A DNA stretch of 64,000 nt from contig OY970327.1 of assembly GCA_963717365.1 (NCBI GenBank), positions 395,599-459,598 of the forward strand. The letters are read 5' to 3'. Positions 1 through 64,000 of this stretch are shown here, piece after piece. The notes under the pieces are model-generated. The model saw only the letters and a list, made by a program, of their open reading frames with translations. It was not told where the DNA came from and did no database searches. How positions within the stretch are numbered: the first letter of the stretch is position 1; each line of letters opens with the position of its first letter. This stretch comes from Candidatus Saccharimonadia bacterium. GTDB taxonomy: Bacteria; Patescibacteriota; Saccharimonadia; Saccharimonadales; 2-12-FULL-41-12. The translations under genes were made by a program, and so were the position numbers.

Positions 1-570
1 GATCAAAGCATGTTTACCGGCAAAGGAGCTAATCAACGCAGCTCGCTGCGGATGGACACGTCCCTCGGGAGTTTTCATATAGGCACAAATTTTCCGCTTC
101 TTTTCCTGGGTAAGTCTTTGCGGGTAGCCGAAATTGTCATCGTCCGCACTTGTCCAGCGCATTAATGAGTTAATCGCAAATTGTTGAGCCTTAGTCGGCT
201 TGTCAGGTCCACTACCAATTACATTTTCAAGACCATTTATAATTAGCAGACTGCTATCTAGTACTGCACTAGTACTGGCAGTGCGTAATAGTTCATTGCT
301 ATTATGCGGTGAAAGAGCACCCTTGTGGCAATCAAAAGGGATTGTTTCGTTTTGATACAAATTTTCTGCCACATAGACAAGATCAGAAAGTAACACAGAA
401 GCCCGAACTTTACTGACATCGCCAAGTATCAGATAGCTGCCGAGTGCATTAGCATAGCCGACTGCCGGTGGAGCGTCATGCACAAAAGTAAGCTCATACA
501 ATAATGGCTGGTCTGCGACCTCCTCGTGTGTCTCTACTTTATGTCCATTTCCAATTTCTATGGTTGCCAT
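1..570 (-). CDS. hypothetical protein; C-terminal part runs off the left edge
   Basis: ATG at 570-568 on the minus strand. I checked all 190 codons to position 1 by hand and found no in-frame stop. It is absent from the supplied ORF track, presumably because it is edge-truncated. No motif recognised. Confidence 0.5.
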   Translation of the reverse strand, partial: MATIEIGNGHKVETHEEVADQPLLYELTFVHDAPPAVGYANALGSYLILGDVSKVRASVLLSDLVYVAENLYQNETIPFDCHKGALSPHNSNELLRTASTSAVLDSSLLIINGLENVIGSGPDKPTKAQQFAINSLMRWTSADDDNFGYPQRLTQEKKRKICAYMKTPEGRVHPQRAALISSFAGKHALI

Positions 571-827
571 ATTTTTCTCTTTTAAAAAACTCCAGCGCTT
601 AGGCCTGGAGTTCTTTTTATTTGATTGCTATTGATTGTTTAGCGAAAGAATATCCAGGCGTTATGCACAAATCACCATCAGCACGTGCTTAGAAACAAAT
701 ACTGTTTGGTGGTTCTGCATAGTTGAGTTCTGTCTTTTCACAGTTAAAATTATAGCTCTAATAAATTGTCTGTCAATATATGTTGTCTGTAAAATATTTA
801 ACGCTTATGTTTTCTTACTGACATATG

Positions 828-855
828 TTGACAAAAGTATGTCGCTGTATAAAAT
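828..855 (+). promoter_or_regulatory. candidate sigma70-type promoter
   Basis: TTGACA (828-833), 16-nt spacer, TAAAAT (850-855) in an AT-rich gap. Sequence pattern only. Confidence 0.3.
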
Positions 856-938
856 AACTGGTATGCAGAAACTATTTGTCCTCAGTCTCGTGATTGTGAG
901 TCCCGGCGGGTAGTTTTTTGCTTTTTAATGGAACCACG

Positions 939-973
939 AACCCCCGCTCAAAGCAAAACGAGCGGGGGTTTTT
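939..973 (+). terminator. rho-independent terminator-like hairpin
   Basis: 9-bp GC stem CCCCCGCTC/GAGCGGGGG (941-949/960-968) with a 10-nt loop, followed by TTTTT. Confidence 0.6.
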
Positions 974-995
974 AATATAAGAAAAGAGAATAGAT

Positions 996-1421
996 ATGGC
1001 AATGGAATACAGATCAACAAGAACGCCGGGGAAAAATCATCCTCCGACGCCCGTAAACCGGGAGCAGTGGGGAACAGCACCCCGGCCGTATAACCCGGAG
1101 ATAAATAATCATCAACCTACTGATATGACAGAAGGCACTATGGTAGTCCATCCGCATACCGGCGTTTCAATGACAGGACCAGAATTTATAGAAGAAGTCC
1201 GGGAAGCCAAAGAGGCCTATGGTTGCTGGCCAATACCTGGTGCCGTAAAGCCCTCCGACGATAGGCCTGAAATTAAAGCTGCTCTTATGAATGTTGTATT
1301 AAGCTGCGCATTGCCTGCAAATGACGAAAAAAGGAAAAGTATCAAGACGACAGAAGGATTAACTGTACCCACTTATCCGTCCAGAGATGTCGTAACCAAT
1401 TCCGGCAGTAATTATTATTAA
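996..1421 (+). CDS. hypothetical protein (Pro-rich N-terminus)
   Basis: 141-aa ORF from the track with no recognisable motif and a weak RBS. Confidence 0.45.
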   Translation: MAMEYRSTRTPGKNHPPTPVNREQWGTAPRPYNPEINNHQPTDMTEGTMVVHPHTGVSMTGPEFIEEVREAKEAYGCWPIPGAVKPSDDRPEIKAALMNVVLSCALPANDEKRKSIKTTEGLTVPTYPSRDVVTNSGSNYY

Positions 1422-1439
1422 GTTATAAATATTAGTAAA

Positions 1440-1642
1440 TATGGTATACTAATGGCTAGTTACCGAAGACAGTAGCGATGTTTACCGCAAGGCAAATATT
1501 TAAGAATGCTACCGAGGAATACAATAACACGTATTTTATTAGTCTTTGGTTGCTGCCAGAGACTTTTTTAATGGTCGGTGCGGTCATCTGGAAAAAATAG
1601 GACGTTTAAGTAAGTCCTATAAAGTAATCAAAAAGGTATAAC
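1440..1642 (+). promoter_or_regulatory. putative rplJ (L10) autoregulatory leader
   Basis: ~200-nt untranslated stretch immediately upstream of rplJ that contains an intrinsic-terminator hairpin. L10(L12)4-binding leaders upstream of rplJ are established in many bacteria. Homology was not tested. Confidence 0.35.
1542..1569 (+). terminator. attenuator-type hairpin within the rplJ leader
   Basis: GTCTTTGG (1542-1549) pairs with CCAGAGAC (1556-1563), including one G-U pair. The loop is TTGCTG and TTTTTT follows at 1564-1569, ~75 nt before the rplJ start. Confidence 0.5.
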
Positions 1643-2167
1643 ATGGCTTTAACTAAGCAGAAAAAACAAGAAGTAGTCGCGGAAGTAAGCCAGCTCTTGG
1701 CTGAATCTAAGTTAACGGTAGTCGCTCACTATAAAGACACTACCGTAAAACAGCTTCAGACGCTCAGAAAGCAAGCAAAAGAAAACGGCACGGTTGTTAA
1801 AGTGATTAAGAACCGTCTAGTAATCCAAGCCTTGAAGGATAGCGATCTGTACAAAGATGCGGACAAAAGCGCGCTCACTGCCCAGTTACTGTATGCGTTT
1901 AATAACGCGGACGAAGTTGCTCCGGCGAAAGCCTTGGCAGATTTTGCAAAAACCAACCCAAGTATTCAGTTTGTCGGCGCTTACACCACCGACGGCATGT
2001 TTGTAGGGGCTGACGACGTAAAAGCACTGGCAGCATTGCCAAGCAAGAATCAAATGCTAGCTGGACTTATCTATACGCTTAACGCGCCATTAAATGGCGT
2101 AATGCGCGGTCTTTCCATCAACCTGCATGGTTTATTGCAAGGTCTCGAAGCAAAAGCAGCTAAATAA
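1643..2167 (+). CDS. rplJ: 50S ribosomal protein L10
   Basis: 174 aa with typical L10 sequence and the conserved position directly upstream of L7/L12. Confidence 0.95.
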   Translation: MALTKQKKQEVVAEVSQLLAESKLTVVAHYKDTTVKQLQTLRKQAKENGTVVKVIKNRLVIQALKDSDLYKDADKSALTAQLLYAFNNADEVAPAKALADFAKTNPSIQFVGAYTTDGMFVGADDVKALAALPSKNQMLAGLIYTLNAPLNGVMRGLSINLHGLLQGLEAKAAK

Positions 2168-2188
2168 TTAATAAAGGAATATAACCCC

Positions 2189-2572
2189 ATGGCTACAGAT
2201 TTAAAGAAAATTGCCGAACAGCTTGTGAACCTCAGCGTTCTCGAAGTTAATGAACTCGGTACAATACTAAAAGATGAATACGGCGTTGAGCCGGCTGCAG
2301 CGGCCGTTGCAGTCGCCGCTCCAGCTGCTGGCGGTGACGCTGGTGCCGCTGAAGAAGCTAAAAGCGAATACGATATCGTATTGAAAGACGCTGGTGCTCA
2401 GAAAGTTGCTGTAATTAAAGCTGTTAAAGATATCACTGGCCTTGGCCTTGGTGAGTCTAAAGCTTTAGTTGACGGCGCTCCTGGCACAATCAAGGAAAAA
2501 GCTCCTAAAGACGAGGCTGAAGCTGCTAAGAAAGCATTGGAAGATGCCGGCGCAACGGTAGAACTAGTCTAG
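2189..2572 (+). CDS. rplL: 50S ribosomal protein L7/L12
   Basis: 127 aa with an Ala-rich flexible hinge ([21 protein letters not shown]) and the C-terminal [24 protein letters not shown] motif. Confidence 0.97.
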
Positions 2573-2593
2573 TTTTGCCGTCATTTCATACAA

Positions 2594-2626
2594 ATAAGAC
2601 TCACCTCTGGTGAGTCTTATTTTTTA
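2594..2626 (+). terminator. rho-independent terminator after rplL
   Basis: AAGACTCAC/GTGAGTCTT 9-bp stem (2596-2604/2610-2618) followed by ATTTTTT. Confidence 0.75.
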
Positions 2627-2945
2627 TAGTTAACATTTTTTCTTATCAGAATATTTTTAATGCAAGCGAAACTTCATTATTTTTTTATGAAATCTGACTA
2701 GCATTCAATAACAGAACGTATAGGTTCGGAATCTACAGTATATATCTGGAATCTACCCTATAGGAATTAAGTAAACTACGAAGGTTAAATACGCGAGACA
2801 ATGTTAAATATAGTACTGTTACTTATCTAAACACCGTATATTATCCACAGGGTTCCACGGAACACTTTACTTGCAAAACTAATCGTGTTACCCTTCGGGG
2901 GAAGGTGTAACAATAAAAACACTGACTGAGATATGAGACTGAGAT

Positions 2946-3455
2946 ATGGCAGACGTTCCAGATAAACAAATAAAAAGATTACGAGCACTCATTGCAGAAG
3001 CAGAGACCAGCTTAGCAGCAGCCAAAGAGCTGTTATTAAGTTTGCTCGGCGAAGATCCCGCCGCAACTGCTACCAACCGTGAAGAAAACATCGGTAAAGT
3101 TATAGAGGGTGTCTTTGACGGCCAAAATATGGTTGGCAGCGACAGCAAAACCTACCCCGTACCAGCTAACTACGCCAGCAAATCCAAATTAGTCCAGGGC
3201 GACATCCTAAAACTGACCATCGCCGACGACGGCACATTCTTATACAAGCAAATTGGACCAATCCCGCGCAAACAAGTTGTGGGTACATTAGAACTCCAGG
3301 ACGGCCATTACTTTGTAACTGTTGGTGACCACCAGTATCGCGTATTATTAGCCAGCGTCACTTATTTTAAGGCTAAGCCAGGTGACCAAGTCAGTGTCAA
3401 CGTCCCACAAGACGAAGTTGACGCTGAATGGGCAGCGCTCGAAGCTGCCCTGTAG
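2946..3455 (+). CDS. hypothetical protein
   Basis: 169-aa ORF with protein-like composition. The antisense ORF 2888-3148 is judged spurious. Confidence 0.7.
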   Translation: MADVPDKQIKRLRALIAEAETSLAAAKELLLSLLGEDPAATATNREENIGKVIEGVFDGQNMVGSDSKTYPVPANYASKSKLVQGDILKLTIADDGTFLYKQIGPIPRKQVVGTLELQDGHYFVTVGDHQYRVLLASVTYFKAKPGDQVSVNVPQDEVDAEWAALEAAL

Positions 3456-3460
3456 TAGAG

Positions 3461-3763
3461 ATGGTTATTAAAAAATCTCTCTTGATACCAACCGTAATTA
3501 TGCTGACAAGTGCTGCTGCTTTAGGGGGTTATTTTTATATTACTAGAAGTGAAGGCTTATCTACCAACGCAACCGGGAAAAATGAAGTCAAGGATTGCGG
3601 CTGTGGCGCATGTACGGATGAAGTAAAAATTGTTGAGTTATACGGTGCGGAAGGTGAACAAAAACTTGAAGAAGTCAAGCGAAAGATTCTTACCCGCAAT
3701 AACTCCGAATTTTGTAAATCAGCAGGTTGCATGGCGCGTTGCACTCTCTATAGATTGGTGTAA
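3461..3763 (+). CDS. small membrane-anchored Cys-rich protein
   Basis: Start moved to the internal ATG at 3461 (MVIKKSLLIPTVIMLTSAAALGGYFYI is one TM helix). The C-terminal part has CGCGAC and CKSAGCMARC clusters. Confidence 0.5.
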   Translation: MVIKKSLLIPTVIMLTSAAALGGYFYITRSEGLSTNATGKNEVKDCGCGACTDEVKIVELYGAEGEQKLEEVKRKILTRNNSEFCKSAGCMARCTLYRLV

Positions 3764-3814
3764 AATTGATTATCCACTTCCAGCATTATTCTTTTAGCCG
3801 TAAACTATTAAGAC

Positions 3815-5398
3815 ATGGGGAAAGCACTTTACAGGCAGTTCCGGCCCGCTTCGTTTGACGAGGTAATCGGCCAGGAGCATGTCACAACAACACTTAAGAA
3901 CAGCCTGAAAAATGGATCAATCGGCCATGCCTATCTTTTAACTGGCCCTCACGGGGTTGGCAAAACAAGTATTGCTCGCATATTAGCCTTTGCAGTTAAC
4001 GATATACCATATGAAACAGATGGTATTCATTTGGATATTATCGAAATAGACGCGGCTTCCAACCGCCGAATTGACGAGATTCGCAGTCTGAGAGAACGCG
4101 TGCATATCGCTCCCACCAGCGGTAAGTACAAAGTTTACATAATAGACGAAGTACATATGCTTACCCGCGAAGCTTTTAACGCGCTGCTCAAAACTCTTGA
4201 AGAACCACCGGCTCACGTTATATTCATACTTGCCACAACTGAGATACATAAACTACCAGACACCATTGTCAGCCGCTGCATTACCTTTACCTTTCGGCCA
4301 ATTGATTCTGTTAATATGGTCAAGCACTTAAAACACATTGCCGATTCAGAAGGTTTTAAAATAGAAAAGGAAGCGCTTGAACTATTAGCAGTACACGGCG
4401 ATGGTAGCTTTCGAGATAGTATTTCTTTACTCGACCAAGTCAAAGACGCCATCGGCACAGTGACTGCTGCAGATATTGAATTAACCTTAGGGTTAGCTTC
4501 TGGAGACGTCATACAAGCCATATTAAGCGCTGTGGCAAACGGCAATCCTCAAGAACTTTCTACGGCATTGAGCCTGGCTTACGAACATGGCGCTAGCGAG
4601 ACAAATCTGAGTAAACAAATCGCCAAACGAGTCAGACAGGACTTGCTGTCTGGCAAAGCAGTCTTATTATCTTCAGGTGACGCGTTAACGTTATTGGCTG
4701 ACTTATTAAATGTTCCGTCATCACCTAAGCCACGAGCCAAGTTAGAGCTAAGCCTATTAAGCCAGTTGTTTAAAAAACATCGGGTCGAAGCGCTTGTTGT
4801 TCCTATTGAAGCAGCTGCGTCCCCAGATACCCTTAATTCTGATGAGATTCGATCTGTTAATCTTTCTGAAGAAGCTAGCAGTTTAAATTCAGAACCGGCT
4901 TCCGTTACCTCTATTTCATTAGAAATTAATGAAGACGAGAAACGAAGTCAAGAAAATGGAATTAAACCTACTGTTTCAGCTGAAATTGAAAACATTCAGC
5001 AGGAGGATACTAGTATCCCTGAGATAATGGAAACAGCGGAACCAGATAGAAAAGCAGCCGACGAAGACACAAACGAAAACGAACTTTGGGATGATGTCCT
5101 CCAAAAATTGAAATCTCAGAACAATACATTATATGGAATAGCACGAATGGCTGACGCTGATATTACGCGCAAAAAATTAACGTTGTGTTTCAAGTTTCCC
5201 TTTCATTATCGCCAGGTTAATCAAGCTAAGAATAAAGCAATTATAGCTAAAATTATGGAAAATTTAGATTACAAGAATATGGAGCTTAATATTACTCAGC
5301 AAGAAGATTCTAAAAAGGTTGTCAAAGCTGACACCAAAGATGATACATTGGCAAACATAACCAATATTTTTGGTGACAGCGAAGTGTTAGAATCGTAA
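3815..5398 (+). CDS. dnaX: DNA polymerase III subunit gamma/tau
   Basis: N-terminal clamp-loader AAA+ motifs: GQEHV, GPHGVGKTS (Walker A), IIDEVH (Walker B), SRC. Confidence 0.9.
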   Translation: MGKALYRQFRPASFDEVIGQEHVTTTLKNSLKNGSIGHAYLLTGPHGVGKTSIARILAFAVNDIPYETDGIHLDIIEIDAASNRRIDEIRSLRERVHIAPTSGKYKVYIIDEVHMLTREAFNALLKTLEEPPAHVIFILATTEIHKLPDTIVSRCITFTFRPIDSVNMVKHLKHIADSEGFKIEKEALELLAVHGDGSFRDSISLLDQVKDAIGTVTAADIELTLGLASGDVIQAILSAVANGNPQELSTALSLAYEHGASETNLSKQIAKRVRQDLLSGKAVLLSSGDALTLLADLLNVPSSPKPRAKLELSLLSQLFKKHRVEALVVPIEAAASPDTLNSDEIRSVNLSEEASSLNSEPASVTSISLEINEDEKRSQENGIKPTVSAEIENIQQEDTSIPEIMETAEPDRKAADEDTNENELWDDVLQKLKSQNNTLYGIARMADADITRKKLTLCFKFPFHYRQVNQAKNKAIIAKIMENLDYKNMELNITQQEDSKKVVKADTKDDTLANITNIFGDSEVLES

Positions 5399-5401
5399 GC
5401 A

Positions 5402-6763
5402 ATGGATCCGAAGAACGCTAAGCTGCCCCCCCAAAATACCGAAGCAGAAGCCAGCTTGCTGGGAGCTATCTTAATTGATAGTGATGCTATCGTTAAAATC
5501 GCCGATGTTATTACAGTCGATGACTTTTATGATGAGCGGCACGGACATATTTATGACGCGGTTAAGAACTTATACGACAAACACAGCCCCATAGACGTCT
5601 TGACACTTACGAATGAGTTAAGAAACAACGGCTTACTTGATACAGTGGGTGGGTCATCGTATGTTACTGAACTGACTAATTTTGTACCGAGCGCCGCGCA
5701 TGTCATGCAATACGCCGAAATAGTGTCGACTAAAGCAATGCGCCGCCGGTTAATTAAAGCCAGCCAAGATATTATTACGCTTGGTTACGATGAATCAGAG
5801 GGTCTCCAGTCTCTGGTAGAACAAGCCGAAACACGATTATTTGAAGTTAGCCAAAAACAAGTAAAACAAGATGTGGTCAGCCTGGAACAGGTGCTTAGCG
5901 ATAGTTTTGAGCGGTTAGATGAGCTTCATAAAGATAAAGGCACTATCCGCGGCGTACCTACAGGGTATAAAGATCTGGACAATATTTTGGCCGGATTGCA
6001 ACGCGGAGATTTGATAGTCTTGGGCGGGCGGCCTAGCATAGGCAAAACTGCTATGGTCTTAAACCTGGCTCATAACGTGGCAGTGTCTTCACAGCAACGG
6101 GTGCTTATGTTTAGCCTTGAAATGGGCAAAGAGCAGTTGGTAGACCGTATGCTAGCCCGAGAATCCGGCGTAGACGCCTGGGCGCTGCGTACCGGTAACC
6201 TAAGTGATACTGATTTTGAAAAAATTGGACAAGCCATGGGAACTCTTAGCGAAGCGCAGATATATATTGATGACAGTCCAGGCATAACCGTTAGCGATAT
6301 GCGCACTAAAGCCCGGCGCGAAGCGCACCAGCACCCATTAGGATTGATTATTGTCGACTATTTGCAATTAATGAGTGGTGGCAGTAAGTTTGGCAGTGAT
6401 GCTGGCAACCGAGTGCAAGAAATCTCGGAAATCTCGCGCGGGCTAAAAGGCATTGCTCGTGAACTTAATGTGCCGGTTCTGGCACTGAGTCAGCTTAGCC
6501 GTACCGTAGAAAGTCGCAGCCCGCCAATTCCAGGACTGGCTGATCTGCGTGAATCCGGCTCGATTGAGCAGGACGCTGACGTCGTAGCATTCCTGTACCG
6601 CGAGGAATATTACAACCCGGAGACAGAACGGAAAAATGTGATGGATGTGTTCATAAAGAAGCATCGTAACGGGCCGACTGGTGGTGTAGAATTATACTTT
6701 GACCGCGAGAAACAGCGAATCAGAAGTATAGATAGCCGTCACAGTACGCCATTTGATAATTAG
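5402..6763 (+). CDS. dnaB: replicative DNA helicase
   Basis: PPQNTEAEASLLGAIL N-terminus, GGRPSIGKT Walker A, IVDYLQLM, and ALSQLSR with an ESGSIEQDAD C-terminal core. Confidence 0.95.
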   Translation: MDPKNAKLPPQNTEAEASLLGAILIDSDAIVKIADVITVDDFYDERHGHIYDAVKNLYDKHSPIDVLTLTNELRNNGLLDTVGGSSYVTELTNFVPSAAHVMQYAEIVSTKAMRRRLIKASQDIITLGYDESEGLQSLVEQAETRLFEVSQKQVKQDVVSLEQVLSDSFERLDELHKDKGTIRGVPTGYKDLDNILAGLQRGDLIVLGGRPSIGKTAMVLNLAHNVAVSSQQRVLMFSLEMGKEQLVDRMLARESGVDAWALRTGNLSDTDFEKIGQAMGTLSEAQIYIDDSPGITVSDMRTKARREAHQHPLGLIIVDYLQLMSGGSKFGSDAGNRVQEISEISRGLKGIARELNVPVLALSQLSRTVESRSPPIPGLADLRESGSIEQDADVVAFLYREEYYNPETERKNVMDVFIKKHRNGPTGGVELYFDREKQRIRSIDSRHSTPFDN

Positions 6764-6765
6764 TA

Positions 6766-6793
6766 GCTGCATTACCGTTTGCAGCCTGTTTTG
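6766..6793 (+). terminator. weak terminator-like hairpin after dnaB
   Basis: GCTGCA/TGCAGC stem (6766-6771/6780-6785) followed by a T-rich tract CTGTTTTGTT. Confidence 0.35.
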
Positions 6794-6808
6794 TTACAAT
6801 AAAGCAAG

Positions 6809-8008
6809 ATGAAAATACCAAAAACTAGTTTTAAGCGCATCTGGGCTACTGTGACAGATTTTACTCGACGACTTATCCTGCCGTTACTACTAATCGTCAG
6901 TGCGCTCGGACTGTTGGGCTATCATTTGTTCCGGCACGTACCGTATGGTCCGGCCGAATTCGCTGCAACGCTGGGTTCAGCTACTCTGAGCGCTATAAAA
7001 AATGACATACTGATTGCTCCCGTCAAAGGAGCTCAAATTATTGCACTTAAACTTACAGAAAATGACATATACATGCGACTGGCGTCCGTAGCGGTAGCGG
7101 TAGTGGCCGCTGTTTTGTTGTATGCCATGTTGCGACGATGGTACACAACACGGGTATCATTTTTGACATCAGTTATGTTTATTACTTCAAGCTGGTTTCT
7201 GCATCATGGGCGGTTAGCCAACCTAGATGTAATGTATTTGACCGTCATACCGGTGCTCTTATTGATTTGCCTATGGTTCTTGTCTAAGCATAACGATAAA
7301 AAATATCCGTTAGCAGCTATACTTTTAGCGCTTGTACTTTATGTGCCCGGTACATGGTTATTTATTGTTGGTGGGCTATTTTTTGTACGTAAGGTCGCGC
7401 TTAAGGCGTTTACAAAAGTGTCGCTCCGTATTCGATTGGTCAGCGCGGTGGCTATGCTACTTACACTAGCGCCGCTTTTTTATAGCTTCGCGCTCAAGCC
7501 AGGTCAAATAAACCGATGGCTCGGCGTAGATACAAGCCAAGAGCTGTCCTTACCGGCAATCGGTAACCGTCTGATAGATATCCCACAGCAACTATTGTTA
7601 ACCGGCCCCGATGACCCGACACGCTGGTTGGTTGGCACGCCTGTATTTGATATATTTTCTTTAGCCATGATAATAATGGGTTTGTATGCTTTTCGGACTG
7701 GATACTATCCAACCAGGGAAAAACTAGTGTTCGGGGCTTTATCTATAGGTATCATACTTGTTGGATTTGGAAATGTAGTGACGCTAGGTATACTAATACC
7801 GCTGTTTTATATTGCTATTGCTAACGGTATTTCATATATGTTGCAGAGTTGGTTTACGGTGTTTCCACGCAATCCTCTTGCACGTACCATTGGCGTAGGG
7901 CTCTTAGTTTTAGTAATTACCGGATCATGCTTCTACCAGCTGCAACGTTATTTTGTAGCATGGCCAGCAACAGCAGCCACTACAAAAGCGCTTACTGCAG
8001 AACGCTAA
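6809..8008 (+). CDS. polytopic membrane protein, possibly ArnT/PMT-type (GT39-like) glycosyltransferase
   Basis: 399 aa with roughly 10 hydrophobic segments. The family assignment is only an impression from overall architecture. Confidence 0.6.
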   Translation: MKIPKTSFKRIWATVTDFTRRLILPLLLIVSALGLLGYHLFRHVPYGPAEFAATLGSATLSAIKNDILIAPVKGAQIIALKLTENDIYMRLASVAVAVVAAVLLYAMLRRWYTTRVSFLTSVMFITSSWFLHHGRLANLDVMYLTVIPVLLLICLWFLSKHNDKKYPLAAILLALVLYVPGTWLFIVGGLFFVRKVALKAFTKVSLRIRLVSAVAMLLTLAPLFYSFALKPGQINRWLGVDTSQELSLPAIGNRLIDIPQQLLLTGPDDPTRWLVGTPVFDIFSLAMIIMGLYAFRTGYYPTREKLVFGALSIGIILVGFGNVVTLGILIPLFYIAIANGISYMLQSWFTVFPRNPLARTIGVGLLVLVITGSCFYQLQRYFVAWPATAATTKALTAER

Positions 8009-8067
8009 TCTGTTACACTAATAGGAGCGAGCGAGAGTTAATTTGTTAGATTAAGAGGAGATAAATT

Positions 8068-8361
8068 ATGAGTAAATTTGATCAAGCCAAAATGTTGATG
8101 AAGGTTAAAAAAATGCAAAAGGAACTGCAGAAGCAGGTAATTACTGTGTCGGCCGGCGACTCCGCAGTTATTGTTGAGATCACTGGCGAACAGAAAATCA
8201 AGCGTATTCAAATTGACCCAGAACGAGTGGATCTTGATGATATGCGTACTACAGAAAAACACGTCGAAGAAGCGGTTAAACAAGCTATCGCACAGAGTCA
8301 GAAGGTAGCAGCCGAAAAAATGCAACCAATGATGGGTATGCTTGGCAATCTAGGCCTGTAG
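8068..8361 (+). CDS. ybaB: YbaB/EbfC family nucleoid-associated protein
   Basis: 97 aa with the characteristic KMQKELQK N-terminal helix and the conserved position upstream of recR. Confidence 0.85.
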   Translation: MSKFDQAKMLMKVKKMQKELQKQVITVSAGDSAVIVEITGEQKIKRIQIDPERVDLDDMRTTEKHVEEAVKQAIAQSQKVAAEKMQPMMGMLGNLGL

Positions 8362-8375
8362 CCAGAAAAAAATAC

Positions 8376-8981
8376 GTGAGCGTACTCCCTAAAGCACTAG
8401 AAAATGTCATGAACGCCCTCGGCACCCTGCCGGGAGTAGGACCGCGTAGTGCCGAACGATATGCGTATTACTTACTACGAGCAGATCAAAGCAAGAGCCA
8501 TCAGATCGCTAAGACCCTGGATATCCTACATGCCAGTGTTAAGTATTGCCCTAAAACATTTGCCTTAATTAACGTTGATCAAGAACTTTCACCGCTATAT
8601 GTAGATCCCGAAAGAGATAAAACTGTTGTTGCCGTAGTTGAAGATCCGTTTGATATTGTGGCTCTAGAGCGAGTTGGACAGTTCAAAGGCACCTACCATG
8701 TACTCGGCGGTCTGATTTCTCCGATTGATAATGTTGGGCCAGAATCCCTACACGTGCGCGAGCTGGTGCAACGTATTGACGATGACAAGGTTAAAGAAAT
8801 TATTTTGGCTACTAACGCAAGCGTAGAAGGCGAGTCAACTGGCTTGTTTTTAGCTCAAGAGATTGGTAATCGTAAAGTTAAGATAACGCGTCTGGCGCAC
8901 GGACTGCCCATTGGACTCGACTTAGAGTATGCGGACCAAATTACCCTCGGCAGAGCTTTAGAGGGACGTCAGGCCTTCTAA
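8376..8981 (+). CDS. recR: recombination protein RecR
   Basis: GTG start. HhH motif LPGVGPRSAERYAYYLL and Toprim region YHVLGGLISP...ATNASVEGE. The zinc-finger cysteines are largely absent (see findings). Confidence 0.9.
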   Translation: MSVLPKALENVMNALGTLPGVGPRSAERYAYYLLRADQSKSHQIAKTLDILHASVKYCPKTFALINVDQELSPLYVDPERDKTVVAVVEDPFDIVALERVGQFKGTYHVLGGLISPIDNVGPESLHVRELVQRIDDDKVKEIILATNASVEGESTGLFLAQEIGNRKVKITRLAHGLPIGLDLEYADQITLGRALEGRQAF

Positions 8982-10034
8982 ATGACCCAGGAAGCAACCA
9001 TACAGCAGATAGTAAACGATTCTGAAATAATTGTAATCGTTCAGGCTGATAATCCTGATGGCGATAGCTTGGCCAGTGCACTAGCTTTGGAGCATATTTT
9101 AAGCGAGGAGGGCAAAACGGTGCATTTATACTGTGCTGCCGAAATACCAAGTTACCTGCGCTATTTGCCCGGCTGGGACCGGGTATCAAACGAATTGCCA
9201 ATTCGTTTTGATGCCAGCATTATTGTAGATACCAGCGCGATAATGCTGTTGGAACAGTTGCAGAAAGCGGGCTCTATTCAATGGCTTAAGGCAAAGCCCT
9301 GCATTATCATTGATCATCATAATGCATCAGAACCTACTATAGATTTCGCAACGGTAGCTTATATTAAGCAAGCTGTGGCCACTGGCGAATTGCTATACGA
9401 ACTTAGCGAGAAACTTAAATGGCCACGCTGCGGCGATGCCAATAATCTGATCGTAACAGCAATTATGTCGGACAGCTTAGGGCTGACCACTGAATCTGTC
9501 ACTGCACGAAGTATACAAATTATCTCTGAATTAGTTGCTCAAGGAGTTAGCATTGCAGCACTAGAAAATTCGCGCCGGTTGATGCAAAAAAAGAGCCCAG
9601 AACTGCTTAAATATAAAGCAGAGCTGTTACTGCGGGTTGATTATAATTCCGACCAGCGAATAGCATCAATCACTATTCCTTGGGAAGAAATTGAAAAGTA
9701 TAGTCACGAGTATAATCCATCAATTCTTGTAATGGATGAGATGCGCATGGTAGAAAGTGTAACGCTTGCAGTAGCCTTCAAAACGTACCCTGATGGTCGT
9801 ATTACCGGCAAACTAAGAGCTAACTATGGCTATCCAGTAGCCGCCGACATTGCAAAGCATTTTGGCGGCGGCGGTCATCCATTAGCCGCTGGCTTTAGAA
9901 TAACCGACGGCCGCTCGCTTAACGACGTAAAGGCCGATTGTATAAGCCATGCCACACAATTACTTGATACACTTAAAAGCGCACAGGATGCCAAAAACGA
10001 TGAAACTACACAATACGCTTACTCGGTCAGTTGA
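8982..10034 (+). CDS. DHH/DHHA1 family phosphoesterase (NrnA-like)
   Basis: Motifs DNPDGDSLAS, IIIDHH and GGGGHPLAAGF. Confidence 0.85.
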   Translation: MTQEATIQQIVNDSEIIVIVQADNPDGDSLASALALEHILSEEGKTVHLYCAAEIPSYLRYLPGWDRVSNELPIRFDASIIVDTSAIMLLEQLQKAGSIQWLKAKPCIIIDHHNASEPTIDFATVAYIKQAVATGELLYELSEKLKWPRCGDANNLIVTAIMSDSLGLTTESVTARSIQIISELVAQGVSIAALENSRRLMQKKSPELLKYKAELLLRVDYNSDQRIASITIPWEEIEKYSHEYNPSILVMDEMRMVESVTLAVAFKTYPDGRITGKLRANYGYPVAADIAKHFGGGGHPLAAGFRITDGRSLNDVKADCISHATQLLDTLKSAQDAKNDETTQYAYSVS

Positions 10035-11412
10035 CCTCTTTACACCACTCAGTGACAACCTGGTTCGCATGTACTCCTGTGGGCCAACTGTTTACGACAA
10101 CTTAACAGTAGGTAATTGGACCGCGTACATTCGCTGGGATGTCCTAGCACGGACTTTAGCTGCCAGTGGCTACGAGCTTGACTGGTATATGAATATCACC
10201 GATGTAGGACATTTGGTTAGTGATGGTGATGAAGGCGAAGACAAATTAGAAAAAGGTGCCCGCCGTGAAGGAAAGACTGCTTGGGAGGTAGCTGATTTTT
10301 ATACCAAAGATTTCTTAAATGGTCTGGATGCTTTAAATATTTCAATTGATCGCCGGAAGTTAATTAAAGCCACTGACCACATTCCTGAGCAAATCGCTCT
10401 TATTCAGGTACTAGAGACAAAAGGCTATACCTACATAATTGATGACGGCGTGTACTTTGATAGCACAAAGTTTGCTGACTATGGCAAAATGGCCCGGCTT
10501 GATCTAAAGGGCCAGCAAGCCGGTAAACGCATAGAAGTTGGCCAAAAGAAAACCGCTTCAGATTTTGCACTTTGGAAATTTTCTCCCGCCGATACATCTC
10601 GCGATATGGAATGGGATAGCCCTTGGGGTAAAGGTTTTCCTGGTTGGCACATTGAGTGTTCGGCCATGGCGATGAAATATCTTGGTAGAACGCTAGATAT
10701 CCATACTGGCGGCATTGATCATATACCCGTTCATCACACCAATGAAATCGCCCAGAGCGAAACAGCTACCGGTAAACAATTTTCCCGTTTTTGGATTCAT
10801 GGCAACTTTTTACAGGTTAATGGAACAAAGATAGCCAAAAGTCTAGGCAACGGCTACACCTTAAACGACATTATTGTTAAAGGGTTTACAGCTCACGACT
10901 TTCGACTTTTAGTGCTGCAAAGCCAGTATCGTACAGAAGCGAATTTTAGTTGGGAAGCATTAGAAGCAGCCCGCAATCGTCTTGGAACGTTACAAGCCTT
11001 TGCCGACTTGCGATTTCAAGCAGTACCAGGCGAATATCAGTATATTGATGTCAACTATAGTGAATTACTAGCAACTGTAGTAGAGCATTTACAAAATGAT
11101 CTTAATACGCCCAAAGCGTTAGAAGTTTTTGCTCATCTAGTAGATATTCGTCCCAGCGGCATTCCCATGCATGAAGTTAAGCCATTTACCCAGTTTATTG
11201 AACAAATCGACACGTTGCTTGGTTTGCAGTTAGGTGTTTCAACAGATATAACGGTTGCTCAAAAACAACTTATTGTCGATCGACAGTCAGCCCGGTCTAA
11301 TAGTGATTGGACTCTGTCTGATACAATTCGAGACACCTTATTAAAAGAAAATATTGCAGTCCGGGACACGCCGCGTGGTCCCGTCTGGTTTCGCGTCTCC
11401 GCTAAAGCCTAG
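10000..11412 (+). CDS. cysS: cysteine--tRNA ligase
   Basis: Start placed at the ATG at 10000 (MKLHNTLTRS...MYSCGPTVYD). Motifs WHIECSAM and a KMSKS-like KIAKSLGN. It overlaps the upstream gene by 35 nt. Confidence 0.92.
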   Translation: MKLHNTLTRSVDLFTPLSDNLVRMYSCGPTVYDNLTVGNWTAYIRWDVLARTLAASGYELDWYMNITDVGHLVSDGDEGEDKLEKGARREGKTAWEVADFYTKDFLNGLDALNISIDRRKLIKATDHIPEQIALIQVLETKGYTYIIDDGVYFDSTKFADYGKMARLDLKGQQAGKRIEVGQKKTASDFALWKFSPADTSRDMEWDSPWGKGFPGWHIECSAMAMKYLGRTLDIHTGGIDHIPVHHTNEIAQSETATGKQFSRFWIHGNFLQVNGTKIAKSLGNGYTLNDIIVKGFTAHDFRLLVLQSQYRTEANFSWEALEAARNRLGTLQAFADLRFQAVPGEYQYIDVNYSELLATVVEHLQNDLNTPKALEVFAHLVDIRPSGIPMHEVKPFTQFIEQIDTLLGLQLGVSTDITVAQKQLIVDRQSARSNSDWTLSDTIRDTLLKENIAVRDTPRGPVWFRVSAKA

Positions 11413-12497
11413 GCTTCGCGCACTTTGGTATCTGAGGGTTTAGTAAAGTGTTCTTCAACCAAAATCTTTATACATCCGGCCAGCGGAATTGCGACAATGG
11501 CTCCAAGAATACCACCAAGACCAATTCCAAGCAGGGCAGAGACAAAGACTAACAAAGGTGTCAAACCGTTACCCCGGGATTGGATATAGGGTTGTATAGT
11601 GACATTTTCTATCTGTTGGTAAATAATAAAATAAATGGCTACTGCAAGGGCTAAGGGAGCTGATACTAGTAGACAGGCCAGCACCACAATTACTGAACCA
11701 AGGATTGTTCCAATTAGAGGGAGTAAGGCAAACAGTGCAATGATGCCACCGAGTGCAATGGCATTAACCGGAGCATTGAATATTTGACTTAGTATAAATA
11801 TAACAATACTGGCAAACAGACCGCCAAGGGCGGCAATCAGCACCTGTCCATTCACGTAGTTTGTAACGACTTTGTACATTCTTTGGGCAATTTCTTTGCG
11901 ATGCGCACGCTTTGTTGCAGGCTGTATACCCCAAAACCGTTTAAGCCACTGCGGACCTTCTACCAACATCATAAAGGTTAAAACTAAAACCACGATTGTG
12001 CTGGCAACAGCGGTACCAATAGCACCAGCCGTTGAAAGAATCGGCTTACCAATATCACCAAATCTGCTACTGAAGTCCGCCGTAAAACGGTCAATCTGCT
12101 CATCTAGATTGTAGCGCGTAACAAAATCATTAATGGGAGAGTTTTCATTTTTATAATCTTGGATAGTGCTAGGTACTTCTTGAATAAAATCTACGGTTTG
12201 TTTAACAAGTGGTGGCACAACAAAGGCTATAAACGCTATTAAAACAGAGAGGACCAGGACATAGGCTACACCCGTTGCACCAACCCGGCTTTTTGAGCGA
12301 AGCATAGTAGCAATTTTAGAAACGGCTGGGTTCAGAGCTAGGGCTAGGAAAAATGAGACAAAGATAAGTGTGAGCGGTTGAATAATGTGCTCGATAAATT
12401 TTAAAGCGATTAAGCAGGCAATAGATAAGACTAGAATGCGAATGACCGTCTTAGACTCGATATTGATAGTTATTTGTTTATCTCTAAAAATACTCAT
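11409..12497 (-). CDS. AI-2E family (PerM/UPF0118) transporter
   Basis: 362 aa with ~8 TM segments and family-typical length and topology. Confidence 0.8.
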   Translation of the reverse strand: MSIFRDKQITINIESKTVIRILVLSIACLIALKFIEHIIQPLTLIFVSFFLALALNPAVSKIATMLRSKSRVGATGVAYVLVLSVLIAFIAFVVPPLVKQTVDFIQEVPSTIQDYKNENSPINDFVTRYNLDEQIDRFTADFSSRFGDIGKPILSTAGAIGTAVASTIVVLVLTFMMLVEGPQWLKRFWGIQPATKRAHRKEIAQRMYKVVTNYVNGQVLIAALGGLFASIVIFILSQIFNAPVNAIALGGIIALFALLPLIGTILGSVIVVLACLLVSAPLALAVAIYFIIYQQIENVTIQPYIQSRGNGLTPLLVFVSALLGIGLGGILGAIVAIPLAGCIKILVEEHFTKPSDTKVREA

Positions 12498-12512
12498 AAT
12501 TACTGGGTATTA

Positions 12513-13643
12513 TCAGCTGATACGGTTACTTTTGCAAGTCTTATACAGCTCTAGCAACTGTTCGGCAACGACAGGGGTATCAAATTGCTTCACTAATATC
12601 TGCTGCTTGCGGTGAATGCTGGCACGTTTTTCCTTGTCTGCCATCAAATCGTAAAGTTGTTCAGCAAATACCGTTGGCCAGTGAGCATCAATAATTGACC
12701 CCGGCACTGGCTCTAGTACACTGCGATAGCCGGGGTTATCACCACCAATTACCACGCCGCTTCCAGCTGCCATAGCTTCTATCAAGACAATGCCAAAACT
12801 TTCGCCAGACAGCGATGGAAAAACAGCTATATCAGCGGCCTGCATCTGTGCGATCTTCTGTTCATGACTTACGAAACCGTGAAAGGTCACAATACCAGAT
12901 AATTTATGTTGTTTGACATACCGTTTAAGCTCAGGTAGCAGGGGGCCACCCCCGCATATGTCTACTTGCAGATGCTCGGGCAGGCAGTTGCTTTGCTGCA
13001 ATATTGCCAGTGCTTTTAGTAACTGTTGGCAGCCTTTACGCGGCACCAAACGGCCAAGAAATAATAGATTGAATGTATCTGGCGACCGCCTGATTGGTTT
13101 AGCTGGTTGAAAAACTGCCAAGGGGACTGAGTTTGGTATTACAGTACTGGTGATTCTAAAGGTTTTTTTGGCAAAGACAGCTGCTGGAGCCGATACGCTC
13201 ACAAACGCGTCAAATCGACGCAGTGAACGCTTTAACCACATGCCAAGCAGTCTTGTACCTCCCACTGAAAGTTTGCCATACGGCAGGATATGAAATGTGC
13301 CTACTACTGCCGTACTTGCATCTGCCAAGCGAACAACTTTGGCACCAAAGAAAGGATGATACGGAATTTGGACGTGCAAAACATCAAATTTTTCTTGTTT
13401 TAGTACTCGTTTAATCTCTTTAGATGATGCAGGCAGAGGATTAGACAGTGTATTGCCGTTGAACCGGACTTTGATATTCTTAGCTAAAGAAAACACTCCT
13501 TCAAGGTCTTTGCGCGATGTTTGTCCTACCAGATAACGAACGTCGTGGCCTGCATTTGCATAGTATGCACCTAACGTGAGTATGTATTGCTGTACGCCGT
13601 CTGGTTTATCCAGCCCGTCATCAAGTACAAAGCCTATTTTCAT
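12513..13643 (-). CDS. glycosyltransferase family 4
   Basis: GT-B C-terminal signature GESFGIVLIEAMAAG and LFLGRLVPRKG. Confidence 0.85.
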   Translation of the reverse strand: MKIGFVLDDGLDKPDGVQQYILTLGAYYANAGHDVRYLVGQTSRKDLEGVFSLAKNIKVRFNGNTLSNPLPASSKEIKRVLKQEKFDVLHVQIPYHPFFGAKVVRLADASTAVVGTFHILPYGKLSVGGTRLLGMWLKRSLRRFDAFVSVSAPAAVFAKKTFRITSTVIPNSVPLAVFQPAKPIRRSPDTFNLLFLGRLVPRKGCQQLLKALAILQQSNCLPEHLQVDICGGGPLLPELKRYVKQHKLSGIVTFHGFVSHEQKIAQMQAADIAVFPSLSGESFGIVLIEAMAAGSGVVIGGDNPGYRSVLEPVPGSIIDAHWPTVFAEQLYDLMADKEKRASIHRKQQILVKQFDTPVVAEQLLELYKTCKSNRIS

Positions 13644-13644
13644 G

Positions 13645-14784
13645 TTACACCTTCTGGGTTGATTTCTTTTTAGCGGCGTGTGCTGCTTTATATAGCATTA
13701 CATACTGATCAACAATTTTGTCGTAGTTATAGCGGGCCACCTCTGTTCGTGCCCAATCCCGCCAGGCTTCCCGTAACACTTCATCCCGAGCCAGTAACGC
13801 TAGCCGACGGGCAAATTCTACCGTATCCTTGGGATTAACCAAAGACAGCTGCCCGCGACCCTTCATTACACCTTCATAACCGGTATTATTTCCAGCTACT
13901 ACCACGCAGCCGCTAGCCATGGCTTCAAGCAATACAATGCCAAAACTTTCGCCGTAGAGGGCAGGGGAGCAAAAAATATTAGCTTCCCGCAACCAACGCA
14001 GCTTGGTTGGCTCATCAATATAACCCAGAAAAGTAACATGCTTAATTTTGTTGTCTTTTACAAATTCTTCTAATCTTTTGCGTTCTGGGCCATCCCCGGC
14101 AATTGTTAATCGAAAATCTGGATGGACCCGATGCAACAGCGCGAAGGCTTCCAGCAGATAACGCAATCCTTTGCGTTTCTCTAAGCGTCCAACATAGAAA
14201 ATTGTTTTATGCACGCTCGGCTCTGGGGGTTGGTCGGCCGGCTTATATTTACTCAGGTCAATGCCATTGCCAATAATATGAATTTTTCGGTTAGTAAGCG
14301 TACGAACATAATTAGTGGCGGTATTAGAAACTGCAGTCATTACATCGACGTAATTTAATAGGGTTTTTGTATAAGGTGTGATTACTTTTTCGACTGTCCG
14401 AGAAGTACGTCGCTCACTCATGGCCGCATGGAAGGTAGCAATATGAATAGCGTCTGAGCGCATCATAATCTGAAGCGAAAGCATTGGATTCCACGGTTCA
14501 TGAAAATGCAAGATATCGAACTTTTCTCGAGCCAGTAGAGCATCTAACCCCGACATGTCTCGGCTGGCAGAAATATCGCCCTGTGTCCGAGCAGCTCGAA
14601 AGGGGACTGAACCGCCGACAAATAAAATATGCCGCGGGACCGATGCTTTTAAGTCTCGTGGTTGCGGTGTAATAATGTAGGCCTCGTGACCACGTGCTTC
14701 AATACCGCTTTGCAGCGCCAAGACAACTTCCTGGACACCACCCCCGCGAAACATATGGTAGGGACAAACTAAGCCTATTTTCAT
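13645..14784 (-). CDS. glycosyltransferase family 4 (paralog of the downstream gene)
   Basis: GESFGIVLLEAMASG and YVGRLEKRKG. It sits in tandem with 12513-13643 with a 1-nt gap. Confidence 0.85.
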   Translation of the reverse strand: MKIGLVCPYHMFRGGGVQEVVLALQSGIEARGHEAYIITPQPRDLKASVPRHILFVGGSVPFRAARTQGDISASRDMSGLDALLAREKFDILHFHEPWNPMLSLQIMMRSDAIHIATFHAAMSERRTSRTVEKVITPYTKTLLNYVDVMTAVSNTATNYVRTLTNRKIHIIGNGIDLSKYKPADQPPEPSVHKTIFYVGRLEKRKGLRYLLEAFALLHRVHPDFRLTIAGDGPERKRLEEFVKDNKIKHVTFLGYIDEPTKLRWLREANIFCSPALYGESFGIVLLEAMASGCVVVAGNNTGYEGVMKGRGQLSLVNPKDTVEFARRLALLARDEVLREAWRDWARTEVARYNYDKIVDQYVMLYKAAHAAKKKSTQKV

Positions 14785-14820
14785 AACTTATTAACAATTA
14801 TAACATCTGGCCTGGCTGGC

Positions 14821-15738
14821 TTAGGCCAATAGCTTACGCAGACGAGGAGGAATATAGGCTTTGGCTTCCTTGGCAGTAGCGATTATAGTCGGCGCATGGT
14901 TCGCCATTACGCTGGGAATCAATTCAAGACTATCAAAAATAATATGCATATGCTGTTCAACAATCTTATGATCAAAATACCGATCGGCCGTAGCCGTAAC
15001 ATGAACAGCTGGCGCCTTAATTTTTTGATTACATACATCAACCGTTAGCATCAGTTTGACCGTGCTCATACGCGTACGTAGATCATTAATCTTCCATAGA
15101 TTACCCTCAAATTCAATCCGGCGGGCAAGTTCTGCTGCGGTTTTAGCGTCTTTCATTTTTTTATGCGATGATTTTACCGACAAATAGACCAGCTTAAGTA
15201 CCGGCCTGGTAAGCACCGTTCTATCCATAAATGCCGCCGGAAACCGTCTGGAAAAAATAGCAGACAGAAGACGTAAGCCCCAATACTCGCGTTTGGAAAA
15301 AATAAAATCATCGCGACGCGCAAAACCTGAAATACTTACAAATAATTCAACTCTACCGACAAGTTCAGGGTATTTTTGCAGTGTTTTTATTATCAACGGA
15401 ACTGAAAATGACATTGCAACAATGGTAACCCTACGCCGTTTGTAATGTAACTTAATGATCGATGCCAGATAGTCAGCATAAACATCAATAGTTGGTTTCT
15501 CGCCAATTTTGTAAAAACTGTCCATTCCGCCAAAGCCTGGCAAATCTGGCATTGTAACACCACCATACGTATTCAGGGCTTCGGCAAAGCCAAACATTCG
15601 CTCTAAACTGGCATGATGCCCGTACAGCAGTAACATTTCTCGTTTTTTACCAGCCGGAGGTGGCATGCGCAACAAACGGCCATTCATACCATTAATATGA
15701 AGTGGGCTGACATATTTTTTTGCCCGAGCGTAAATCAT
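14821..15738 (-). CDS. alpha/beta-hydrolase-like protein
   Basis: LLLYGHHASLERM, PDLPGFG and an elbow-like VAMSFS. The assignment is weak. Confidence 0.5.
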   Translation of the reverse strand: MIYARAKKYVSPLHINGMNGRLLRMPPPAGKKREMLLLYGHHASLERMFGFAEALNTYGGVTMPDLPGFGGMDSFYKIGEKPTIDVYADYLASIIKLHYKRRRVTIVAMSFSVPLIIKTLQKYPELVGRVELFVSISGFARRDDFIFSKREYWGLRLLSAIFSRRFPAAFMDRTVLTRPVLKLVYLSVKSSHKKMKDAKTAAELARRIEFEGNLWKINDLRTRMSTVKLMLTVDVCNQKIKAPAVHVTATADRYFDHKIVEQHMHIIFDSLELIPSVMANHAPTIIATAKEAKAYIPPRLRKLLA

Positions 15739-15750
15739 AATGTAATAAGG

Positions 15751-16611
15751 TTAGTCTATAAGGGCATCTTTGCCAACCCAAACATATTCCCATGACTCAG
15801 GATCCGGGCCCTGGGCGCCGCTGCCTTCTGGATAACTGGGGATCCAGCCAAACGTTTTAGCATGTTCATAATTAGTAGCGCTGAGCCAGTCAAAACAAGT
15901 AGTATACATAAACGAAGTAGTGGGCATATCCTCACATGAAATATCTACCGTGTAACCGGTATGGTGCCTTGAGTAACCAGGGATAGCTGTCATACGCAAG
16001 ACTTGTGATATTTCTGTGTCACGTGTGCCGGCAGCAATTTGACTTACCGGTATGCCTAACTGCGACAGACGTTCATTAAAAATTTGCTTTTGCTCTTCGG
16101 CCGAACGATATGCGGCCGTCAATCCAATGGAAATGCCGTCCTTTTTAGCAGCGGCCACCAAATCAAGCCATGGTTGCGCAGCCCGTTGTTGTAACATATA
16201 GCCGCTACCAACGTCCTGAAAAGCATTGGTAACCGGTGCGCTGCGAAGTTGATAACCGCGAGAAACCGCTATTTCTCGGATCTTTGCATCAGCAGTTTCG
16301 TCACCAGTGATCGGAGTAGTTTCGTCAATCGGTGCCGTATTAGGATAGGCAAAGCTATTATATAAATCCTTAAACTGCAAGCCAGTAAAAATCTTAAGCG
16401 TGCCTTTTTTAGTAATTTCAGTAATATTCTGAGAAGCACTTGCTGCTATAGCATTCTGGGCTGGCGCCTCCGAAGGCTGAGCTTTTAGCAGGCTATACAG
16501 CCCAACTCCAGTAATTGCCAGTACCAATGCTAAGATTACCGGTTTATGCATCCGTCGTTTACGTTTCGGTTCTGGCAGCTGCTGCCGGTTTTTTACATTA
16601 ATTACTCTCAT
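15751..16611 (-). CDS. membrane-anchored M15B (VanY-like) D-Ala-D-Ala carboxypeptidase
   Basis: N-terminal TM helix and the SRHHTGYTVD metal-binding motif typical of the VanY/M15 family. Confidence 0.75.
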   Translation of the reverse strand: MRVINVKNRQQLPEPKRKRRMHKPVILALVLAITGVGLYSLLKAQPSEAPAQNAIAASASQNITEITKKGTLKIFTGLQFKDLYNSFAYPNTAPIDETTPITGDETADAKIREIAVSRGYQLRSAPVTNAFQDVGSGYMLQQRAAQPWLDLVAAAKKDGISIGLTAAYRSAEEQKQIFNERLSQLGIPVSQIAAGTRDTEISQVLRMTAIPGYSRHHTGYTVDISCEDMPTTSFMYTTCFDWLSATNYEHAKTFGWIPSYPEGSGAQGPDPESWEYVWVGKDALID

Positions 16612-16647
16612 AATCTATTACGGTTAAGTATAGCTAAGTCTTGGATT

Positions 16648-16676
16648 TTGCGCCAAACTTTCAAAATTGCTACAAT
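16648..16676 (+). promoter_or_regulatory. candidate promoter for tRNA-Gln
   Basis: TTGCGC (16648-16653), 17-nt spacer, TACAAT (16671-16676), ~50 nt upstream of the tRNA. Confidence 0.4.
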
Positions 16677-16725
16677 ACAGCACTGTTACCAACAGATATA
16701 GAAACATATCTGACAGACCAGCCAA

Positions 16726-16800
16726 TGGGGCGTCGCCAAGTGGTAAGGCACCAGTTTTTGGTACTGGCATTCGGGGGTTCGAATCCCTCCGCCCCAGCCA
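16726..16800 (+). tRNA. tRNA-Gln (anticodon TTG), CCA encoded
   Basis: Hand-folded cloverleaf: TGGGGCG/CGCCCCA acceptor (U1:A72), anticodon arm CCAGT-TTTTGGT-ACTGG, T arm GGGGG-TTCGAAT-CCCTC, G73-CCA. It is close to the E. coli tRNA-Gln pattern. Confidence 0.9.
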
Positions 16801-16801
16801 A

Positions 16802-16838
16802 TTAAATAAGCTTAGCTTCTGCTAGGCTTATTTAATTT
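16802..16838 (+). terminator. long hairpin/terminator after tRNA-Gln
   Basis: 15-bp stem TTAAATAAGCTTAGC/GCTAGGCTTATTTAA (one G-U pair), loop TTCT, followed by TTT. Confidence 0.55.
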
Positions 16839-16841
16839 ACA

Positions 16842-16958
16842 GGAGGGAAGCGAACCCGCAGGGTTCGGCGAACGAGGAACTGAGCTAAAACCAAGCTTGC
16901 TTGGCTTTAGCGAGTACCGCAGGAAGAAGCACAGGCAAAGCCTGTGCGCCATCCCTCC
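16842..16958 (+). other. GC-rich structured element (four-way junction) of unknown function
   Basis: Closing stem GGAGGGA (16842-16848)/TCCCTCC (16952-16958) encloses three hairpins at 16851-16867, 16884-16911 and 16929-16947. It is much more GC-rich than its flanks. Confidence 0.3.
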
Positions 16959-16964
16959 GCCCCA
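16951..16964 (+). repeat. 14-bp direct repeat of the tRNA-Gln 3' end (att-like scar)
   Basis: ATCCCTCCGCCCCA occurs at 16783-16796 inside the tRNA and again at 16951-16964. Confidence 0.7.
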
Positions 16965-17037
16965 ATCGTAGGTACTCATTATTTATCAATGAACTACTAG
17001 TAAACACCTTTTAAGCCAGATATAATGCTAGGAAATT

Positions 17038-19617
17038 ATGTCACTTTCTCAATTTATGTCGATGCATGGCTCCAAGATGGGTTATTTAGAAACTACATTT
17101 TTAAATAATGTCTATTTTACGGACTACGGTGACAGTGGATTAGAGTTTATCACCCCAGAAGTTGAAATTGACCGTAACGATGGAACGAACCGAACCTGGA
17201 GAATCGATTTTGTTGTTGAAACAAAAAATAGAAAATATGCAATTGAATGTGATGGTTTTAATTATCACGCCCCTGGGATGGTTTCTAAAGAGAGATTTAA
17301 TGAACTTGAACAAAAGAGAAATGAAACCGTCCGACAAGGTTTTCTTCCGGTTAGCCTATCTCGAGATCAAATAGTAGATGAGCCGCATGAAGCGATCTAT
17401 CAGCTAAGACGCATGTTTAATGCCGATCCCGAACTTTACAATATATTTCTTAAGCGAGTGTCAGACCAAATATCTCCGCATGAAGTTCAGCAAAAAGCCC
17501 TGGAAGCACTTGAGGACGCTAGAGAACAAGAGCAAAACAAGGGCTTAGTCGTCCTTGCAACTGGTTTAGGCAAAACCTACTTAAGCGCGTTTGATGCTAA
17601 AGCAGCAGCCGCGAAGCGAATTTTATTCGTAGTACATGTTGATCATATTCTTAAGCAAGCGAAAAATTCCTTTGAAGATGTTATGCCTACTCGAGCTGAC
17701 GAAATGGCATTTTTTAACGGTAGTAATAAGAATATCGAGGGAAAAAATATAATTTTCTCTACGATTCAAACTCTTACTCGAGAGAAAAACTTATCACAGT
17801 TCACGGCTGATAGTTTCGACTACATTATTATGGATGAGTCTCATCATGCTGCGGCTCCCAGCTACAAGCGTGTGCTTGAATATTTTAAGCCAAAATTCCT
17901 GCTTGGTTTGACCGCAACCCCAGTGAGGATGGACGAACAAGACATATTGCCTTTCTATAACGACAATTTGGTGTTTGAAATGAACCAAGCTGACGCAATT
18001 AAACAGGGCTATCTAGCTAGTCTCAACTATAAGGGCTTTAAAGATAACGTAGACTATTCCAATATTTTCTATAATGGCTTCCGGTACGATGTTAATGATT
18101 TAAATAAGTCGCTCATGATTGAACGCCGCGACCAAGCCGTGCTTTCAAAATTTGAAGAGCTTGCTGCAGGTAAGAAAACTATTGGCTTCTGCGTCTCAAT
18201 AGAACATGCTGAATGGTCCGCCAACCACTTTAGAAAAAACGGCATCGATGCGGTTGCAATTCATTCCAAAATTGAAGCCGGCAATTCGCATGATTATCAA
18301 ACTGCCAGCGAAATAATTGAAGCATTTGATAAAAATAATCATCAAGTTGCTTTTGTGGTAGATATGCTTAATGAGGGCATCGACATACCTGACGTTGAGT
18401 GTTTACTTATGCTCAGGCCCACCGAGTCTAACGCAATACTCACGCAGCAAATTGGCAGAGGGCTAAGAATAGCACCCCTAAAGGATGAGGTCTTAGTCTT
18501 GGATTTTATTGGTAATTACCAAACAGCACCGCGCATTCTAACTGGTTTAGGAGTTAACAACGTTGGAGACCTAAAAGAAGATAAAGAAAAAGGAATTTAC
18601 TATTATGAAAACGAGGGCAGGCGGGTAGAATTCGAGAGTGAAGTTGTAGATATATTCAAATTTATGCTTAGCCGTTCGTCTCGCAGTGTCAGAGAAGAGC
18701 TTATTGAAGATCACTGGAAAGAATATGGCAGTTATCTAGAAGAAAACACAAAAACTGGCAATAGCCTTTTCTGGAGTGTTGGGAAGAAGAATAATCACCT
18801 TGGGGTACATCTTTGGGCATTAGATTTCTTGGTAAACAATGCGGATAATTACTCCACTAACGAAGAACTGTCTGAAGAATTAAAAAAAGCGTCTGTTGAG
18901 CAATTTCCAGATAAGACAATGGAAGGTATTAGAGCATTATTTTTTAGTAAACTAATCGGTTTACTAGTTAGCACAAACCCGATCAAAACATCGTCCGCTT
19001 ATCAAAGTATTGTAGCTAGTGGCAAACAGCTACAGGACCAAGCTGCTATTGATAATTTGGTGACCAATCAGCTAGAAAAATATTATTTTTGGAATGATAA
19101 CTTTAGTTTAACGAACCGACATGAAACTAGCGGTAATGGCAGAATTAGAAAAGTGGATGAGCTATTTCATATTTATCCGTTATTCTTTATTTATGAGGTT
19201 ATTATTCGATTACATGACCTGGGATACACCAGTGACCATCTAACAAAGTTTGAGGTAAACACCTTTCTGGCATTAGCTAGAACTAATGATGAAGTGCGCG
19301 CTGTCGTAGATAGAATTATGCAGTATCGTGAACATGAAGAAATATATGAACTTGAGAAATATTTAAAACAAAAATCTGGTATGGATGCTCGATTCTTCAA
19401 AGTTTTACAATATTCTAAATACTTTGCATACTCGCCAGACAGAATAGGGCTTAAGTCCGATTATTTTGGAGAAGTGTCTACTAAGGTTTCAGAGTTCAGA
19501 AAGTTACGGAAAAATAACAAGCTTATTGAATTTACTAAAACGCAGCCCGCTCGCTATATGAAATTACTGTTTTCTTCTGACGACCTGATAACGTATCATG
19601 TTCTGCGTAATCAGTAA
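17038..19617 (+). CDS. DUF559/Vsr-like endonuclease domain fused to an SF2 (ResIII/DEAD-type) helicase plus a ~330-aa uncharacterised C-terminal domain
   Basis: N-terminus WRIDFVVETKNRKYAIECDGFNYH (D...ExDG..H pattern). Helicase motifs ATGLGKT, MDESHH, GLTATP and QQIGRGLR. The C-terminus is unassigned. Confidence 0.85.
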   Translation: MSLSQFMSMHGSKMGYLETTFLNNVYFTDYGDSGLEFITPEVEIDRNDGTNRTWRIDFVVETKNRKYAIECDGFNYHAPGMVSKERFNELEQKRNETVRQGFLPVSLSRDQIVDEPHEAIYQLRRMFNADPELYNIFLKRVSDQISPHEVQQKALEALEDAREQEQNKGLVVLATGLGKTYLSAFDAKAAAAKRILFVVHVDHILKQAKNSFEDVMPTRADEMAFFNGSNKNIEGKNIIFSTIQTLTREKNLSQFTADSFDYIIMDESHHAAAPSYKRVLEYFKPKFLLGLTATPVRMDEQDILPFYNDNLVFEMNQADAIKQGYLASLNYKGFKDNVDYSNIFYNGFRYDVNDLNKSLMIERRDQAVLSKFEELAAGKKTIGFCVSIEHAEWSANHFRKNGIDAVAIHSKIEAGNSHDYQTASEIIEAFDKNNHQVAFVVDMLNEGIDIPDVECLLMLRPTESNAILTQQIGRGLRIAPLKDEVLVLDFIGNYQTAPRILTGLGVNNVGDLKEDKEKGIYYYENEGRRVEFESEVVDIFKFMLSRSSRSVREELIEDHWKEYGSYLEENTKTGNSLFWSVGKKNNHLGVHLWALDFLVNNADNYSTNEELSEELKKASVEQFPDKTMEGIRALFFSKLIGLLVSTNPIKTSSAYQSIVASGKQLQDQAAIDNLVTNQLEKYYFWNDNFSLTNRHETSGNGRIRKVDELFHIYPLFFIYEVIIRLHDLGYTSDHLTKFEVNTFLALARTNDEVRAVVDRIMQYREHEEIYELEKYLKQKSGMDARFFKVLQYSKYFAYSPDRIGLKSDYFGEVSTKVSEFRKLRKNNKLIEFTKTQPARYMKLLFSSDDLITYHVLRNQ

Positions 19618-20659
19618 TGTGGAGCTTAATCTCATCCGCCAAAGCCTTTGCCATCATGGGTGGAACTGCATTTCCAACTTGCAACATTTGATTAGTTTTA
19701 GGGCCATAAAACCTAAAATTATCAGGAAATGATTGAAGCCTGGCCGCTTCTCTTACTGTGATACACCTGTCTTGGTGTGCCAGCGTAAACTGTCCGGATG
19801 CAGGCGTGTCAAATCTGGTAGTAATGGTGCGAGCAAAGCCGGCGGGATTAATCCGGCTCCAGGTGCCGCTATGGATTGATTTGGTTCTGTGTTCAAACGG
19901 TAAGTCCGCTTTAGTTCCTCCTATTGGGATATAAGCAAGACGCTCTAAGGCAATTAGACTGTGCTTGGTTGCTATGTGGTTCCATATACCGCTGGAGTTT
20001 TTGCGCATGTTTTTCTGATAGCTTGAGCGGGGCGAATAAGTATAGGGCATAAACTCAGCCCCCTCACCCGATCTAAGTTTTGGTAAGTCATTAATTGCTT
20101 CAGCTACTGATGTACTAACGCCGTTACCGTCAGGTAAATCAAAATCGAGTTTAATTTTTCGTCCTAAAAAAACAGCTCGGCGGCGCGTTTGAGGAACTCC
20201 AAAATTTTCTGCTTTAAGTATTTTTGCTTTTACGTCGTAGCCCAGATTACCGAATAATTCGATGATTTGTTTTTTAAAATAACCTTTTTCCGCAGTTAGA
20301 ATAGTAGGCACATTTTCTAATAAAAAGAATTCAGGCTGCACAATATCAACAACTTTTACAAACTGCTGAAACATAAAGTTCCGTTTATCATAGATCCCAG
20401 TTCTTTTACCTTTTTGAGAAAAACCCTGGCAGGGTGGTCCACCCATTACTACCGTTATTTTGTTTTGGTAAGGACCAAACACTTTTTCAAAATCTAAATC
20501 ACATATATCAGAGGAATCTACTAACGTATCTGGATGATTTTTTTTGTAGGAGTCAGCAATTGTCTGGTCATATTCATTCGCAAATACTATCTTGAATCCA
20601 GCTTGGGAAAAACCAAGTGATAATCCTCCTACACCGGCAAATAAATCAATCACATTCAT
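19535..20659 (-). CDS. DNA (cytosine-5)-methyltransferase
   Basis: Motifs DLFAGVGGLS (I), GGPPCQGFS (IV), ENV (VI) and QVGNAVPP (X). Confidence 0.9.
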   Translation of the reverse strand: MNVIDLFAGVGGLSLGFSQAGFKIVFANEYDQTIADSYKKNHPDTLVDSSDICDLDFEKVFGPYQNKITVVMGGPPCQGFSQKGKRTGIYDKRNFMFQQFVKVVDIVQPEFFLLENVPTILTAEKGYFKKQIIELFGNLGYDVKAKILKAENFGVPQTRRRAVFLGRKIKLDFDLPDGNGVSTSVAEAINDLPKLRSGEGAEFMPYTYSPRSSYQKNMRKNSSGIWNHIATKHSLIALERLAYIPIGGTKADLPFEHRTKSIHSGTWSRINPAGFARTITTRFDTPASGQFTLAHQDRCITVREAARLQSFPDNFRFYGPKTNQMLQVGNAVPPMMAKALADEIKLHITDYAEHDTLSGRQKKTVISYSERAAF

Positions 20660-21411
20660 AATAATTTAGGAGTTTTTAATAAGTCGATTATTCTCTGTAA
20701 CGCAATTTTATAATAATCTTCTTCAAGCTCTATGCCATGAAATTTTCGATTCATATTTACAGCCGCAACACCGGTTGATCCGCTACCCATAAAAGGATCT
20801 ATCACCGTCTCGCCCTCATCGGTCAATATGTTAATAAAATGCTCCAGTAGTGCCACTGGTTTTTGAGTTGGATGTTTCCCGTACTTCTTTTCTTTAGCGC
20901 CAATAACAGAAGATTCAAAATAATCATGAATTACTTTACCTTTATTATTAAATTTTCCTGTCTTAGCTCCATTTACAAAATAAATCCATGCTTCAGTAGA
21001 GTTAACAAAATGCAGATTCATATTACGTGGCATTGGATTTGTTTTATGCCATATACCGGTAGTTTTATAATAAAATCCGTTTTGTTGTGCTAGCTTAATT
21101 ATTGTTTCTACCTTCATAAGTGAAACAAATACAATTGCAGCTCCACTTTTTTTTAGCACACGAGCTGACTCTTTAAAGAATTGATCCATGTGCAGCTCCC
21201 ATTCTGTTTGCTCAATATGATCCCAATTACTGGCAGCAAAATGATTTGCACGCAGAGCGCCTAAATTTGTATCTCGACCCTGCATGAATAAGCCAAGGTT
21301 GTAAGGGGGGTCAGTTAATAATAAGTCCACCACACTTTCGTTGATTTCTGTCATTTTTTGCACACAGTCACCCATAGCAAGAGTGCAGTCTTTAGTAAGC
21401 TGGCTTTGCAT
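20656..21411 (-). CDS. beta-class amino DNA methyltransferase (N6-adenine or N4-cytosine)
   Basis: TDPPYNLG (motif IV) precedes DPFMGSGSTGVAA (motif I). Start placed at the ATG at 21411; the track uses a TTG at 21456. There is a 4-nt overlap with the C5-MTase start. Confidence 0.85.
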   Translation of the reverse strand: MQSQLTKDCTLAMGDCVQKMTEINESVVDLLLTDPPYNLGLFMQGRDTNLGALRANHFAASNWDHIEQTEWELHMDQFFKESARVLKKSGAAIVFVSLMKVETIIKLAQQNGFYYKTTGIWHKTNPMPRNMNLHFVNSTEAWIYFVNGAKTGKFNNKGKVIHDYFESSVIGAKEKKYGKHPTQKPVALLEHFINILTDEGETVIDPFMGSGSTGVAAVNMNRKFHGIELEEDYYKIALQRIIDLLKTPKLL

Positions 21412-21499
21412 ATTACTAATATTATACTGTTTATACTGGCGCAGGACTATCAACAAAGAATAAAAAGTATTATGTTATTGTATTTTGAACTGAAAATCT

Positions 21500-21868
21500 T
21501 TACTTAACTAAATTCCCACTAGTATCAAAAAACAGATTATCCCGAGTACTAAACCCTTCACACGTAGTTGATCTGTTTTTCCCCGACTCCAATACAATAC
21601 CGTCTACGATATTACTGCTTCGCAGATCGTAATATCCATAGCACCCGCCTACTTTGTCGTCACTCTTATCCAAGCAACGGGCGTGATTAGCACCATCTTG
21701 ATAATGACAGCTATAATTTGCTGCTTTTTGTGTCTCACTAATAGGGCGGGTAGAATCGCTTTGCGGCTGCGGTTCGTTTTTAGTAAGGACATATACAGCC
21801 GCGACAACACCCAGTATCAGCACAGCAGCAGCAATCAGTTTTAAAATTTTATTTTTAGCCATAGGCAC
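21500..21868 (-). CDS. hypothetical membrane-anchored/secreted Cys-containing protein
   Basis: N-terminal TM/signal anchor ILKLIAAAVLILGVVAAVYVL. No recognised domain. Confidence 0.55.
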   Translation of the reverse strand: MPMAKNKILKLIAAAVLILGVVAAVYVLTKNEPQPQSDSTRPISETQKAANYSCHYQDGANHARCLDKSDDKVGGCYGYYDLRSSNIVDGIVLESGKNRSTTCEGFSTRDNLFFDTSGNLVK

Positions 21869-21911
21869 AGTATACCTAGTTTACTTATAGTGTTAGTAAT
21901 TATTTTTCTAT

Positions 21912-22442
21912 TTATGTTTCGGCGGTTACTATGCGACCATGCACAGTATCGTCGGCAGCGACTCGATCAAAACCAGTAACAGACAGTAGCCATGTTTTAG
22001 CGTAACTTTGGGCAATTTTTATATCACCGTAAACGGGACGTAAACTTGCAACACGGGCGATGTCGACGCCACACACCGCGATAGTGCCGGCTTCCCTGAT
22101 GGACAGATCCAGCTCACCGGCCAACATCCCGTATTCTTCTGTTGGGTGTGCGCAATCAACAGAAATATCGCCCTCATTGGTGCTAATGCATAGTTTTGAA
22201 AGTATAGTGTCGACCGGCAGCCGTATTCTAAGACAAGCTTCTTGCTCGTCACCTTCAGAGGAGTCCACCTGGTTAACTATCAATTGCTTGTTAATGCGGT
22301 CATGCACAAAGCACTCCGGCGGCATAGCTTCGAGCACCGCTTCAAACAGAGAAGGATCGGTTACAACCTTTACTTCTGTATTATGTACATTTATATAGAT
22401 TTCTCGAAGAATTTCCGTAGTGCACTGCGGTGCTATAGCCAT
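21912..22442 (-). CDS. hypothetical protein
   Basis: 176-aa ORF. The overlapping ORFs in other frames look like artefacts. No motif recognised. Confidence 0.55.
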   Translation of the reverse strand: MAIAPQCTTEILREIYINVHNTEVKVVTDPSLFEAVLEAMPPECFVHDRINKQLIVNQVDSSEGDEQEACLRIRLPVDTILSKLCISTNEGDISVDCAHPTEEYGMLAGELDLSIREAGTIAVCGVDIARVASLRPVYGDIKIAQSYAKTWLLSVTGFDRVAADDTVHGRIVTAET

Positions 22443-22654
22443 AGTTATATTATTATATCATAAATATTATTTATAAGCAATTTGTGGGCTTAAATGGTAA
22501 AAAGACATTGCTGTGACAGAATTTTTTATTATCGCCTTATACCGAACCTAACATATTCATGTACAAGCGACCCACCAAAGAAAAAACGAGAGAAAATCTC
22601 TCAAGTAAGTTCTAAGGTGGGTCGCGTACGACTAGCTAGTTGGTGTAGGCGGAC

Positions 22655-23374
22655 CTACTTGGGCTTGTTCGAGTTCTCCTCGCCGGTGTCCATGCTGACC
22701 TGCCCGTTGCGAACGGTGGGGCGACGCTCGGAGTTGCGTCGGCTGTAGAGCTCAACGCCCTCGAGCTTGGCGCCGTCGCGTCCGTTGTGGATGACGGCCG
22801 GCACGAAGGTGTAGACGTTGTCGTCGCGGTTGGCGTTGACAGCCTCGACAGCGATCATGTCCGGATGGTTGGTCGGAACGACCTGGTGCTCACCCGGGAT
22901 GACGTAGGTCGAGACCTGGTAGCGGTAGAACGACCCGGTGCCACTGTTCTTGGCGGAGTAGACCACCGGAACGATGGACTTGATGTTCGGCTTCAGCCGA
23001 GCGACGATGACCTCCTGGGGGAGATCCTTGCCGCCAGCCACCTTGTCGCCCGAAACGTGCACGACCGCGCCATCGTTGGTGCGGTTCGAGAAGTCGTGGG
23101 GATGCTGGGTGGTGCCGAAGCACGATACGACCTCGACGTGACCGTCGGTGTACTCCACGAGGGCGTACAGGTCGTAGTCCTTCTTGCCCCACGTCGTGAT
23201 GAGGGTGTAGACGCCGCCTGGCGACTTCTTCATCAGCATCGTCTCACCCTGGGTGACCTTCTTCGTCGTCATCATGCCGGAGCCAGGAGGCGCCTGCGGG
23301 GATGCCGAGGGAGCGGAAGCCTGGGGAGCCGATGCAGGCGGGGCAGTCTTCTTCATCTTATCCATGAAACCCAT
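22655..23374 (-). CDS. GC-rich foreign gene; possible TerD-domain stress protein with a Pro/Ala/Ser-rich N-terminus
   Basis: 239 aa with codons strongly G/C-ending. By-eye alignment to the TerD pattern: WGKKDYDLYAL, DGAVVHVSGDKVAGG..EVIVARL, VVYSA. The CDS call is solid; the product call is tentative. Confidence 0.6.
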   Translation of the reverse strand: MGFMDKMKKTAPPASAPQASAPSASPQAPPGSGMMTTKKVTQGETMLMKKSPGGVYTLITTWGKKDYDLYALVEYTDGHVEVVSCFGTTQHPHDFSNRTNDGAVVHVSGDKVAGGKDLPQEVIVARLKPNIKSIVPVVYSAKNSGTGSFYRYQVSTYVIPGEHQVVPTNHPDMIAVEAVNANRDDNVYTFVPAVIHNGRDGAKLEGVELYSRRNSERRPTVRNGQVSMDTGEENSNKPK

Positions 23375-23568
23375 GTGTTTGCTACCTTTCGCTAGTCGTG
23401 TTCTGAACTCTGATTAGAGTCAGTAAAATGCGATAAACAAATTGTGAAGGTTCATATGACCACCTCTGATGGGCAATCCTTCATATTATACATTAATATA
23501 CTTAAATTTACAAATAGATGAGGTAGCCCAGTCTAGGAAAGTTACATTAAGTTTACGAGAAAGGTTGC

Positions 23569-24003
23569 TTAGCGCCGGTAATTTTCTAAGTATGAATTAA
23601 CATTCTCGATATCGCTGCCGACGTAGGCATAGGTATCTGGTCCTATGTCACAAAAATGCTTTACTGTAAAAGGTTGCACCGTGCTCTCGTCTTCAAAGAT
23701 AATTACTACCTGGTAAATCTCTTTATGTAGTACTCGCCTGAGTAAATTCTTTTCCACACATAGTGCTGTGAAGAGATCTCTTCGGGTATTAACTTCCTCA
23801 TCTTCTACAAAATCAGGGGTATCGAACACATATAACTTAGTTGCTCTATCATTCGGCTCACATAGCACAGCTAATGATTTATCTTGATACTTTGATTCAC
23901 TACTATACACGGGGAAGATATGAGTTCTACCGGGCAACAATAACATTGTATTTTGTTTAGGAACGGGGAGGGTTTCATTTATAAGAAATGAGGGCATAGT
24001 CAA
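23569..24003 (-). CDS. hypothetical protein
   Basis: 144-aa ORF with no recognised motif. Confidence 0.5.
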   Translation of the reverse strand: MTMPSFLINETLPVPKQNTMLLLPGRTHIFPVYSSESKYQDKSLAVLCEPNDRATKLYVFDTPDFVEDEEVNTRRDLFTALCVEKNLLRRVLHKEIYQVVIIFEDESTVQPFTVKHFCDIGPDTYAYVGSDIENVNSYLENYRR

Positions 24004-24050
24004 ATAGTATCAATTCTAGCATTAAAATAATACTGCTAAGACATACGGGG

Positions 24051-24518
24051 CTAACCCCTACTACGCCTAACTTCTACCATGCCCGGTGCACGACCATCAG
24101 GAAGTTGTGGACTATTACAAACTGTTACGGTAATGGTACGTCCAGCTTTTGCGGCGCGCATCGTTAAAGGACCCAGGCAACCTTGGGTGAGAATAGAGAT
24201 GCCCTTAGTAGCTTCATCGCGAGCTAGTTCAATATTATCAAGCATTTGTGCCGCCCCGATACGTAGACCTTTAGCTATATTCTCTGGTGAAGCAACTTCT
24301 TCAACGCCATCAACTTCCGGGTCTATAATGCCAGCTTGTTTGAGACTTTCAAATATTGCTGGGGCAACCGCGGAATCAAAGCTATCGTCAACAACCGATT
24401 TTTCAATAGTTTCTGCCATATTTTTCATCGATTCATCAATACCGATTGCATACACAACATCAGGACAGCCATCACAATTTCCCGTACAAAGTTCACTCAT
24501 AATTAACATATTATACAA
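24051..24518 (-). CDS. hypothetical protein (N-terminal CTGNCDGCPD cluster)
   Basis: 155-aa ORF. It is preferred over the antisense 24079-24612 ORF, which is Ser-rich and low-complexity. Confidence 0.5.
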   Translation of the reverse strand: MYNMLIMSELCTGNCDGCPDVVYAIGIDESMKNMAETIEKSVVDDSFDSAVAPAIFESLKQAGIIDPEVDGVEEVASPENIAKGLRIGAAQMLDNIELARDEATKGISILTQGCLGPLTMRAAKAGRTITVTVCNSPQLPDGRAPGMVEVRRSRG

Positions 24519-24643
24519 AATTACTTATATAGATGCAAATGCATGTCCTTATAGTATTACAGTCCACGAAATGAGCAATATGGCGATAATATTTATAGAT
24601 GCAATGGTATAGTTAATCATAAGCATAACCATAAGGAACAGAC

Positions 24644-26260
24644 ATGGCCCTGACTGACCAGCCAATCTGGCAGCAATTAGCAAATTATCAGCAAGCACAC
24701 CAAGGCCGCAATTTACGCCAATTGTTTGCCGAAGACGCCGAACGGGGTACAAAATTTGGGCTGCAAGCCGGTGACATCTACTTGGATTTCTCAAAAAATC
24801 TGATTGATACCGATGGGCTAAAGATGCTGTTTGAACTGGCGCGGACACAAGGGGTAGAGACTAAGCGCGACGCAATGTTTGGCGGCCAGCATATTAATAC
24901 CACGGAAGACCGGGCGGTACTCCATACGGCGCTCCGCAATCAAGCCGATCAGCCGGTTATGGTGGACGGCACTGATGTTATGCCGCAGATCCACCGAGTT
25001 TTAGAACGCATGACAGCTATAAGCACGGTTGTACGCCATCAGGGTTGGTTGGGACACACCGGGAAACCAATTAAAAATGTTATTAATATTGGCATTGGCG
25101 GTTCGGATCTTGGACCTGTAATGACTACTGAGGCACTAAAGTATTATAGCCAGAGTGATATTATTATCCGTTTTGTTTCTAATGTTGATGGTACGCATAT
25201 GGCGGAAGCAATCAAGGATCTTGATCCGGCGGAAACGTTGTTTATCATCGCTTCAAAGACCTTTACAACTGATGAGACGATGACCAATGCCCAGACAGCC
25301 AGGGGCTGGATCGTGAACGCCCTGCATGATCAAGGAGCGGTGGCTAAACATTTTATCGCTCTTTCTACCAACCGCGAGAAGGTTACAGAATTCGGCATTC
25401 ATCCAGATAATATGCTAGAAATGTGGGATTGGATTGGCGGCCGTTATTCTTTAACCAGCGCGATAGGCTTATCAACTATGGTCGCTGTTGGCCCTGATCA
25501 CTTCAAAGACATGCTTAAAGGTTTTTATTCGATGGATGAGCATTTTAAAACCGCGCCCCTTGAACAAAACGCCCCGGTAATTCTTGGTTTATTGGGCGTT
25601 TGGTACAGTAGTTTTTATGGAGCCGAGACCGAAGCTATATTGCCGTATGATCAATATCTGCATCGATTTCCAGCCTATTTGCAACAGGCGAGTATGGAAA
25701 GTAACGGCAAGAGCGTAGACCTGTCAGGTAACATGGTTAATTATCGAACGGCACCAATTGTCTGGGGTGAACCTGGCACAAACGGCCAGCATGCCTTTTA
25801 CCAATTACTTCATCAGGGAACGCATTTAATACCATGTGATTTTATTGGCTTCGCCCACCCACTCAACCGAATAGGCGTCCACCACCGTAAACTAATCGCC
25901 AATATGTTTGCTCAAAGCGAAGCGCTGGCTTTTGGAAAAACCCGGGACGAAGTAATGAACGACATCGTTCCCGACACGCTAGTGCCCCATAAAACTTTCC
26001 CTGGCAATCAGCCCAGCAACACGCTGCTCTTAACGATGCTTACTCCGCATACACTTGGACAACTGATTGCGCTATATGAGCATAAAATATTTGTACAAGG
26101 AGCGGTCTGGAATATAAATTCGTTCGACCAGTGGGGTGTGGAACTGGGCAAAGCCCTGGCAAAAGGAATTTATCCTGAGCTTGAAATCAATATGAAGGGC
26201 TATCACGATAGTTCAACCCGCAACTTAATGAGCATGTACCGGAATCTGACCGGTAATTAG
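24644..26260 (+). CDS. pgi: glucose-6-phosphate isomerase
   Basis: 538 aa with the conserved blocks [23 protein letters not shown] and SMESNGK. Confidence 0.95.
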
Positions 26261-26296
26261 ATAGCGTTACTACAAATATGAATATATGTTGTTGTT

Positions 26297-27454
26297 ATGC
26301 TTTTTCTTCGCTATAGTGCAACGGTGACTAAAATATTCAGCAAGAAGCATATCAAAGGTAAAACCCAACGGTTGGGGATTGGCGTTGCCTTACTATTAGT
26401 AACAACATTAGTAGCAGCGTATCAGCTCACCAGCCAACCAGGCCAAACCCCTGACTTGCCGAAACCTGCCTTAAAAGAACTGGCCGCAAAGAAAGGCATT
26501 GATATTGGTAACTTTGCCATCCCAAGCCGCCTAGATGAGCAGGCTTATCATGACATCTTGACCCAACAATTTAATGTCGCGTTGCTTGATAACACGCCTA
26601 ATTGGCATTTCACCGACTATGATTTGCGCCCATCCGAAACCGAGTTTGATTTTAGCCGTATCGATAAATTAGTCGAGTACGGCGAAGCCAACGATCTTAA
26701 AATGCAAGCCCACCACTACACCTGGGGTGAAGAGAAGTGGCTGCCAGATTGGCTGAAAAATGGTAACTACACCAGTGAGCAACTGCTAGAAATTATTCAC
26801 AACCACATTAGCACCGTGGGACAGAGATATAGTGGCAGAATTCAAGAATGGACAGTAGTGAACGAAGCTTTCACTCGTGAACAACATTTCTTTGACCTGC
26901 ATGATTGGTGGGCTGACAATATTAATAATCAGCAGGCCTATTTAGATAACTCCTTCCGCTGGGCTCGTCAAGCCGACCCAAAGTCAGTGCTCATTTTAAA
27001 TGATTTCAATAATGAAAGTATTAATGACACCTCTAACGCTATGTATGACTACATTAAAGGCGCCAAAGCCAGAGACGTACCGATTGACGCCATTGGTATG
27101 CAAATGCACATTGACGGCGGCCATCCACCGACCAAAGACGAAGTAATATCTAATATGAAACGGTTTGCAGCTCTGGGCGTGAAGGTTTATGTGACCGAAT
27201 TTGACGTTAATATGAACGATCTTAAAACAAATGCCAAAGCCAAAAACGAAGTCGAAGCCAATATCTATTACGAAATGATGCGCGCCTGTATAGAATCGCA
27301 AGTCTGTCAAAGCTTTTCAATTCTCGGCATCACCGACAAAGAAACCTGGTATAACCATATTGGTCTCAAAGATCCTCGGCCACTACCATTTGACGAGCAG
27401 TATCGCCCAAAACCAGCTTTTTACTCTTTGCGCTGGGCACTTGAACAACAATAA
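26297..27454 (+). CDS. membrane-anchored glycoside hydrolase family 10 (endo-beta-1,4-xylanase-like)
   Basis: N-terminal anchor. GH10 catalytic blocks EWTVVNEAF (acid/base) and VYVTEFDV (nucleophile). Confidence 0.8.
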   Translation: MLFLRYSATVTKIFSKKHIKGKTQRLGIGVALLLVTTLVAAYQLTSQPGQTPDLPKPALKELAAKKGIDIGNFAIPSRLDEQAYHDILTQQFNVALLDNTPNWHFTDYDLRPSETEFDFSRIDKLVEYGEANDLKMQAHHYTWGEEKWLPDWLKNGNYTSEQLLEIIHNHISTVGQRYSGRIQEWTVVNEAFTREQHFFDLHDWWADNINNQQAYLDNSFRWARQADPKSVLILNDFNNESINDTSNAMYDYIKGAKARDVPIDAIGMQMHIDGGHPPTKDEVISNMKRFAALGVKVYVTEFDVNMNDLKTNAKAKNEVEANIYYEMMRACIESQVCQSFSILGITDKETWYNHIGLKDPRPLPFDEQYRPKPAFYSLRWALEQQ

Positions 27455-27471
27455 ATGCTATACTTTCTGTA

Positions 27472-28128
27472 ATGAAATTTGTGTGTGCCCCTCCTGAAAT
27501 AGCTGAGTCTGAGATAGTGGCAGCGATTAATAAGGCTCTAGAAACCAGCTCAGTATTATTGTTAGTGTCCGGTGGATCAAACATCCAGTTAGCGGTGAAA
27601 ATCAGGAACCGGTTAGCTATCAAGCATCGGTTAACAATCGGTTTAATTGACGAGCGATACGGACCAGTTGGGCACCCGAACTCCAATTGGACACAGCTGA
27701 TTGACGCAGGACTTGATCTAAGCGACATCAGCGCATTGCCCGTACTTATAGACAACCAGCCGCACAGCCAAACAGCCGAAAATTATATGAAACAGCTCGA
27801 AAGTGCCGTTAGAGAGCACAATCAAGTAATAGGTATCTTTGGACTGGGCGCAGATGGTCATACTGCCGGAATTCTACCTGGTAGTTCAGCGATTACCGCA
27901 ACCACTATAATTGCAGCGTTCCAGGGAAGTGATTTTCCACGCATTACAATTACTCCTGCAGCAATGGAATTTTTTGATGAAGCCTATCTAGTAAGCTATG
28001 GAAAAGATAAGCACGCCCAACTTTCCAATTTAGACAACACTATTCCTGTCACAGAACAACCAGTTCAAGCATTAAAACGAATTGAAAATGTAACAGTTTA
28101 CAGTGACTACGGGGGTTTAGGTAAATAA
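27472..28128 (+). CDS. pgl: 6-phosphogluconolactonase
   Basis: LLLVSGGSN and GLGADGHTAGILPGS motifs. Located immediately upstream of zwf. Confidence 0.85.
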   Translation: MKFVCAPPEIAESEIVAAINKALETSSVLLLVSGGSNIQLAVKIRNRLAIKHRLTIGLIDERYGPVGHPNSNWTQLIDAGLDLSDISALPVLIDNQPHSQTAENYMKQLESAVREHNQVIGIFGLGADGHTAGILPGSSAITATTIIAAFQGSDFPRITITPAAMEFFDEAYLVSYGKDKHAQLSNLDNTIPVTEQPVQALKRIENVTVYSDYGGLGK

Positions 28129-29600
28129 TGAGCGATCAAAATCAACTACCAGTTCTGAATACTGGAATCTTTGTTATTTTTGGCATTACCGGTGATCTGG
28201 CCAAGAGGAAGTTACTGCCCGCTCTGTACCAACTTGTGGACTTAAATCTGCTTGCCGAACAATTTGTAATTGTAGGTACAACCCGCCGCGAGACCACTAT
28301 TGATGATGTGATTGCTGACGTAAAGAGTAACTTACTTGCAAACAACGATGTAGTAAACGATGCAACACTCGACCGATTACGTAGCATGTTGCGTATGGTG
28401 AAAATGAGTATAGGTGACGAAGCTGATTATTCCCAACTTAGGGATAGCCTGGATCAGATAGAACGCGAGGCTGGCATTTGTCTGACGCGACTATTTTATA
28501 TGGCTGTACCCCCGCATATGTTTGAACCAGTTGTCTCCGGCATAGGCGCTTTTGGGCTTAATAATGATTGTCAGCACGGCAAGATAGCAAGTCGACTGCT
28601 GATTGAAAAGCCTTTTGGTTATGACACGGTATCCGCGAAAGTGTTAATAAAACATTTAGAAACTGTTTTTAACGAAGAATCAATTTACCGAGTAGATCAT
28701 TATTTAGCAAAGGAAACTGCCCAGAATATTTTAACCTTCCGCCTTAATAACCCTATATTTCGAGCCGTTTGGGACAGTCATTCAATTGATCACATTATGA
28801 TAACCGCCGCCGAAAAAATTGGCGTGGAGGGGAGAGCTGATTTTTACGATCACACTGGGGCTCTGCGTGATCTGATACAGAGTCATTTATTGCAACTCTT
28901 GGCGCTTACTGCCATGGAAGAACCTGAAAATCGTTCTGCCGGGGCTATCCACGCAGCCAAGCTAGCATTGTTGCAAGCTATTAAGCCTATGCTATCCGAA
29001 GAAGTTGACGCAAGCACGGTGCGTGGACAATACGATACATACCGGGGTGAGATAGGCAATCCAGACTCTATTACCGAGACCTATGCCGCACTTAAACTTG
29101 AGATAGATAATGACCGTTGGCGTGGTGTTCCAATTTTGCTTCGGACTGGCAAGGCGATGCATGAAAAAATTACAGAAATTACGCTGGTTTTTAAAACGCG
29201 AGAAGAAGGATCTAATGACCAAAATATGCTCACCCTACGTATCCAACCCGACGAAGCTATTGTATTGAGTCTGCTTGCCAAAAAGCCCTCATTGATTGAA
29301 GAAACCGAAACTGTGCAGATGGAATTCTTCTATAATGAGTCGTTTGATGGCAAACAGCCCGACGCTTACGAGCGAGTACTGATAGATGCAATACGTGGAG
29401 ACAAAGCACTGTTTACTACTGATGACGAAGTGCTCGCATCATGGAAAATTATTGATGAAGTGCTTAAGCGATGGTCAGTCAATGGCGATTCACTGATTTC
29501 TTATGAAACCGGCTCGTGGGGACCTGCTCAAGTCGATGAATTAGCTGCCAACTCCAATGCTGAATGGTTAACCGGCAAGCTTCGGATTGCTCCGACTTAA
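28128..29600 (+). CDS. zwf: glucose-6-phosphate 1-dehydrogenase
   Basis: FGITGDLAKRKLLPALY NADP site, the RVDHYLAKE active-site block and EKPFG. Confidence 0.95.
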   Translation: MSDQNQLPVLNTGIFVIFGITGDLAKRKLLPALYQLVDLNLLAEQFVIVGTTRRETTIDDVIADVKSNLLANNDVVNDATLDRLRSMLRMVKMSIGDEADYSQLRDSLDQIEREAGICLTRLFYMAVPPHMFEPVVSGIGAFGLNNDCQHGKIASRLLIEKPFGYDTVSAKVLIKHLETVFNEESIYRVDHYLAKETAQNILTFRLNNPIFRAVWDSHSIDHIMITAAEKIGVEGRADFYDHTGALRDLIQSHLLQLLALTAMEEPENRSAGAIHAAKLALLQAIKPMLSEEVDASTVRGQYDTYRGEIGNPDSITETYAALKLEIDNDRWRGVPILLRTGKAMHEKITEITLVFKTREEGSNDQNMLTLRIQPDEAIVLSLLAKKPSLIEETETVQMEFFYNESFDGKQPDAYERVLIDAIRGDKALFTTDDEVLASWKIIDEVLKRWSVNGDSLISYETGSWGPAQVDELAANSNAEWLTGKLRIAPT

Positions 29601-29673
29601 ACTAACCTGCAATATATCTAACAGTAAAATTCTACATATTGTTTATAGTTATAATACTGTTAGGAGCATATAC

Positions 29674-30159
29674 ATGGCGGATGATGACAAAACCACCGGA
29701 GTCCAGACCCCGCGAAATCACACCCAGGAAGAAGTACACGAAGCAAAACAAGAACTCAGACAAGCTATACACGGCTCACACGAAGTTCTTGCTACTGCCA
29801 ATACGGTATTTCCGTTTACATTGGTCCCGCACACAGTGACGGTTGACCGGGAAAAGTTAACGATTACCCACCGGACATTTATCAGTGTTGCCGAGGTTAT
29901 GAGCCTTCGAGTCGAAGATATTTTAAATGTTACGGTTAATGTTGGACCGCTTTTCGGTTCGCTGCATATCCTAAGCCGAGTTATGAATAATGAAAAACCC
30001 TATATCGTAAAATATTTGTGGAGGGAAGACGCCCTCCGGCTTAAGCGTGTTCTGCAAGGCTATGTGATTGCCATTCAAAAAGAAATTGATTGTTCGCCTT
30101 TAAAAACAGAAGAACTGGCAGCTATGCTCGATAAACTTGGCAAAGACGACCACACCTAA
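29674..30159 (+). CDS. hypothetical protein
   Basis: Start moved to the ATG at 29674 (MADDDKTTG). No firm motif. Confidence 0.5.
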   Translation: MADDDKTTGVQTPRNHTQEEVHEAKQELRQAIHGSHEVLATANTVFPFTLVPHTVTVDREKLTITHRTFISVAEVMSLRVEDILNVTVNVGPLFGSLHILSRVMNNEKPYIVKYLWREDALRLKRVLQGYVIAIQKEIDCSPLKTEELAAMLDKLGKDDHT

Positions 30160-30213
30160 CCAACAATATAGTTAAAGTTGTACTTTTTACATTATTTGGG
30201 ATAAAATTTGGTT

Positions 30214-30765
30214 ATGGCTACCGTTAACTCCTTTAAAGAGTACTACGCAATGGTTCAAAACCGGCTTGTTAAGGCGCGTGATGATGCAGAATTATTTAAA
30301 GAAATTGTAGACGCGCCGTTCCATAATAAACTGCATACTACATCGTTTGATCTAGGGATGATTGTACTGGTTCTTGCCAACCCTAAAACAAAAATGATTG
30401 ACCGTATTACTTATTCGCAGACAGCACCTGCCCAGGACGCCGTAAAAGCATCACCAATTGAGTTTAACAAAATCAAAATTCCCCTTAAGAACAGAGATAA
30501 TATCACTGCCAAAGCTATTAGAAACAGTAAGTATTATCAAACCTCAGACTGGTGCCACCTATTTGTGCCTGCACTCAGCGCCGAAGCAGCCCGCTTTAAT
30601 CAAGCCGAGGCGGGAATGGGTTGCAGTGTTGTGTATCCACTAGTCAATACGCGTAACGGCGGAGCGCTCATTTTTAGTTTTTATCAAACGCTCGATATGA
30701 TTACCGCTAAACACCACACTTTTATGCAGAACTATAGTAATTTTGTTTCTGCTCGGCTCAGATAG
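30214..30765 (+). CDS. hypothetical protein
   Basis: ATG at 30214, within the track ORF that begins at a TTG at 30208. No motif recognised. Confidence 0.5.
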   Translation: MATVNSFKEYYAMVQNRLVKARDDAELFKEIVDAPFHNKLHTTSFDLGMIVLVLANPKTKMIDRITYSQTAPAQDAVKASPIEFNKIKIPLKNRDNITAKAIRNSKYYQTSDWCHLFVPALSAEAARFNQAEAGMGCSVVYPLVNTRNGGALIFSFYQTLDMITAKHHTFMQNYSNFVSARLR

Positions 30766-30915
30766 CCCATTAACCCTTAGGAATTTATTACATTTCACTT
30801 AGTAAAAGAAATGCATGATGCAACTAAAAAAGCCTCAAGATTTATCATTTCATTGCTCTAAATATAGTTAGTAGTTAGCTATTTAGTACCCAGTTTGTAC
30901 GGTATACTAACCATA

Positions 30916-31956
30916 ATGTCTAAGTTTTACTATCGTAATGTCCGTGCCCGTGATTTACTTGATGCTTTTTTGATAAGCGCTATCTGCAGCTTGCTGCTAG
31001 TGCGTTTTTACTTGTACCTAACCGGTTATCCTCAGTTGGGTGGGGGCTCCTTACATATTGCCCATATGCTGTATGGCGGTATCTTTATGATGGTTGCTAT
31101 TGTCATTTCGTTGACCTTTCTTGGAGTGCGCGCAAGACATGCAAGTGCAATTGTCGGCGGTATTGGTTTTGGTATATTCATTGATGAACTAGGCAAGTTT
31201 ATCACCGAGGATAATAATTATTTTTTCCGCCCGGCTGTTGGTTTAATTTATGCCGTTTTTGTGCTGCTCTATCTTTATTTTAATTTTCTTACGCGGACGC
31301 AGCGTTTAAGTTCGCGCGAGTACCAGTTAAATGCCCTGGCCGAGCTGGAGGAAGCGATTGCCCATGACTTAGATAAGTCGGAACGAGCTCACATTTATAC
31401 CTTACTCGATGCTAGCGATAAAAACAGTGCTATGACCCGTCATCTGCAAGACTTTGTTGATAATATAAAAATTAGTGCCCGTGAAAAACCCGGCCGTATT
31501 CGTTTATTGTTGCGAGCTGTTGATAATGCTTACAAACATTTTTGGGAAAAACGAGCTTCCAATGTTCTTGTCCGCATTATATTTACCGTCCAAGTTATTG
31601 TACTGGCGGCAGCGGTTATATATACCATCTATCATAATATTGATGATGTTGAGGCTGTTCTTAATGGTTCCTTAACCTATGATCGGGAGTTGATTATTGC
31701 CCAGGTTATTGCGTCGGTGGTAGCGGGGGGATTTGTGCTGTATGGACTATCCAAGTTAGCCACGTCACGTTACCAAGCATTCGAGCAATTCCGTCGTGCT
31801 ACCCTTATTAACATTTACCTGATACAGTTCTTTATTTTTATTAGGATCCAGTTTGAGGCTTTGCCGGGACTTTTTATAAATTTAATTCTTTTGCTGTTAA
31901 TTCTTTTTGTATTGCGGCAGGAACGACGACTTGGAGACACTAATGCTATCAGTTAG
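30916..31956 (+). CDS. polytopic membrane protein
   Basis: Multiple hydrophobic segments. Start placed at the ATG at 30916. Confidence 0.6.
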   Translation: MSKFYYRNVRARDLLDAFLISAICSLLLVRFYLYLTGYPQLGGGSLHIAHMLYGGIFMMVAIVISLTFLGVRARHASAIVGGIGFGIFIDELGKFITEDNNYFFRPAVGLIYAVFVLLYLYFNFLTRTQRLSSREYQLNALAELEEAIAHDLDKSERAHIYTLLDASDKNSAMTRHLQDFVDNIKISAREKPGRIRLLLRAVDNAYKHFWEKRASNVLVRIIFTVQVIVLAAAVIYTIYHNIDDVEAVLNGSLTYDRELIIAQVIASVVAGGFVLYGLSKLATSRYQAFEQFRRATLINIYLIQFFIFIRIQFEALPGLFINLILLLLILFVLRQERRLGDTNAIS

Positions 31957-32332
31957 CGACGCCGAGTTTGACAAGATGATATCTGATGCCATGGATCGCC
32001 TGCCACCAGAGCGTATAGAAGGACTGAAAAACATTGCCATTACCTACGCAGACGAACCAAACGCTGAACAACGCGCTAAATTAAAGCTGCGACGTGGAGA
32101 TACTCTGTTTGGACTTTATGAGGGCGTACCGCTCACTCGGCGACCAGCAGCTGACAGTATATTGAGCAGTAATGTTATGCGGCTACCTGATAAGATTACC
32201 ATTTTTAAGCTGCCCATTGTGCGCGGTGCTGCTTCAATAGAAGCAGTCCGCGAACAAGTTCGTCATACCTTATGGCATGAAATTGCACATTATTATGGTC
32301 TGGATCATAAACGTATCCATGAGCTGGAATAA
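31943..32332 (+). CDS. small metallopeptidase-family protein (C-terminal HExxH)
   Basis: LWHEIAHYYGLDHKRIHELE C-terminus. Start placed at the ATG at 31943, overlapping the upstream gene by 14 nt. Confidence 0.6.
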   Translation: MLSVSDAEFDKMISDAMDRLPPERIEGLKNIAITYADEPNAEQRAKLKLRRGDTLFGLYEGVPLTRRPAADSILSSNVMRLPDKITIFKLPIVRGAASIEAVREQVRHTLWHEIAHYYGLDHKRIHELE

Positions 32333-32379
32333 TCTGCCTATCAACTGCTTATTGACGCTGTTACAGCGCTTATGCTTTA

Positions 32380-32949
32380 ATGCAGGCAACTACCATGAAA
32401 CAAAAACATCCGCATTGGCTTAAAAATAGTCTTGTCCGCGTCGCACAAATCCAATTATTGTTTGGTGTTATCTATATTGCCCAAATTGTTGCCTTTGACG
32501 CTGCCATGCTTATCACTCCAGAAGTAGTATTGAAGCGCTGGTATGCCATAGCCGGTCTGATAATTGTTTCCGCTGCTGTCTGGTATTTGGCCCGCAGTCG
32601 GGTTACTCACCCCAATACTTATAAAATATTGACTTGGGCTCTTATTTTGACCGATATTGCGTTTGCAGCTTTCAATGTTTACACTCAGCGGGGAATGGCC
32701 AGCAGGGCGGTTGTACTATTTTTTATTCCGATTATTATTTCTACAATCTTACTCAGCAGGGTAGCACTTTTCGTAACTGCCATTATCTGTGCTGCCGTAT
32801 ATGCTACGACCGCAGTAGCCTATTTCGTTAATTTCTTTAATGAAGGCTATAAAATTGAATTATACGGCGAAGTACTATTTTATTGTGGCACATTCTTAAT
32901 CACTGCCGGTTTATTATGGGCGGCCCTTAAAAACAAACGTCATACTTAG
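32380..32949 (+). CDS. membrane protein
   Basis: 189 aa with ~5 hydrophobic segments. Confidence 0.6.
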   Translation: MQATTMKQKHPHWLKNSLVRVAQIQLLFGVIYIAQIVAFDAAMLITPEVVLKRWYAIAGLIIVSAAVWYLARSRVTHPNTYKILTWALILTDIAFAAFNVYTQRGMASRAVVLFFIPIIISTILLSRVALFVTAIICAAVYATTAVAYFVNFFNEGYKIELYGEVLFYCGTFLITAGLLWAALKNKRHT

Positions 32950-32978
32950 ATTTCATTAAACACATATAAAATAAGTTC

Positions 32979-33542
32979 TTAGTCATTATGACTGCGGACA
33001 ATCATGCGCAAACTGCCGTCATCCATTAATTTAGCCAGGTTAGACGGTTGGTTGCTTGTAGGGCCTTCGATATAGAATTCCAGTCCAGGCAATTGCAACA
33101 TAATCCCATCCAGGGTAGTCGGCATTGCTTGACCAGCTTTATTAGCACTGGTTGCAATGATTGGACCAGTCGTATTAATAAGTTCTTGTAACCATGCCAG
33201 GTTTGGCATGCGGAATGCCAGAGACTGTTTGCCGCGGTGCAAATAGGTAAATTCCTCGTTCGGGCACGGTAAAATCACACTCACTGGCCCTGGCCAGATT
33301 TTTTCTAATGCTTCTGCTTGAGACTGATTTATCGTGATTGAAAAACCTTTTAGTTGCTCAATACTGCTAATTAAAATGATGAAAGGCTTATGCGATGGCC
33401 GTCCTTTAACTTGATATATACGTTCAACCGCATCTGGTAATTCAGTTGAGGCGGCAATTCCATAAATAGTATCAGTTGGCAGTACACCAGCGGCACCAGA
33501 CCGTATTCTGTCGACGATAAACTCAAAATCCAAATAATTCAT
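32979..33542 (-). CDS. tsaC: L-threonylcarbamoyladenylate synthase (TsaC/YrdC family)
   Basis: LPTDTIYGIAA, KGRPSHKPFIIL and ATSAN blocks. Confidence 0.85.
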   Translation of the reverse strand: MNYLDFEFIVDRIRSGAAGVLPTDTIYGIAASTELPDAVERIYQVKGRPSHKPFIILISSIEQLKGFSITINQSQAEALEKIWPGPVSVILPCPNEEFTYLHRGKQSLAFRMPNLAWLQELINTTGPIIATSANKAGQAMPTTLDGIMLQLPGLEFYIEGPTSNQPSNLAKLMDDGSLRMIVRSHND

Positions 33543-33605
33543 GATATCTATTTACTATAATAACCTGTTGACGATGCTTATGCCTGCTGATTAGAATGGG
33601 GAGAT

Positions 33606-34856
33606 ATGCTTTCAACAGAAACACATCACGCGGATTCGCAACTATTGAACGCTCGCATGATAGCTGAAGCCTTTGCCTATATTGAACAAAAATGGCCGGA
33701 GCTAACTAAAACACAGCCTGTTGACGATGGTACGCTAATTGGTCTACCTCATCCATTTGTCGTACCTAGTGTAGCAAATGAAAGCGGTTTTGCCTTTCAA
33801 GAAATGTATTACTGGGACAGTTATTTTATTGCCCAGGGCTTACTTGCTACTGGCCACGACGAATTAGCCGCCGGTATGCTGGAAGATTTGCTATTTATGT
33901 CCAAGCGATACCATATTATTCCAAATGCCAACCGAATGTACCATACCAGTCGTTCTCAACCACCGTTTTTAACATCCTATATATTTGACATATACGAAAA
34001 ACAGGAAAAAGATATACCGTGGCTGACCGAACGCTTGCATATTGCCGAACGCGAGTATCAAAATGTTTGGATGGGCAGTTCACACCCAAACTGGCGCAAT
34101 GTTTTTGAAGGTTTAAGTCGCTATTATGATGTTAACCTGATTAATCACCTGGCCGAAGCCGAAAGTGGCTGGGATATGACAACGCGCTTTTCAGGCAACT
34201 GTTTATCCTATATTCCGATTGACCTAAACTGCTTGCTCTATAAATATGAAATCGACTTTGCTCGCGGCGCGGAGCTGGCAGGTAATGACGATACTGCCGC
34301 GGTGTGGCGGGAGCGCGCTAAGCACCGCGCAGAGATGGTTACTAAATATTTATGGCATGAGGATGACGGCTATTTTTTTGATTTTGACTACATTACCCAC
34401 CAACAATCCCGTGTTTGGTCACTTGCAAGCTTTTACGCCCTCTGGTCGGGTCTGGCCACCAACGAACAAGCTCGACGAATTGTCGATAATCTACACGTCT
34501 TTACGCATCAAGGTGGCCTGTCTACCACCCGTAGTGCCGATGAGTGGTTAGGAGACGTCTCTACCCAATGGGCATTTCCAAATGGCTGGGCACCACTACA
34601 GTGGATTGTTTCGCACGGTCTTCGTTCTTACGGCAACTACGATGAGGCAAATATGGTCGCACGCACGTGGCTTTCCAATAACATGGAGCACTTTGCCGCC
34701 CATGGCGTCTTCCGAGAAGCCTATAATGTTGTAGATCCTAATCTACCGCCTAAACCAGGGTTGTACCCACCACAGCTTGGTTTTGGCTGGACCAATGCCG
34801 TATTCGTAGATCTTGCCAAGAAATTTTTGACACCCGACGAACTATTAATGGTCTAG
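33606..34856 (+). CDS. alpha,alpha-trehalase (GH37)
   Basis: GH37 signatures FQEMYYWDSYF, SQPPFL, ESGWD and QWAFPNGWAPLQW. Confidence 0.88.
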   Translation: MLSTETHHADSQLLNARMIAEAFAYIEQKWPELTKTQPVDDGTLIGLPHPFVVPSVANESGFAFQEMYYWDSYFIAQGLLATGHDELAAGMLEDLLFMSKRYHIIPNANRMYHTSRSQPPFLTSYIFDIYEKQEKDIPWLTERLHIAEREYQNVWMGSSHPNWRNVFEGLSRYYDVNLINHLAEAESGWDMTTRFSGNCLSYIPIDLNCLLYKYEIDFARGAELAGNDDTAAVWRERAKHRAEMVTKYLWHEDDGYFFDFDYITHQQSRVWSLASFYALWSGLATNEQARRIVDNLHVFTHQGGLSTTRSADEWLGDVSTQWAFPNGWAPLQWIVSHGLRSYGNYDEANMVARTWLSNNMEHFAAHGVFREAYNVVDPNLPPKPGLYPPQLGFGWTNAVFVDLAKKFLTPDELLMV

Positions 34857-34884
34857 ATTTTATTATTCTTAAATACAGTTAATA

Positions 34885-34903
34885 TAGTTTTTGTATTCTA
34901 TAA
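34885..34903 (+). repeat. 19-bp direct repeat, copy 1
   Basis: TAGTTTTTGTATTCTATAA is identical to 34975-34993. Confidence 0.8.
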
Positions 34904-34974
34904 ACACGCAAGTACGTTTCAAGTACTATACCTGCTATTCATTAAAGCTTAATGAAATCGAGATATAGTACTTG

Positions 34975-34993
34975 TAGTTTTTGTATTCTATAA
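34975..34993 (+). repeat. 19-bp direct repeat, copy 2 (contains a TATAAT-like hexamer)
   Basis: TAGTTTTTGTATTCTATAA. It lies ~40 nt upstream of the helicase start. Confidence 0.8.
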
Positions 34994-35035
34994 TCAAAAT
35001 TAAGCTCGTTTTACCGCTATAATAACAATGTGACT

Positions 35036-38000
35036 ATGTATGATGACAGGCTTAAGAGTCTGAATGAAGCCCAAAGACAGGCAGTCGAAACAATTGAGGG
35101 ACCACTGCTTGTACTGGCCGGACCTGGAACGGGTAAAACTACACTTTTAACAATTCGTGTGGCACATATTTTGAGACAGACCGATACATTGCCGGAAAGT
35201 ATTTTATGCTTGACGTTCACAGACTCGGCACAGAAGAATATGCAAAACCGGTTGGTAGAGTTGATAGGGCAGGATGCTTACAAGGTACGCATTCATACCT
35301 TTCATAGCTTTGGCTCCTGGGTATTGCAAAATTACCCACAGTACTTTGAGAGTTTGATTAACAGTCAGCAAGCTGATGATATGACCCGATACCAGCTACT
35401 ACTTGGTATCTTTGAAAAATTAAATCATCATGATCCGCTAGCTAGTATTAATGATGGTGATTACTTATATTTATCTGATGTCATGACACGTATTAGTCAG
35501 CTGAAACAAGCTGCTGTGTCTCCGGATAAACTGGCGGAAATTTGTAGTGATGACAAAAAATGGCTCGAAATAGCGAACCAAACGCTCAAACAGGATTTTG
35601 CAGCGGTGGCTACCATTACTAAGCAGAGTGTGCCTGCTTTTGAGACCTTTTTAAGTCATTTACAAGCAGGAGTGGAAGAAAGTCGACTTGGAGAACAATG
35701 TCGCCTGGAGCTGCGTGATGCGCTCGAGGAAGCACACGCCGAGGATAAAGTCTCAACTAAACCATTGACGGCATGGAAGAACATCTGGTTGATTAAAAAA
35801 AGTGACGGTACTTATGAACTAAAGTACGTTTCGACTTTGAAGAAACTAGAGTCATTAGTGCATATCTACCGGACATATCAAGCGACAATGAAAAAGCGAC
35901 AGCTGACTGACTATGACGACCAGTTGATGTTATTGCTGGAAGCTATGTCAGCTCAGCCTAATTTATTAGCTGAAATTCAGGAACGTTTTATTTATATTCT
36001 GGCCGACGAATACCAAGATACAAACGGTGTGCAACAGCGTATTCTAGAAACCATTGCCGACAACCCCGTCCATAATAACCGGCCAAATGTTATGGTAGTC
36101 GGAGACGACGATCAAGCAATTTACGGTTTTCAGGGAGCGTACAGTTCCAATTTATTAGACTTTTTAAAACGATGGCAAGATGTTCAGACTGTTGTGCTCA
36201 CAGAAAATTATCGTTCAACACCTCAAATAGTAAATTTTAGCCGATCTGTTATTACTCAGGGCGAGAACCGACTGGAAGACCAATACGAATATATTAATAA
36301 GGAATTAACCACGCCAAACAAAGCCGGTAAGAAAGTTATTTTACAAACAGCGCACTCAGGAGTCGATGCTTATCAATCACTGGCCCAGGACATTAAAAAT
36401 CGGGTAGATAGCGGCGTTTTGCCCGATAAGATTGCAGTACTTGCTCCGCAGCACAAGTATTTAGAACGCTTGGTTCCGTACCTATCTCACTATAATGTCG
36501 GTGTTTCGTATGAACGTCGGCAAGATGTCATACAGGAACAACACGTGCGTGAGCTGACCCTCCTGGCAGAAGTGGTTGTGATGTTGATGCAGCAGCGACA
36601 CCGCGAAGCCAATGACCTACTACCGGAGCTGCTTAGTTTTACTTGGTGGGGTCTTAAACCGGAAACAATCTGGGAAATTAGCCTGCAGGCCTATCAAAAA
36701 CGTCGTTTGTGGCTCGATATCATGCAAGACAGTGACGTTGCTGAAGTAGTTGCCATTGCCGGTTGGCTACTTAAACAAAGTCAGCTTTCCCAGGGAAGTA
36801 CGCTCGAAACTGCGCTCGACCAACTCATGGGTTACGGTCAACGGCGGACAACTAATCCTGCCGTTTCATTTGTTTCACCATATTACAGCTATTATTTTTT
36901 GTCACAAGAATCCGAGGAAGCAGTCCAGTACGTATTATCAGCTCTTTTAAGCTTACGGCGACACATCAGGAATTATGTTGGCCAGCAGCAATTAGGCCTG
37001 GTTGATTTTGTTCAATATATTCAACTGCGTCGTCAATCTGGACTACCAATAGTTAATGATCATCCGCTAGCATCTCAGGCAACTGCAGTAAACCTGATGA
37101 CGGCCTATAAAGCGAAGGGCTTAGAGTTTGATTATGTATACATATTGGATACACAGCATTCTGTCTGGGCCAAAAGGCGTGGACGTAGCAGCTTAATAGC
37201 TATCGCGGCGCACATTGCTGCGGTCCCAACTGGGGAGACAATAGATGAACAACTACGCGTTTTTTACGTTGGCATTACTCGAGCAGCCAAGGAGTTAACA
37301 TTAGTTCGTGCGACTTACGACGAAGAAAACAACCCAATTTTACCACTTGGCTGGCTGGAAGCTGAAAAAACGAAGCAGCTAGTGTCTGAATCAACGTCAG
37401 ACGATGCCAAAGCTTTTGATATTACTCGTGGACTTGCATACGATTGGCATGAAGTTGTAGCTGCTCCAATAGACGCCCAATGGCGCGAACGACTAGCAGG
37501 TCAACTGGAGCGCTACAGACTGAGCGCAACCCACCTCGGCACTTTTTTAGATGTAACCGCCGGTGGACCCCGGACCTTTATGATCAATCATTTACTGCGT
37601 TTCCCGCAGGGAAGTAGCCCAAATATCTCATTTGGTAATGCTATGCACCATATCATGCAGTTCTTGCATGACGAGATGAGTAGCACCGGTTCGCTACCGG
37701 CTATCAAACAAACATTGGTACACTTTGATGCTTATCTAGCGGATTGTCGGTTAGGTGATATTGAACTGCCTAAGCAAACCATTCGTGGCCACCGCACCAT
37801 CGAAGCCTTATACAAAAATGGCATGCAACTCTTTAATGACAGCGGACAAATTAGCGAACTAGACCTGACAGGGAAAGATATTACGATAGGCGATGCCCGT
37901 GTCAGCGGGAAAATCGATTTAGTAGACACTAACACCGGTTTAATTAGAGACTACAAAACTGGTAAGCCAGCCGCCAGTTGGCCTAAAGAAAATGCAAAAT

Positions 38001-38314
38001 CTTACGAAGCTTTGAAATTGCATCACTATAATCAGCAATTATTGTTTTATAAATTAATGGTTAGTAATGCTACCGATTACTCGCAGCACCCTATTACAGA
38101 AGCAGAGGTGGTGTTCCTAGAGTCAGCTGACCATACCGAGCTGCAAATACTCTCGTTAGACTATCAAAAAGCAGAGCTTGAACGGCTCGAAAAACTGATC
38201 CAAGTTGTTTGGAGCAAAGTTATGACACTTGACTTGCCCGACGTAACAAAATACCCGCCCGACGTTACGGGCATCCGACTATTTGAAGAGGATTTGTTGA
38301 GTGGCGTAGTTTAA
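35036..38314 (+). CDS. UvrD/PcrA-type SF1 helicase with a C-terminal RecB-like PD-(D/E)xK nuclease domain
   Basis: LNEAQRQAV, AGPGTGKTT, DEYQDTN and NYRS helicase motifs. C-terminal GKIDLVD...IRDYKTGK nuclease motif. ATG at 35036; an alternative GTG lies at 35030. Confidence 0.85.
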   Translation: MYDDRLKSLNEAQRQAVETIEGPLLVLAGPGTGKTTLLTIRVAHILRQTDTLPESILCLTFTDSAQKNMQNRLVELIGQDAYKVRIHTFHSFGSWVLQNYPQYFESLINSQQADDMTRYQLLLGIFEKLNHHDPLASINDGDYLYLSDVMTRISQLKQAAVSPDKLAEICSDDKKWLEIANQTLKQDFAAVATITKQSVPAFETFLSHLQAGVEESRLGEQCRLELRDALEEAHAEDKVSTKPLTAWKNIWLIKKSDGTYELKYVSTLKKLESLVHIYRTYQATMKKRQLTDYDDQLMLLLEAMSAQPNLLAEIQERFIYILADEYQDTNGVQQRILETIADNPVHNNRPNVMVVGDDDQAIYGFQGAYSSNLLDFLKRWQDVQTVVLTENYRSTPQIVNFSRSVITQGENRLEDQYEYINKELTTPNKAGKKVILQTAHSGVDAYQSLAQDIKNRVDSGVLPDKIAVLAPQHKYLERLVPYLSHYNVGVSYERRQDVIQEQHVRELTLLAEVVVMLMQQRHREANDLLPELLSFTWWGLKPETIWEISLQAYQKRRLWLDIMQDSDVAEVVAIAGWLLKQSQLSQGSTLETALDQLMGYGQRRTTNPAVSFVSPYYSYYFLSQESEEAVQYVLSALLSLRRHIRNYVGQQQLGLVDFVQYIQLRRQSGLPIVNDHPLASQATAVNLMTAYKAKGLEFDYVYILDTQHSVWAKRRGRSSLIAIAAHIAAVPTGETIDEQLRVFYVGITRAAKELTLVRATYDEENNPILPLGWLEAEKTKQLVSESTSDDAKAFDITRGLAYDWHEVVAAPIDAQWRERLAGQLERYRLSATHLGTFLDVTAGGPRTFMINHLLRFPQGSSPNISFGNAMHHIMQFLHDEMSSTGSLPAIKQTLVHFDAYLADCRLGDIELPKQTIRGHRTIEALYKNGMQLFNDSGQISELDLTGKDITIGDARVSGKIDLVDTNTGLIRDYKTGKPAASWPKENAKSYEALKLHHYNQQLLFYKLMVSNATDYSQHPITEAEVVFLESADHTELQILSLDYQKAELERLEKLIQVVWSKVMTLDLPDVTKYPPDVTGIRLFEEDLLSGVV

Positions 38315-39411
38315 GCGGCTTGAGCAGCTGGCTGGCGGACCATAACTTTCACGCTGCCATCTTCGGCAATAAGACCAGGTAGCGTAACGCCGTCTTTGAT
38401 CATAAAGGCGTGCACAAAGATAGATTGCGTGATTTTGTCCGTAGGATAGCGTTCGGCAGCGTAATCCCACAGAGCCCAGTCATCGCTCCCAAAGGCCTCG
38501 ATCTCACCATCGGTTTCGGCGGCCACTTCATCACGATGTAAGGTAGTGCCTTCTACTGAATTGATAATCAGAAACGCCTCATTATGGGGCGCTGATAAAA
38601 TTTCTACCGATCCGGGGTTATCTTCTCGAATAGCATTAAGAATTTCATGGGCGGGCACAAGATACTGTTCTTTTTCTGAACGAAGTTTGAGCGCGCCTGA
38701 CATTGCAATACTGAAATGTTCTTGGTTATAACGCTCACCTAAGCGAGCTTTGCTAAGCTGTCGGGTACCTTCAACTTGGTGGCTGTCACTTAGTTGATTG
38801 AACTGGCTCTCTTCGCCGTCAATCTGGCCACAACCACATTTTCCGCCACCATAACAATTACGGATGTCTGTGTGTGCTCCGCTACTAAAGCCAGCTTTAA
38901 TGGTTGCATCATTGGTAACTTCAATATCATCAACAACAGTATTTTCTTCTGCTTCTGGCTCTTCCAGTCCTGTAAGTGTTATACGGTCCGACAGTGCTAG
39001 ACCGTAAGTCGCACCAAATAATTCCGGGCCAAGGGAGCGTCCGTATAATTCAGCGTCGTCAGAATCGTATTCGGCTAATATTCGGCCGTCACCACAGCGA
39101 AGTGGCGCGCCTTCGGTTACGGGAACATAGTGTTTTCCAAGCCGACTCTGGACAGTGTCAATACTTTCCTGGGTAATAATACCGTTTTCTAGACGGGCTT
39201 GGGGAGAAATGGAACCTTTCCATATCATTGAAGGAGCAAGTTCGTTAAGGGTACCGGCCGACACCATTGTGCCTACAGTTTCAGATAAAGCTTGGACTTC
39301 ATCTTTTGCAACCTGTAAAAGGTCTGGGCTCATAGTTAATTCATCGTCATCGACATGGGTCATAAAGGTCTCTTCATTTAACATTAGGGGGTATAATTCT
39401 CTCGCCATCAT
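38311..39411 (-). CDS. hypothetical protein
   Basis: 366-aa acidic ORF with no confident motif. Its stop overlaps the helicase stop region by 4 nt. Confidence 0.6.
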   Translation of the reverse strand: MMARELYPLMLNEETFMTHVDDDELTMSPDLLQVAKDEVQALSETVGTMVSAGTLNELAPSMIWKGSISPQARLENGIITQESIDTVQSRLGKHYVPVTEGAPLRCGDGRILAEYDSDDAELYGRSLGPELFGATYGLALSDRITLTGLEEPEAEENTVVDDIEVTNDATIKAGFSSGAHTDIRNCYGGGKCGCGQIDGEESQFNQLSDSHQVEGTRQLSKARLGERYNQEHFSIAMSGALKLRSEKEQYLVPAHEILNAIREDNPGSVEILSAPHNEAFLIINSVEGTTLHRDEVAAETDGEIEAFGSDDWALWDYAAERYPTDKITQSIFVHAFMIKDGVTLPGLIAEDGSVKVMVRQPAAQAA

Positions 39412-39606
39412 AATATTTATTGTGAGTAGTCATTTACTACTGTTATTTTAATATTTATTTAGCAACAACTTGGTACTATACGCCTGTTTATTGCTCATTT
39501 CAATACGAGTTATCCACATTTGTAAGATTTCTTACATCCAGTGTCTTGCTTATGCTTTTGTACGCTATATATAGCGTTATAAGTCAAAATCTTATATTAT
39601 TTAGTT

Positions 39607-39996
39607 ATGACATTTGAAGAAGATCCTAATAAAGAAAAGGGGGGAATAACTAGTCCGCCTGACTCATTAATAGGCGAAATCTCAAGTATTAGCGCTCAAG
39701 CCTATCTGAACAGTCATTCCGACGCTGAAGCCACTATTGTTGACACGAAAAAACTTATGCGTGCCAATACCAAACTAGGTCGCATGGTATTGGAAACAGC
39801 TGGCCAACTAGCAAAAAGAGGCACTTCCCCAGAAGATGCTTATCTCTTAGGAGTTATCCATGGCTTAGGACTAGCCGAGCGTCGGCGTCAGGAAGAACTG
39901 TTTGAAACGCAATTTGGATCCGAAACCTATACAGATCTAGCTGACGCCATACCAAATGAACTAAAACGACGAAATGGGCACACGTCGGAAGCTTAA
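39607..39996 (+). CDS. hypothetical protein
   Basis: 129-aa ORF with no motif. Confidence 0.5.
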   Translation: MTFEEDPNKEKGGITSPPDSLIGEISSISAQAYLNSHSDAEATIVDTKKLMRANTKLGRMVLETAGQLAKRGTSPEDAYLLGVIHGLGLAERRRQEELFETQFGSETYTDLADAIPNELKRRNGHTSEA

Positions 39997-40423
39997 TAAC
40001 GTTTTTTGCCAGATTTTTTAAGTTCAGCGAGCTTGAGCCGAACCTCTTGGCGATCAATCATGGCTTGCGCCTCGGCCAGGGAAACGGCATCGCCAGCTTT
40101 GGATTTGTGCTCTTGAGCGCGCTTAATGGCCGCTTCCGCTTCTTGGGTACTAACGTCTTCTGGGGTATCAACTTCGTCGACCAGTACGGTAATTTTGTTG
40201 TTCAAGACTTCAACGGTTCCGTCATAGACACCCAACTGCTCGCGGCCGCTCACAGGCGTCTGTTTTGTTTCCTGGATAACGAGCACTCCGGGAGCCACGG
40301 CCGCAAGCAAGGGGGCATGTCCGCCGTTAATAACAATTTCGCCGGCAGTAGTCGGTACTAACAACTCATGGATATCTTTGTCGGCAACCTGGCCGGTTAA
40401 GGTAATTAGCTGCAAACGAATCA

Positions 40424-40424
<1 letters not shown>
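39993..40424 (-). CDS. atpC: F1 ATP synthase subunit epsilon
   Basis: 143 aa downstream of atpD with a TAATG stop/start overlap. It has the typical beta-sandwich plus helical hairpin sequence pattern. Confidence 0.88.
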
Positions 40425-42287
<1,863 letters not shown>

Positions 42288-42291
<4 letters not shown>

Positions 42292-43157
42292 TCTGTAATC
42301 GCCTCTGCTCCACCAACAATTTCGGCGATTTGCTGGGTAATCGCGCCTTGTCTAGCCGTATTAAATGCCAAGGTTAGGTCGTCAATTATGTCACCGGCGT
42401 TATCGGTAGCATTCTTCATGGCAATCATACGCATGGAATGCTCGCTGGCCAAAGATTCAAGGATGGCTTGCCAGACTTCCAGCTCAATCAACCGTTCAAC
42501 TACGCTTTCAACAATAGATTCCACTGAAGGCTCAAAAATAGCCACTTCGAGCGGTGACCACTCCGGCTTTTCGTCAACACTAGCCGGCAAAAGCTGCAAC
42601 TGAGCAACTTCCTGCCGGATGCTGGTAATGTACTGCGTATAAATAATAGTCACCGCGTCAACGTCTCCGCTGGCGTATTGCTCTAAAATAGTATCGACTA
42701 TAGGCCGAATGTCGGCTGGCTGCGGCTGACCGCTAAAAATAGGATATACCCCAAGCAAGTCGACGCCTTCCAGGCGAGACACAAAATTGGCGCCTTTTTT
42801 GCCCAGCGCGATCACTTTAGTACCGATTTTTTCAGCATGATCTTGCTGCAGCTGTGCAGTCAGCCGTTTAAGGACGTTTCCATCGTAGGCGCCGGCTAAA
42901 CCGGTATCGCTGGTAATGATCAGTAGTAAACGGCTATCTACCTTGCGGCGGACAAACAGCGGATGATTCTTTACGTCGCTTACGCTGCTTAACCGGCTCA
43001 AAATCTGTTGGGCACTTTCGCGATAAGGGCGGGACGCCTGAGCCCGTTGCTGAGCCCGGCGCATCTTACTGGCCGCCACTAGCTGCATAGCCTTGGTGAT
43101 CTGGCGAGTATTTTTGACGCTGCCAATGCGCCGTTTCAGCTGCTGCGTGCTACCCAT
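42288..43157 (-). CDS. atpG: F1 ATP synthase subunit gamma
   Basis: 289 aa with a RRIGSVKNTRQITKAMQLVAASKMRRAQ N-terminus and an ITQQIAEIVGGAEA C-terminus. Confidence 0.95.
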
Positions 43158-44689
43158 TACTTCTCTTCGTACTCCTTAGCGATTTTCTTAGCGGTGCTTA
43201 AAATAGTTTCTTTCATACTGTCATCGGGTTTACCGCCCTCATTCAAGGTGTCCATGGCTTTTTTGTGGCTACGCTTTAGTTCTGATAATAAAGCTTCGGC
43301 GGCGGCACGGACTTTACTAACCGGCACCACGTCCAATACTCCTTCGGTGGCGGCCATCAGCAGGGAGGTCTGCTCCCAGACGGCATACGGCGAGTATTGT
43401 GGCTGCTTCAGCAGCTCGGTCAGTCGCTGGCCGCGTTCAATACGATGTTTGGTGTCAGCATCAAGGTCAGTACTAAACTGTGCAAAGGCTGCCAGTTCGC
43501 GGAACTGTGCCAGGTTAAGGCGCAAGCTGCCAGCCACGCTCTTAACAGCTTTAGTCTGAGCAGATCCGCCAACACGAGAAACACTAGTACCAACTGCGAT
43601 AGCCGGGCGAATACCTTGATAAAACAAGTTAGTTTCTAGGAAGATCTGGCCGTCGGTGATAGAAATCACGTTGGTTGGAATGTAGGCAGAGATATCTCCG
43701 GCCTGAGTCTCAATGATCGGCAGGGCAGTTAAACTGCCGGCGCCGAGCTTATCTGACAGTTTGGCGGAGCGCTCGAGTAAACGTGAGTGCAAGTAAAATA
43801 CATCACCCGGAAAAGCTTCGCGACCCGGTGGACGGCGCAGCAATAAACTCATCTGACGATAGGAGTTAGCGTGCTTAGAAAGATCATCATAGATGATTAA
43901 GGCGTGCTGTTTGTTATCGCGAAAATACTCGCCAATGGCAGTTCCGGCGTAGGGCGCCAGATATTGAATCGAAGCAGCGTCAGCCGCAGAAGTGCTAACA
44001 ATAATAGATTGTTCCATAACACCCTCGCGCTTGAGACGGTCAACCAACCGGGCAACCTTGCTGGCTTTTTGGCCAATGGCAACGTAGATGTTAATAACAC
44101 CGGTTTTTTGGCGATACTGGTTAATCATAGTATCTAACGCCACGGCCGTTTTACCGGTTTGGCGGTCACCAATGATTAATTCACGTTGGCCGCGGCCAAT
44201 CGGGACCATAGTGTCAATCGCGGCAATACCGGTCATCAATGGTTCATGAACGCTTTTACGAGCCAGGACACCTGGAGCAGTTTGCTCAATGGGAGCAGTC
44301 AGCTTAGCATTGATCGGACCTTTATCATCAAGCGGCCGGCCCAGAGGATCAATCACACGACCGATTAATTCAGGACCAACCGGCACTTCGATGCTGCGAC
44401 CGGTAAGGGTTACTTTGGCACCGGCTTTCACGCCAATGTCACTGCCGAGCAATACAGCGCCGATTTCGTTTTCACCAAGATTTAATGCAAACGCAGAAAC
44501 CATCTGGCCATTGCTGTCTTCAATTTCGAGCACTTCATTGAAGCCGGCTTCGCTGAGACCATAGATCCAAGCCACACCGTCACCGACGCGGGTAACAATG
44601 CCGACGTTTTTAATCTCTGGCTGCTCTTTAAGCCCCTGGATTGCTTTACGAATGTCGGCTGACAGATCTTTGATGCTTACTTCACTCAT
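43157..44689 (-). CDS. atpA: F1 ATP synthase subunit alpha
   Basis: GDRQTGKT Walker A plus conserved alpha-subunit blocks. Confidence 0.97.
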
Positions 44690-44735
44690 ATGGTTCTACT
44701 TCGTTCCTTTCTCTAATAATGCCAGGTTGTGCGCG

Positions 44736-45137
44736 TTAGACGGCATGTGCAAGACGGTTTAATTTTGTTCGAATACTCAAATCAAGTTGGTGGTGCGGGA
44801 AAAGCAGTTTAACTCCGCCCACGGCAGCTGGGTCTAACTCTTCACGGATAACAATTTTTTTTACCTTGGGATACTGCTTGCGGGCAACGGCTTCAATTTC
44901 CTGTTTTTCTTGAGCATTAAGTTCATACGCACTGACAGCAGTTACTTCCAAAAGTCCTTTGGTTTGGGCTCGCTCTTCTGAAACATCGCGCAGCAGGGAA
45001 TTAAGTTCAGCAGTTTTACCAGTTTCAATTAGGTAGGCCGCTATGTCTTGAGCTAGTGTCTTAAAAGATTGCTGGTCATCAACTGCGCCAGCAACATAAC
45101 TCGCTAGTTTTGCTCGGGAAAATGCTGAGGTAGACAT
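44736..45137 (-). CDS. atpH: F1 ATP synthase subunit delta (short form)
   Basis: Operon position plus a C-terminal DPAAVGGVKL...LDLSIRTKLNRL pattern. At 133 aa it is shorter than typical delta subunits. Confidence 0.8.
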   Translation of the reverse strand: MSTSAFSRAKLASYVAGAVDDQQSFKTLAQDIAAYLIETGKTAELNSLLRDVSEERAQTKGLLEVTAVSAYELNAQEKQEIEAVARKQYPKVKKIVIREELDPAAVGGVKLLFPHHQLDLSIRTKLNRLAHAV

Positions 45138-45152
45138 AATGATACAGGCGGC

Positions 45153-45689
45153 TTAGCCTTGGCTCCTGAGTGCTTTAGAGATAAGCGCGGCGTCTTTTTT
45201 GGCATCAAGCTTCTCGTTCACTAAAACTTCGGTGGCTTCTGCTACTAGACCGATCATTTCATGCTCCAGCGCCCGTCGGGCACGGGCGGTTTCTTCCTCG
45301 ATCTTTTTCTGAGCTTCTGTAAGAATATTCTTAGCCTTGGCTTCAGCCGCCGCTTCAGCTTCTTTCACCATAGCAGTGGTCTGGTGGTGGCTGGCAGCAA
45401 TAATCGCGTCAGCTTCTTGGCGGGCTTTTTTGCGAATCTCGGTGATTTCGGCGTCTAGCTTTTCTTTCTGCTCAGTCAGCTTGCTAGTTAGGCTTAAGCC
45501 TTCTTCTATAGTTTCGCGGCGCTTCTCCAACATCGAGACAATGCGCCCAAACACGAAGCGCTTGAGGATATAAAAAACCAGCAAAAAGGTAACCAGCTGT
45601 ATAAGAAACGCCTTAGGGTCAAAACCCAGCGCTGCAAAGCCTTCTTTCTCGGCTGCTTCTGCTCCAAACCGCGTAAAACTATTAATCAT
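45153..45689 (-). CDS. atpF: Fo ATP synthase subunit b
   Basis: Single N-terminal TM helix followed by a long charged coiled coil, in the expected operon position. Confidence 0.88.
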   Translation of the reverse strand: MINSFTRFGAEAAEKEGFAALGFDPKAFLIQLVTFLLVFYILKRFVFGRIVSMLEKRRETIEEGLSLTSKLTEQKEKLDAEITEIRKKARQEADAIIAASHHQTTAMVKEAEAAAEAKAKNILTEAQKKIEEETARARRALEHEMIGLVAEATEVLVNEKLDAKKDAALISKALRSQG

Positions 45690-45833
45690 ATTTGAATCCT
45701 TGTTTTATGAGGAGCTTTTGTATATGAGTGCAGTTTGGATATAAATTCGAGCATCGCAAAGGAACGGTATGCTGCATACCGTGACTGCGACGTGGAGAAT
45801 TTAGATTCAAAATGTGCCATATACATAAGCTCC

Positions 45834-46064
45834 CTACTTAACAATGAAGAATGCACCAATAGCAACGATTCCAAAGAATTCAGCCATACCAACAAAGATG
45901 AACAGTGTACTTAAGTACTTAGATGCTTCCGGATTACGGCTAACAGCGTTCATGTAAGCTGCTCCCATTAAACCAAGCGCGATGGCCGGTCCAAGTCCGC
46001 CGAAGGCGATAATAATACCTTTTGCAATAACCGCAGTATCTACTGCTTCTGCGAATAACTCCAT
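45834..46064 (-). CDS. atpE: Fo ATP synthase subunit c
   Basis: 76-aa hairpin protein with a polar RNPE loop and a carboxylate in helix 2 (GMAEFFGI). Confidence 0.92.
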   Translation of the reverse strand: MELFAEAVDTAVIAKGIIIAFGGLGPAIALGLMGAAYMNAVSRNPEASKYLSTLFIFVGMAEFFGIVAIGAFFIVK

Positions 46065-46119
46065 GAATAACTCCTTTATTTAACTATTATTATATACAAT
46101 TACGGTGAATAAGAACAGA

Positions 46120-46923
46120 TTACACGTGTGCTGTCTCCTTGTGTTCTTCGCCACCATGCGAAGCTGTGGTAGCTGACAAGTAAGCTGCGCACAGTACCAC
46201 AAATATATAAGCTTGTAAGGCTCCAACAAAAATTTCTAATAGAGTAAATGGCAGGGCAGCGACAGAGGCGGCGGGACCGCCCAAATAGGCAGCAACCGAG
46301 ATAAGAATCTCTCCCACGGCGATGTTGAGAAAAAGCCGCAACCCCAAGCTAAGCAAACGGGTCAGTTCAGTAAATATTTCAAAAGCGCCAATCAGATAGG
46401 TCAGCGGGTTAGCCATACTCATTGGAAAATAATGCTTAAAGTGACTTTTAGGACCAGACTCTCGAATAGCGATAACCTGAACTAACACCATACCAAATAG
46501 CGCCATAGCTAATGTTCCATTTAAGTCAGCTGTAAATGGCCGCAGCAAGGGATTGCCGTTATATTCAATAGCTGTTCCGACGCCAGGTAGCAATCCCAAC
46601 CAGTTATTTAGCATAATGAAAAAGAATAAGGTCACAAAGATAGGCGCATATCGCACGGCGCGGTCACGACTTCCCAGAGTAGATTGCAGCAAATTAACAA
46701 TAAATTCAGTGCCAGCTTCAATCACACCCGGAACACCAGTAGCACCGTTCAGCTTAATGCGGCGGCGGGCCATAATCAATAGGATTATCAGTACGCTGGC
46801 ACAGAGCCAGCCGTATAGCATTGAGTTTGTGATACTAATACCGGCTACTTCGAATAGCTTATCAGAGGTAATGGTTATATGTGGTCCGGTCTCTTCGGCA
46901 GCAAATAGTGATGGGAAAATCAT
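46120..46923 (-). CDS. atpB: Fo ATP synthase subunit a
   Basis: 267-aa polytopic protein with the conserved Arg block LSLGLRLFLNI. Confidence 0.92.
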   Translation of the reverse strand: MIFPSLFAAEETGPHITITSDKLFEVAGISITNSMLYGWLCASVLIILLIMARRRIKLNGATGVPGVIEAGTEFIVNLLQSTLGSRDRAVRYAPIFVTLFFFIMLNNWLGLLPGVGTAIEYNGNPLLRPFTADLNGTLAMALFGMVLVQVIAIRESGPKSHFKHYFPMSMANPLTYLIGAFEIFTELTRLLSLGLRLFLNIAVGEILISVAAYLGGPAASVAALPFTLLEIFVGALQAYIFVVLCAAYLSATTASHGGEEHKETAHV

Positions 46924-47168
46924 TGAGCCAGCCCCTTCACAATATTTCTAATTACCAATGCACTGGCTATCATGCCAATAAAAAAACCAAGTAATGTGAA
47001 TACTTGGCCGTTATCCCGCGTTGAGTCAATGTATAAACCTGCCAGTATCGGCGTCAGCATGGCGGCAGCCATTTTCCAACTCATATCAAAAGCGTTCACA
47101 ATAAAAGCGCGCTTGGCTTGGCGCACTTTCTCATCTCTCGTCGTCTTCAAGGCGGCGGTTTTTGTCAT
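46920..47168 (-). CDS. AtpZ/AtpI-like small membrane protein
   Basis: 82 aa with two TM helices. It is the first gene of the atp operon and overlaps atpB by 4 nt. Confidence 0.65.
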   Translation of the reverse strand: MTKTAALKTTRDEKVRQAKRAFIVNAFDMSWKMAAAMLTPILAGLYIDSTRDNGQVFTLLGFFIGMIASALVIRNIVKGLAQ

Positions 47169-47244
47169 CTCTATTTAGTATATCACCTCTGGTAAACAAG
47201 GGTCAAGCGCCTTAGCTGACTGAGTTATAGTAAGCTATATAGAT

Positions 47245-47814
47245 ATGGCGTTTGAGGATTATAAAACTAAAGAGTCGGTTGTATTAGTGTATACCGGGGA
47301 GGGCAAGGGCAAGACCAGTGCCAGTCTTGGTCTGATGGCGCGTGCACTCGGTAATCGGTGGAACGTAGCTTTTATCCAATTTATTAAATACTGGGGAGTC
47401 AGTGAGCATGTGTTTATCCGAGACATTCAACCTCTCTACCATGATCAACTTTATTTTTATAAAGGCGGCAAAGGTTTTTATGACGCGGGTGACTTAAGTC
47501 CAGAGAATGTCACTCCCAAGCAACATAAAAGTGCAGCCAAAGAAACTTATAAGGAAGCTCTGGCTGCCGTCAGCAATGGGAAGTACCAATTAGTCATTTG
47601 CGACGAGATTAACAATGCAGTGCATGACGGCTTATTAACTGTCACAGATCTTAAAAAACTAATTGAAAGCCGGGCGCCAGGAACCAGCTTGTGCGTGACA
47701 GGACGTAATTTTCCCAAAAAACTGCTTAAGAATGTGGATATTGCCACCGACATGACCAAAATTAAGCATCACTTTGACGAAAAGTATTTAGCCAATCCTG
47801 GTATTGACTATTAG
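47245..47814 (+). CDS. cobA: cob(I)yrinic acid a,c-diamide adenosyltransferase (CobA/BtuR type)
   Basis: YTGEGKGKTSASLGLMARALG P-loop, ICDEINNAV, and GRNFP...ATDMTKIKHHFD. Confidence 0.8.
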   Translation: MAFEDYKTKESVVLVYTGEGKGKTSASLGLMARALGNRWNVAFIQFIKYWGVSEHVFIRDIQPLYHDQLYFYKGGKGFYDAGDLSPENVTPKQHKSAAKETYKEALAAVSNGKYQLVICDEINNAVHDGLLTVTDLKKLIESRAPGTSLCVTGRNFPKKLLKNVDIATDMTKIKHHFDEKYLANPGIDY

Positions 47815-47841
47815 TACTGTTTTATGATATAATAAATAATT

Positions 47842-50163
47842 ATGCCTGTTTTAGAATCCTCCCCTATAAATTATGGCGGCGGCGAAATACCTACACAATA
47901 TCTAGAATGGGAGAAAATATTCTCAAGTTTTAGCGACTTACTACTTAAAGATAGTCTTGAATATTTTAAGCATTATGGGAGTTTTGATGAGGTTGACGAA
48001 GAATCTCGAGTGGCGTTCACTTTGGAACAAGGCAAGCCATACTGGGAACTTATTAAACAAGACGAAGAGTTACAAGATATCTTCACTGGCTTTCCGCCCG
48101 AATTAATAGTAAGGGCAATGAGCAGTTGTGACTTATATCTAGAGCTGGGACGCCAGTCACCAGAGAGATTAGATCGCCTGCTACGAAACCAGACAGCACA
48201 TATCATTTCGGCTGATACTGTCTATCCCGTCAACAACATCACACCGGCCACAAAGAGATTAGAGGGTGAAGCTTTAGCCAGGCATATTAACCACCCAGAT
48301 ACTCCCGAAAAGGGTAAGCAAGCGTTAGTTGCGAATATTATCCAGAGCAGTTCAATTGTACCGCCAGAAATTAACGATAATATAGAACATTATGCCCCAT
48401 ACGTAATTAAACCACTCATTGGTTACTATAATCGAATGGGCGGAGGAAGTGCCAATATGTCCCCACGCGTGCTTCATTTAACAAGACGGTTGAAATTGAT
48501 TAATCTTGAAGACGGTAAGATATCAACAATACTCCAAGAAATATCTGAGCAATGGAAAGCAAACAATCCGTATAATACTGGCAGGGGTTCGGCCGGTACT
48601 TTTAAAGCTTTTTTTGAGCATGATGATTATGTAGCTGGCAATGACCAAACAATGAACGCCTTGAAACAAGTTATGGGCACGGAGGAAGTACCAATCAACG
48701 CCTACCTTCAGGCTAAAAAAATAGTAGAAGCGCAGACCACAGACAGTCCAGATGTAGATACGAAAACGGCTGTTCAGATGCTACAGGATAGGTATACAGA
48801 TCTTGGTAAAAAAATAATACAGTCAGCCGATAGTCCAGAAGACATTATGGCTGCCATAACTAATTCCGAGCTAGACATAGAGCTAGCGCGGAATATTTTA
48901 CGATGGGATAAACAAAGCCAATGGGGTGAGTCTAGTTCCGAGTCATTTCAAAAATACCTTATAGAGCTTTCAGCTATGTTTCCTGAACTGTTGGTCTCTC
49001 GTTACAATTCAAGTGAACTGATAAAAGTGTCACGTAGTGAATCTGTTCAGCATGAATTGACCCAAGACATGTATGAACGCGCCGAAGCTTTGTTTGCCGC
49101 TGATACTCAAGCTGCTGAAAACCTAGAGATTGCCTTTAGCGCTAATCCGATAGAAATCGAGGATTATTATAAAGCTATCCTATTTGCTGAAGCTCACCAG
49201 CCAACCATTAATGTGATAAAAGATAAGCTAGCTAAGCTTCTGCAAAATGCACAACTTAACAACTTGGAAAGTGGACCAGAACAAAAACTTATAGCGTTCC
49301 AAGTAGATAAGCTTAGTGAGTTACGGCAATTTGATTTCACAACCTTCCCGCGGGGTATTGCTGACTTGGCGCGTTATAAGAATCATATTAATCACGAACT
49401 GCTGACGTTACTGCTTGGCTGCACAGGTGAAGTAATTCCTATTTTTTCTCATGAAGACTGGGAAGAACACAAAACCAAAAAAACGATTACCGAATTAACA
49501 GAGGCTGTAAGACATGAAATTATTAGTCAAATTCTTGAAACGGATCCTGATCTTTCCAAAAGGGACCAACAAGCCATTAAACAACTGATGAGTACTAAAG
49601 CCTTTAATCCGTTATTTGAAAAGAAGAAAACAGGTAAAAGTCTTGAGATGCAGTTTGTACCTGTCCGGGGCATGTTGCTTGAAGCTTCCGGGCATATTGC
49701 AAACACCTGTTGGGCAGAGAATACCAATATTACAGGCGAGCATCCCAATATCGATGGTTTGATCTTTATTCAAAAAGGAGAAGGTCAAGGCGAGAATGCT
49801 GTCAAAGAAAACTTCGCCGGTGCCGCACTGTTAATTCGTACAACTGATACGCGGACTGGCACACCATTACTTATTATTCGGGGCCTAAATCCATCCCAGT
49901 CTTTGCTTACCAAAGTAGATGTTGAAGATTTCTACAGAAAACTTACTGATTATGTTAAAGCTATAGCCGAAGAAGATGGACGAACAGCGGCGATTGTGAT
50001 TGACGATCATGCTGGCGGTTCAGCCTCCAACCGGCCTCAGATGTTTGATTTTCTTCAAACCATTCGACCAAAACTAAAAAATGCCACGGTACATGATGAG
50101 GATACAAACTTTAACGGTTACGATATTACCCAGCATGTGTATTTATTGCCCACTAACAATTAA
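47842..50163 (+). CDS. large hypothetical protein
   Basis: 773-aa ORF with protein-like composition and no motif recognised. Confidence 0.7.
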   Translation: MPVLESSPINYGGGEIPTQYLEWEKIFSSFSDLLLKDSLEYFKHYGSFDEVDEESRVAFTLEQGKPYWELIKQDEELQDIFTGFPPELIVRAMSSCDLYLELGRQSPERLDRLLRNQTAHIISADTVYPVNNITPATKRLEGEALARHINHPDTPEKGKQALVANIIQSSSIVPPEINDNIEHYAPYVIKPLIGYYNRMGGGSANMSPRVLHLTRRLKLINLEDGKISTILQEISEQWKANNPYNTGRGSAGTFKAFFEHDDYVAGNDQTMNALKQVMGTEEVPINAYLQAKKIVEAQTTDSPDVDTKTAVQMLQDRYTDLGKKIIQSADSPEDIMAAITNSELDIELARNILRWDKQSQWGESSSESFQKYLIELSAMFPELLVSRYNSSELIKVSRSESVQHELTQDMYERAEALFAADTQAAENLEIAFSANPIEIEDYYKAILFAEAHQPTINVIKDKLAKLLQNAQLNNLESGPEQKLIAFQVDKLSELRQFDFTTFPRGIADLARYKNHINHELLTLLLGCTGEVIPIFSHEDWEEHKTKKTITELTEAVRHEIISQILETDPDLSKRDQQAIKQLMSTKAFNPLFEKKKTGKSLEMQFVPVRGMLLEASGHIANTCWAENTNITGEHPNIDGLIFIQKGEGQGENAVKENFAGAALLIRTTDTRTGTPLLIIRGLNPSQSLLTKVDVEDFYRKLTDYVKAIAEEDGRTAAIVIDDHAGGSASNRPQMFDFLQTIRPKLKNATVHDEDTNFNGYDITQHVYLLPTNN

Positions 50164-50909
50164 AACTCAATAGCTCTTTGAGCTACCTTTAGATGAGCTC
50201 TACTGCGAGATACATCCGTCTCTTTAAAGGCTTCTGACAAACCAAGCTTTGCTAATCGATTGCGATAATCTTGTTGTTTAACGGTCCACTCAACGGGATT
50301 ATAGGTACGAACGGGGGGGTCTATGAACTCAGTGGCGGGTTTACTGTAAGCACGACTTAACCCATCTGCTGTATAGAACTGCCAAATGTTCCGTACCATT
50401 CCTATAGGCATTACAAAAGTGCCGGGATGAATCACCCGACTTTGTTCGCCTAAGTGTCTACAACGACCGCATGGTGCCAACGTCGATGCATGTCGTTTGG
50501 TAACTTCGAATATTTTTTGCTTATTAGATGTGGCTGCAATAAATATTCCGATCGTGGTGCTATAACCCAGCTCTTCTGCAGTGTGGATAATGTCAGTTTC
50601 AGCACAGACTGGAGGAATGTCGTCTACATCTGTTTCGTGCCGTTCATCCTCCGAGATTCTAGCTTTATAGTTTGCAGCGGTAATTATGCCGGTTCGGTTT
50701 TCCTGTTCGTCATACACCTGGGCAGAAGCAGTTACATTAAAACCACGCCAGGAATCGGCGTGAATTTCTGCACTTCGGGCCTTTTCTACCAGCACCGGGG
50801 CAAGACTGAAAAACATATCTATCGGATCCACTGGCTGGTCATGAATATATTCCTCAACGGTAGCTGGAACAGGTGACCAAAACTCGGCTTCAAAATCGCT
50901 ACGCGACAT
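50160..50909 (-). CDS. cytidine/deoxycytidylate deaminase-fold protein (tentative)
   Basis: CAE (PPVCAETD) and PCGRC zinc-ligand motifs sit about 50 residues apart, as in CDA-fold deaminases. Long N- and C-terminal extensions. Confidence 0.5.
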   Translation of the reverse strand: MSRSDFEAEFWSPVPATVEEYIHDQPVDPIDMFFSLAPVLVEKARSAEIHADSWRGFNVTASAQVYDEQENRTGIITAANYKARISEDERHETDVDDIPPVCAETDIIHTAEELGYSTTIGIFIAATSNKQKIFEVTKRHASTLAPCGRCRHLGEQSRVIHPGTFVMPIGMVRNIWQFYTADGLSRAYSKPATEFIDPPVRTYNPVEWTVKQQDYRNRLAKLGLSEAFKETDVSRSRAHLKVAQRAIEF

Positions 50910-50968
50910 AGTAGTGAGTACTATACAATATTTAATGTGTATTTACTATTCTAATGTCAGCAATGTAG

Positions 50969-51793
50969 CTATTCGTCAATTGGTTTAGCGCCCAATAGTC
51001 TAGCTGTCGATTCAACCAGCGAAATAACAGGTGACAATACGTAAAATATAACTGCTCCGAGCCATCCAAAAATCCACGTCTTAATTCCATGCCGACGTAA
51101 CGTTCGGGGCCACCACATCATATTTTCCCAAAGCGTAGCCTGGTCAGATCGAACACGGCGCATCTTAACGCCTACTCTAAAACCTTCGTTATAAGTTATT
51201 CCGTAGCCTGCTCGGTACAGATGTATGCCCAGATCAAGATCTTCATGAATAGATGGGTCCTTGCAGGTTAGCCCTCGAACTGCTTGCCAAAGTGCCGCTG
51301 GCAGCGCCAGGTTTGAGCCATATGTTATGTAATGACCCAGCAATACTCGATTCATACGAAATGCAATTTGACCTTGAATCCATCCTGCAAAGTGAGGGAA
51401 ACGCACATTATAAAAATAAGCGCCGCCTGTTAAAACCCTGTCGCTGCAGGCAGGGTTGGCATAGAAACGCTGCACTTCTTCTATCCAGTTTGGCGGTAAA
51501 ATTGTATCGGCATCAATGCGACCGATTATGTCGCCTTGGGCCGCGTTAAATCCAGTGTTTCGGGCCCATAAAACACCTTGTCGCTTTTCGCTTACTACTG
51601 CTACAAACCGGTATTTTTTTGCCAATTTTACAGTTGTATCAGAAGAATTATTATCCACCACAATCACTTCGTAAGGCATGATCGTCTGAGCTGCTACCGC
51701 GTCAAGACAAGCAAGTATATGGCGTGCCTCGTTGTAAGCTGGTATTATAAGCGAAACTGTTAATGCTTGTTTATTATTTTTAGCGGTGGGCAT
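50969..51793 (-). CDS. glycosyltransferase family 2
   Basis: SLIIPAYNE, VIVVDNNSSD and RIDADT (DxD) motifs. Start moved to the ATG at 51793. Confidence 0.8.
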   Translation of the reverse strand: MPTAKNNKQALTVSLIIPAYNEARHILACLDAVAAQTIMPYEVIVVDNNSSDTTVKLAKKYRFVAVVSEKRQGVLWARNTGFNAAQGDIIGRIDADTILPPNWIEEVQRFYANPACSDRVLTGGAYFYNVRFPHFAGWIQGQIAFRMNRVLLGHYITYGSNLALPAALWQAVRGLTCKDPSIHEDLDLGIHLYRAGYGITYNEGFRVGVKMRRVRSDQATLWENMMWWPRTLRRHGIKTWIFGWLGAVIFYVLSPVISLVESTARLLGAKPIDE

Positions 51794-51815
51794 ATACGAC
51801 CAGTTTAACAACAGA

Positions 51816-52955
51816 ATGACTAAACACAGAAAAACCACATCTAAATCGAGCAGAAAGACACCCCAAAAACTGGTGTCTGTCCATAGTCCCCGCGGCGCGT
51901 GGCAATGGTTACGTGCCAAAAAATTACGTCAGGCAGGTGCAATACTACTCGCTATATTAATATTTTTTACGGGTTTTAATTACGGATTAGCCGTCTGGTA
52001 TGCCGAGCGGCATAAAAATGAGCCAATGATTATCGGCACCACTTTTGTTGCGCCGTATGCCCGACACTTCCAGCTTGATCCGCAGGAAACGCTGCAAGCT
52101 ATGATCGATGAGGTCGGTTTTCGGCAGTTCCGCCTTGTCAGCTATTGGGATGAGATTGAAAAAACACCTGGTATTTACGATTACAGCGACCTGGATTGGC
52201 AGTTTCAGAAAATCGAACAGGCCAGTGGGAAAATCAGCCTGTCAATCGGCCTGCGCCAACCGCGCTGGCCGGAATGCCATATGCCAAAATGGGCAGAAAC
52301 ATTACCGATGACGCAGTGGGAACCGAAACTCAATGACTTTATGAAAGTTACTATGGAACGATACAAAGACAGTCCGGCGCTGGAGAGTTACCAGCTCGAG
52401 AATGAATTCTTTCTTGATGTGTTTGGCATTTGTCCCGACCACAGCCGTGAGCGTTTAATCCGGGAATATGATTTCGTTAAAAAAGTTGACCCAAGCAAGC
52501 CGATGATTGTTACGCGCAGCAATAACGCGCTTGGTTATCCGATCGGCCAGCCGCGGCCTGACGAGTTTGGGGTTTCCGTATATAAACGAGTATGGGATAA
52601 AACACTTACTAAGCGTTATTACGAATACCCGTTGCCGCCGTGGTTTTATGGCTCACTAGCTGGTGGAGGGGAAATATTAACCGGTAAAAAACTTATAATT
52701 CATGAATTGCAAATGGAAGCCTGGCTGCCAGATACCGGAGAATTCGCCATGAACGATATTGGGTCAATTCCAGAACAAAACAAATCAATGGACGCCAAAC
52801 GACTCGAAGACCGCTTTGATTATGCCAAAGACAGTGGCATTCGTACTATTTACACCTGGGGTTCCGAGTGGTGGTATTGGCGAAAGGTAAAAGCCAGCGA
52901 TCCCAGCCTGTGGAATGTCGCCGCGTCAGAAGTTGCGCAGAGCAAGTCTGAGTAA
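51816..52955 (+). CDS. membrane-anchored TIM-barrel glycoside hydrolase-like protein (clan GH-A type)
   Basis: N-terminal TM helix, W.EIEKTPGIYDYSDLD, and YQLENEF (candidate acid/base NE). The family is not resolved. Start at the ATG at 51816. Confidence 0.5.
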   Translation: MTKHRKTTSKSSRKTPQKLVSVHSPRGAWQWLRAKKLRQAGAILLAILIFFTGFNYGLAVWYAERHKNEPMIIGTTFVAPYARHFQLDPQETLQAMIDEVGFRQFRLVSYWDEIEKTPGIYDYSDLDWQFQKIEQASGKISLSIGLRQPRWPECHMPKWAETLPMTQWEPKLNDFMKVTMERYKDSPALESYQLENEFFLDVFGICPDHSRERLIREYDFVKKVDPSKPMIVTRSNNALGYPIGQPRPDEFGVSVYKRVWDKTLTKRYYEYPLPPWFYGSLAGGGEILTGKKLIIHELQMEAWLPDTGEFAMNDIGSIPEQNKSMDAKRLEDRFDYAKDSGIRTIYTWGSEWWYWRKVKASDPSLWNVAASEVAQSKSE

Positions 52956-52971
52956 AAACGCATTAGACTTG

Positions 52972-54009
52972 CTAACGGTTCAAGCCTTGGCCGGCCATCA
53001 GAGCGTAGTTAATAACATTCTCGCCGCTAGTATGGCCCCGAAAACCTTGTCCGGTGTAGCAAACAAGTGAAGCAGATGCGAACCTAAGACGTTCACCATC
53101 TATCGAATCGGGGTCAAAAATTTTACTGTTTTCTATATGGCCTAATTTTACCGAGCGATTGCCGTCACACGCCCTTGTAATTTCGTTTTGGGCACTGCCG
53201 GCCATCACCATTTCCATTTTATGGCCTTCATCTGACTGGGTTTTCAAATAAAACTTCATCATATCCGCGGCTAGGCGTCTGAACCGTAGCGCTGACTGCA
53301 GCGCTGGAATCTCTGACTCCTGAATACTTAACCGCTGGTCACGCAAGCGACCGGAACGAATACGATCGGCCCGCAGCTGGAAAGAGCTACGTTCATTTTT
53401 GCTCGGAATTTCATCGGCATTCACATGGCTGAATATGTAGTGCTTCGAGCAATTGGCGGCAATTGACAGCGCGGTCAGTCCGCCAAAACCATAGCCAGTT
53501 ATGCCCAGTTCACCGAGCCGTAGCGACTCTGCTACTTTTTCCAGCGTTCTAACTTGCTGCTTGCCAAAAGGGTTGATATTTCCATCTTCAAGCATCCGGC
53601 GTTCTTGCTGCGTCATATGTTTAAGATCATAATTTTGCTGCCCGAAGGCATTATTTGGCAGAACGATTACCCGGCTGTCAGGCCAAATCAGCTGTTGCGC
53701 GGTACGCGTCCTAATATAATGGTGCCGAGTCCAGCCATTAAGGTGAGGTAGTGCTATCACCATTGTGCGGGACTCATTAACTTCTGGATTCAATGGATCG
53801 AGAACGATTGCCGCCGAGGTACCTGGCGTGGGCGCAATGCGGCGCGCATCATGCGTTTCATCGGCTACCCTTTGAAGGGACACGTCTTGCCAGTACTCAC
53901 GAACCTTCTCAATACGGGGCTGCATGTCGGGTTTTATTAAGGTTCCAAGAGTCTCCTGTGACATGCTTATCATACTGTTTATTACATCACGTATTGTAAA
54001 TATAGTCAA
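52972..54009 (-). CDS. hypothetical protein
   Basis: 345-aa ORF with no confident motif. Confidence 0.6.
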   Translation of the reverse strand: MTIFTIRDVINSMISMSQETLGTLIKPDMQPRIEKVREYWQDVSLQRVADETHDARRIAPTPGTSAAIVLDPLNPEVNESRTMVIALPHLNGWTRHHYIRTRTAQQLIWPDSRVIVLPNNAFGQQNYDLKHMTQQERRMLEDGNINPFGKQQVRTLEKVAESLRLGELGITGYGFGGLTALSIAANCSKHYIFSHVNADEIPSKNERSSFQLRADRIRSGRLRDQRLSIQESEIPALQSALRFRRLAADMMKFYLKTQSDEGHKMEMVMAGSAQNEITRACDGNRSVKLGHIENSKIFDPDSIDGERLRFASASLVCYTGQGFRGHTSGENVINYALMAGQGLNR

Positions 54010-54032
54010 TTCACGTCATACTAATACTCCTG

Positions 54033-54491
54033 ATGAATAACAATAAAAAATCAGTAAAACGAATCACCAATAAACGCGCCAAATTTGACTACGATCTTGG
54101 CGACTCGATTGTTGCTGGCCTGGTTTTGACCGGCGCCGAGACAAAAGCCCTGCGCCTTGGCCACGGCCATTTGCGCGGCGCCTACGTTGTGGTAAAAAAC
54201 GAGGAACTATGGCTGTTAAACGCCACTATTACTGGTTTTAACGGAGTAAAATTGGAAGAAGCCGAGCAAACTCGCAGTCGCAAACTTCTACTAAAAGGCC
54301 GTGAAATTAAGGACTTGCTGGAAGCAAAAAAACAAGGCAAAAGCATCATTCCTACCGAACTCTTAACCCAGGGCCGCTACATAAAAGTGCGTATCTCTGC
54401 CGGCACTGGCAAAAAAAACTACGACAAGCGCGAAATAATTAAAAAGCGAGATCAAGACCGCGCCAACCGGCTGGAACTCAAAAACCGCTAA
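54033..54491 (+). CDS. smpB: SsrA-binding protein
   Basis: NKRAKFDY, the GAE.KALR block and a basic C-terminal tail. Confidence 0.92.
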   Translation: MNNNKKSVKRITNKRAKFDYDLGDSIVAGLVLTGAETKALRLGHGHLRGAYVVVKNEELWLLNATITGFNGVKLEEAEQTRSRKLLLKGREIKDLLEAKKQGKSIIPTELLTQGRYIKVRISAGTGKKNYDKREIIKKRDQDRANRLELKNR

Positions 54492-54577
54492 CGTTTTTCT
54501 AGCAATCTCCGTTGATTTAATAAAAAGTTAATAATTGACGTGTATGCTATTAGATCAGGATAGATTAAACTGGAGAC

Positions 54578-54917
54578 ATGGGAATGTTAAGCAGAGAAGA
54601 TAAAAAGTATATTAACGAATCGCTTGATAATAGATTCGCGGACTTTGAAAAAATAATCGATAAACGCTTTATTGATTTTGAAAAGAAAATTGATAAAAAA
54701 TTCAGCAATTTAATCGATCATATGAACGACCAGTTCAGTCGGATTCTCGGTTACGTTGAGCAAATTGATAAACGTCTAGAAAAAGTCGAGAAAACTAACT
54801 TCCCAAATTCCCGTCGTGCTGGCACGGCTCGAAGCCAATGATATGCGTTTGTCACACGCAGAAGTTAATATACGCGACCACGAACAGCGTGTTACCAAGC
54901 TTGAAACCCTACAATAA
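54578..54917 (+). pseudogene. coiled-coil hypothetical protein with an apparent +1 frame break near 54790
   Basis: The track ORF 54578-54841 ends in non-helical junk (NFPNSRRAGTARSQ). The +1 frame instead continues as plausible coiled coil (IPVVLARLEANDMRLSHAEVNIRDHEQRVTKLETLQ) to a TAA at 54915-54917. Confidence 0.4.
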
Positions 54918-54966
54918 CATTTACAGAAATCAATCTGTTAGTTAGAATAAGTAAGTTCAGATATAT

Positions 54967-55270
54967 TCCGGGGTAGCTCAGCGGTAGAGCGGGTGGCTGT
55001 GAATACGCAGCCTGATTTGGGCAACCAATCAGTGAAAATAGGGTGAATTGCGGGAAGCCTACGTGCAATTGCATATGGTAATCCGCAGCCAAGCCAGGAT
55101 TAGGTTAAAAGATCCAGGAAGGTTCAGAGACTAGAGGGTGAGCCTAACAATAATCTCTCAGACAGCGCCCTACATCCTTGCAAAGGATGATGATATAGTC
55201 CACGCCACTATGAAAGTAGTGAATAAGTGTAACCACTAGGTCGAAGGTTCGAATCCTTTCCCCGGAGCCA
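54967..55270 (+). tRNA. tRNA-Asn (anticodon GTT) interrupted by a group I intron; exons 54967-55000 and 55230-55270, CCA encoded
   Basis: The joined exons give a 75-nt cloverleaf: TCCGGGG/CCCCGGA acceptor, GCTC-AGCGGTA-GAGC D arm, GGTGG-CTGTTAA-CCACT anticodon arm, GAAGG-TTCGAAT-CCTTT T arm, G73-CCA. Confidence 0.8.
55001..55229 (+). ncRNA. group I (self-splicing type) intron in the tRNA-Asn anticodon loop
   Basis: Conserved core blocks AATTGCGGGAAGCC (55046-59), TAATCCGCAGCCAAGCC (55079-95), GGTTCAGAGACTAGA (55121-35) and GATATAGTCC (55192-201). P1 has a U-G pair at the 5' splice site and the terminal base is G at 55229. P2, P8 and P9 hairpins are present. Confidence 0.8.
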
Positions 55271-56707
55271 AGAAATGAATTCCTGATGTTCAGCCATTAA
55301 ATTGAATGGCGAATTGAACTCCCACAGGAGTTCTTTTCTTTTTAAGCGCAAGTTCGAGAGTACCATTTCTACTAACATCCGTTTCTGCTCAATGTTCGCT
55401 CTTTGAAACAATTCTGGGGCGTTTTTTGATAGCTTGAACAGATGAGTGACTGTTCCATAGTAGTCATCTTCTACAAGTTCTAGATTTACACGCTTATTCT
55501 GCAATGACTTCTGGGAATGTCTGTATTCTTCAAATTTTCGGTCATATAGGCTTTCTGGAATCTTTTCATCCAGGTAATCCTCATATACTTTTTCAATACG
55601 AGTTTGATACTTTTCTATTTCAACGTCTAGGTTCATCAAAGTAGTTTCACGTACGCGTTTTTTGTCCTCGTGAGAGCTTCGTAGAGCCTCGCTAACTTGC
55701 TTATATGCTTCAGGCGGAATCTGTATGCTCTTGAAAGCTTTCATTAATTGTTGGGTCAGTAAATCTTCGGATACGTAAGCTATCTTGTGCTTGGCTTTGC
55801 CAAGTGTACAGTGGCCGTAAATATAGAGACCTTTCTTCCGTTCAAAAGTTACTCGGCACCCACATTCGGCACATTTAATTAATCCTCGATACACAAACGG
55901 TAGTCCTGCCCAACGATACTTTTTGATATTGAAGCCTTTGCGAATGCTATCTGCTTGATCAAACAAGTCTTTTGAAATTATTGGTTCGTACTTATGAGTG
56001 TATAGTTCGCCTTTAACCCGCATGTCTCCATGGTAGAAAGGGTTTTGAAGTAATGCGTCTAGCTGACTTCTGGATAGACTTAAACCATAGGATTCATTCC
56101 AATTCTTGCTCAATTCTTTAACCGATATAACTCCTGAAGCGTATTGAGTGAATGCGTCCCTAATTGCGTCAGCCTTAAAAGCGTCAGGTTCTATCCATTT
56201 CTTACCATTTGGCAACACAGTGTTTCTATAACCAAAGGGAGCCATACCAGCCCATTCGCCGTCACGCCACTTCTGCTCAAACCGGCGTTTTACATTGTCA
56301 CTTATTGCGTCTGAATAGTATTGAGCGACAACAATACCCATACCCAGACGTAATAGGTCTGTTGCCGGAGAGAACTGATTGATAAACAAATTGTCTGATG
56401 GAAAGTGAAGCTCAATTTTTCCGCCACGATACAAACTTTGCAGAATCCTTACTTCTTCCGAACTACTATCTCTTGTATACCTATCTATTTTGTCAAAAAC
56501 GACTATGGCTTTTTCATTCCAGTTTTTGATTTCATCAACCACGTTTTTGAATTCATCCCGATTGCCCTTATAGGCGCTTTCTTTGAGTTCAAACAGTTGA
56601 AAGTCATAATCCCTCCGTTTGGCATACTCTAATAATCGGTGGGTTTGCGCTGGAAGCGCGTCTTTCTGGTCGTCAGTAGATACTCTGGCTAATAGATAAG
56701 CTTTCAT
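55208..56707 (-). CDS. large serine recombinase (integrase)
   Basis: N-terminal resolvase catalytic motif YLLARVSTDDQ, a recombinase domain, a Cys-rich zinc ribbon (CAECGCRVTF...GHC) and a coiled-coil C-terminus. The last 20 codons are antisense to the tRNA-Asn 3' exon and the intron end. Confidence 0.9.
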   Translation of the reverse strand: MKAYLLARVSTDDQKDALPAQTHRLLEYAKRRDYDFQLFELKESAYKGNRDEFKNVVDEIKNWNEKAIVVFDKIDRYTRDSSSEEVRILQSLYRGGKIELHFPSDNLFINQFSPATDLLRLGMGIVVAQYYSDAISDNVKRRFEQKWRDGEWAGMAPFGYRNTVLPNGKKWIEPDAFKADAIRDAFTQYASGVISVKELSKNWNESYGLSLSRSQLDALLQNPFYHGDMRVKGELYTHKYEPIISKDLFDQADSIRKGFNIKKYRWAGLPFVYRGLIKCAECGCRVTFERKKGLYIYGHCTLGKAKHKIAYVSEDLLTQQLMKAFKSIQIPPEAYKQVSEALRSSHEDKKRVRETTLMNLDVEIEKYQTRIEKVYEDYLDEKIPESLYDRKFEEYRHSQKSLQNKRVNLELVEDDYYGTVTHLFKLSKNAPELFQRANIEQKRMLVEMVLSNLRLKRKELLWEFNSPFNLMAEHQEFISWLRGKDSNLRPSGYTYSLLS

Positions 56708-56852
56708 TTTCTCTCCCTTACTAAAAATGGACGGTTGCCGCTTTTCCAGTCCAACAAGCCGAAGCCGTCTTTCTGAAGCAACCGCCCATTAAGAGCAGAA
56801 AATAAAAACAGCCCGACATATAGTTGAATTGGAAAAGCACTATCATTATATC

Positions 56853-57365
56853 TCATACGCTTCGCTTCTTAATTAACTCGTTATATTTTTGCTTATAATT
56901 TTCACGATTTATGCTTTCTTTTAAATCTATTTCTTTGTCTTTAATACCCCCCAACTTTTGGGGAGGGTAAGCGGAATTATTGGGTACCCCCCTCACCGTT
57001 TTTTGGAGAGGGGTGTGGGTACTTTCTTCCATGTTATCCAACACTTTAACTAAACCATTCCATGTATGGCGGTATGATTCTCCTGAAATAAGTTTTCTTT
57101 CGATAAATGATTTTTCTTCTAAACCCTTAAGTGCCTTTTTAACTGTTTTGATATCGGCACCCATTTCATTAGCAATTCTTTGATGACGAAGCTTTTTGTT
57201 TTCGCCATATGAAATAACGATTAGTAATACAATAGCTTCGGATTTGCCAAGGTTTAGTTTTCCGAGATTTCTTAACAATTTATTTGGAATCTGAGTGTAA
57301 TAATGAAGTGCAGTATATGGACCCCATTTCCGCTCAAAGGTTTTTGAGGATTTTACAAATGTCAT
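56853..57365 (-). CDS. winged-helix/HTH DNA-binding protein (possible replication or regulatory function)
   Basis: The central segment QRIANEMGADIKTVKKALKGLEEKSFIER resembles a wHTH. The assignment is tentative. Confidence 0.55.
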   Translation of the reverse strand: MTFVKSSKTFERKWGPYTALHYYTQIPNKLLRNLGKLNLGKSEAIVLLIVISYGENKKLRHQRIANEMGADIKTVKKALKGLEEKSFIERKLISGESYRHTWNGLVKVLDNMEESTHTPLQKTVRGVPNNSAYPPQKLGGIKDKEIDLKESINRENYKQKYNELIKKRSV

Positions 57366-57622
57366 CAGATTATCTCGTATTCCACCAATACATCTCGCAC
57401 CGCGTCTTCAATCAGTAAACCAAGTTCGTGTTTAACAGGATGACAAAGGTCTACATTCTTTTTTCGAGGGTAAACAAGTCGTATTCCACCGTGCGGGCGA
57501 GTGTGGATACCAACACCCCCGATGAACAGAGCGTCAAAAAGCACAAAACTCGCAAAAGCTATCAGTCCAAATTTAGGTCTGATTGGAACGATTTCTATTT
57601 CAGATATTATCGGTGTTTCCAC
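57365..57622 (-). CDS. SpoVG-like protein
   Basis: 85 aa. By-eye alignment to SpoVG: GLIAFASFVLFDALFIGGVGIH...LVYPRK....CHPV..EL...IEDAV. Confidence 0.55.
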   Translation of the reverse strand: METPIISEIEIVPIRPKFGLIAFASFVLFDALFIGGVGIHTRPHGGIRLVYPRKKNVDLCHPVKHELGLLIEDAVRDVLVEYEII

Positions 57623-57741
57623 TTGAATTGCTTTCTATGGTCGCAAGCAATTCAAAGAAGCTGACTAATTTTTCTATCACATCTTCTTCACTTCCTGCGG
57701 ACATACAGAAAGTAAATCAAAATTAAAAGTCAGAGATATCT

Positions 57742-58293
57742 CTAACTTATTTTGGGAATTTTGCTCTGATGTTTTCTGGAAAAGTAAAATTCTTTAGTTG
57801 TGACTACGAATATCGTACCAAGCCTATATTTCAAATCAATCTTAGTCTGAATTCGTGAAACTGTGAGTGATATTGCTTTAGGACTCTTAAAGTCTCTCCG
57901 TTCATTTTGGAATTTCTCAAATACGTCTCCAACCTGGAATTTCTTTTTGTGTGGTCGTCCGTCCTTTTTCTTAAACATAATTGAAAGGATATCCGCTTCT
58001 TTACCCTCAAAATGCATTGATAAATTTCGCTGAAAATATAAATCTTGTTTCTTGTGATCGTAGCGCAGAAGAAACCCTCTTTTAGGAATATAAGCAAAAT
58101 ATGAAACTGTTTCCTCTAATTCATCTAATTTTAAGTTGTTTTTCCTTGTTTCTTTGATTAAATCATCAAGCTTTCCGATGATCGTCACATAGGCATGGAA
58201 ATCATTATTCAGTAAACGCCTTATGTCGTTTTCTTCCGGCGAACCAAAAGGGTCGTTATTCTCAGAATCTTTCATCACATCTTCCTTATACAA
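57742..58293 (-). CDS. hypothetical protein with a possible OmpR/PhoB-type winged-helix C-terminus
   Basis: The C-terminal EADILSIMFKK...ISLTVSRIQTKI pattern resembles the trans_reg_C wing. Weak. Confidence 0.5.
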   Translation of the reverse strand: MYKEDVMKDSENNDPFGSPEENDIRRLLNNDFHAYVTIIGKLDDLIKETRKNNLKLDELEETVSYFAYIPKRGFLLRYDHKKQDLYFQRNLSMHFEGKEADILSIMFKKKDGRPHKKKFQVGDVFEKFQNERRDFKSPKAISLTVSRIQTKIDLKYRLGTIFVVTTKEFYFSRKHQSKIPKIS

Positions 58294-58335
58294 TCAGTAT
58301 AGGGGTATTCACTAAATAAACGGGAGAAAAAGTAA

Positions 58336-58545
58336 ATGATTATCTCAATTAAAGAAGCACGTAAGATTCTTGGCAATATAGCCAATACCATGACAGACAA
58401 GCAGATTGAAGAATTAGTCGAGACGCTTGATGTACTAGCCGTACAGGCATTAAAAATTGCGCGAGAAAAACGTATAAAAGAAGATGCTCAGGCATTGGCC
58501 GAGCTGACCTATGACATATACACAGATAAAAACGACAATTCTTAA
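58336..58545 (+). CDS. small hypothetical helical protein
   Basis: 69-aa ORF with a good RBS (GGGAGAAAAAGTAA-ATG), divergent from 57742-58293. Confidence 0.45.
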   Translation: MIISIKEARKILGNIANTMTDKQIEELVETLDVLAVQALKIAREKRIKEDAQALAELTYDIYTDKNDNS

Positions 58546-58603
58546 GTGTTATTCTCAAGCGTAAGCATTATGAAAACCAAGCACCATTGGTTAACATTAA
58601 GTC

Positions 58604-60730
58604 ATGAGAGTTGACTTTCACTGCCATACAAAAAAGGTAAAATCGGGCGAAGTTGCCACGCGTAATGTCACGCCAGAATTATTTGCAGAAAAAGTACGAA
58701 ATGCAGACGTAAAAATCGTAGCCATCACTAACCATAACGTATTCGATACTACCCAGTACAACGAGCTAGCTACTGCTGCTGGAGATGATTGCCAAGTATG
58801 GCCTGGTATCGAGCTTAATATTAATGGAAGTAATGGAAAGCAATGGCACTTGATAGTAGTAAGTAATCCTGAAACAGTGAGCGACTTCTATGACATTGTA
58901 TCTAAACTGACACACGGAGTTAGTCCGGAAGACTGTTATCTTGATATAGAAAATGTGGTGAGTGGCTTGTCGAGCATTGAATGCTTTTATTTACCTCACT
59001 ATCATAAAAGTCCTGAAATATCCGAAGAAGATTCTAAGAAGCTACTGGAGCTGGTAGGCGAAAGCTTTAAGATACTTAACGAAACCTCTGACATCAGATC
59101 AATGGGAGTTTTTGCTAATCACAACACGCGCGTTATCGTCGGAAGTGACGTAAAAGACTGGAATGACTACGAAGAGTCGTCATTTTCAGAGTTAAGGCTA
59201 CCCGTTGAAAGTTTTCATCAGCTTTATATGTTAGCAAAACGTGATCCACAAGTGGTAACTAGCCTTTTGGATAAGAACGATTCAAGGAGCTTAACGATAA
59301 ATTTTGCAGAAAAAGTAAAACTAGACCTCAAGCTATATAAAGAAGTTAACGTAGTTTTTGGCCCTAAAGGCACTGGCAAAAGTGAAATCCTTAAAGCAGT
59401 ACAGGAGACATTTGAAAAACAGGGCTACAGCTGCTGCGTATATCGCGGAAGCGAGAAGGACAGCCAATTCAATCAGCTATTGTCTGCTGACGACATGATG
59501 AGACACGTGGGCAAAGTGAACGCACTATCTTGCGAAGATCACTTTCAGGCTATTAAAGACTGGGAAGACAAAAGCCCCACACCAATACAGGATTATGTTC
59601 AATGGATTAACACCAAGGACATTAATGCTAATAAACAGCGTATGAAGATTACTCTCGCGAGTACATACCAGCAAGAAGACGGTCAAGAATTTGAGCAGGT
59701 TAAGGAAGATATTAAAAACATCCGCCGAGCAATCCGGGTCTTTAACCGAGTAGATGCCACAAAATACCTTACGTCTGCTGATTCAAAACAACTTGATACA
59801 CTTCTCGCTCGACTCGAAGATTTAATCGCAAATAAGTATCGCGATGAGCTTATCAATGTGTACGCTTCACAATTTAGTAACTGGAGTATCGAGATAATAA
59901 AGCGTCTCACTGATAAAAAAACGAATACCGTGTCGCGTCCTGGCACAACGGGATTTAGCCCTTTTGCGGCTAACCGCATAAAGCTACATCGGAGTGTCCA
60001 ATCAATCTTAAATAACATCAACGGCAAAGAGGTACGTGAGCGAAAATCGATTGGTAGCCTTGAAAGTAAGGGTAATGTTTATATTCAGTCGCGGTACAGG
60101 ATGTGCTGTAGTGAATCCAGGAGCGGGGAGTTCGGGGACAAAAAAGTTACGGATATTAAAAATGCGTTAAAACTATTGGGGGGCGTTAAAGAGAACTACT
60201 GTAGTGAGGATATCTACCATCAAGTTAGCACCTTATCGGATGAGCTGGAAACTACAGGCGTTAACTCCACCGAGCAATTCCTAGGACTTTCGAAAGAAGT
60301 TATCTTATCGAATGGCGAGGAGTATAAGCCCTCAAATGGGGAGAAGTCTATCCTCATGATGCAAAAAGTTCTAGGCGAAGATAAGGACGTATATATCTTT
60401 GACGAACCTGAACTTGGAATGGGCAACTCCTATATAGACAAGAATATTCGTCCGAAAATATCCAATTTAGGCAAGAGTAACAAAACGGTGGTCATAGCGA
60501 CACACAATGCCAATATTGCGGTCAGGACGTTACCTTATGCAACCATCTTCCGAGACCATGATAATGGTGTTTATAAAACATACATTGGCAATCCGTTTAT
60601 CAACTCCCTGATCAATATAAGAGATGATAATGATGTAATAAGCTGGAAAGAAACAAGTATGACGGTACTCGAAGGGGGTGTTGAAGCATTTTACGAAAGA
60701 AAGGATATTTATGAGTCAAGAAATAATTAA
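58604..60730 (+). CDS. PHP-domain phosphoesterase fused to an ABC/SMC-type ATPase (Ppl-like candidate defence protein)
   Basis: PHP ligand pattern FHCHT, ITNH, GIE, HLIV, PHYH, GSDVKDW. ATPase motifs GPKGTGKSE (Walker A), SNGEKS (signature-like), VYIFDEPELGMG (Walker B/D-loop) and ATHN (H-loop). Confidence 0.85.
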   Translation: MRVDFHCHTKKVKSGEVATRNVTPELFAEKVRNADVKIVAITNHNVFDTTQYNELATAAGDDCQVWPGIELNINGSNGKQWHLIVVSNPETVSDFYDIVSKLTHGVSPEDCYLDIENVVSGLSSIECFYLPHYHKSPEISEEDSKKLLELVGESFKILNETSDIRSMGVFANHNTRVIVGSDVKDWNDYEESSFSELRLPVESFHQLYMLAKRDPQVVTSLLDKNDSRSLTINFAEKVKLDLKLYKEVNVVFGPKGTGKSEILKAVQETFEKQGYSCCVYRGSEKDSQFNQLLSADDMMRHVGKVNALSCEDHFQAIKDWEDKSPTPIQDYVQWINTKDINANKQRMKITLASTYQQEDGQEFEQVKEDIKNIRRAIRVFNRVDATKYLTSADSKQLDTLLARLEDLIANKYRDELINVYASQFSNWSIEIIKRLTDKKTNTVSRPGTTGFSPFAANRIKLHRSVQSILNNINGKEVRERKSIGSLESKGNVYIQSRYRMCCSESRSGEFGDKKVTDIKNALKLLGGVKENYCSEDIYHQVSTLSDELETTGVNSTEQFLGLSKEVILSNGEEYKPSNGEKSILMMQKVLGEDKDVYIFDEPELGMGNSYIDKNIRPKISNLGKSNKTVVIATHNANIAVRTLPYATIFRDHDNGVYKTYIGNPFINSLINIRDDNDVISWKETSMTVLEGGVEAFYERKDIYESRNN

Positions 60731-61043
60731 AGTTGTCCTTTCCCAGCAAGGCGAAAGCGATGTTCTCACATTCGATATTAAAGAAAACGAAAAGGCACAA
60801 GAGTATTTTGTAGATCTTGGTGATTCGGCAAATAGTCAAACTCAACTCAAACGTATCTTTTCGCGACTGCTTACAATTCTCATCGAGAAGGACATCGCAT
60901 TAAAGCTTCAGGTAGAGAAAGGTTTTACGCGTGCGCTTCAACGGGAGGTAAGCAATGAATATATACAAGAATTAAATGAGGAGCTGAAAAAAGTTAAAGA
61001 GTTAATTGCAGAGCAATTAGCTGACGAAGAGTCAGAAAGCTGA
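60711..61043 (+). CDS. small acidic hypothetical protein, translationally coupled to the PHP-ATPase
   Basis: ATG at 60711 is preceded by AAAGGA and overlaps the upstream stop (60730) by 20 nt. About 110 aa, with a helical C-terminus. Confidence 0.55.
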   Translation: MSQEIIKVVLSQQGESDVLTFDIKENEKAQEYFVDLGDSANSQTQLKRIFSRLLTILIEKDIALKLQVEKGFTRALQREVSNEYIQELNEELKKVKELIAEQLADEESES

Positions 61044-61183
61044 CTTAAAGGCTCCTCACCATATAACCAAGGATACTAATCTAGTAATACAGATAGTGGG
61101 TTTTATTATCTGTAATTAGTATGGATTTTGGATACGCATATTGCTATACTCATCATATTATTTATGGTTACTAGAAGTAAAAA

Positions 61184-63025
61184 ATGAGATTCCTTGGAAA
61201 TAAAGACTCGATCTTGCCGGAGATCCGTAGCTTACTTGAAGAAAAGGGATTAACAAAAAAACGTCTCGTATTCTTCGATGCCTTTTGTGGTTCCGGCTCC
61301 GTTGCAAATCATTTTAAAGATGACTTCGACTTAATAATTAACGATCTCTTGGATTGGTGTGTAGTCTACTCAAGAGGTAGACTTTTTGCCGGAGAAATGC
61401 ACTTTCAGAGTCTTGGTTTCGACCCCATTGATTACTTAAATGATTCGCCAAACACGATTGAGGGGTTCTTCTATTCAAATTACTCCCCTGGTGGCTCAAG
61501 TAGAATGTATCTATCAAAACAAAATGCGGGTAGAGTCGACTTTATGCGCGGCCAAATTGAGCTGTGGCATTCAAAAAAACTTTTATCCGGCAACGAGAGA
61601 GACTACCTGCTTGCGTGTTTAATTGAGTCAATATCACTAGTTGCAAATGTGGCAGGAGTATACGGAGCATTTCTCAAGCATTGGGACAACAGAGCATTAA
61701 AGCCACTACGACTAGTTAGAATTGGGAATGAAACCGAGACACATAACAACATCGCATCTTTTAATAAAAAACTGGAGGATATTATTCAGGATGTTACTTG
61801 CGACATACTCTATATTGATCCACCCTATACGCAGAATCAGTATGGCACGCAGTACCATCTGTTACAGACTTTGGTTTTAAACGACAAGCCAACGATCAGT
61901 AAAATTACAGGCTCTCGACCTACTGGCCCCATGAGATCGGACTGGTCTAAAGATTTTAAAGCACATATTCTATTCGATAGCATAGTTGCGAAAACTAAGG
62001 CGAGGTATATCATTTTTAGCTATAGCACCGATGGCTTAATGACGAAAGGCTTTATTGAATCAATCCTTAAACGCTATGGGAAAGAAGAAACCTATCTCTG
62101 CAAAGAACTATCTTACAAGAGATATGGGAACCATAAATCAATTAAGAAAAATGGGCACTCTGAATATCTGTTCTTTGTGGAGAAGAAAGATCCTAAAGAA
62201 ATTGATTATGAATCACCTCTGAACTATATAGGTAGTAAGTCAAAACTGGTCAAGTACATAGAAAAGAACCTGCCTGCTCAATATAATCGTTTTTTTGACC
62301 TGTTTGGCGGTGGATTTAACGTTGGCATAAATATTGATGATAAAGAAGTATTCTATAACGACGCCAATTACTTTGTTAGAGATCTCGTAGAGTCCTTCCA
62401 AAAAAACGACACGTACCAATATCTTCTTTATATCAGGAAGATATCTAGACGGTTTGACCTAAAGGCGTCCTACGCCGAAGGTTTTTTAGCAGCCAGAAAA
62501 TACTATAACTCCCTCCCAGCAAACGTACGTGATCCACGTCTTCTATACACAGTTTTACTGTATGGGTTTCAGCAGCAACTTCGGTTTAATAGCAGGCACG
62601 AATTCAATAATCCTGTCGGTATGAGATGGTTCAACGATAGAGTATTAGCTAAGATGATAAGTTTTTCTAGAAAAATCAAAGAGGGCTCCTTTACATTCTC
62701 TGCGGAAGATTTTTTGAGTCTAGAACCACAAATACTGAAAGGCGACTTCGTTTACATGGATCCGCCCTACAGGCTAACGCGTGGCTCGTATAACGACGGC
62801 AAGCGAGGTTTTGGGGGCTGGGATATTCAGACTGAGCGTAAGTTGCTCGATTTTGCAGATAGGCTTGATAAGAAAGACGCGTTTTTTATGATTTCATATG
62901 TTGTTGAGCATGGGGGTGAATTTAATGACATTGTTAATGCTTGGGTTGCAGACCAAGGATATAAAACCATTGAAATTTCTGCACAGAATATTCGACGAAA
63001 AGAGATTTTAATAGTAAATTACTAA
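61184..63025 (+). CDS. tandem (two-domain) Dam-like N6-adenine DNA methyltransferase, FokI-methylase-like architecture
   Basis: Two complete motif sets: FFDAFCGSGS plus LYIDPPY in the first half, and FFDLFGGGFN plus VYMDPPY in the second half. Confidence 0.88.
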   Translation: MRFLGNKDSILPEIRSLLEEKGLTKKRLVFFDAFCGSGSVANHFKDDFDLIINDLLDWCVVYSRGRLFAGEMHFQSLGFDPIDYLNDSPNTIEGFFYSNYSPGGSSRMYLSKQNAGRVDFMRGQIELWHSKKLLSGNERDYLLACLIESISLVANVAGVYGAFLKHWDNRALKPLRLVRIGNETETHNNIASFNKKLEDIIQDVTCDILYIDPPYTQNQYGTQYHLLQTLVLNDKPTISKITGSRPTGPMRSDWSKDFKAHILFDSIVAKTKARYIIFSYSTDGLMTKGFIESILKRYGKEETYLCKELSYKRYGNHKSIKKNGHSEYLFFVEKKDPKEIDYESPLNYIGSKSKLVKYIEKNLPAQYNRFFDLFGGGFNVGINIDDKEVFYNDANYFVRDLVESFQKNDTYQYLLYIRKISRRFDLKASYAEGFLAARKYYNSLPANVRDPRLLYTVLLYGFQQQLRFNSRHEFNNPVGMRWFNDRVLAKMISFSRKIKEGSFTFSAEDFLSLEPQILKGDFVYMDPPYRLTRGSYNDGKRGFGGWDIQTERKLLDFADRLDKKDAFFMISYVVEHGGEFNDIVNAWVADQGYKTIEISAQNIRRKEILIVNY

Positions 63026-63030
63026 TAATC

Positions 63031-64000
63031 ATGACTCCTCATTTCACCATAAAGAATAAATTTCAAAAACGTCAGGATCAGTACTCGGATTTATTGACCG
63101 AAGATATACTCGCAGACATTTGTTACAGGATAACCGGTCAACGTAACTATACGTGCGACTTTCTTGATGAGGTAAACGTAGGACGACTGGCTACATTGGA
63201 GTACGAGGGCACGATTGCTTACGTATCTTTCTCGGAAGATTCAGTTCACGGTAGGAATTCAAGCTTCCAGAGTCTACCCAGCGCATTTACTCGATACTTC
63301 CTGGATGAACATACCAGCAAACGTATGTGTTTTTACTTCCTCCCAGCAGAAGGCTCGTACGAATCAGCCTATTTCAATTTTATGTATAGGCTAATGAACA
63401 CAGCCGGGATCGAGTTATTAAATCCAGAAAATCATCTCAGCACAGAGATAAATCCGTTCACGTCAGCTGATGACTTGATATTAAGCAGGGATAGTAATAG
63501 ATCAAGAAATCGGAGCAATAACTCCACCTATATAACAAAAGATGAGAATAACAGGGTTCAAGTCTACGGTAAAACTTATGGAGCTAGCAAGAAGGAGACG
63601 ACTCTGCTATGCGTAGCTCTGTCAAGAATATCGAATGATCATATAAATCTGTATCAAATAACGGAGCAAAATCTCACCACCCTCCCAGCACCTGATATGC
63701 AAGTCTTAGAGCAACTTGGAAACATCAATATTGTAATAACTGATATGCGACTCGAAAGAACCGAATTTGAAGCTGACGACAGCCTAAGGTCACCAAGATT
63801 TATATACAACTTATTAGCGAAGCTTGGACCGAAAAAATGTACATTCTGTGATTGTGAGATTCCTGAACTAATACAAGGTGCGCATATCTGGCCTGTTGCC
63901 TCCATCAAACGAGACAGCTCTCTTTCGCTAGAACAAAAGCTAGAGCACGCTATGGATGGTGATAATGGAATATGGCTGTGCGAGAACCATCATAAGCTAC
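63031..64000 (+). CDS. HNH-motif restriction endonuclease candidate; C-terminus beyond the window
   Basis: ATG at 63031, translated by hand and open to 64000. C-terminal CTFCDCEIPELIQGAHIWPV...DGDNGIWLCENHHKL is an HNH/zinc-finger nuclease pattern. Not in the ORF track because it is edge-truncated. Confidence 0.75.
   Translation, partial: MTPHFTIKNKFQKRQDQYSDLLTEDILADICYRITGQRNYTCDFLDEVNVGRLATLEYEGTIAYVSFSEDSVHGRNSSFQSLPSAFTRYFLDEHTSKRMCFYFLPAEGSYESAYFNFMYRLMNTAGIELLNPENHLSTEINPFTSADDLILSRDSNRSRNRSNNSTYITKDENNRVQVYGKTYGASKKETTLLCVALSRISNDHINLYQITEQNLTTLPAPDMQVLEQLGNINIVITDMRLERTEFEADDSLRSPRFIYNLLAKLGPKKCTFCDCEIPELIQGAHIWPVASIKRDSSLSLEQKLEHAMDGDNGIWLCENHHKL

Follow-up and report, generated by a model that had tools for sequence, protein, structure and literature searches.

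Why should the last bases of a tRNA gene stand twice on the same strand, with 154 bp of non-coding DNA between the copies? The question arises in a 64-kb stretch of a Candidatus Saccharimonadia genome (hereafter the window), in which tRNA-Gln(UUG), a gene that encodes its own CCA, occupies positions 16726-16800 of the + strand (ARAGORN; Rfam tRNA, 61 bits). The final 14 nt of this gene before GCCA, ATCCCTCCGCCCCA, comprise the end of the T loop together with the 3′ strands of the T stem and the acceptor stem, and they occur at 16783-16796 (D1) and again at 16951-16964 (D2), on the + strand both times. Saccharibacteria and other Patescibacteria have tiny genomes with few recognizable mobile elements, yet they exchange genes freely. 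The duplication reported in an initial annotation of the sequence proved to be exact: a search of the whole window returned these two copies and no further one with up to two mismatches, no 10- to 12-mer of ATCCCTCCGCCCCA recurs within the window, and two matches arose in 0 of 100 shuffles. That annotation had also seen no third copy, and nothing in the 64 kb qualified as one, or as a distal attachment site of the adjacent R-M island; the nearest match (23024-23040) carries four errors and falls inside a protein-coding ORF of 62% G+C.

Directly downstream of the tRNA, the duplicated unit, which we call a module, opens with a terminator-like hairpin (16801-16836, 36 nt, + strand). Folding gives it 16 bp, the 5′ arm containing a run of A and the 3′ arm a run of T, in keeping with the hairpin first noted between the copies; it is A/T-rich with a T-rich 3′ arm, and a simple terminator scan does not flag it. 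The segment that follows has a G+C content of ~60%, compared with ~43% for the region, and had been drawn as a GGAGGGA/TCCCTCC stem closed around three hairpins. The minimum-energy fold of 16838-16968 (−55.3 kcal/mol, z = −4.3) agrees, giving a four-way junction in which GGAGGGA (16842-16848) pairs with TCCCTCC (16952-16958) to form the closing stem P1, around hairpins at 16851-16867 (P2), 16874-16920 (P3) and 16929-16947 (P4), all described here on the + strand.

Fuzzy matching to the T-arm reverse complement and folding together identified an antisense arm, GGAGGGAAGCGAACCCGC (16842-16859), as an inverted copy of the tRNA T arm in 15 of 18 bases; its bases 16842-16848 supply the 5′ strand of P1 and 16851-16857 that of P2. 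The 3′ strand of P2, GGGTTCG (16861-16867), is identical to tRNA positions 16775-16781 and was assigned from sequence, fold and class A model alignment as a sense copy of the T-stem 5′ strand and the start of the T loop. Taken together, the antisense arm and GGGTTCG imply that the second tRNA copy consists of the T arm plus the acceptor strand, its loop split by an 83-nt, two-hairpin insert (16868-16950) and its antisense strand serving as a clamp. Within the insert, P3 is a long variable hairpin (core 16884-16911) whose length differs among relatives, one of which (L006) has an extra ~110 nt there, and P4 has the form GCACAGGC-AAA-GCCTGTGC, with a homologous helix that covaries across its class. 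By repeat search and fold, D2 contributes 16952-16958 to P1 and leaves 16959-16964 unpaired. The window holds one such module of ~170 bp (16801-16964). Its identity to the tRNA ends exactly after the acceptor strand, with the upstream 14/14 bases intact and ATCG in place of the GCCA that most relatives have there; this break looks like a junction rather than drift, with the R-M island starting at it.

On the anchoring side, the module is bordered by tRNA-Gln and then by a VanY/LdcB carboxypeptidase gene, part of a conserved left flank that also includes glycosyltransferase and AI-2E transporter genes. VanY/LdcB homologues assign the window to the Saccharibacteria (TM7, Saccharimonadales). Beyond D2 and outside the module lies a variable island of 7.6 kb (16965-24640; assigned from Pfam, composition and synteny) with Pfam matches to a REase-like/ResIII helicase (17038-19617, +), a C5 methyltransferase (19535-20659, −) and an N4/N6 methyltransferase (20656-21456, −), alongside five ORFs without Pfam hits. 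One of these five, an ORF of 239 aa at 22655-23374 (−) with a G+C content of 62% against ~43% for the genome, looks like a recently acquired foreign gene within the island. Core metabolism restarts with PGI at 24644, and a GH10 gene lies among core sugar-metabolism genes at 26297-27454. Setting the island boundary by synteny failed, because the comparison found no right-side genes common to the window and its relatives.

Relatives were fetched via VanY as 80 loci, one genome per species, and ~46 of these had a tRNA-Gln with sufficient downstream sequence. At ~16 of the 46 loci with VanY-tRNA-Gln synteny, a second copy of the last 14-22 nt of the locus's own tRNA lies within 115-265 nt. In most cases this copy is free of mismatches, and in most it extends through the discriminator and CCA. 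Identity spans 18-22 nt in relatives versus 14 nt in the window. Seven different 14-mers, representing acceptor and T-stem variants, are each faithfully copied in this genome set. About two thirds of the syntenic relatives, which are not near-identical pairs, have no module; these loci show a terminator only, units that are truncated or in decay (L008, L010, L078), or a tRNA followed at once by unrelated genes. Neither of the closest relatives with a module (L005, L006) has the R-M island, and L019 and others likewise carry a module at the same place without it. The initial annotation had offered the segment as the left boundary of this island, among other options, and had reasoned that the same segment without an island in related genomes would indicate a conserved native structure. 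By that test, relatives such as these argue against the segment being simply a boundary or scar of the island. No description of such modules was found in the literature searched, and the family is apparently both widespread and undescribed.

A scan of metagenome contigs for a tRNA 18-mer, a gap of 114-174 nt and the 14-mer returned 98 stretches, from which 97 units were parsed. Because the pattern required both 14-mers, the set over-represents well-preserved copies, and only two of its figures are unbiased: the variable acceptor dinucleotide is equal in tRNA and copy in 92 of the 97 units, and GCCA follows the copy in 68. The common plan begins with the terminator-like hairpin, found in almost every family member, and continues with an antisense segment of the T arm, a further two or three hairpins, and a sense copy of 14-22 nt. 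The antisense arm matches the reverse complement of the local T arm at a mean of 11.7 of 17 positions (8.5 for shuffles) and tracks T-stem variants, for example in L019 and L057. A sense copy of the variable loop and T-stem 5′ strand was tried as a general feature and abandoned (8.4 matches of 13 versus 7.6 by chance), being clear only in classes A and B1. These are two of several sequence classes, and the window module falls in class A, with L019 and L126 as its nearest members.

Modules were seen only directly after tRNA genes, for the most part tRNA-Gln of Saccharibacteria, or after earlier modules. The same type occurs at tRNA-Gln(CUG), tRNA-Glu and tRNA-Asn: in L199 (645-905) a module follows tRNA-Glu(UUC), with a 13-nt copy and then AGCCA, and in L112 (816-1400) tRNA-Asn is followed by two tandem units. 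Modules are thus not confined to tRNA-Gln. All 103 phage-encoded tRNAs examined lacked one. Human-gut contigs of 58-61% G+C (L114, L116, L118, L129, L144, L150, L167, L168, L171, L173 and L174), whose organism is probably not a member of the Saccharibacteria, carry 1 to 2.3 tandem modules after tRNA-Gln with a 182-nt period and a truncated unit at the array end; copies in this lineage, as in the window, are not followed by GCCA. For the segment, Rfam 15, whose families include tmRNA, Y-RNA-like RNAs and self-cleaving ribozymes, matched nothing beyond genuine tRNA at gathering or permissive thresholds, in the window (E ≤ 10) or in 10 relatives (E ≤ 1). A tmRNA or permuted tmRNA was set aside, as ARAGORN finds none and the element has no T loop and no tag. 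BLAST against plasmids matched the tRNA part alone. Elsewhere in the window, a ribosomal protein L10 leader (1445-1578, +, Rfam 59.9 bits) is an ordinary feature.

At least two copies lie within 4 kb of each other at 14 of 94 loci. Array spacings are either 116-184 nt, for bare modules that are sometimes of mixed class, or 0.4-2 kb, in which case the interval holds one gene. Single-gene cargo includes GH10, NmrA-like, MFS, Fic-like, HIT and NYN examples, and in L062 the GH10 glycoside hydrolase sits between two near-identical modules. Many units are directly followed by another hairpin and unit, and distal array copies show more decay. Sequences in the human-gut lineage form a mosaic: identity ranges over 90-99% in the flanks, 100% in the tRNA, 38-100% in the hairpin and 84-100% in the core, in incongruent combinations. 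In L145 and L198, a 67-nt core is common to both at 100% identity within unrelated flanks. The tRNA-Gln genes concerned differ (UUG with CGCCCCA and CUG with CATCCCA, respectively), and each module copies its own tRNA end. An identical core at different tRNAs points to recent movement or exchange of the core, and the own-end copies indicate that both repeat copies are local.

Covariation in homologous loci, named at the outset as a check on the fold, strongly supports the pairing in classes A and B1. When 14 class A1 units are aligned with plain MAFFT, the P1/P2/P2a/P4 structure pairs 81% of cells, compared with 44-58% for slid partners. A covariance model (R1) derived from these same 14 units, with the window sequence left out, matches window positions 16840-16968 over its full length at 21.9 bits (E about 5e-4 in a window-only search with rough calibration), the low score marking the window element as a divergent class A member. 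A weak R1 match within the helicase gene (17567-17698) was regarded as spurious. The model-guided alignment of 42 R1 matches, which leans toward the model's own structure, has 83.5% of cells paired versus 45-54% with slid partners, changes on both sides at 18 of 25 pairs, and 81 double-change cells against 28 ± 4 in shuffles (0 of 500). Pair 170/319 of the P4-homologous helix, for instance, is GC in 15 cases and CG in 13. Class B1 provided an independent check, with compensatory changes at 24 of 35 pairs (RNAalifold, plain MAFFT). Junction and loop motifs are also conserved within classes, among them GGCG(U/A)AGCG, AGCGGAGGAG, a CAGUGG loop and CGCAAGG. The family to which the window element belongs, as a complete member, has a fixed layout, helices that covary and junction motifs that are conserved, and the remnant of a lost element that was first considered does not fit this description.

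Several asymmetries distinguish the two strands. Where just one partner of a pair has changed, the result read on the tRNA-sense strand is nearly always U.G or G.U (e.g. CG 17, UG 17, UA 6). In 63 of the 97 units the + strand gives the stabler fold (p = 2e-4), cores are purine-rich on the + (tRNA-sense) strand, and for the leading hairpin the + strand version is the stabler in 77 cases versus 15. These wobble-type changes and biases argue that the fold is selected on the tRNA-sense strand, where, judging from sequence, it would act as RNA or as single-stranded DNA. A minus-strand RNA with a primer-binding-site-like start was rejected, since wobble variation, fold stability and purine bias all favour the + strand; no consistent leftward promoter was found after the distal copy. 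A cloverleaf is a possible drawing and a plausible reading of class B1, in which GGGGUG × CNNCCC would form the acceptor-like helix, whereas the window element has no good acceptor 5′ strand.

The small structured RNA among the initial proposals stands in so far as the fold is real and conserved. As an account of the modules, it is the main rival, which we judge unlikely though well worth weighing. A tRNA-linked non-coding RNA would arise by read-through transcription from the promoter of tRNA-Gln, or by processing of a precursor that contains both tRNA and module, and would function as RNA; on this view mobility, arrays and cargo are secondary. Such an RNA could mimic the top half of a tRNA or serve as a decoy for a tRNA-binding or processing factor, or could regulate tRNA-Gln maturation. 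The 3′ tail is identical to the tRNA acceptor strand plus CCA, with GCCA retained behind the copy in 68 of the 97 units, and the 5′ part is antisense to the T arm. The double changes in class A and the compensatory changes in B1, the near-exclusive U.G/G.U character of one-sided changes, the + strand stability and purine-rich cores, the class-specific motifs and the acceptor-like helix of the B1 cloverleaf are all consistent with it, and attachment regions of clade phages resemble promoter-to-terminator small RNA units ending in a tRNA-Gln 3′ part. However, a strong, + strand-biased terminator-like hairpin separates the tRNA from the module in nearly every unit, there is neither room for nor sign of a separate promoter, the window copy has no CCA, and Rfam offers no match. 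The patchy distribution also argues against an RNA, with modules in about one third of syntenic relatives, truncated or decayed copies (L078, L008, L010), several unrelated classes at the same site, mixed-class arrays, and modules flanking cargo genes.

The duplication had first been read as the classic footprint of site-specific integration, and this holds in part. Its shape is that of a T-loop-type duplication and tRNA-Gln is a real target in the clade, but no integrase lies nearby: tblastn with a TM7-phage integrase query found none in the window or in ~180 loci, and Pfam found no recombinase domain in the island ORFs. In phage contigs of the clade, a partial tRNA-Gln comes after an integrase gene, which establishes tRNA-Gln as an integration site in the Saccharibacteria clade. 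The TM7 phage attachment regions (L090/L091, L095, L099/L102, L101 at about 5948-7014, and L103) run from the integrase through a strong sigma-70-like promoter and a ~110-130-nt leader to a 34-60-nt tRNA-Gln 3′ part and a terminator, an order of parts that matches a small transcription unit; in L091, the leader contains an inverted T-arm-like stretch. In IMG/VR viral contigs, the class A1 and B1 cores had no matches, and the sole match to a B2-like pattern was an unrelated high-G+C coding region, which was discarded. The window contains a second tRNA (54969-55271, +), missed by ARAGORN, with a group I intron in its anticodon loop (54965-55222, Rfam 96 bits). A large serine recombinase gene with Resolvase, Recombinase and Zn-ribbon domains (55208-56707, −) abuts or overlaps the 3′ exon of this tRNA, and the locus is probably an element integrated there.

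Could the module be an inert scar, left when a phage or island at tRNA-Gln was almost wholly deleted down to attL, a few bases and attR, with the fold incidental? Partial tRNA copies are the usual integration footprint (PMC9897764), TM7 phages use tRNA-Gln, the region downstream of this gene is hypervariable, and some units are clearly decaying. Yet independent deletions would not yield the same bounded architecture at more than 100 loci, and covarying helices and class-specific conserved motifs would go unexplained. The antisense arm follows the host's T-stem variant (L019, L057), identical cores recur in unrelated loci, and phage identity blocks of 34-60 nt start at the anticodon arm, in contrast to the 14-22-nt T-loop type of the modules. 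Family-level conservation largely refutes the scar, which we regard as quite improbable. Replication template switching at the tRNA terminator hairpin would give a direct-inverted-direct "tandem inversion duplication", which slippage would then maintain or enlarge. It would account for the copy order of sense (tRNA), antisense (the arm) and sense (D2) with hairpins at both junctions, for a first palindrome that extends into the tRNA end (AGCCA...TGGCT) in ~13 of 97 units and for the tandem expansion with truncated last unit in the gut lineage, but the extension is just 2 bases in most units, and inserted class-specific covarying hairpins, mixed arrays, cargo and identical cores at different tRNAs are left unexplained, which makes it very improbable.

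We tentatively favour, at somewhat less than even confidence, the interpretation of the modules as small non-autonomous insertion/recombination modules that duplicate the local tRNA 3′ end. The family layout, which R1 detects in the window, is present at some syntenic loci and absent from the rest, and copies track the local tRNA, with all seven 14-mers reproduced. The L145/L198 core, the arrays with single-gene cargo and decayed distal copies, the mosaic exchange in the human-gut lineage, the occurrence at other tRNAs but at none of the phage-encoded ones, and the use of tRNA-Gln by clade phages all argue in the same direction. Known parallels add to this, namely the arrays of tycheposons and the identity blocks of T-loop-class integrases; blocks that begin in the T loop and reach the 3′ end were reportedly described by Williams in 2002 as typical of one class of tRNA-targeting integrases. 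On the other side, there is no recombinase in or beside any module, class A1 and B1 cores are absent from IMG/VR viral contigs, and the conserved unpaired motifs and G.U-type variation look more like functional RNA. Conservative recombination with an element-borne tRNA end would also explain always-local copies poorly, so that a duplication mechanism or later conversion must be assumed.

The antisense and sense copies pair, P1 stacked on P2, and on the tRNA-sense strand this closes a junction of four or five helices. On the insertion interpretation, the folded single strand would present a duplex image of the T-arm region of the tRNA gene, and this may be the form recognized by a putative trans-acting recombinase or integrase. 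Entry would occur at the T loop or 3′ end of the tRNA, keeping the tRNA intact, supplying it with a fresh terminator and leaving the second copy of the local 3′ end on the far side of the module. Repeated events would push older modules and their single-gene cargo outward, generating arrays. The insertion and structured-RNA readings could both be true, by analogy with other mobile elements that encode structured RNA.

Overall, the modules may represent either a new tRNA-anchored cassette system, comprising a folded unit analogous to integron attC or CTX attP, a putative trans-acting enzyme and single-gene arrays, or an RNA family that mimics the top half of a tRNA; that either is new in this sense we hold to be possible but doubtful. 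A cassette system of this kind may be spread through streamlined genomes, those of Saccharibacteria and of some other bacteria. If so, the modules would offer a searchable handle on cassette gain, including that of defence islands such as the R-M cluster of the window, and would constitute either a folded attachment site of a new type or a new family of tRNA-mimic RNA. They would also explain one class of the "partial tRNA" signals met by annotation pipelines. The question can be tested directly, as Saccharibacteria are in culture and are naturally transformable.

Among known systems, the attL/attR duplications left by T-loop-type integration into tRNA genes come close, since their direct repeat is likewise the segment from the T loop to the 3′ end, with an intact tRNA on one side. 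Tycheposon islands form arrays separated by partial tRNAs (bioRxiv 10.1101/2020.12.28.424599), and the modules resemble these in that partial tRNA copies separate the units, older ones lie outward, and a variable region follows beyond. Unlike both, the modules have 110-190 bp of non-coding, highly structured DNA between the repeats with no integrase in cis, they include an antisense T-arm copy, and both repeats are always the local tRNA's version.

Integron attC sites and CALIN arrays share an imperfect palindrome with a strand-specific fold, covarying arms and structure conserved while sequence varies, as well as bare units and single-gene cassettes arrayed at one anchor, often without an adjacent recombinase. 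In contrast, the attC core sites R″ (RYYYAAC) and R′ (GTTRRRY) are absent from the module ends, which are tRNA-derived (GGAGGGA..., ...ATCCCTCCGCCCCA). The 3′ boundary of the window module has no GTTRRRY, and no intI-attI-Pc platform lies beside this module, whose neighbours are tRNA-Gln and the VanY/LdcB gene. The arms of the modules are tRNA T-arm copies, the repeat is 14-22 nt rather than 7, the junction motifs are conserved, and the folded strand is the tRNA-sense strand. In the attP of CTX-type phages, two inverted target copies, separated by ~100 nt, base-pair with each other and so imitate the duplex target. Integration of such elements (IMEX at dif) regenerates the target, allowing tandem arrays, and a host-encoded recombinase acts in trans. 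The modules share the inverted paired copies and the arrays, and a recombinase acting on them in trans would be a matter of analogy; they differ in targeting a tRNA gene rather than dif and in having no phage genome.

Casposon/Cas1 integration, with its 14-15-bp duplications of tRNA 3′ ends, offers another parallel, because the 14-22-nt repeat of the modules is a target-derived duplication at a tRNA 3′ end and both copies are local, as a staggered-cut duplication predicts. On inspection, however, the modules do not end in terminal inverted repeats, the loci examined showed neither Cas1 nor PolB, and there is no casposase-sized ORF within a module. REPINs, which RAYT transposases mobilize, are also short non-autonomous units of two inverted repeats (REP doublets) that form a long single-strand hairpin in intergenic DNA beside terminators. 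REPINs, however, are scattered genome-wide and have a GTAG-type head, whereas the modules occur only after tRNA genes or earlier modules, and the sequence they repeat is the tRNA's own.

Follow-up and report, generated by a model that had tools for sequence, protein, structure and literature searches.

A solitary GC-rich TerD-like gene in a Saccharibacterial genome and its possible origins

How a single GC-rich gene comes to lie in a Saccharibacterial genome of much lower GC content is the question raised by a 64-kb stretch of DNA (the window, i.e. the whole 64,000 nucleotides analysed), in which an abrupt high-GC patch of about 0.8 kb encodes a TerD-like protein. A sequence-only reading of the window had explained the patch as a likely recent transfer from a high-GC donor, with an actinobacterial host as the candidate, taking the lack of amelioration as the sign of its recency. 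That reading had supposed a Saccharibacteria-like host, and this is supported: the best pgi matches with a source name are labelled Saccharimonadales/Saccharibacteria.

The GC-rich gene and its product

In 200-bp windows, GC content is 0.33 at 22400-22599, climbs to 0.60-0.655 over 22600-23399 and drops back to 0.34 at 23400-23599, which confirms the abrupt patch. A recount of two 60-nt lines previously counted by hand as 41 and 11 G+C gave 41/60 and 12/60, the lines being offset by one base. The patch holds one coding sequence on the reverse strand (22655-23374), recognised from the list of open reading frames (ORFs), its GC3, 92 homologs, a family profile and a predicted fold; it encodes a divergent TerD-fold protein of 239 amino acids of the TerA C-terminal type. 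Its GC content is 0.626 (GC1 0.58, GC2 0.43, GC3 0.863) vs 0.433 for the rest of the window, and exceeds host GC by 19 points. The other 58 ORFs have a GC3 of about 0.41, and the runner-up among all 59 reaches 0.54. Set against 1026 segments of 720 bp from the remaining stretch (mean 0.434, sd 0.036, maximum 0.535), the GC content of the coding sequence has a z-score of 5.3. The GC steps fall at the start and stop codons. The GC-rich stretch as a whole comprises the coding sequence and the GC-rich base of a hairpin; the leader and trailer of the cassette have 41-42% GC.

The codon usage of the gene correlates with that of actinobacterial homologs (r = 0.94) and hardly with that of the host genes (r = 0.07). 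AAG, GAG and TTC are used at ratios of 17:0, 11:0 and 5:0, while the host ATP synthase and ribosomal protein genes favour AAA, GAA, TTT and ATT. An expression-driven codon bias was rejected, and ordinary translational selection is excluded, since the bias is opposite to the choices of the highly expressed host genes. The TerD-like gene is a real gene with a codon usage foreign to its own genome. Two further long ORFs over the patch, 22787-23395 on the forward and 22890-23192 on the reverse strand, are present as described earlier and are spurious by-products of this codon usage: the antisense frame over the coding sequence was stop-free in 1000/1000 synonymous shuffles, and the other frames lay within the shuffle distribution.

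In the encoded protein, residues 1-36 form a disordered Pro/Ala/Ser-rich N-terminus and residues ~38-237 a beta-sandwich. Scans against Pfam (including PF02342) and NCBIfam gave no family for it, even at E <= 1, PADLOC gave nothing, and PHROGs gave one match to an unannotated family (phrog_22042, E = 4e-4). A PDB search with the single sequence matched the low-complexity N-terminus only. The family profile (alignment A1) found two PDB entries only, the TerD-like 3IBZ (E = 9.5e-4) and Klebsiella TerD, 2KXT (E = 0.011), aligning with TerD over ~105 residues that include the DxDL and GD...E segments at the TerD Ca2+-loop motifs. PF02342 itself matched 6 of 35 clade and near-clade members (best E 2.4e-6). 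The homolog P0035, 42% identical to the window protein, scores 27.6 bits on the TerD profile vs a cutoff of 25.3. The AF2 model (pLDDT 84.8) shares the beta-sandwich fold of 2KXT, 3IBZ and Streptomyces SCO6318 (2QZ7). The top four Foldseek matches in PDB were all TerD-family (9A6R SCP2, 2QZ7, 2QNG; E = 2e-7 to 3e-6, probability 1.00, target-normalised TM 0.57-0.63), the next PDB match having an E of 7e-3.

Residues 46-237 are 40% identical (E = 2e-35) to residues 230-414 of the TerA-type protein P0042, and the conserved motifs PVVYSAxxxGTGSF and YSxxxSExRP lie within this alignment. The two-domain TerA architecture of ~400 amino acids is absent from the 239-residue protein, which has the C-terminal-type domain only; judged by this alignment, it is a stand-alone single-domain homolog of the TerA-type C-terminal half. 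TerA-type two-domain proteins occur in Bacillaceae and Paenibacillus (~400-415 amino acids, annotated TerA or 'TerD family'). In contrast to the window protein, these carry an N-terminal canonical TerD domain, and in Firmicutes the gene matches host GC (-3 to +5 points vs +19 for the window gene).

The Ca2+ motifs of TerD are, as reported by Pan et al. (2011), a DxDxD-type loop and the segment GDN(R/L)TG(E/A)GDGDDE. In the window family the latter reads SGDKxAxGxDLPQE, and the DFDLDAS said to be typical of TerD reads DYDLYAL. DYDL, GD and the downstream E are kept, and D66, D68, G109, D110 and E121 are invariant in the clade, while other residues take the place of most of the acidic run and of the third Asp in the first loop; as aligned, the Ca2+-site motifs appear partly conserved. 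Unlike TerD, the protein also adds a strongly conserved C-terminal tail of ~45 residues (YS..SE.RP...M..G..N) besides its disordered N-terminus. The TerD-like product named by the sequence-only reading stands as far as family profile, fold, TerA C-terminal homology and the ter context of relatives are concerned, but not as a direct Pfam match; membership in the TerD superfamily is supported, indirectly, by these lines. By analogy with the family, the protein could be a cytoplasmic TerD-type protein, possibly Ca2+-linked, that aids stress or phage tolerance.

Relatives, ter clusters and genomic setting

The gene sits in a clade of 18 members (NJ bootstrap 200/200) without an actinobacterial member. 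This clade was seen only in Saccharibacteria/CPR contexts, with Saccharibacteria named for most of the loci that have a named source. Close relatives (52-71% identity) with readable context are all of Saccharibacteria/CPR type and lower GC, and every relative at least 49% identical with readable context is of the same type. Actinobacterial homologs, including plasmid and phage copies, share 38-47% identity and never exceed 47%, and the sequences nearest outside the clade are actinobacterial ones of the Microbacteriaceae/Curtobacterium type. The best matches thus fall within the same low-GC lineage, the very outcome that the sequence-only reading had named as its refutation, and neither the clade nor these identities support the proposed high-GC actinobacterial donor.

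The nearest outgroup in the tree, the actinobacterial short form annotated as 'TerD family' (Curtobacterium, Isoptericola, Kocuria), resembles the window protein in its single domain, its Pro/Ala-rich N-terminal linker (P0036) and its codon usage, and is carried on Curtobacterium and Rhodococcus plasmids and by Streptomyces phages. Unlike the window gene, it has the GC content of its hosts and no clade-specific leader. A search of 185,579 GTDB species genomes, JGI metagenomes, a 5.8-billion-protein set, plasmids, phages and IMG/VR yielded no composition-matched, GC-rich source for the clade in these genomes, metagenomes, proteins, plasmids, phages or viral contigs, and no viral, phage or plasmid homolog beyond ~46-47% identity.

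Wherever host genes or non-ter flanks could be read at a clade locus, the gene is richer in GC than its surroundings, and more than 15 independent assemblies show the same GC mosaic. Divergence between the copies is deep (dN 0.25-0.59), and their GC3 ranges from 0.54 to 0.95 in low-GC hosts; a second CPR clade and locus L065 show the same excess. A reservoir in higher-GC hosts was considered for L009, L012, L088, L092 and L169 and rejected: their flank GC derives largely from neighbouring ter genes, and true host genes at these loci have a GC3 of ~0.4-0.7, mostly near 0.5.

Ter-cluster context was found for the homologs P0003, P0012, P0021, P0014, P0028 and P0002, and homologs adjoin other ter genes in loci L167, L169, L171, L174, L176 and L178. 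These clusters include TerC, TelA and vWA-TerF, besides TerD paralogs and PRTase/HAD genes, and in many genomes of the clade the gene belongs to such a full ter stress-response cluster. The core ter genes of the clade have actinobacteria-type codon usage and form GC-rich islands wherever host genes are readable. In the L174 cluster, TerD (GC3 0.95), TerC (0.85) and the homolog of the window gene (0.94) lie beside HAD/PRTase genes of 0.29-0.36. This mosaic was rejected as proof of selection, since the AT-rich HAD/PRTase proteins share just 26-31% identity with their GC-rich counterparts, an indication of a different origin and not of differential retention. For the window copy, a tblastn search of the 64 kb (genome 1.19 Mb) with ter-cluster proteins from five loci found the TerD-like gene alone. 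In the literature searched, Saccharibacteria and TerD are mentioned jointly only in an unrelated pharmacomicrobiomics review.

The TerD-like cassette is part of a variable island (16801-24643) between tRNA-Gln (16726-16800) and pgi (24644-26260), delimited from the tRNA call, Pfam and relatives. The island also encodes a ResIII helicase, a C5 methyltransferase, an N4/N6 methyltransferase and four small hypothetical proteins, and its composition is heterogeneous (restriction-modification genes 36-39% GC, TerD-like gene 63%). Two distant relatives, L172 and L173 (pgi 69-72% identical), keep the flanking blocks GT4-GT4-305aa-VanY-tRNA-Gln and pgi-GH10-6PGL-G6PD...UvrD, with wholly different genes and no TerD-like gene between them. 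The nearest pgi to that of the window genome is 72% identical, so that without a close relative this empty-site comparison is of low resolution. Atypical composition, a variable region starting from a tRNA gene and adjacent restriction-modification genes recall the tRNA-gene islands to which the amelioration concept of Lawrence and Ochman applies. In contrast to the classic cases, no integrase or att duplication bounding the cassette was found, the composition is heterogeneous, and the anomaly extends throughout a deeply diverged clade without an identified donor pool. A 22-nt direct repeat around the island (16710-16731 and 24650-24671) was rejected as an att site: the copy on the pgi side belongs to the conserved, native coding sequence of that gene, so the repeat is probably no att site.

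Leader, trailer and predicted RNA elements

The flanks of the cassette are conserved across the clade although the neighbouring genes differ, and leader and trailer have 32-48% GC even in higher-GC hosts. All elements described here are on the reverse strand unless noted. A sigma-70-like promoter, TTGTAA-17-TATAAT, is predicted at 23485-23513 (promoter scan, 10/12 matches; alignment A5). Its -10 region ATGTATAAT is common to the window copy, L007, L008 and L087, and the extended -10 TGTATAAT is one of the AT-rich, clade-specific elements of the cassette. Leader motif A, TTTATCGCATTTTACTG (23421-23437), is conserved across the clade ~60 nt 5' of the start codon; among the loci sampled at that stage, 12 of the 13 exact matches to TTATCGCNNTATAC were located upstream of a TerD-like gene. 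The leader signature TATACCNGCTC-N3-8-GAGT was absent from all actinobacterial and Firmicute loci examined up to that point.

A conserved leader hairpin CUGACUC-UAAUCA-GAGUUCAG (23403-23423) is predicted by RNAalifold with a consensus of 7 bp. Its cells are paired in 95.6% of cases, a value reached by 0/500 shuffles (slid controls 7-37%), and two pairs show a compensatory change. Rfam 15 has no family for leader or trailer over 22400-23700 on both strands; its two matches, both within the coding sequence (E = 0.75 and 7) and far under the gathering score, are most likely due to chance.

Directly 5' of the Shine-Dalgarno sequence GAAAGG (23385-23390) lies the B box, ACGACUAGC (23391-23399), which is complementary to the B' box, GCUAGUCGU (22628-22636), in the 3' UTR, 19-27 nt past the stop codon. 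This complementarity was evaluated by cognate vs non-cognate duplex energies, and co-variation could be read in L090, L167, L171, L009 and L169; in L169, L009 and L167/L171 the pairing reaches over the Shine-Dalgarno sequence itself. For longer UTR segments, RNAduplex results were noisy, with z <= -2 vs shuffles in 8/14 loci only and L091 failing. The 5'-3' UTR pairing is a candidate, a DNA-level inverted repeat being the alternative. Pairing between the 5' and 3' UTR is known from the S. aureus icaR and B. subtilis hbs mRNAs. As in these, a box adjacent to the Shine-Dalgarno sequence complements a 3' UTR box and co-varies in homologs; the pairing in the window is a computational prediction.

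Past the stop codon, a long 3' hairpin is predicted with an outer 10-bp stem GCGACCCACC/GGUGGGUCGC (repeat I2, 22567-22624); the fold covers 121 nt at -48.6 kcal/mol (z = -6.6), and 6 of the 10 outer pairs show compensatory changes across 14 loci. Within this stem, a terminator scan predicted an intrinsic-terminator-like hairpin at 22603-22587, followed by a U-run with the tail TTTTTTCTTT. The 10-bp inverted repeat noticed earlier (22567-76/22615-24) is thus real, as the base of this long hairpin; with its co-variation, it is a conserved stem of the predicted terminator and not an insertion scar. Just past the terminator, motif A' (22528-22544, forward strand), the reverse complement of leader motif A, is kept in relatives as TTCGATATAATGYGATAAA and marks the distal end of the conserved ~1-kb cassette. 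In the window, motif A has two matches vs 0.15 expected. Expression of the TerD-like gene would probably be set post-transcriptionally, via the leader hairpin and the UTR pairing beside the Shine-Dalgarno sequence.

Origin of the cassette and its implications

In the syntenic pair L001/L004, the dS of the gene (0.58) equals that of its neighbours (0.54-1.1), and its GC3 is 0.75 and 0.68 vs 0.32-0.40 for the neighbours. On synonymous divergence, the gene demonstrably predates the split of these genomes (dS ~0.6). To equate lack of amelioration with recent transfer is too simple, as the GC excess is clade-wide over the observed range of dN and this pair has kept its high GC3. The L001/L004 values fit neutral decay from about 0.9; a calculation on this model would give little decay for the window copy (GC3 0.86), ~0.08-0.15 units. 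In the trio L007/L087 with outgroup L008, polarised synonymous changes were 6 GC->AT vs 5 AT->GC, where decay predicts roughly 5:1, the 11 changes being too few for significance. The L007/L008 counts (26 GC->AT vs 3 AT->GC) were discarded as a decay signal because they are confounded by saturated, GC-rich outgroups. Dating by dS relative to the window copy was also rejected, as the extreme codon bias squeezes these values, which are in effect saturated (pS 0.41-0.57, L011 excepted). A relatively recent arrival of the window copy in its own genome is still plausible, given its GC3 near the top of the clade range and the variable island beside a tRNA gene. The nearest sampled relative of the protein is only 63-71% identical, so neither donor nor date can be fixed.

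The best explanation, with a probability of about one half, is that the locus is a functional, solitary unit of ~1 kb with a TerD-fold gene of the CPR clade, transferred from another ter-carrying Saccharibacterium and little ameliorated. The GC-rich codon usage would be inherited from an earlier, actinobacterial-type ancestry of the ter module; the module would have moved among Saccharibacteria, and the solitary cassette would be derived from it. Together with the AT-rich promoter, leader and terminator of the clade, the cassette most likely arrived horizontally in the tRNA-Gln/pgi island, fairly recently on the synonymous-divergence scale. As the copies are deeply diverged and no GC-matched source was found, pure import followed by decay needs an unsampled GC-rich reservoir. 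It is possible, though on balance unlikely, that the ter genes are instead long resident and their GC-ending codons actively held by selection or a biased process, so that the window copy need not be recent. Selection might act on mRNA structure or stability or on codon-biased translation within a stress regulon, and the biased process might be gene conversion favouring GC in a module that recombines frequently. Maintenance of this kind would agree with a clade-wide excess over deep divergence for which no GC-matched reservoir was sampled, with its restriction to coding third positions next to an AT-richer leader and trailer, with the sharp gene-by-gene contrasts of L174, with the similar pattern in the second CPR clade and L065, and with the 6:5 ratio of the trio, unlike that of decay, at non-significant counts. 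However, the wide range of GC3 in low-GC hosts resembles differing stages of decay, L001/L004 match neutral decay quantitatively, every codon family is biased as in a genome-wide mutational signature, and the bias opposes the preference of highly expressed host genes; the different origin indicated for the AT-rich genes of L174 also speaks against maintenance. Gene-conversion effects known in bacteria are far below 40-50 GC3 points. An extension of the idea is more doubtful still: the Saccharibacterial core ter genes, including the solitary copy, might combine kept GC-ending codons with leader/UTR-pairing control in a stress module specific to these epibionts, biased in its codons and gated post-transcriptionally.

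Direct import from the high-GC actinobacterial host of the epibiont, not yet ameliorated, is considered very unlikely. Saccharibacteria live as epibionts on Actinobacteria, and such an import would account for the actinobacterial codon usage, the Microbacteriaceae/Curtobacterium-type sequences nearest outside the clade and the mobility of the short form on plasmids and phages. It conflicts with the best actinobacterial identity of at most 47% vs 52-71% in CPR contexts, with the fully supported clade devoid of actinobacterial members, with the age of the L001/L004 gene, and with the AT-rich -10, leader hairpin, B/B' boxes and terminator, which were in no actinobacterial locus examined to that point. 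An artefact, either a chimeric join or a contaminant from a high-GC organism, is suggested by the abruptness of the compositional step and is extremely improbable. The GC boundaries are the start and stop codons, and the AT-rich DNA for ~130-150 nt to either side has homologs flanking this gene in other Saccharibacteria, so a join at the GC step is excluded. The identical protein, with the same eight genes around it, also occurs in a Logan assembly made independently (ERR12037361, 9.4-kb contig), and the mosaic is repeated in the independent assemblies mentioned above.

The analysis defines a Saccharibacteria-specific, Pfam-invisible TerD subfamily, a stand-alone form of the TerA C-terminal domain, and shows complete ter stress clusters to be present in soil-type Saccharibacteria. 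The common equation of a GC-rich patch with recent import from an obvious high-GC host fails the phylogenetic test here: the anomaly is clade-wide, has outlasted at least one genome split (dS ~0.6) and has no sampled donor. Either Saccharibacteria draw on a GC-rich gene pool that sampling has missed, or reduced genomes can maintain compositional anomalies, and both outcomes bear on how host-epibiont transfer is inferred in CPR bacteria. If the GC-ending codons of the ter genes are indeed kept, GC richness would be a selected feature and not the fading footprint of a transfer. The leader hairpin with the co-varying 5'-3' UTR complementarity is a candidate new cis-regulatory RNA in a phylum with almost no characterised gene regulation.

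Family and composition of the window gene

The 239-aa ORF on the minus strand (22655-23374), correctly recognized in the sequence-only reading, has a GC content of 0.626 (GC1 0.58, GC2 0.43, GC3 0.863), compared with 0.433 for the remaining window. GC measured in 200-bp windows jumps from 0.33 outside the patch to 0.60-0.655 within it and returns to 0.34 beyond it, and the gene lies at z = 5.3 relative to 1026 other 720-bp windows (mean 0.434, sd 0.036, maximum 0.535), confirming the abrupt high-GC patch noticed before. Mean GC3 of 59 window ORFs was approximately 0.41-0.42, the second highest value (0.54) being that of an ATP synthase gene. The ATP synthase genes (39993-45689) reach GC3 of 0.50-0.54, the host maximum in the window against a mean of ~0.41, a sign of no more than a mild shift linked to expression in this genome.

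Codon usage of the window gene correlated at 0.94 with actinobacterial homologs and 0.96 with GC-rich CPR ter genes, but at 0.07 with host genes, and the shift was seen in all codon families; with the GC3 value, this bears out the earlier claim of foreign composition. Since codon choice is opposite to that in highly expressed genes of the host itself, ordinary translational selection could be excluded as its source. TTA, CTA and TCA codons are absent from the gene, and for this reason its antisense frame is free of stops, as it was in 1000/1000 synonymous shuffles. The long ORFs in other frames, already suspected to be spurious, are thus by-products of codon usage.

Searches of Pfam, NCBIfam and PADLOC with the window protein gave no match, even with the threshold relaxed to E <= 1. 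The Pfam search proposed earlier for the TerD-like product therefore failed, but the assignment was right in substance, as the TerD relationship is supported by four independent lines. A profile built on 35 homologs matched two PDB sequences only, both TerD (3IBZ, E = 9.5e-4; 2KXT, E = 0.011). PF02342 was matched by six family members on their own, and the homolog P0035 (42% identity to the window protein) scored above its gathering score. The AlphaFold model (pLDDT 84.8) gave significant Foldseek matches to TerD-family structures only (E = 2e-7 to 3e-6), and residues 46-237 aligned (40% identity, E = 2e-35) with a 414-aa Bacillus TerA-type protein over its C-terminal half, the N-terminal half of that protein being the canonical TerD domain. 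Together these lines identify the window protein as a TerD domain of the divergent type found C-terminally in TerA, here standing alone. Its N-terminus is disordered and Pro/Ala/Ser-rich, its C-terminal tail is strongly conserved, and the Ca2+-loop motifs of TerD are retained only in part.

The homologous proteins P0003, P0012, P0021, P0014, P0028 and P0002 are encoded inside ter clusters, together with TelA, TerC, TerD paralogs, vWA-TerF and a module of PRTase, C-C lyase and HAD genes, and this genomic context of relatives settles the assignment to the ter system. The window copy is solitary, with no other ter gene found within the 64 kb. According to the passages of PMC8123226 that cite Pan et al. 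(2011) and Daigle et al. (2015), the Ter system has been linked with the ability to tolerate tellurite, oxidative stress, phage and colicin. Judged by its family as described there (PMC8123226), the window protein would be a cytoplasmic Ter-system stress-response protein, possibly linked to Ca2+.

The cassette and its untranslated regions

The coding sequence is flanked on either side by AT-rich non-coding DNA that is homologous between the window and the related loci L007, L008 and L087, even though none of the neighbouring genes are shared. A chimeric join at the GC step could therefore be excluded, with which an independent Logan assembly agrees. Most cassette elements recur throughout the 18-member clade of homologs, ter-cluster-embedded copies included. 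On the minus strand, a promoter-like site (23513-23485) carries the extended -10 region TGTATAAT, seen in the L007 subgroup, and the leader contains the 17-nt motif A (TTTATCGCnnTATACnG, 23437-23421), with a TTAACAAT box between the two. The leader hairpin CUGACUC/GAGUUCAG (23423-23403) and the B box ACGACUAGC (23399-23391), adjoining the Shine-Dalgarno sequence in the 5' UTR, follow. The 3' UTR comprises the B' box GCUAGUCGU (22636-22628), just past the stop codon, and a long terminator hairpin (22624-22567), both on the minus strand; just beyond it lies motif A', the reverse complement of motif A (22528-22544, plus strand). The A and A' copies bracket the cassette, and a related GGCGATAATA occurs at 24578-24591 upstream of pgi, where it is partly kept in the syntenic loci L172 and L173. 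Possible roles of the motif are those of operator, promoter element or terminal inverted repeat.

The RNA features are computational throughout. For the leader hairpin, 95.6% of cells were paired over 13 loci, a level reached by 0/500 shuffles (slid controls 7-37%), and compensatory changes were present at two pairs; in the terminator stem they were present at 6/10 pairs. The 10-bp inverted repeat previously seen past the stop is real and forms the base of the long hairpin (121-nt fold -48.6 kcal/mol, z = -6.6), which encloses a terminator-like hairpin and a T-run. No Rfam family matched the leader, trailer or B/B' boxes. In a pattern search the leader signature was found only upstream of the TerD-like gene of the clade, besides four scattered matches away from the gene, and was absent from the actinobacterial and Firmicute loci included in that search. 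The leader hairpin is a candidate new cis-regulatory RNA element.

B and B' boxes are located at the same positions in L007, L008, L087, L090, L167, L169, L171, L174 and L009, and co-vary among clade members. The 5' and 3' UTR partners are UGACUAG and CUAGUCA in L167 and L171, GAUGUAACUAG and CUAGUUACAUC in L090, and UCCUC plus AAGGAG and GAGGA plus CUCCU in L009. The pairing reaches over the Shine-Dalgarno sequence in some members, and in L169 totals 15-16 bp with this sequence included. Mean duplex energy was -28.5 kcal/mol for cognate UTR pairs versus -23.5 kcal/mol for non-cognate ones. The boxes are predicted to pair. The higher stability of cognate pairs suggests, with moderate support, an interaction of the mRNA ends, which would gate translation or stabilise the transcript; a DNA-level inverted repeat is a possible alternative.

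The conserved clade-specific flanks point to a cassette of ~1 kb, roughly 22525-23515, as the unit inherited or moved. Its regulatory parts are of low-GC, clade-specific type, which argues against direct actinobacterial descent and for ter-carrying Saccharibacteria as the immediate source.

Relatives and the GC excess of the clade

For the neighbouring pgi, the best source-named matches were Saccharimonadales or Saccharibacteria, and the host is a Saccharibacterium; as the nearest pgi homolog is just 72% identical, the window lineage is isolated. Close TerD-like homologs (52-71% identity) with readable context all lie in small-genome, CPR-type contexts. Actinobacterial homologs, located on chromosomes, Curtobacterium and Rhodococcus plasmids and Streptomyces phages, are <=47% identical, and IMG/VR held no homolog closer than 42%. 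Neighbour-joining of 123 sequences (200 columns) placed the window copy in the 18-member clade with 200/200 bootstrap support and only Saccharibacteria/CPR-type contexts; its place inside the clade lacks resolution. Several of the loci used are short metagenome contigs that carry no taxonomic label. Actinobacterial sequences of Microbacteriaceae type form the nearest outgroup. Best matches within the low-GC lineage itself had been named beforehand as refuting evidence, and they contradict the direct import from a high-GC donor proposed earlier. One locus with the clade-specific leader and hairpin, L009 (DATLJN010000110.1, a 16.9-kb contig), also has low-GC EF-Ts and S2 genes; the Magnetospirillaceae label of this MAG is probably a binning error.

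The gene is GC-richer than its surroundings in every clade locus with readable host genes or non-ter flanks. The difference amounts to +19 GC points in the window, +17 in L007, +12 in L008 and +18 to +19 in L087, L090 and L091. By GC3, ter genes of L171 (0.82-0.92) exceed host EF-Ts and S2 (0.45-0.50), the L174 gene (0.94) exceeds its host (0.33-0.40) and the L177 gene (0.87) exceeds L31, RF-1 and PrmC (0.43-0.46); host genes of L009 and L092 lie at ~0.4-0.6. The same pattern was found against the host genes of L012, from a second CPR clade. Homologs in Actinobacteria and Firmicutes match their own genomes (difference -4.5 to +4.6 GC points). The compositional anomaly is a property of the clade, not of the window genome.

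Within one ter cluster of the low-GC host of L174 (2656-12732), GC3 forms a gene-by-gene mosaic. TerD (0.95), vWA-TerF (0.85), the window-gene homolog (0.94), TerC (0.85) and two hypotheticals (0.89-0.90) are interleaved with AT-rich HAD and two PRTase genes (0.29-0.36) and one hypothetical (0.48); the AT-rich genes share only 26-31% identity with GC-rich versions at other loci. A second group of short TerD-like genes (L012, L161, L109, L115, L137, L140, L144, L147, L151 and L153) lies 5-16 GC points above its flanks, as does the separate L065; the labels of L012 and L065 read Saccharibacteria or Saccharimonadales, and the remaining contigs of the group have low-GC flanks. Based on this group and L065, GC excess may be general to ter genes in Saccharibacteria-type bacteria.

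Variable island and age of the anomaly

L172 and L173 share with the window the blocks GT4-GT4-305aa-VanY(-tRNA-Gln) and pgi-GH10-6PGL-G6PD...Sua5-trehalase-UvrD, between which their genes are entirely different. In the window this variable stretch covers 7.8 kb, begins at tRNA-Gln and contains a ResIII helicase, C5 and N4/N6 DNA methyltransferases (GC 36-39%), four small proteins without family match and the cassette. The site is an accretion hotspot of mixed composition, consistent with horizontal acquisition; neither an integrase nor an att duplication was found for the cassette. The restriction-modification-like module (17038-21456, GC 36-39%) includes an 859-aa ResIII/SWI2-SNF2 helicase, a convergent C5 cytosine methyltransferase gene with ~80 bp of its 3' end overlapping the helicase gene, and an N4/N6 methyltransferase gene that has a 4-bp overlap with the C5 gene.

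The last 14 nt of tRNA-Gln (ATCCCTCCGCCCCA, 16783-16796) are exactly repeated 168 bp downstream (16951-16964), and L172 has a similar second copy at about equal distance (~3444-3620); this repeat is possibly what is left of an old att-like site, or else a conserved island-edge element. A 22-nt direct repeat (16710-16731 and 24650-24671, 19/22 matches) brackets the island exactly. Its right copy belongs to the native, conserved coding sequence of pgi and its left copy falls within a 13-nt stretch upstream of tRNA-Gln with no counterpart in L172; it may reflect chance or a past rearrangement. Elsewhere, a 499-aa ORF (55208-58293) begins with MKAYLLARVSTDDQ, which resembles the N-terminus of a serine recombinase and may be one. 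Next to this ORF, GC falls to its lowest level in the window (0.37-0.41 at 56-59 kb), and that stretch may likewise be a mobile or acquired segment.

In the two Saccharibacteria genomes of L001 and L004 the gene occupies one syntenic site with a dS (0.58) equal to that of its neighbours (0.54-1.1), which dates it to before the two genomes split. Its GC3 is still 0.75 and 0.68, compared with 0.32-0.40 for the neighbours, so the earlier argument from missing amelioration to recent transfer did not hold. On a two-state decay model calculated here (starting GC3 ~0.9, host equilibrium ~0.36 for L001/L004), these values require 0.33-0.52 decay units, which would be compatible with the per-lineage dS plus some pre-split time. 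The window copy (GC3 0.86, host ~0.40) needs only 0.08-0.15 units on this model, which suggests that it entered a low-GC genome comparatively recently, and the GC3 spread of 0.54-0.95 in low-GC hosts looks like different decay stages. Decay, however, needs a GC-rich source, and none was found among genomes, plasmids, phages and IMG/VR, although the copies differ by dN 0.25-0.59; the supposed higher-GC hosts were dropped when their flanks proved to be largely other ter genes. For this reason the rival explanation, that GC3 is maintained in the clade by selection or a biased process, stays alive, even if it is considered unlikely.

The best explanation, with a probability of about one half, is a solitary cassette derived from a ter module that circulates in Saccharibacteria; the cassette would have entered the tRNA-adjacent variable island fairly recently, its actinobacteria-type codon usage being an older legacy. 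The specific account of a recent import from an actinobacterial host, still un-ameliorated, lacks support, given the CPR-only clade and its clade-wide GC excess. The most interesting residue of the finding is that actinobacteria-type codon usage persists throughout this clade without a visible reservoir.

What the first reader, a model, noticed from the sequence alone, without database searches (positions are those of the whole stretch)
54967..55270. tRNA-Asn(GUU) gene split by a ~229-nt group I intron in the anticodon loop
On the + strand from 54967 the sequence reads TCCGGGG-TA-GCTC-AGCGGTA-GAGC-G-GGTGG-CTGT, then 229 nt, then TAA-CCACT-AGGTC-GAAGG-TTCGAAT-CCTTT-CCCCGGA-G-CCA. Joining the two pieces gives a 75-nt cloverleaf with all four stems intact, two G-U pairs, U1:A72 plus G73 as in bacterial tRNA-Asn, and anticodon GTT. 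The insert carries the four conserved group I core blocks: AATTGCGGGAAGCC at 55046-55059, TAATCCGCAGCCAAGCC at 55079-55095, GGTTCAGAGACTAGA at 55121-55135 and GATATAGTCC at 55192-55201. These closely resemble the blocks I recall from the cyanobacterial tRNA-Leu and Azoarcus tRNA-Ile introns. I can draw P1 by hand: exon GGCTGT (54995-55000) pairs with GCAGCC (55007-55012) and ends in the canonical U-G pair at the 5' splice site. I can also draw P2 (55013-55031, GCAA loop), P3 (55039-45 with 55166-72), P8 (55173-55189) and P9 (55206-55221, GAAA loop). The last intron base is G. Known bacterial tRNA group I introns sit in tRNA-Leu(UAA), fMet, Ile and Arg genes of cyanobacteria and proteobacteria. 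I do not know of one in tRNA-Asn or in this kind of streamlined genome. About 30 nt between the R block and P3' is an atypical extra segment. A standard tRNA scan would probably miss this gene, which would make tRNA-Asn look absent.
Basis: partly seen in the sequence, partly recalled or inferred. Interest (0 to 1): 0.8.

Follow-up and report, generated by a model that had tools for sequence, protein, structure and literature searches.

The report
Self-splicing intron inside tRNA-Asn gene
The window holds a real tRNA-Asn(GUU) gene split by a 229-base self-splicing group I intron, but this arrangement has already been published, and spliced in the test tube, for close relatives in the same group of tiny-genome bacteria (Saccharibacteria), so it is a correct but ordinary finding.

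Summary
Rfam's group I intron model hits 54965-55222 (+) at 96.4 bits, E=1.3e-23. Joining 54967-55000 to 55230-55270 gives a 75-nt tRNA-Asn(GTT). Default ARAGORN and the Rfam tRNA model both miss it. The Asn junction (anticodon-loop position 35/36) beats the two-base-shifted Thr(UGU) junction that ARAGORN gives in intron mode. It alone keeps the U·G wobble at the 5' splice site (27/27 homologs). It keeps a terminal G in 39/40 homologs. It regenerates the loop of intron-less tRNA-Asn genes. I found 47 homologous loci, almost all Candidatus Saccharibacteria MAGs, all in the same gene at the same site. Covariation supports the intron helices (35 pairs changed on both sides) and the cloverleaf across the split (100% paired).

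The novelty claim fails. Williams (bioRxiv 2020) listed this intron type. Nakagawa et al. (mSystems 2026) described 35/36 introns in Patescibacteria tRNA-Asn, including the Thr mis-call, and showed in vitro self-splicing of an intron 80% identical to this one. The "atypical" 30 nt is a conserved hairpin between P7 and P3', which fits their IA rather than IC3 classification.

In passing: a serine-recombinase defence island abuts the tRNA's 3' end.

The parts
54920..54948 (+). Promoter-like site (TTTACA, 17-nt spacer, TAGAAT), ending 19 nt upstream of the tRNA start.
   Evidence: Consensus scan, 10 of 12 matches. The number of sites found is no higher than in shuffled sequence, so this is suggestive only.
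54967..55000 (+). tRNA-Asn 5' exon: acceptor 5' strand, D arm, anticodon-stem 5' strand, and loop bases C32 U33 G34 U35.
   Evidence: The identical 34-nt exon occurs in many Saccharibacteria loci.
55001..55229 (+). Group I intron, 229 nt, with no ORF, inserted between anticodon positions 35 and 36.
   Evidence: RF00028 at 96.4 bits, E=1.3e-23. It is 80.4% identical to the in-vitro-spliced GCA_016700035.1 intron.
54995..55012 (+). P1: exon GGCUGU (54995-55000) pairs with the internal guide GCAGCC (55007-55012). U55000·G55007 is the wobble pair at the 5' splice site.
   Evidence: The U·G pair and the four inner pairs are present in 27/27 sequences. The outermost pair is present in only 18/27.
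55013..55031 (+). P2 hairpin with a GCAA tetraloop.
   Evidence: All 7 pairs show changes on both sides.
55040..55045 (+). P3 5' strand, pairing with 55166-55171.
   Evidence: 99.4% of cells paired; one pair covaries.
55049..55087 (+). P4 (55049-55054 with 55082-55087) enclosing P5/P5a (55057-55079).
   Evidence: P4 is 100% paired with one covarying pair. In P5/P5a, 4 pairs covary.
55088..55123 (+). P6 and P6a. In the window, P6a carries one A·A mismatch.
   Evidence: All 7 P6a pairs covary.
55127..55133 (+). P7 5' strand (G, bulged A, GACUA), pairing with 55196-55201. By analogy with other group I introns this is the guanosine-binding helix.
   Evidence: 100% paired but invariant, and the 5' strand was part of my search pattern, so this gives no independent comparative support.
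55134..55159 (+). Extra hairpin between P7 and P3' (P7.1-like). The 5-bp stem is 55134-55138 with 55155-55159. The 16-nt loop is UGAGCCUAACAAUAAU.
   Evidence: 4 of 5 stem pairs covary and 99.3% of cells are paired. The same hairpin is present in tRNA-Asn introns that the paper's Table S5 labels IA1/IA2, and absent from the IC3 examples there.
55166..55171 (+). P3 3' strand.
55174..55188 (+). P8 hairpin.
   Evidence: All 5 pairs covary.
55196..55201 (+). P7 3' strand (UAGUCC).
55206..55221 (+). P9 hairpin with a GAAA tetraloop.
   Evidence: All 6 pairs covary.
55229..55229 (+). Terminal guanosine (omega-G) of the intron.
   Evidence: G in 39 of 40 full-length homologs.
55230..55270 (+). tRNA-Asn 3' exon: U36 A37 A38, anticodon-stem 3' strand, variable loop, T arm, acceptor 3' strand, G73 and an encoded CCA.
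   Evidence: The cloverleaf across the split is 100% paired with 9 covarying pairs.
55316..55343 (+). Terminator-like hairpin followed by a T run, 46 nt after the tRNA.
   Evidence: Consensus scan. Suggestive only.
55208..56707 (-). Large serine recombinase gene. It is not part of the intron. Its last ~21 codons overlap the tRNA 3' exon and intron P9, and it marks an integrated island next to the tRNA gene.
   Evidence: Pfam Resolvase, Recombinase and Zn_ribbon_recom domains. Homologs abut tRNA-Asn in L023, L034, L020 and L046.

Best explanation
This is the tRNA-Asn(GUU) gene of a Saccharimonadia (Candidatus Saccharibacteria, phylum Patescibacteria) genome. It is interrupted between anticodon positions 35 and 36 by a 229-nt group I intron that carries no homing endonuclease gene.

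Inferred mechanism, by homology: the precursor is transcribed as one RNA. The intron folds into the P1-P9 core. Exon bases GGCUGU pair with the internal guide GCAGCC, so that U35 forms the U·G wobble that marks the 5' splice site. An exogenous guanosine bound at P7 cleaves after U35. The intron's terminal G (55229) then replaces it, and the freed 3'-OH of U35 attacks the 3' splice site. This ligates ...CUGU to UAACC... and yields a 75-nt tRNA with the loop CUGUUAA. P10 is at most 2 bp. The tRNA's own anticodon stem, which covaries across the intron, probably holds the 3' exon in place.

What is shown here: the sequence and structure match, the covariation, the conservation of the junction, and homology to a validated intron. 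What is inferred: that this particular copy splices, and that it is the cell's only tRNA-Asn gene.
For: - RF00028 full-length hit at 96.4 bits, E=1.3e-23.
- The spliced product is called tRNA-Asn(gtt) by ARAGORN.
- A pattern scan of GTDB species representatives returned 47 loci. 45 are titled Candidatus Saccharibacteria/Saccharimonadales or simply 'bacterium'; the other two are binned as Anaerolineaceae (L022) and Limnocylindrales (L047). All show the same intron in the same gene.
- On 27 aligned sequences the intron model is 95.1% paired. 35 of 63 pairs change on both sides, and 0 of 500 shuffles reach any measure. Versions with the 3' partner slid by 1-3 columns fall to 35-44% paired.
- The tRNA stems that span the intron are 100% paired, with 9 covarying pairs.
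- U·G at the 5' splice site in 27/27 sequences. Terminal G in 39/40.
- The commonest spliced sequence among relatives (23/40) equals the GCA_016700375.1 sequence. The paper's Table S3 reports that sequence as 100% identical over 75 nt to an intron-less tRNA-Asn(GTT). The window differs from it only by two compensated T-stem pairs.
- The window intron is 80.4% identical to the GCA_016700035.1 intron. Nakagawa et al. showed that intron self-splices precisely at 35/36, and that a terminal G-to-C mutant fails to produce mature tRNA.
- Upstream synteny (SmpB and the neighbouring gene) is shared with the Saccharibacteria loci.
Against: - No experiment or RNA data exists for this copy.
- P7 and most of P1, P3 and P4 are invariant, so covariation says nothing about them. 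The P7 5' strand and the P7.1 loop were part of my search pattern, so their invariance among the L-loci is by construction.
- The window's P6a has an A·A mismatch.
- The T arm differs from that of most relatives and may come from an integrated element, although it still pairs.
- Only 64 kb of the genome is visible, so a second, intron-less tRNA-Asn cannot be excluded.
Confidence: 0.93

Rival explanations
1. The gene is tRNA-Thr(UGU), with the same intron shifted two bases upstream. That places the intron at 54999-55227 (position 33/34) and gives the loop CUUGUAA.
For: ARAGORN in intron mode makes exactly this call. This junction also has a U before the 5' site (U54998) and a G as the last intron base (G55227). 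The paper reports the same call by ARAGORN and tFind for many homologs.
Against: - U54998 pairs with A55009 (Watson-Crick, 27/27), not with G. The U·G wobble sits at U55000·G55007.
- The alternative terminal base is A, not G, in 5 of 40 homologs, for example ...AAAAG|TAAC in L003 and L037.
- The exon body has U1-A72 and G73, and is nearly identical to intron-less tRNA-Asn(GTT) genes whose uninterrupted loop reads CTGTTAA.
- Sequencing of the in vitro product of a homolog showed the 35/36 junction.
Confidence: 0.02
2. The intron copy no longer splices, or needs a protein helper. The gene would then be a pseudogene, or a hybrid left behind by integration of the neighbouring recombinase island.
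For: The window's P6a has one A·A mismatch. The T arm is an unusual variant and abuts an integrated element. One homolog (L015, like GCA_016700375.1) even lacks the terminal G.
Against: - All core blocks, the U·G pair and the terminal G are intact.
- The variant T stem is fully compensated: GAAGG/CCUUU.
- The family is kept under structural constraint in at least 40 species.
- The paper found that intron-bearing and intron-less copies of the same tRNA rarely coexist in one genome, which implies the split genes are the working ones.
Confidence: 0.04

Closest known systems
Group I intron at position 35/36 of tRNA-Asn(GUU) in Saccharimonadia genome GCA_016700035.1 (Nakagawa et al., mSystems 2026, PMC13011429)
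   Same: Same host gene, same insertion site and same P1 guide core (GCAGCC). It has the same core blocks and the same extra hairpin with loop UGAGCCYAACAAUAAU. The size is similar (234 vs 229 nt) and intron identity is 80.4%. It shows the same ARAGORN mis-call as Thr(UGU) at 33/34.
   Different: It comes from a different species. P2, P5a, P6a, P8 and P9 differ by compensatory changes. The window's T stem is GAAGG/CCUUU rather than GCCGG/CCGGC. Splicing was shown experimentally for that intron, not for this one.
tRNA-Asn 35/36 introns of Cyanobacteriota, Nitrospirota and Bipolaricaulota, labelled IA1/IA2 in Table S5 of the same paper
   Same: Same gene and site. They have the same ...GAGACUAG + hairpin + AGCGCCC arrangement between P7 and P3'.
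   Different: They are longer (258-283 nt) and have different peripheral helices. The hairpin loop is related but not identical (UGAGGAGCCC...AAUAA).
IC3 tRNA introns: Azoarcus tRNA-Ile(CAU) and cyanobacterial/plastid tRNA-Leu(UAA)
   Same: They also sit in the anticodon loop and are small and ORF-less. The P4, P6, P7 and J8/7 sequence blocks are similar. They also carry GNRA loops on P2 and P9 (from my own knowledge of the Azoarcus intron; the Rfam alignment is).
   Different: The insertion sites differ (34/35 and 36/37). In the IC3 examples of Table S5, P3' follows P7 directly with no hairpin. The paper places none of the Patescibacteria tRNA introns in IC.
HNH-ORF-carrying versions of the same tRNA-Asn intron
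   Same: Same ribozyme and same site. 9 of the 40 full-length relatives found here carry an ORF of 103-115 aa with a CxxC...CANCHREIH motif in the P1 loop. The paper reports HNH genes in four Patescibacteria tRNA-Asn introns.
   Different: The window's intron has no ORF. In my own Pfam scan the HNH match was below threshold (E=0.017, 15.7 bits against a cut-off of 21.4).

Membership tests
Group I intron (Rfam RF00028) | Covariance-model score above the curated gathering threshold | tested here: met
   96.4 bits against 50, E=1.3e-23, model positions 1-253 of 253.
Group I intron (Rfam RF00028) | P1 helix between the 5' exon and the internal guide, ending in a U·G wobble at the 5' splice site | tested here: met
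   U55000·G55007. U·G is present in 27/27 homologs and the four inner pairs in 27/27.
Group I intron (Rfam RF00028) | Terminal guanosine (omega-G) before the 3' splice site | tested here: met
   G55229. G in 39/40 full-length homologs.
Group I intron (Rfam RF00028) | Conserved core helices P3-P9, including the P3/P7 pseudoknot | tested here: met
   95.1% of cells paired and 35 pairs changed on both sides. P2, P6a, P8 and P9 covary at every pair. P7 is 100% paired but invariant, so it is uninformative.
Group I intron (Rfam RF00028) | Guanosine-dependent self-splicing | not testable with these tools
   Shown in vitro for the 80%-identical homolog GCA_016700035.1, with an omega-G-to-C control.
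tRNA-Asn(GUU) | Canonical cloverleaf after exon joining | tested here: met
   ARAGORN calls a 75-nt tRNA-Asn(gtt). The stems are 100% paired across 27 sequences, with 9 covarying pairs.
tRNA-Asn(GUU) | Anticodon GUU and discriminator G73 (the Asn identity elements, from my own knowledge of E. coli tRNA-Asn identity) | tested here: met
   The loop is CUGUUAA at the 35/36 junction, with G at position 73 and U1-A72.
tRNA-Asn(GUU) | Body matches intron-less tRNA-Asn genes of related genomes | tested here: met
   The commonest relative sequence (23/40) is reported as 100% identical over 75 nt to an intron-less tRNA-Asn(GTT) (Table S3). The window differs at 4 T-stem bases, which form two compensated pairs.
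Patescibacteria 35/36 tRNA intron family, subgroup IA (Nakagawa et al.) | Insertion between anticodon positions 35 and 36 of tRNA-Asn or tRNA-Asp | tested here: met
Patescibacteria 35/36 tRNA intron family, subgroup IA (Nakagawa et al.) | Sequence homology to published members | tested here: met
   68-83% intron identity to all 26 other sequences in A1; the four published Saccharimonadia introns among them are 69.5-80.8% identical.
Patescibacteria 35/36 tRNA intron family, subgroup IA (Nakagawa et al.) | Assignment to IA by subgroup-specific covariance models | not tested
   The subgroup models are not available here. The covarying extra hairpin between P7 and P3' fits IA and matches the introns labelled IA1/IA2 in Table S5.
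Subgroup IC3 (Azoarcus / cyanobacterial tRNA introns) | P3' follows P7 directly, with no helix between them | tested here: not met
   A 26-nt hairpin (55134-55159) lies between P7 and P3', and 4 of its 5 pairs covary. The IC3 examples in Table S5 lack it.

The most novel reading that the evidence does not exclude
The clade-specific hairpin between P7 and P3' (55134-55159) has a near-invariant 16-nt loop. It might be more than a structural brace. It could be a binding site for a protein, a small molecule or another RNA that makes splicing conditional. That would also make the supply of what may be the cell's only tRNA-Asn conditional, giving these regulator-poor bacteria an RNA-level control over translation. 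My evidence neither supports nor excludes this. The loop is conserved in the five published Saccharimonadia introns, which were found independently of my search pattern. Its invariance among the L-loci is by construction.
Probability: 0.05. Interest if true: 0.6.

Novelty: already known. Interest (0 to 1): 0.15.

Why it matters
The practical point stands. Standard tRNA scans miss or mis-name this gene, so a genome of this kind looks as if it lacks tRNA-Asn, or gains a false tRNA-Thr. That distorts completeness scores and codon-reading inferences. The point has already been made and tested experimentally (Williams 2020; Nakagawa et al. 2026). This window adds one more orthologous copy. My scan adds 47 species-level examples, all invisible to default ARAGORN. 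It opens no new question.

Tried and rejected
- **Thr(UGU) at 33/34.** This is ARAGORN's intron-mode call. I rejected it on the U·G wobble, omega-G conservation, the Asn identity elements and the intron-less homologs.
No junction with a U before it and a G at the intron end gives a 7-nt loop with GUG (read).
- **Long-range pairing between J6/7 GGUUCA (55121-55126) and the hairpin loop UGAGCC (55139-55144).** Six pairs can be drawn. Both strands are invariant in my alignment and both were in the search pattern. More distant tRNA-Asn introns (Bipolaricaulota, Nitrospirota) do not keep the complementarity. I dropped it as unsupported.
- **P10.** At most 2 bp (U55230-A55005, A55231-U55004), and not conserved among relatives.
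- **Displaced tRNA 3' fragment (attR) of the recombinase island.** I found none in the window. The island probably runs past base 64000.
- **Exact-product look-up of the SmpB protein** to name the source genome. Nothing on record.
- **The window's own genome** is not among the 47 GTDB-representative hits (best 85-88% identity). It is also not in the paper's Table S3 (0 occurrences of its P1 region).
- **Pfam on the intron ORFs of relatives.** No hit at E<=0.01, and only a sub-threshold HNH match at E=0.017.
- **Genes downstream of tRNA-Asn in island-free relatives.** They have no counterpart after the tRNA in the window.

Full report
**1. The observation**

- The 5' exon is 54967-55000 and ends in CTGT.
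- The 229-nt insert is 55001-55229 and ends in G.
- The 3' exon is 55230-55270. It starts with TAA and ends with an encoded CCA.

Rfam's group I intron model (RF00028) matches 54965-55222 on the + strand from end to end. The score is 96.4 bits against a gathering score of 50, with E=1.3e-23. It is the only intron hit in the 64-kb window. ARAGORN run on the hand-spliced sequence returns a 75-nt tRNA-Asn(gtt) with four intact stems. Default ARAGORN reports only a tRNA-Gln in the whole window, and the Rfam tRNA model does not see the split gene. The observation, and the prediction that a routine scan misses the gene, are both confirmed.

**2. Which junction: Asn or Thr**

ARAGORN in intron mode calls the gene tRNA-Thr(tgt), with the same-length intron shifted two bases upstream. 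Both junctions have a U before the 5' site and a G as the last intron base, so the choice needs outside evidence.

I scanned one genome per GTDB species for a 32-nt degenerate pattern taken from the intron. That returned 47 loci. 45 are titled Candidatus Saccharibacteria/Saccharimonadales or simply 'bacterium'; the other two are binned as Anaerolineaceae (L022) and Limnocylindrales (L047). All of them match the window's split gene. In the 40 loci where both exons are present, the 5' exon ends CTGT and the 3' exon starts TAAC.

Four lines of evidence favour the Asn junction:
- **The U·G wobble.** In the 27-sequence alignment A1, the exon U at the Asn junction pairs with G in 27/27 sequences. 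The U at the Thr junction pairs with A in 27/27.
- **The terminal G.** The last intron base at the Asn junction is G in 39/40 homologs. At the Thr junction it is A in 5/40, for example ...AAAAG|TAAC in L003 and L037.
- **The tRNA body.** It has U1-A72 and G73.
- **Intron-less homologs.** The commonest spliced sequence among relatives (23/40) is the one the paper's Table S3 reports as 100% identical over 75 nt to an intron-less tRNA-Asn(GTT) gene. Only the 35/36 junction regenerates that gene's uninterrupted CTGTTAA loop.

The window's spliced tRNA differs from that sequence only by two compensated T-stem pairs.

**3. Structure**

I projected a hand model onto A1. It contained P1, P2, P3, P4, P5/P5a, P6/P6a, P7 as a pseudoknot, an extra hairpin, P8 and P9.
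- 95.1% of 1686 cells form standard pairs.
- 35 of 63 pairs show changes on both sides.
- No shuffle out of 500 reaches any of the five measures.
- Sliding the 3' partners by 1-3 columns drops pairing to 35-44%.
- P2, P6a, P8 and P9 covary at every pair.

P7 and most of P1, P3 and P4 never vary, so they say nothing either way. The P7 5' strand was also fixed by my search pattern.

The tRNA stems, two of which span the intron, are 100% paired with 9 covarying pairs. The single-sequence minimum-free-energy fold recovers P1, P2, P3, P4, P5, P8, P9 and the acceptor and T stems, with a z-score of -2.4.

Four of its five pairs covary, and its 16-nt loop is UGAGCCUAACAAUAAU. The loop's invariance among my loci is by construction, because it was in the pattern. 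It is also present in the five Saccharimonadia introns published independently.

**4. What is known**

A literature search found that this feature is already described.
- **Williams (bioRxiv 2020).** This work expanded bacterial tRNA group I intron types from 4 to 21. Nakagawa et al. cite it for the type "Asn.4Ug" and for its confusion with "Thr.2Ug".
- **Nakagawa et al. [quoted passage not shown] They also report that ARAGORN and tFind often mis-call the tRNA-Asn genes as Thr(UGU) at 33/34. The intron of Saccharimonadia genome GCA_016700035.1 self-splices precisely at 35/36 in vitro, and a terminal G-to-C mutant fails to produce mature tRNA.

The window's intron is 80.4% identical to that validated intron over 225 aligned positions, and 68-83% identical to the other members. 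Its P1 region does not occur in the paper's tables. The best genome hit is 85-88% identical. It is therefore another species' ortholog, not one of the published copies.

Upstream synteny (SmpB and the neighbouring gene) is shared with the Saccharibacteria loci.

**5. Subgroup**

The blocks are indeed similar. However, the paper assigns none of the Patescibacteria tRNA introns to IC, and 25 of 28 position-35/36 introns to IA. In its Table S5, tRNA-Asn 35/36 introns from other phyla labelled IA1/IA2 show the same hairpin between P7 and P3'. The IC3 entries there go straight from P7 to P3'. I could not run the subgroup models. The extra hairpin is consistent with IA.

**6. Mechanism**

The mechanism is inferred by homology. 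P1 presents U35·G. Exogenous guanosine bound at P7 cleaves after U55000. G55229 then enters the same site, and the exons are ligated to give the loop CUGUUAA. P10 is at most 2 bp and is not conserved. The anticodon stem, which covaries across the intron, probably positions the 3' exon. Its two loop-proximal pairs compete with the two outer P1 pairs, and the outermost P1 pair is missing in 9/27 sequences.

A promoter-like site (54920-54948) and a terminator-like hairpin (55316-55343) bracket the gene. Both are suggestive only.

The window's intron has no ORF. 9 of the 40 full-length relatives carry ORFs of 103-115 aa with a CxxC...CANCHREIH motif in the P1 loop. The HNH match in Pfam is below threshold. 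The paper reports HNH genes in four such introns.

**7. Verdict**

This is a real feature, correctly read, and an ortholog of a published and experimentally validated intron family. The novelty claim is not supported. Interest is low.

A side observation concerns the region next to the tRNA. A large serine recombinase gene overlaps the tRNA's 3' end and leads into a lower-GC stretch. That stretch holds a candidate defence ATPase and a fused DNA methyltransferase. Related recombinases abut tRNA-Asn in four other species. The details are under "noticed in passing".

Noticed in passing
window 55208-63025: A probable integrated island abuts the tRNA-Asn 3' end. It begins with a large serine recombinase (55208-56707, minus strand) whose last ~21 codons overlap the tRNA 3' exon and intron P9. 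It continues with an HTH/DnaD_N-like protein (56853-57365, minus), a PDC-M49A-like ATPase (58604-60730, plus) and a fused type II DNA methyltransferase (61184-63025, plus). GC is 0.39-0.40 here against about 0.44 upstream. No far-end repeat was found inside the window.
   Followed up: partly
window 55243-55259; L034, L024, L023: The window's T stem is GAAGG/CCTTT. L034 and L024 share it, and L023 has GTAGG/CCTAT. Nearly all other relatives have GCTGG/CCAGT. The window, L034 and L023 all carry the homologous recombinase next to the tRNA, so the T arm may be supplied by the integrated element. The link is imperfect: L024 shows no recombinase hit, and L020 and L046, which have distant recombinases, keep the common stem.
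   Followed up: partly
L039 57-88 and 3359-3983: A 26-nt copy of the tRNA-Asn 3' end (TGGTTCGAATCCAGTCCCCGGAGCCA) lies 3.3 kb downstream of the intron-bearing tRNA-Asn on the same strand. This is what an island flanked by a tRNA-end repeat would look like, and it suggests the gene is a recurrent integration site in this lineage.
   Followed up: no
L015 5908-6238 (same as GCA_016700375.1 in the paper's Table S3): This homolog's intron ends ...GATAAGCA|TAACC, so the last base at the 35/36 junction is A, not G. tFind calls it Met(CAT) at 33/34. Whether and where it splices is unclear.
   Followed up: no
L001, L024, L025, L027, L028, L033, L034, L038, L039: In these relatives the same intron is 540-557 nt long. 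It carries an ORF of 103-115 aa in the P1 loop with a CxxC...CANCHREIH (HNH-like) motif. The Pfam HNH match is below threshold (E=0.017). L040 and L011 have 333-343-nt introns with no ORF, possibly decayed remnants.
   Followed up: partly
L001-L047: Default ARAGORN reports no tRNA at all in any of the 47 related loci, although each holds this split tRNA-Asn gene or part of it.
   Followed up: yes
window 1445-1578 and 16726-16800: There is a ribosomal protein L10 leader (Rfam, 59.9 bits) and an ordinary tRNA-Gln(ttg). These are the only other RNA features found in the window.
   Followed up: no

Follow-up and report, generated by a model that had tools for sequence, protein, structure and literature searches.

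A serine integrase gene ending antisense within tRNA-Asn, at the probable attachment site of a small integrative element of Patescibacteria

Why would an integrase gene end inside a tRNA gene, reading the last letters of that tRNA backwards? The question is raised by a locus within the 64,000-nt stretch of Candidatus Saccharimonadia DNA analysed here (the window), where a tRNA-Asn gene and a large serine recombinase gene converge until they overlap. The features around this overlap are the following.

54920-54948, plus strand: promoter-like site TTTACA-17-TAGAAT upstream of tRNA-Asn (10/12 matches in a consensus scan; a consensus match only)
54967-55000, plus strand: 5' exon of tRNA-Asn(GTT), called by ARAGORN on the spliced sequence
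55001-55229, plus strand: group I intron between anticodon positions 35 and 36 (Rfam RF00028)
55230-55270, plus strand: 3' exon of tRNA-Asn, with encoded CCA, supplying the putative B-type half-site; T-loop TTCGAA at 55248-55253
55264-55270, no strand: putative common core of attL, GGAGCCA (acceptor end, discriminator and CCA), with the crossover placed inside it
55271-55300, no strand: putative element-side (P'-type) arm of attL, placed from the core position and the comparison with attP, within the last conserved int codons
55316-55343, plus strand (tRNA direction): terminator-like hairpin GAACTCC-CACA-GGAGTTC followed by a T-run, embedded in the int coding sequence
55208-56707, minus strand: int, large serine recombinase (integrase) of 499 aa, with an ATG start and an intact ORF

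An integrase gene and the tRNA-Asn that it overlaps

The preliminary description of this sequence had recognised a 499-aa large serine recombinase stopping at 55208, and both the ORF and its Pfam matches bear this out. The N-terminus matches Resolvase (PF00239, 63.3 bits, 3.5e-17), and further matches correspond to Recombinase (PF07508, 36.2 bits, 7.8e-09) and to a zinc ribbon (Zn_ribbon_recom, PF13408, 24.7 bits, 3e-05, marginally under the cut-off of 25.3), the latter being precomputed in most homologues of the protein. Helices predicted by AF2 at residues 332-379 and 385-407 fit a coiled-coil insertion, and together these data give the domain order resolvase, recombinase domain, and zinc ribbon with a long coiled coil. 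Across a 45-sequence alignment of integrase homologues, R8, S10 and Q14 are invariant, as are C279, C282 and C300 of the zinc ribbon, and the window protein is full length and retains every family-invariant residue. Judged by its domains and invariant residues, the product is a serine integrase, expected to recombine attP with attB; no recombination directionality factor (RDF) was identified among the small ORFs. The clade counts more than 1800 database homologues. Literature searches returned no earlier description of it, nor of serine integrases in Saccharibacteria, and the tRNA-targeting serine integrases of Patescibacteria apparently form a large group that has gone undescribed.

From 55270 onwards, the int frame on the minus strand continues as TGG CTC CGG GGA AAG GAT TCG AAC CTT CGA CCT AGT GGT TAC ACT TAT TCA CTA CTT TCA TAG and translates as WLRGKDSNLRPSGYTYSLLS*. 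The codons of residues 480-499, the last 20 of the gene, thus run antisense to the 3' exon of tRNA-Asn (55230-55270) and to the intron, the overlap comprising 41 nt of exon and 22 nt of group I intron, stop codon included, exactly as had been noticed from the sequence at the outset. Comparison of the C-terminus with homologues, which the preliminary description had proposed as a check, indicates that this overlap is not due to chance, since a tRNA-antisense tail of the form W..[DGE][SL]N is found in 101 of the 120 best homologues and W480, whose codon TGG is the complement of CCA, is invariant throughout the 45-sequence alignment. For 69 of these 101 proteins the stop lies exactly 12 residues past the tryptophan, in the anticodon loop. 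The same arrangement extends across Patescibacteria, with int ending in a tRNA, mostly tRNA-Asn, at 65 of 80 related loci: the tRNA was called by ARAGORN at 56 (44 Asn, the rest Gln, Trp, Arg, Asp, Gly and Tyr), and is intron-containing or truncated at nine others.

Joining 55000 to 55230 yields a 75-nt tRNA-Asn(GTT), and is the sole junction that gives a tRNA-Asn call in ARAGORN, while Rfam places a match to Intron_gpI (RF00028) at 54965-55222 (96.4 bits, E 2.4e-25). By these matches, the gene is a tRNA-Asn whose anticodon is interrupted by a group I intron, with G34 and T35 on one side and T36 on the other, and which is intact after the predicted removal. An intron-containing tRNA as the target had at first been taken for an unusual combination, a view that we do not retain: group I introns at position 35/36 in tRNA-Asn as well as tRNA-Asp were described in Patescibacteria by Nakagawa et al. 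2026 (PMC13011429), and the window intron, which shares their position, host phylum and Rfam class, is in itself nothing new. That study mentions no integrases or mobile elements beside the intron-bearing tRNAs. We regard the intron as incidental because the crossover region lies ~35-40 nt away from it, most members of the integrase family sit on intron-less tRNA-Asn, and intron-less copies without int exist. It does displace the usual TAA of the anticodon loop, so that the window int runs on into antisense intron.

In the integrated state, int is oriented head-on to the tRNA. Of 56 integrated loci, 35 scored for a hairpin comparable to that at 55316-55343, and in most of these 35 it lies 18-25 nt past the tRNA; among 56 control windows, 5 scored. 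The element may supply the tRNA with a terminator-like hairpin from inside the 3' coding region of int, if these hairpins indeed act as terminators.

Attachment sites, circles and empty tRNAs

All four types of att site were recovered in relatives, while the window itself shows attL only. In attL, the tRNA is joined to the int 3' end; attB, found at two loci (L104 and L105), reads tRNA-GGAGCCA-GACC.AGCAG...; attR, found in L010, joins a P arm to the same host flank as the attB of L104 and L105; and attP, found in L081 and L071, joins a P arm to the int 3' end. In relatives, the junction next to int and the one at the far end have only TGGCTC(C) in common, the complement of (G)GAGCCA. This holds for attL and attR of a single locus (L010, 5895/11438; L012, 2809/11438), and the sequences of L009 and L011 agree through TGGCTCC and diverge beyond it. 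The core varies with the target tRNA, being TGGCAG at tRNA-Trp and TGGTAC at tRNA-Arg.

A core of only 6-7 bp is in keeping with the enzyme being a serine integrase, and since such an enzyme leaves ends that share just these 6-7 bp (GGAGCCA), a long tRNA repeat is not expected at the far end. A downstream repeat of the tRNA 3' portion had been suggested as a sign of integration, and no second copy of the 25-nt tRNA 3' end was found in the 64-kb window with up to 3 mismatches; this is an unsuitable test for a serine integrase and does not refute integration.

The spacing within the arms points the same way. A hexamer, TTCGAA or TTATAA, occupies nt 23-28 from the core in P arms of classes A and C, as opposed to nt 18-23, in the T-loop, in the tRNA arm. 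The published rule for serine integrases is that the zinc-ribbon-domain motif is shifted by 5 bp between attP and attB, lying closer to the centre in attB (PMC3783163). The P-arm hexamer, 5 bp farther out than that of the T-loop, matches this shift, which suggests that the T-loop hexamer serves as the zinc-ribbon-domain motif. Inverted symmetry between the left and right arms is only weak, P and P' sharing a faint GTGCG on which we do not rely.

Excised and empty forms were both observed among relatives. A relative with 49% identity (L082) is a circle of 4142 bp, its contig ends overlapping by 30 bp, and a contig from another sample (L083) is a 100% identical circular permutation of it; besides Rep and int, this circle encodes two other genes, it lacks a tRNA, and its attP spans the int 3' end. 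Terminal overlaps were seen in none of 15 whole contigs and not in L081, leaving L082 and L083 as the only circular cases. The Int tails at the circular relative and at natural X-core-Y junctions are NWCPLTDTLRNSTD* and WLPLVDALR.., and an excised-type tail WLP[LI][VL]D[AV]LR[TN] recurs among homologues. The circle and the natural junctions support the initial proposal that the attachment site lies within or at the end of int, with different C-termini in the two forms. The search for empty sites in related genomes, likewise proposed early on, returned near-identical but intron-less tRNA-Asn genes without int at five loci (L100, L101, L102, L104 and L105). Their 3' exons are 98-100% identical to that of the window (100% in all except L102), and the 5' exons of L100-L105 are 95-98% identical.

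From these comparisons of sequence, we consider it likely that 55264-55270 is attL, the int-proximal junction of a small integrative plasmid-like element at the tRNA-Asn 3' end. The serine integrase would recombine an attP straddling its own stop-codon region with an attB whose left half would be the T-arm and acceptor end of the tRNA and whose centre would be GGAGCCA, the crossover taking place inside these 6-7 bases. As the core bases are identical in attP and attB, the tRNA would be rebuilt unchanged. Integration would fuse the int frame to antisense tRNA and, in the window, also to antisense intron; in the excised circle, the frame would instead run into the other attP arm and gain a different short tail. 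The Int tail would depend on the integration state because attP straddles the integrase's own stop region. The circular form and the att sites were observed in relatives, from which we infer the mobility of the window copy itself.

This exchange of C-termini could be regulatory: with its tRNA-antisense tail, and with its gene converging on a strongly transcribed tRNA, the integrated Int would have lower stability or expression than the excised one, much as in the integration-dependent immunity of mycobacteriophage BPs. Such a role would fit the systematic difference in tails between the two forms, the recurrence of the excised-type tail, and the transcription of integrated int head-on into the tRNA. 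The recurring tail is, however, explained by conservation of the P arm at the DNA level: unrelated cassette genes read the same P arm on the other strand, giving ..SKLVH*. Integrated tails, for their part, vary from 8 to >30 residues depending on the tRNA, and the tail of the window Int is predicted to be disordered (AF2 pLDDT <50 for residues 484-499, past the last confidently folded helix at 468-477), with no degradation-tag motif seen. We therefore view a regulatory swap as unlikely, and the tail as probably a tolerated, disordered appendage rather than a switch; any function of the alternative C-terminus is hypothetical.

A small plasmid-like element, its cargo and its relatives

To the right of the tRNA, the window contains the following.

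55264-64000, no strand: integrated element from the putative attL to the window end, attR not reached
56853-57365, minus strand: winged-helix protein (HTH_36 / DnaD_N / Rep_O-like, weak Pfam matches), probably for element replication or regulation; counterpart in L011
57365-57622, minus strand: SpoVG-like small protein (weak Pfam match to SpoVG), a conserved backbone gene whose homologues adjoin int in 32 loci
57742-58293, minus strand: 183-aa backbone protein of unknown function, with homologues at the same relative position in 8 loci
58604-60730, plus strand: 708-aa ATPase similar to PDC-M49A, a candidate defence protein (PADLOC PDLC04680, 1.7e-34, full length); cargo
61184-63025, plus strand: fused double D12-class N6-adenine DNA methyltransferase (PF02086, PADLOC); cargo, type II restriction-modification
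63031-64000, plus strand: HNH_2 endonuclease gene, cut short by the window end; its product has 380 aa in a second assembly (Logan contig)

The methyltransferase matches PF02086 in two stretches (5.5e-54) and PADLOC MTase_II (2.6e-151), and the PDC-M49A-like ATPase has no homologue in the other loci compared. These cargo genes, and the failure of both nhmmer (E<=1) and an arm scan of the window to find an attR-like site up to 64000, agree with the first description of an element to the right of the tRNA with defence cargo and a far end beyond 64000. GC content is 0.37-0.42 in the element and 0.41-0.49 to its left.

Distances between attR and attL in relatives range from 4.2 to ~10 kb. The elements of the closest relatives measure 9.0-9.5 kb, which would put the far end of the window element shortly beyond 64000, at about 64.3-64.8 kb. 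Related circular elements carry a rolling-circle Rep (PF23343), in place of which the window element has the winged-helix protein, and its replication mode may therefore differ. No virion, packaging or lysis genes were found among the window ORFs with Pfam and PADLOC, and IMG/VR holds only relatives at 24-26%. By its gene content and the dimensions of its relatives, the element is a small (4-10 kb) integrative, plasmid-like one, and not a phage.

An alternative would be a prophage, or a conjugative island, measuring tens of kilobases and ending in a long direct repeat of the tRNA 3' end in the manner of tyrosine integrases; some related contigs whose Int tail is not tRNA-derived do reach 55-60 kb. 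These contigs are chromosomal, as indicated by FtsK and MMPL genes. The attR-attL distances of relatives are short, the clade is absent from IMG/VR, no virion or conjugation genes were found, and the window has a single copy of the 25-nt tRNA end, so that we consider such an element highly improbable. The homologues without a tRNA tail (L011, L019, L035, L040 and L071) had been candidates for free attP forms of 55-60 kb phages and were rejected as such: in L019, int and tRNA-Arg are separated by a 1.07-kb unit, in L011 the broken int lies beside chromosomal genes and a tRNA-like remnant, and the spacing of the class 'B' arm is of the tRNA type.

The window copy might also be an immobile relic, its int stuck beside the tRNA and its read-through tail a neutral accident. 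The window does show attL only, and a decayed relative exists in L011, where int is split into ORFs of 255 and 211 aa beside the tRNA-like remnant. Against this stand the full-length window int with all family-invariant residues, the presence of backbone genes and private defence cargo, a GC content unlike that of the host side, and the near-identical tRNA sites that are empty in other genomes; a relic is accordingly quite improbable, slightly more so than the regulatory swap, and we retain the reading of an integrated, presumably mobile element.

Relatives also contain cassette units without int, which are arrayed in tandem and have these att sites as their boundaries. Each unit measures 0.5-1 kb and carries one gene, and their partner in the array is the 4-10 kb int element. 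Clustering of cassette proteins, as a trace of cassette movement, produced no clusters among 30 units, and few cassette proteins have homologues across loci. We tentatively suggest, as a reading that falls somewhat short of even odds, that in Patescibacteria the 3' end of tRNA-Asn, and of a few other tRNAs, is a serine-integrase landing pad that is still competent after each insertion. Mini-plasmids with int and one-gene cassettes without it would accumulate there one behind the other, a P-type arm, a tRNA-derived core and a terminator-like arm delimiting every unit. If so, these loci would correspond, for a serine recombinase, to the cassette arrays of integrons or SCC, and the T-loop of the tRNA would be read as the outer recognition motif of the integrase.

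Comparison with known systems and significance

Several known systems share parts of this arrangement. In SCCmec, Ccr large serine recombinases insert elements of tens of kilobases at the 3' end of the conserved gene rlmH, and SCC elements with and without recombinase accumulate in tandem at one site. The loci described here are alike in their serine recombinase, their target at the 3' end of a housekeeping gene, and the tandem build-up of units with and without recombinase, and differ in that the target is a tRNA rather than a protein gene, the units are 0.5-1 kb one-gene cassettes together with an int element of 4-10 kb, and the two lineages are unrelated. Mycobacteriophage BPs and SSV1 encode tyrosine integrases with an att site in the coding sequence, truncation being regulatory in BPs and splitting int in two in SSV1. 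They resemble the present case in that integrated and free forms encode different proteins, whereas the exchange here would be confined to a short tail past W480, which is probably disordered and in which no tag motif was seen.

To our knowledge, protein genes and intergenic sites have been regarded as nearly the only natural targets of serine integrases. Phage-type large serine integrases (Listeria A118/LI, Bxb1, phiC31) have the same domain order, short att sites with few shared central bases, and the same 5-bp outward shift of the outer motif in the P-type arm (PMC3783163). In contrast to these, the target here is a tRNA 3' terminus with the T-loop hexamer at the position of the outer motif, attP straddles the int stop region, and the integrase is carried not by phages but by plasmid-like elements, 4-10 kb in size, of Patescibacteria. 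Islands of tRNA-targeting tyrosine integrases (Williams 2002; Islander/TIGER) likewise insert at the tRNA 3' end, restore the gene, have an adjoining int and vary in occupancy, but belong to another enzyme family and share tens of bases rather than 6-7 bp. Mageeney et al. 2020 stated that no serine integrase had previously been reported to use a t(m)RNA gene, and found only 14 of 297 candidates (PMC7192596).

For placing large DNA into genomes, serine integrases are the principal tools. A clade that reads the universally conserved T-loop and CCA end, restores the tRNA with an overlap of only 6-7 bp and accepts any tail at its C-terminus would offer a testable model for building attB specificity on a tRNA, and a source of integrases with predictable targets. 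For annotation, it would account for the recurrent call of an integrase overlapping a tRNA and for breaks in metagenome assemblies at such sites. The mobile elements of the genome-reduced Patescibacteria are, as far as we know, poorly known; the elements described here would represent the main small mobile elements of this phylum, possibly with a cassette-capture system.

Integrase genes ending inside tRNA genes

Analysis of the window confirmed that int ends antisense inside a tRNA-Asn gene interrupted by a group I intron, with the following features:
55208-56707 (-): int ORF, 499 aa, with Resolvase, Recombinase and zinc-ribbon domains
54965-55222: group I intron (Rfam match, 96.4 bits)
54967-55000: tRNA-Asn(GTT) 5' exon (ARAGORN on joined exons)
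55001-55229: tRNA-Asn intron, splitting the anticodon between positions 35 and 36
55230-55270: tRNA-Asn 3' exon, CCA encoded

These exon boundaries were retained because 55000|55230 is the only junction from which ARAGORN yields a tRNA-Asn(GTT). The final 20 int codons (WLRGKDSNLRPSGYTYSLLS) and the stop codon after them run antisense through the whole 41-nt 3' exon and into 22 nt of the intron, where the stop lies, so that the coordinates and 20-codon antisense tail of the preliminary description were recovered exactly.

To place this overlap in a family context, we considered the 1842 database homologues of the window Int (E<=0.001). Among the best 120 (49-71% identity), 101 close with the tail W-x(2-5)-[D/G/E]-[S/L]-N, which is explained by an antisense tRNA 3' end, TGG complementing CCA and GAT TCG AAC complementing the T-loop. 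The stop lies exactly 12 residues past the W in 69 of these 101, as a TAA or TAG from the anticodon loop. W480 is invariant and homology extends exactly to it, so the outcome that the preliminary description named as refuting, a conserved C-terminus stopping well before residue 479, was not observed. Genome loci of relatives (Saccharibacteria, Parcubacteria, Moranbacteria, Woesebacteria, Berkelbacteria and others) were classified as follows.

Sequence at the int end in 80 classified loci
ARAGORN-called tRNA: 56/80 (44 Asn; remainder Gln, Trp, Arg, Asp, Gly, Tyr)
Intron-containing or contig-truncated tRNA: 9/80
Other int tail: 9/80
Uninformative: 6/80

Judged from these sequences, the int/tRNA overlap is a family property and not chance. 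Separately, locus L103 encodes a far more distant serine integrase (2691-4340, 549 aa, 27-30% identity; tail ..RPSGYTLPHIFT) which also ends in an intron-containing tRNA-Asn, and the arrangement is therefore not restricted to one clade. Locus L011 holds a decayed copy (10001-11491), its int broken into 255-aa and 211-aa ORFs and joined, in place of an intact tRNA, to a tRNA-like 3' remnant (TGGCTCCCCATACTGGTCACGAAC; tRNA-type spacing).

Crossover site, att site types and the intron

Alignment of L009, where int is fused to tRNA-Asn, with L011, a near relative with a different tail, revealed identity through TGGCTCC and divergence right after. When the opposite end was looked for in relatives, sites shaped flank-TGGCTC-CCCCTAGTGGACGCACTTCGAACT turned up upstream of int, and TGGCTC(C) is all that the two junctions of single loci have in common (paired positions 5895 and 11438 in L010, 2809 and 11438 in L012). 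This core tracks the target tRNA, being TGGCAG at a tRNA-Trp locus and TGGTAC at tRNA-Arg loci. Serine recombinases leave a short shared core, whereas tyrosine integrases leave a long repeat; the 6-7 bp common core is of the serine recombinase type, and the long repeat of the tRNA 3' end anticipated in the preliminary description is absent from the junctions of relatives. Counted from the T of TGG, a TTCGAA/TTATAA hexamer occupies nt 23-28 of the element-side arm, and the genuine T-loop TTCGAA occupies nt 18-23 of the tRNA arm. This 5-bp outward shift in attP vs attB agrees with the published rule that the zinc-ribbon-domain motif of serine integrases lies 5 bp further out in attP than in attB (PMC3783163), and we infer that the T-loop sequence may act as this motif.

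Metagenomes were scanned with the window's own tRNA-Asn 3' exon. Five contigs were retrieved (L100, L101, L102, L104, L105), all with an intron-less tRNA-Asn whose exons are 95-100% identical to those of the window, followed directly by a terminator-like flank instead of int. The flank in L104 and L105 (GACC.AGCAG.GAAA..GACC.AG.TCC.AGACC) is also that found outside attR in L010 and L032, which identifies attB, attL and attR. The fourth site type is represented by the 4142-bp contig L082, which has a 30-bp terminal overlap; L083, assembled independently, matches it at 100% identity as a circular permutation through the junction. Besides int, the resulting 4112-bp circle carries a gene for a rolling-circle Rep (PF23343) and two small genes. 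It lacks the tRNA, and its attP (GCTAAT-TGGTGCC-CCCTCACCGACACACTTCGCAAC) spans the int 3' end, so that the encoded tail is NWCPLTDTLRNSTD followed by a stop. The genes of contig L081 (5936 bp) are ordered as in a permuted circle, with int running into a class A element-side (P-type) arm (tail WLPLVDALRN..), but the contig ends showed no overlap. These attP-type tails support, at the family level, the suggestion that the Int C-terminus differs between the integrated and the excised form.

The Patescibacteria tRNA intron class, with the same insertion position as the window's intron, has already been published (Nakagawa et al. 2026), in a survey which leaves integrases unmentioned and reports homing endonuclease genes to be missing from most such introns (PMC13011429). 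At least eight further loci (L029, L030, L032, L044, L048, L053, L056, L103) have int beside a tRNA with an intron, and far more have it beside an intron-less one. The window-type tRNA-Asn 3' exon also occurs without intron and without int, and the crossover lies ~35-40 nt from the intron. The intron is thus incidental to integration, its sole effect being the loss of the usual anticodon-loop stop, which extends the window Int by 7 residues over the common form of 492 aa. The mechanism first put forward is accordingly right in essentials, and wrong in the long repeat it expected and in the significance it gave to the intron. L103 also contains a conserved ~100-aa ORF (2193-2519), apparently within the tRNA-Asn group I intron (placement from coordinates only), with homologues in L030 (11718-12005), L044, L053 and L056.

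The Int tail and an embedded hairpin

In the AlphaFold2 model, the last Int helix spans residues 468-477, and residues 484-499 have pLDDT <50. Integrated tails vary from 8 to >30 residues according to the tRNA. The excised-type tail recurs, and the same DNA arm is read on the other strand by unrelated cassette genes ending in ..SKLVH and a stop; conservation of this DNA arm accounts for the recurrence. For this reason, the tail is regarded as tolerated baggage, and a regulatory role, through altered stability or transcription head-on against the tRNA, seems unlikely. The int gene also includes:
55316-55343 (+, tRNA direction): terminator-like hairpin and T-run within the int coding sequence, in conserved codons of the KKPFDTMAF motif

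A comparable hairpin was detected in 35/56 integrated loci, mostly 18-25 nt past the tRNA 3' end, vs 5/56 control windows, which suggests that an element-borne hairpin may replace the displaced tRNA terminator.

Element content and arrays of int-less units

Across 39 loci, attL and its nearest upstream site are separated by 4.2 to about 10 kb. Besides int, the backbone common to the elements comprises a SpoVG-like protein, small ORFs and a Rep or winged-helix protein, with cargo varying from element to element. In the window, these are:
56853-57365: winged-helix protein (backbone)
57365-57622: SpoVG-like small protein (backbone; also in 32 related loci, the most conserved backbone gene after int)
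57742-58293: 183-aa ORF (backbone)
58604-64000: private cargo (PDC-M49A-like ATPase; fused double D12 adenine methyltransferase; HNH_2 endonuclease)

The 708-aa ATPase gives a full-length match to PDC-M49A, a candidate defence protein, and the other 80 loci yielded no homologues of this cargo except one distant (24%) methyltransferase match in L045. GC is lower over the element than to its left. No att-like site was found in the window right of attL; because elements of the closest relatives (L001-L006) measure 9.0-9.5 kb, attR is predicted a few hundred bases past 64000. The element is not a prophage, since IMG/VR holds practically no members of the integrase clade and virion genes were not seen. 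In a second assembly of this sequence (Logan contig ERR12037361, 8090 bp; window ~56710-64000), one contig end falls precisely on the int start codon and the other ~800 bp beyond 64000, as would fit a heterogeneous population around the borders of the element.

An nhmmer site model gave 102 matches across the 80 loci. Every match is on the int strand and lies either at attL or on the far side of int, with none on the host side beyond the tRNA. Many loci carry several extra sites at 0.46-3.2 kb spacing (median ~0.8 kb). Each closely follows the 3' end of a single gene, and in 25/30 units this gene lies on the tRNA strand. The tandem arrays are confined to the far side of the target tRNA, always in the same orientation, and most units are <1.2 kb, usually with one gene:
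L010 375-5895
L011 342-2601
L018 1780-5443
L025 495-7257 (nine sites, core TGGCAG, agreeing with tRNA-Trp)
L034 511-2288
L048 1028-3608
L100 ~8584-8621
L105 ~3792-4838

Unit junctions read P-type arm, core, terminator-like arm (for example GAGCCA-AGCATAAGCACT..AGTGCTTTTT), the last resembling the 'native' flank of L102. In L032, the tRNA and then the int element are followed by a class A arm, a terminator arm, a unit of 1 kb, a class C arm and finally the L105-type host flank, which is what would result from serial insertion at the tRNA. In L019, a 1.07-kb unit sits between int and tRNA-Arg. Unit proteins are all unlike one another, and a few have homologues beside att sites in other loci, one being common to a tRNA-Trp and a tRNA-Asn array. 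This organization points to a probable accretion of int-less cassettes, akin to SCC composite islands and cis-mobilizable elements. Array regions also include a reverse-transcriptase-like 343-aa ORF with a neighbouring 120-aa ORF (L010 2787-4194, downstream of tRNA-Asn) and a DUF3800-IX RNA (L048 3907-3976; Rfam, 71 bits).

Serine integrase use of a t(m)RNA gene was unreported as of Mageeney et al. 2020, who listed only 14/297 candidates, unverified (PMC7192596), and tRNA targets are unmentioned in Durrant et al. 2022; no earlier description of this clade was found in the literature searched. In enzyme and site architecture, the family is like other large serine integrases. It differs from described systems on three counts: integration is aimed at the last 6-7 nt of a tRNA gene, whose T-arm serves as a half-site; attP overlaps the stop region of the integrase itself; and the integrase is carried by small plasmid-like elements in Patescibacteria.
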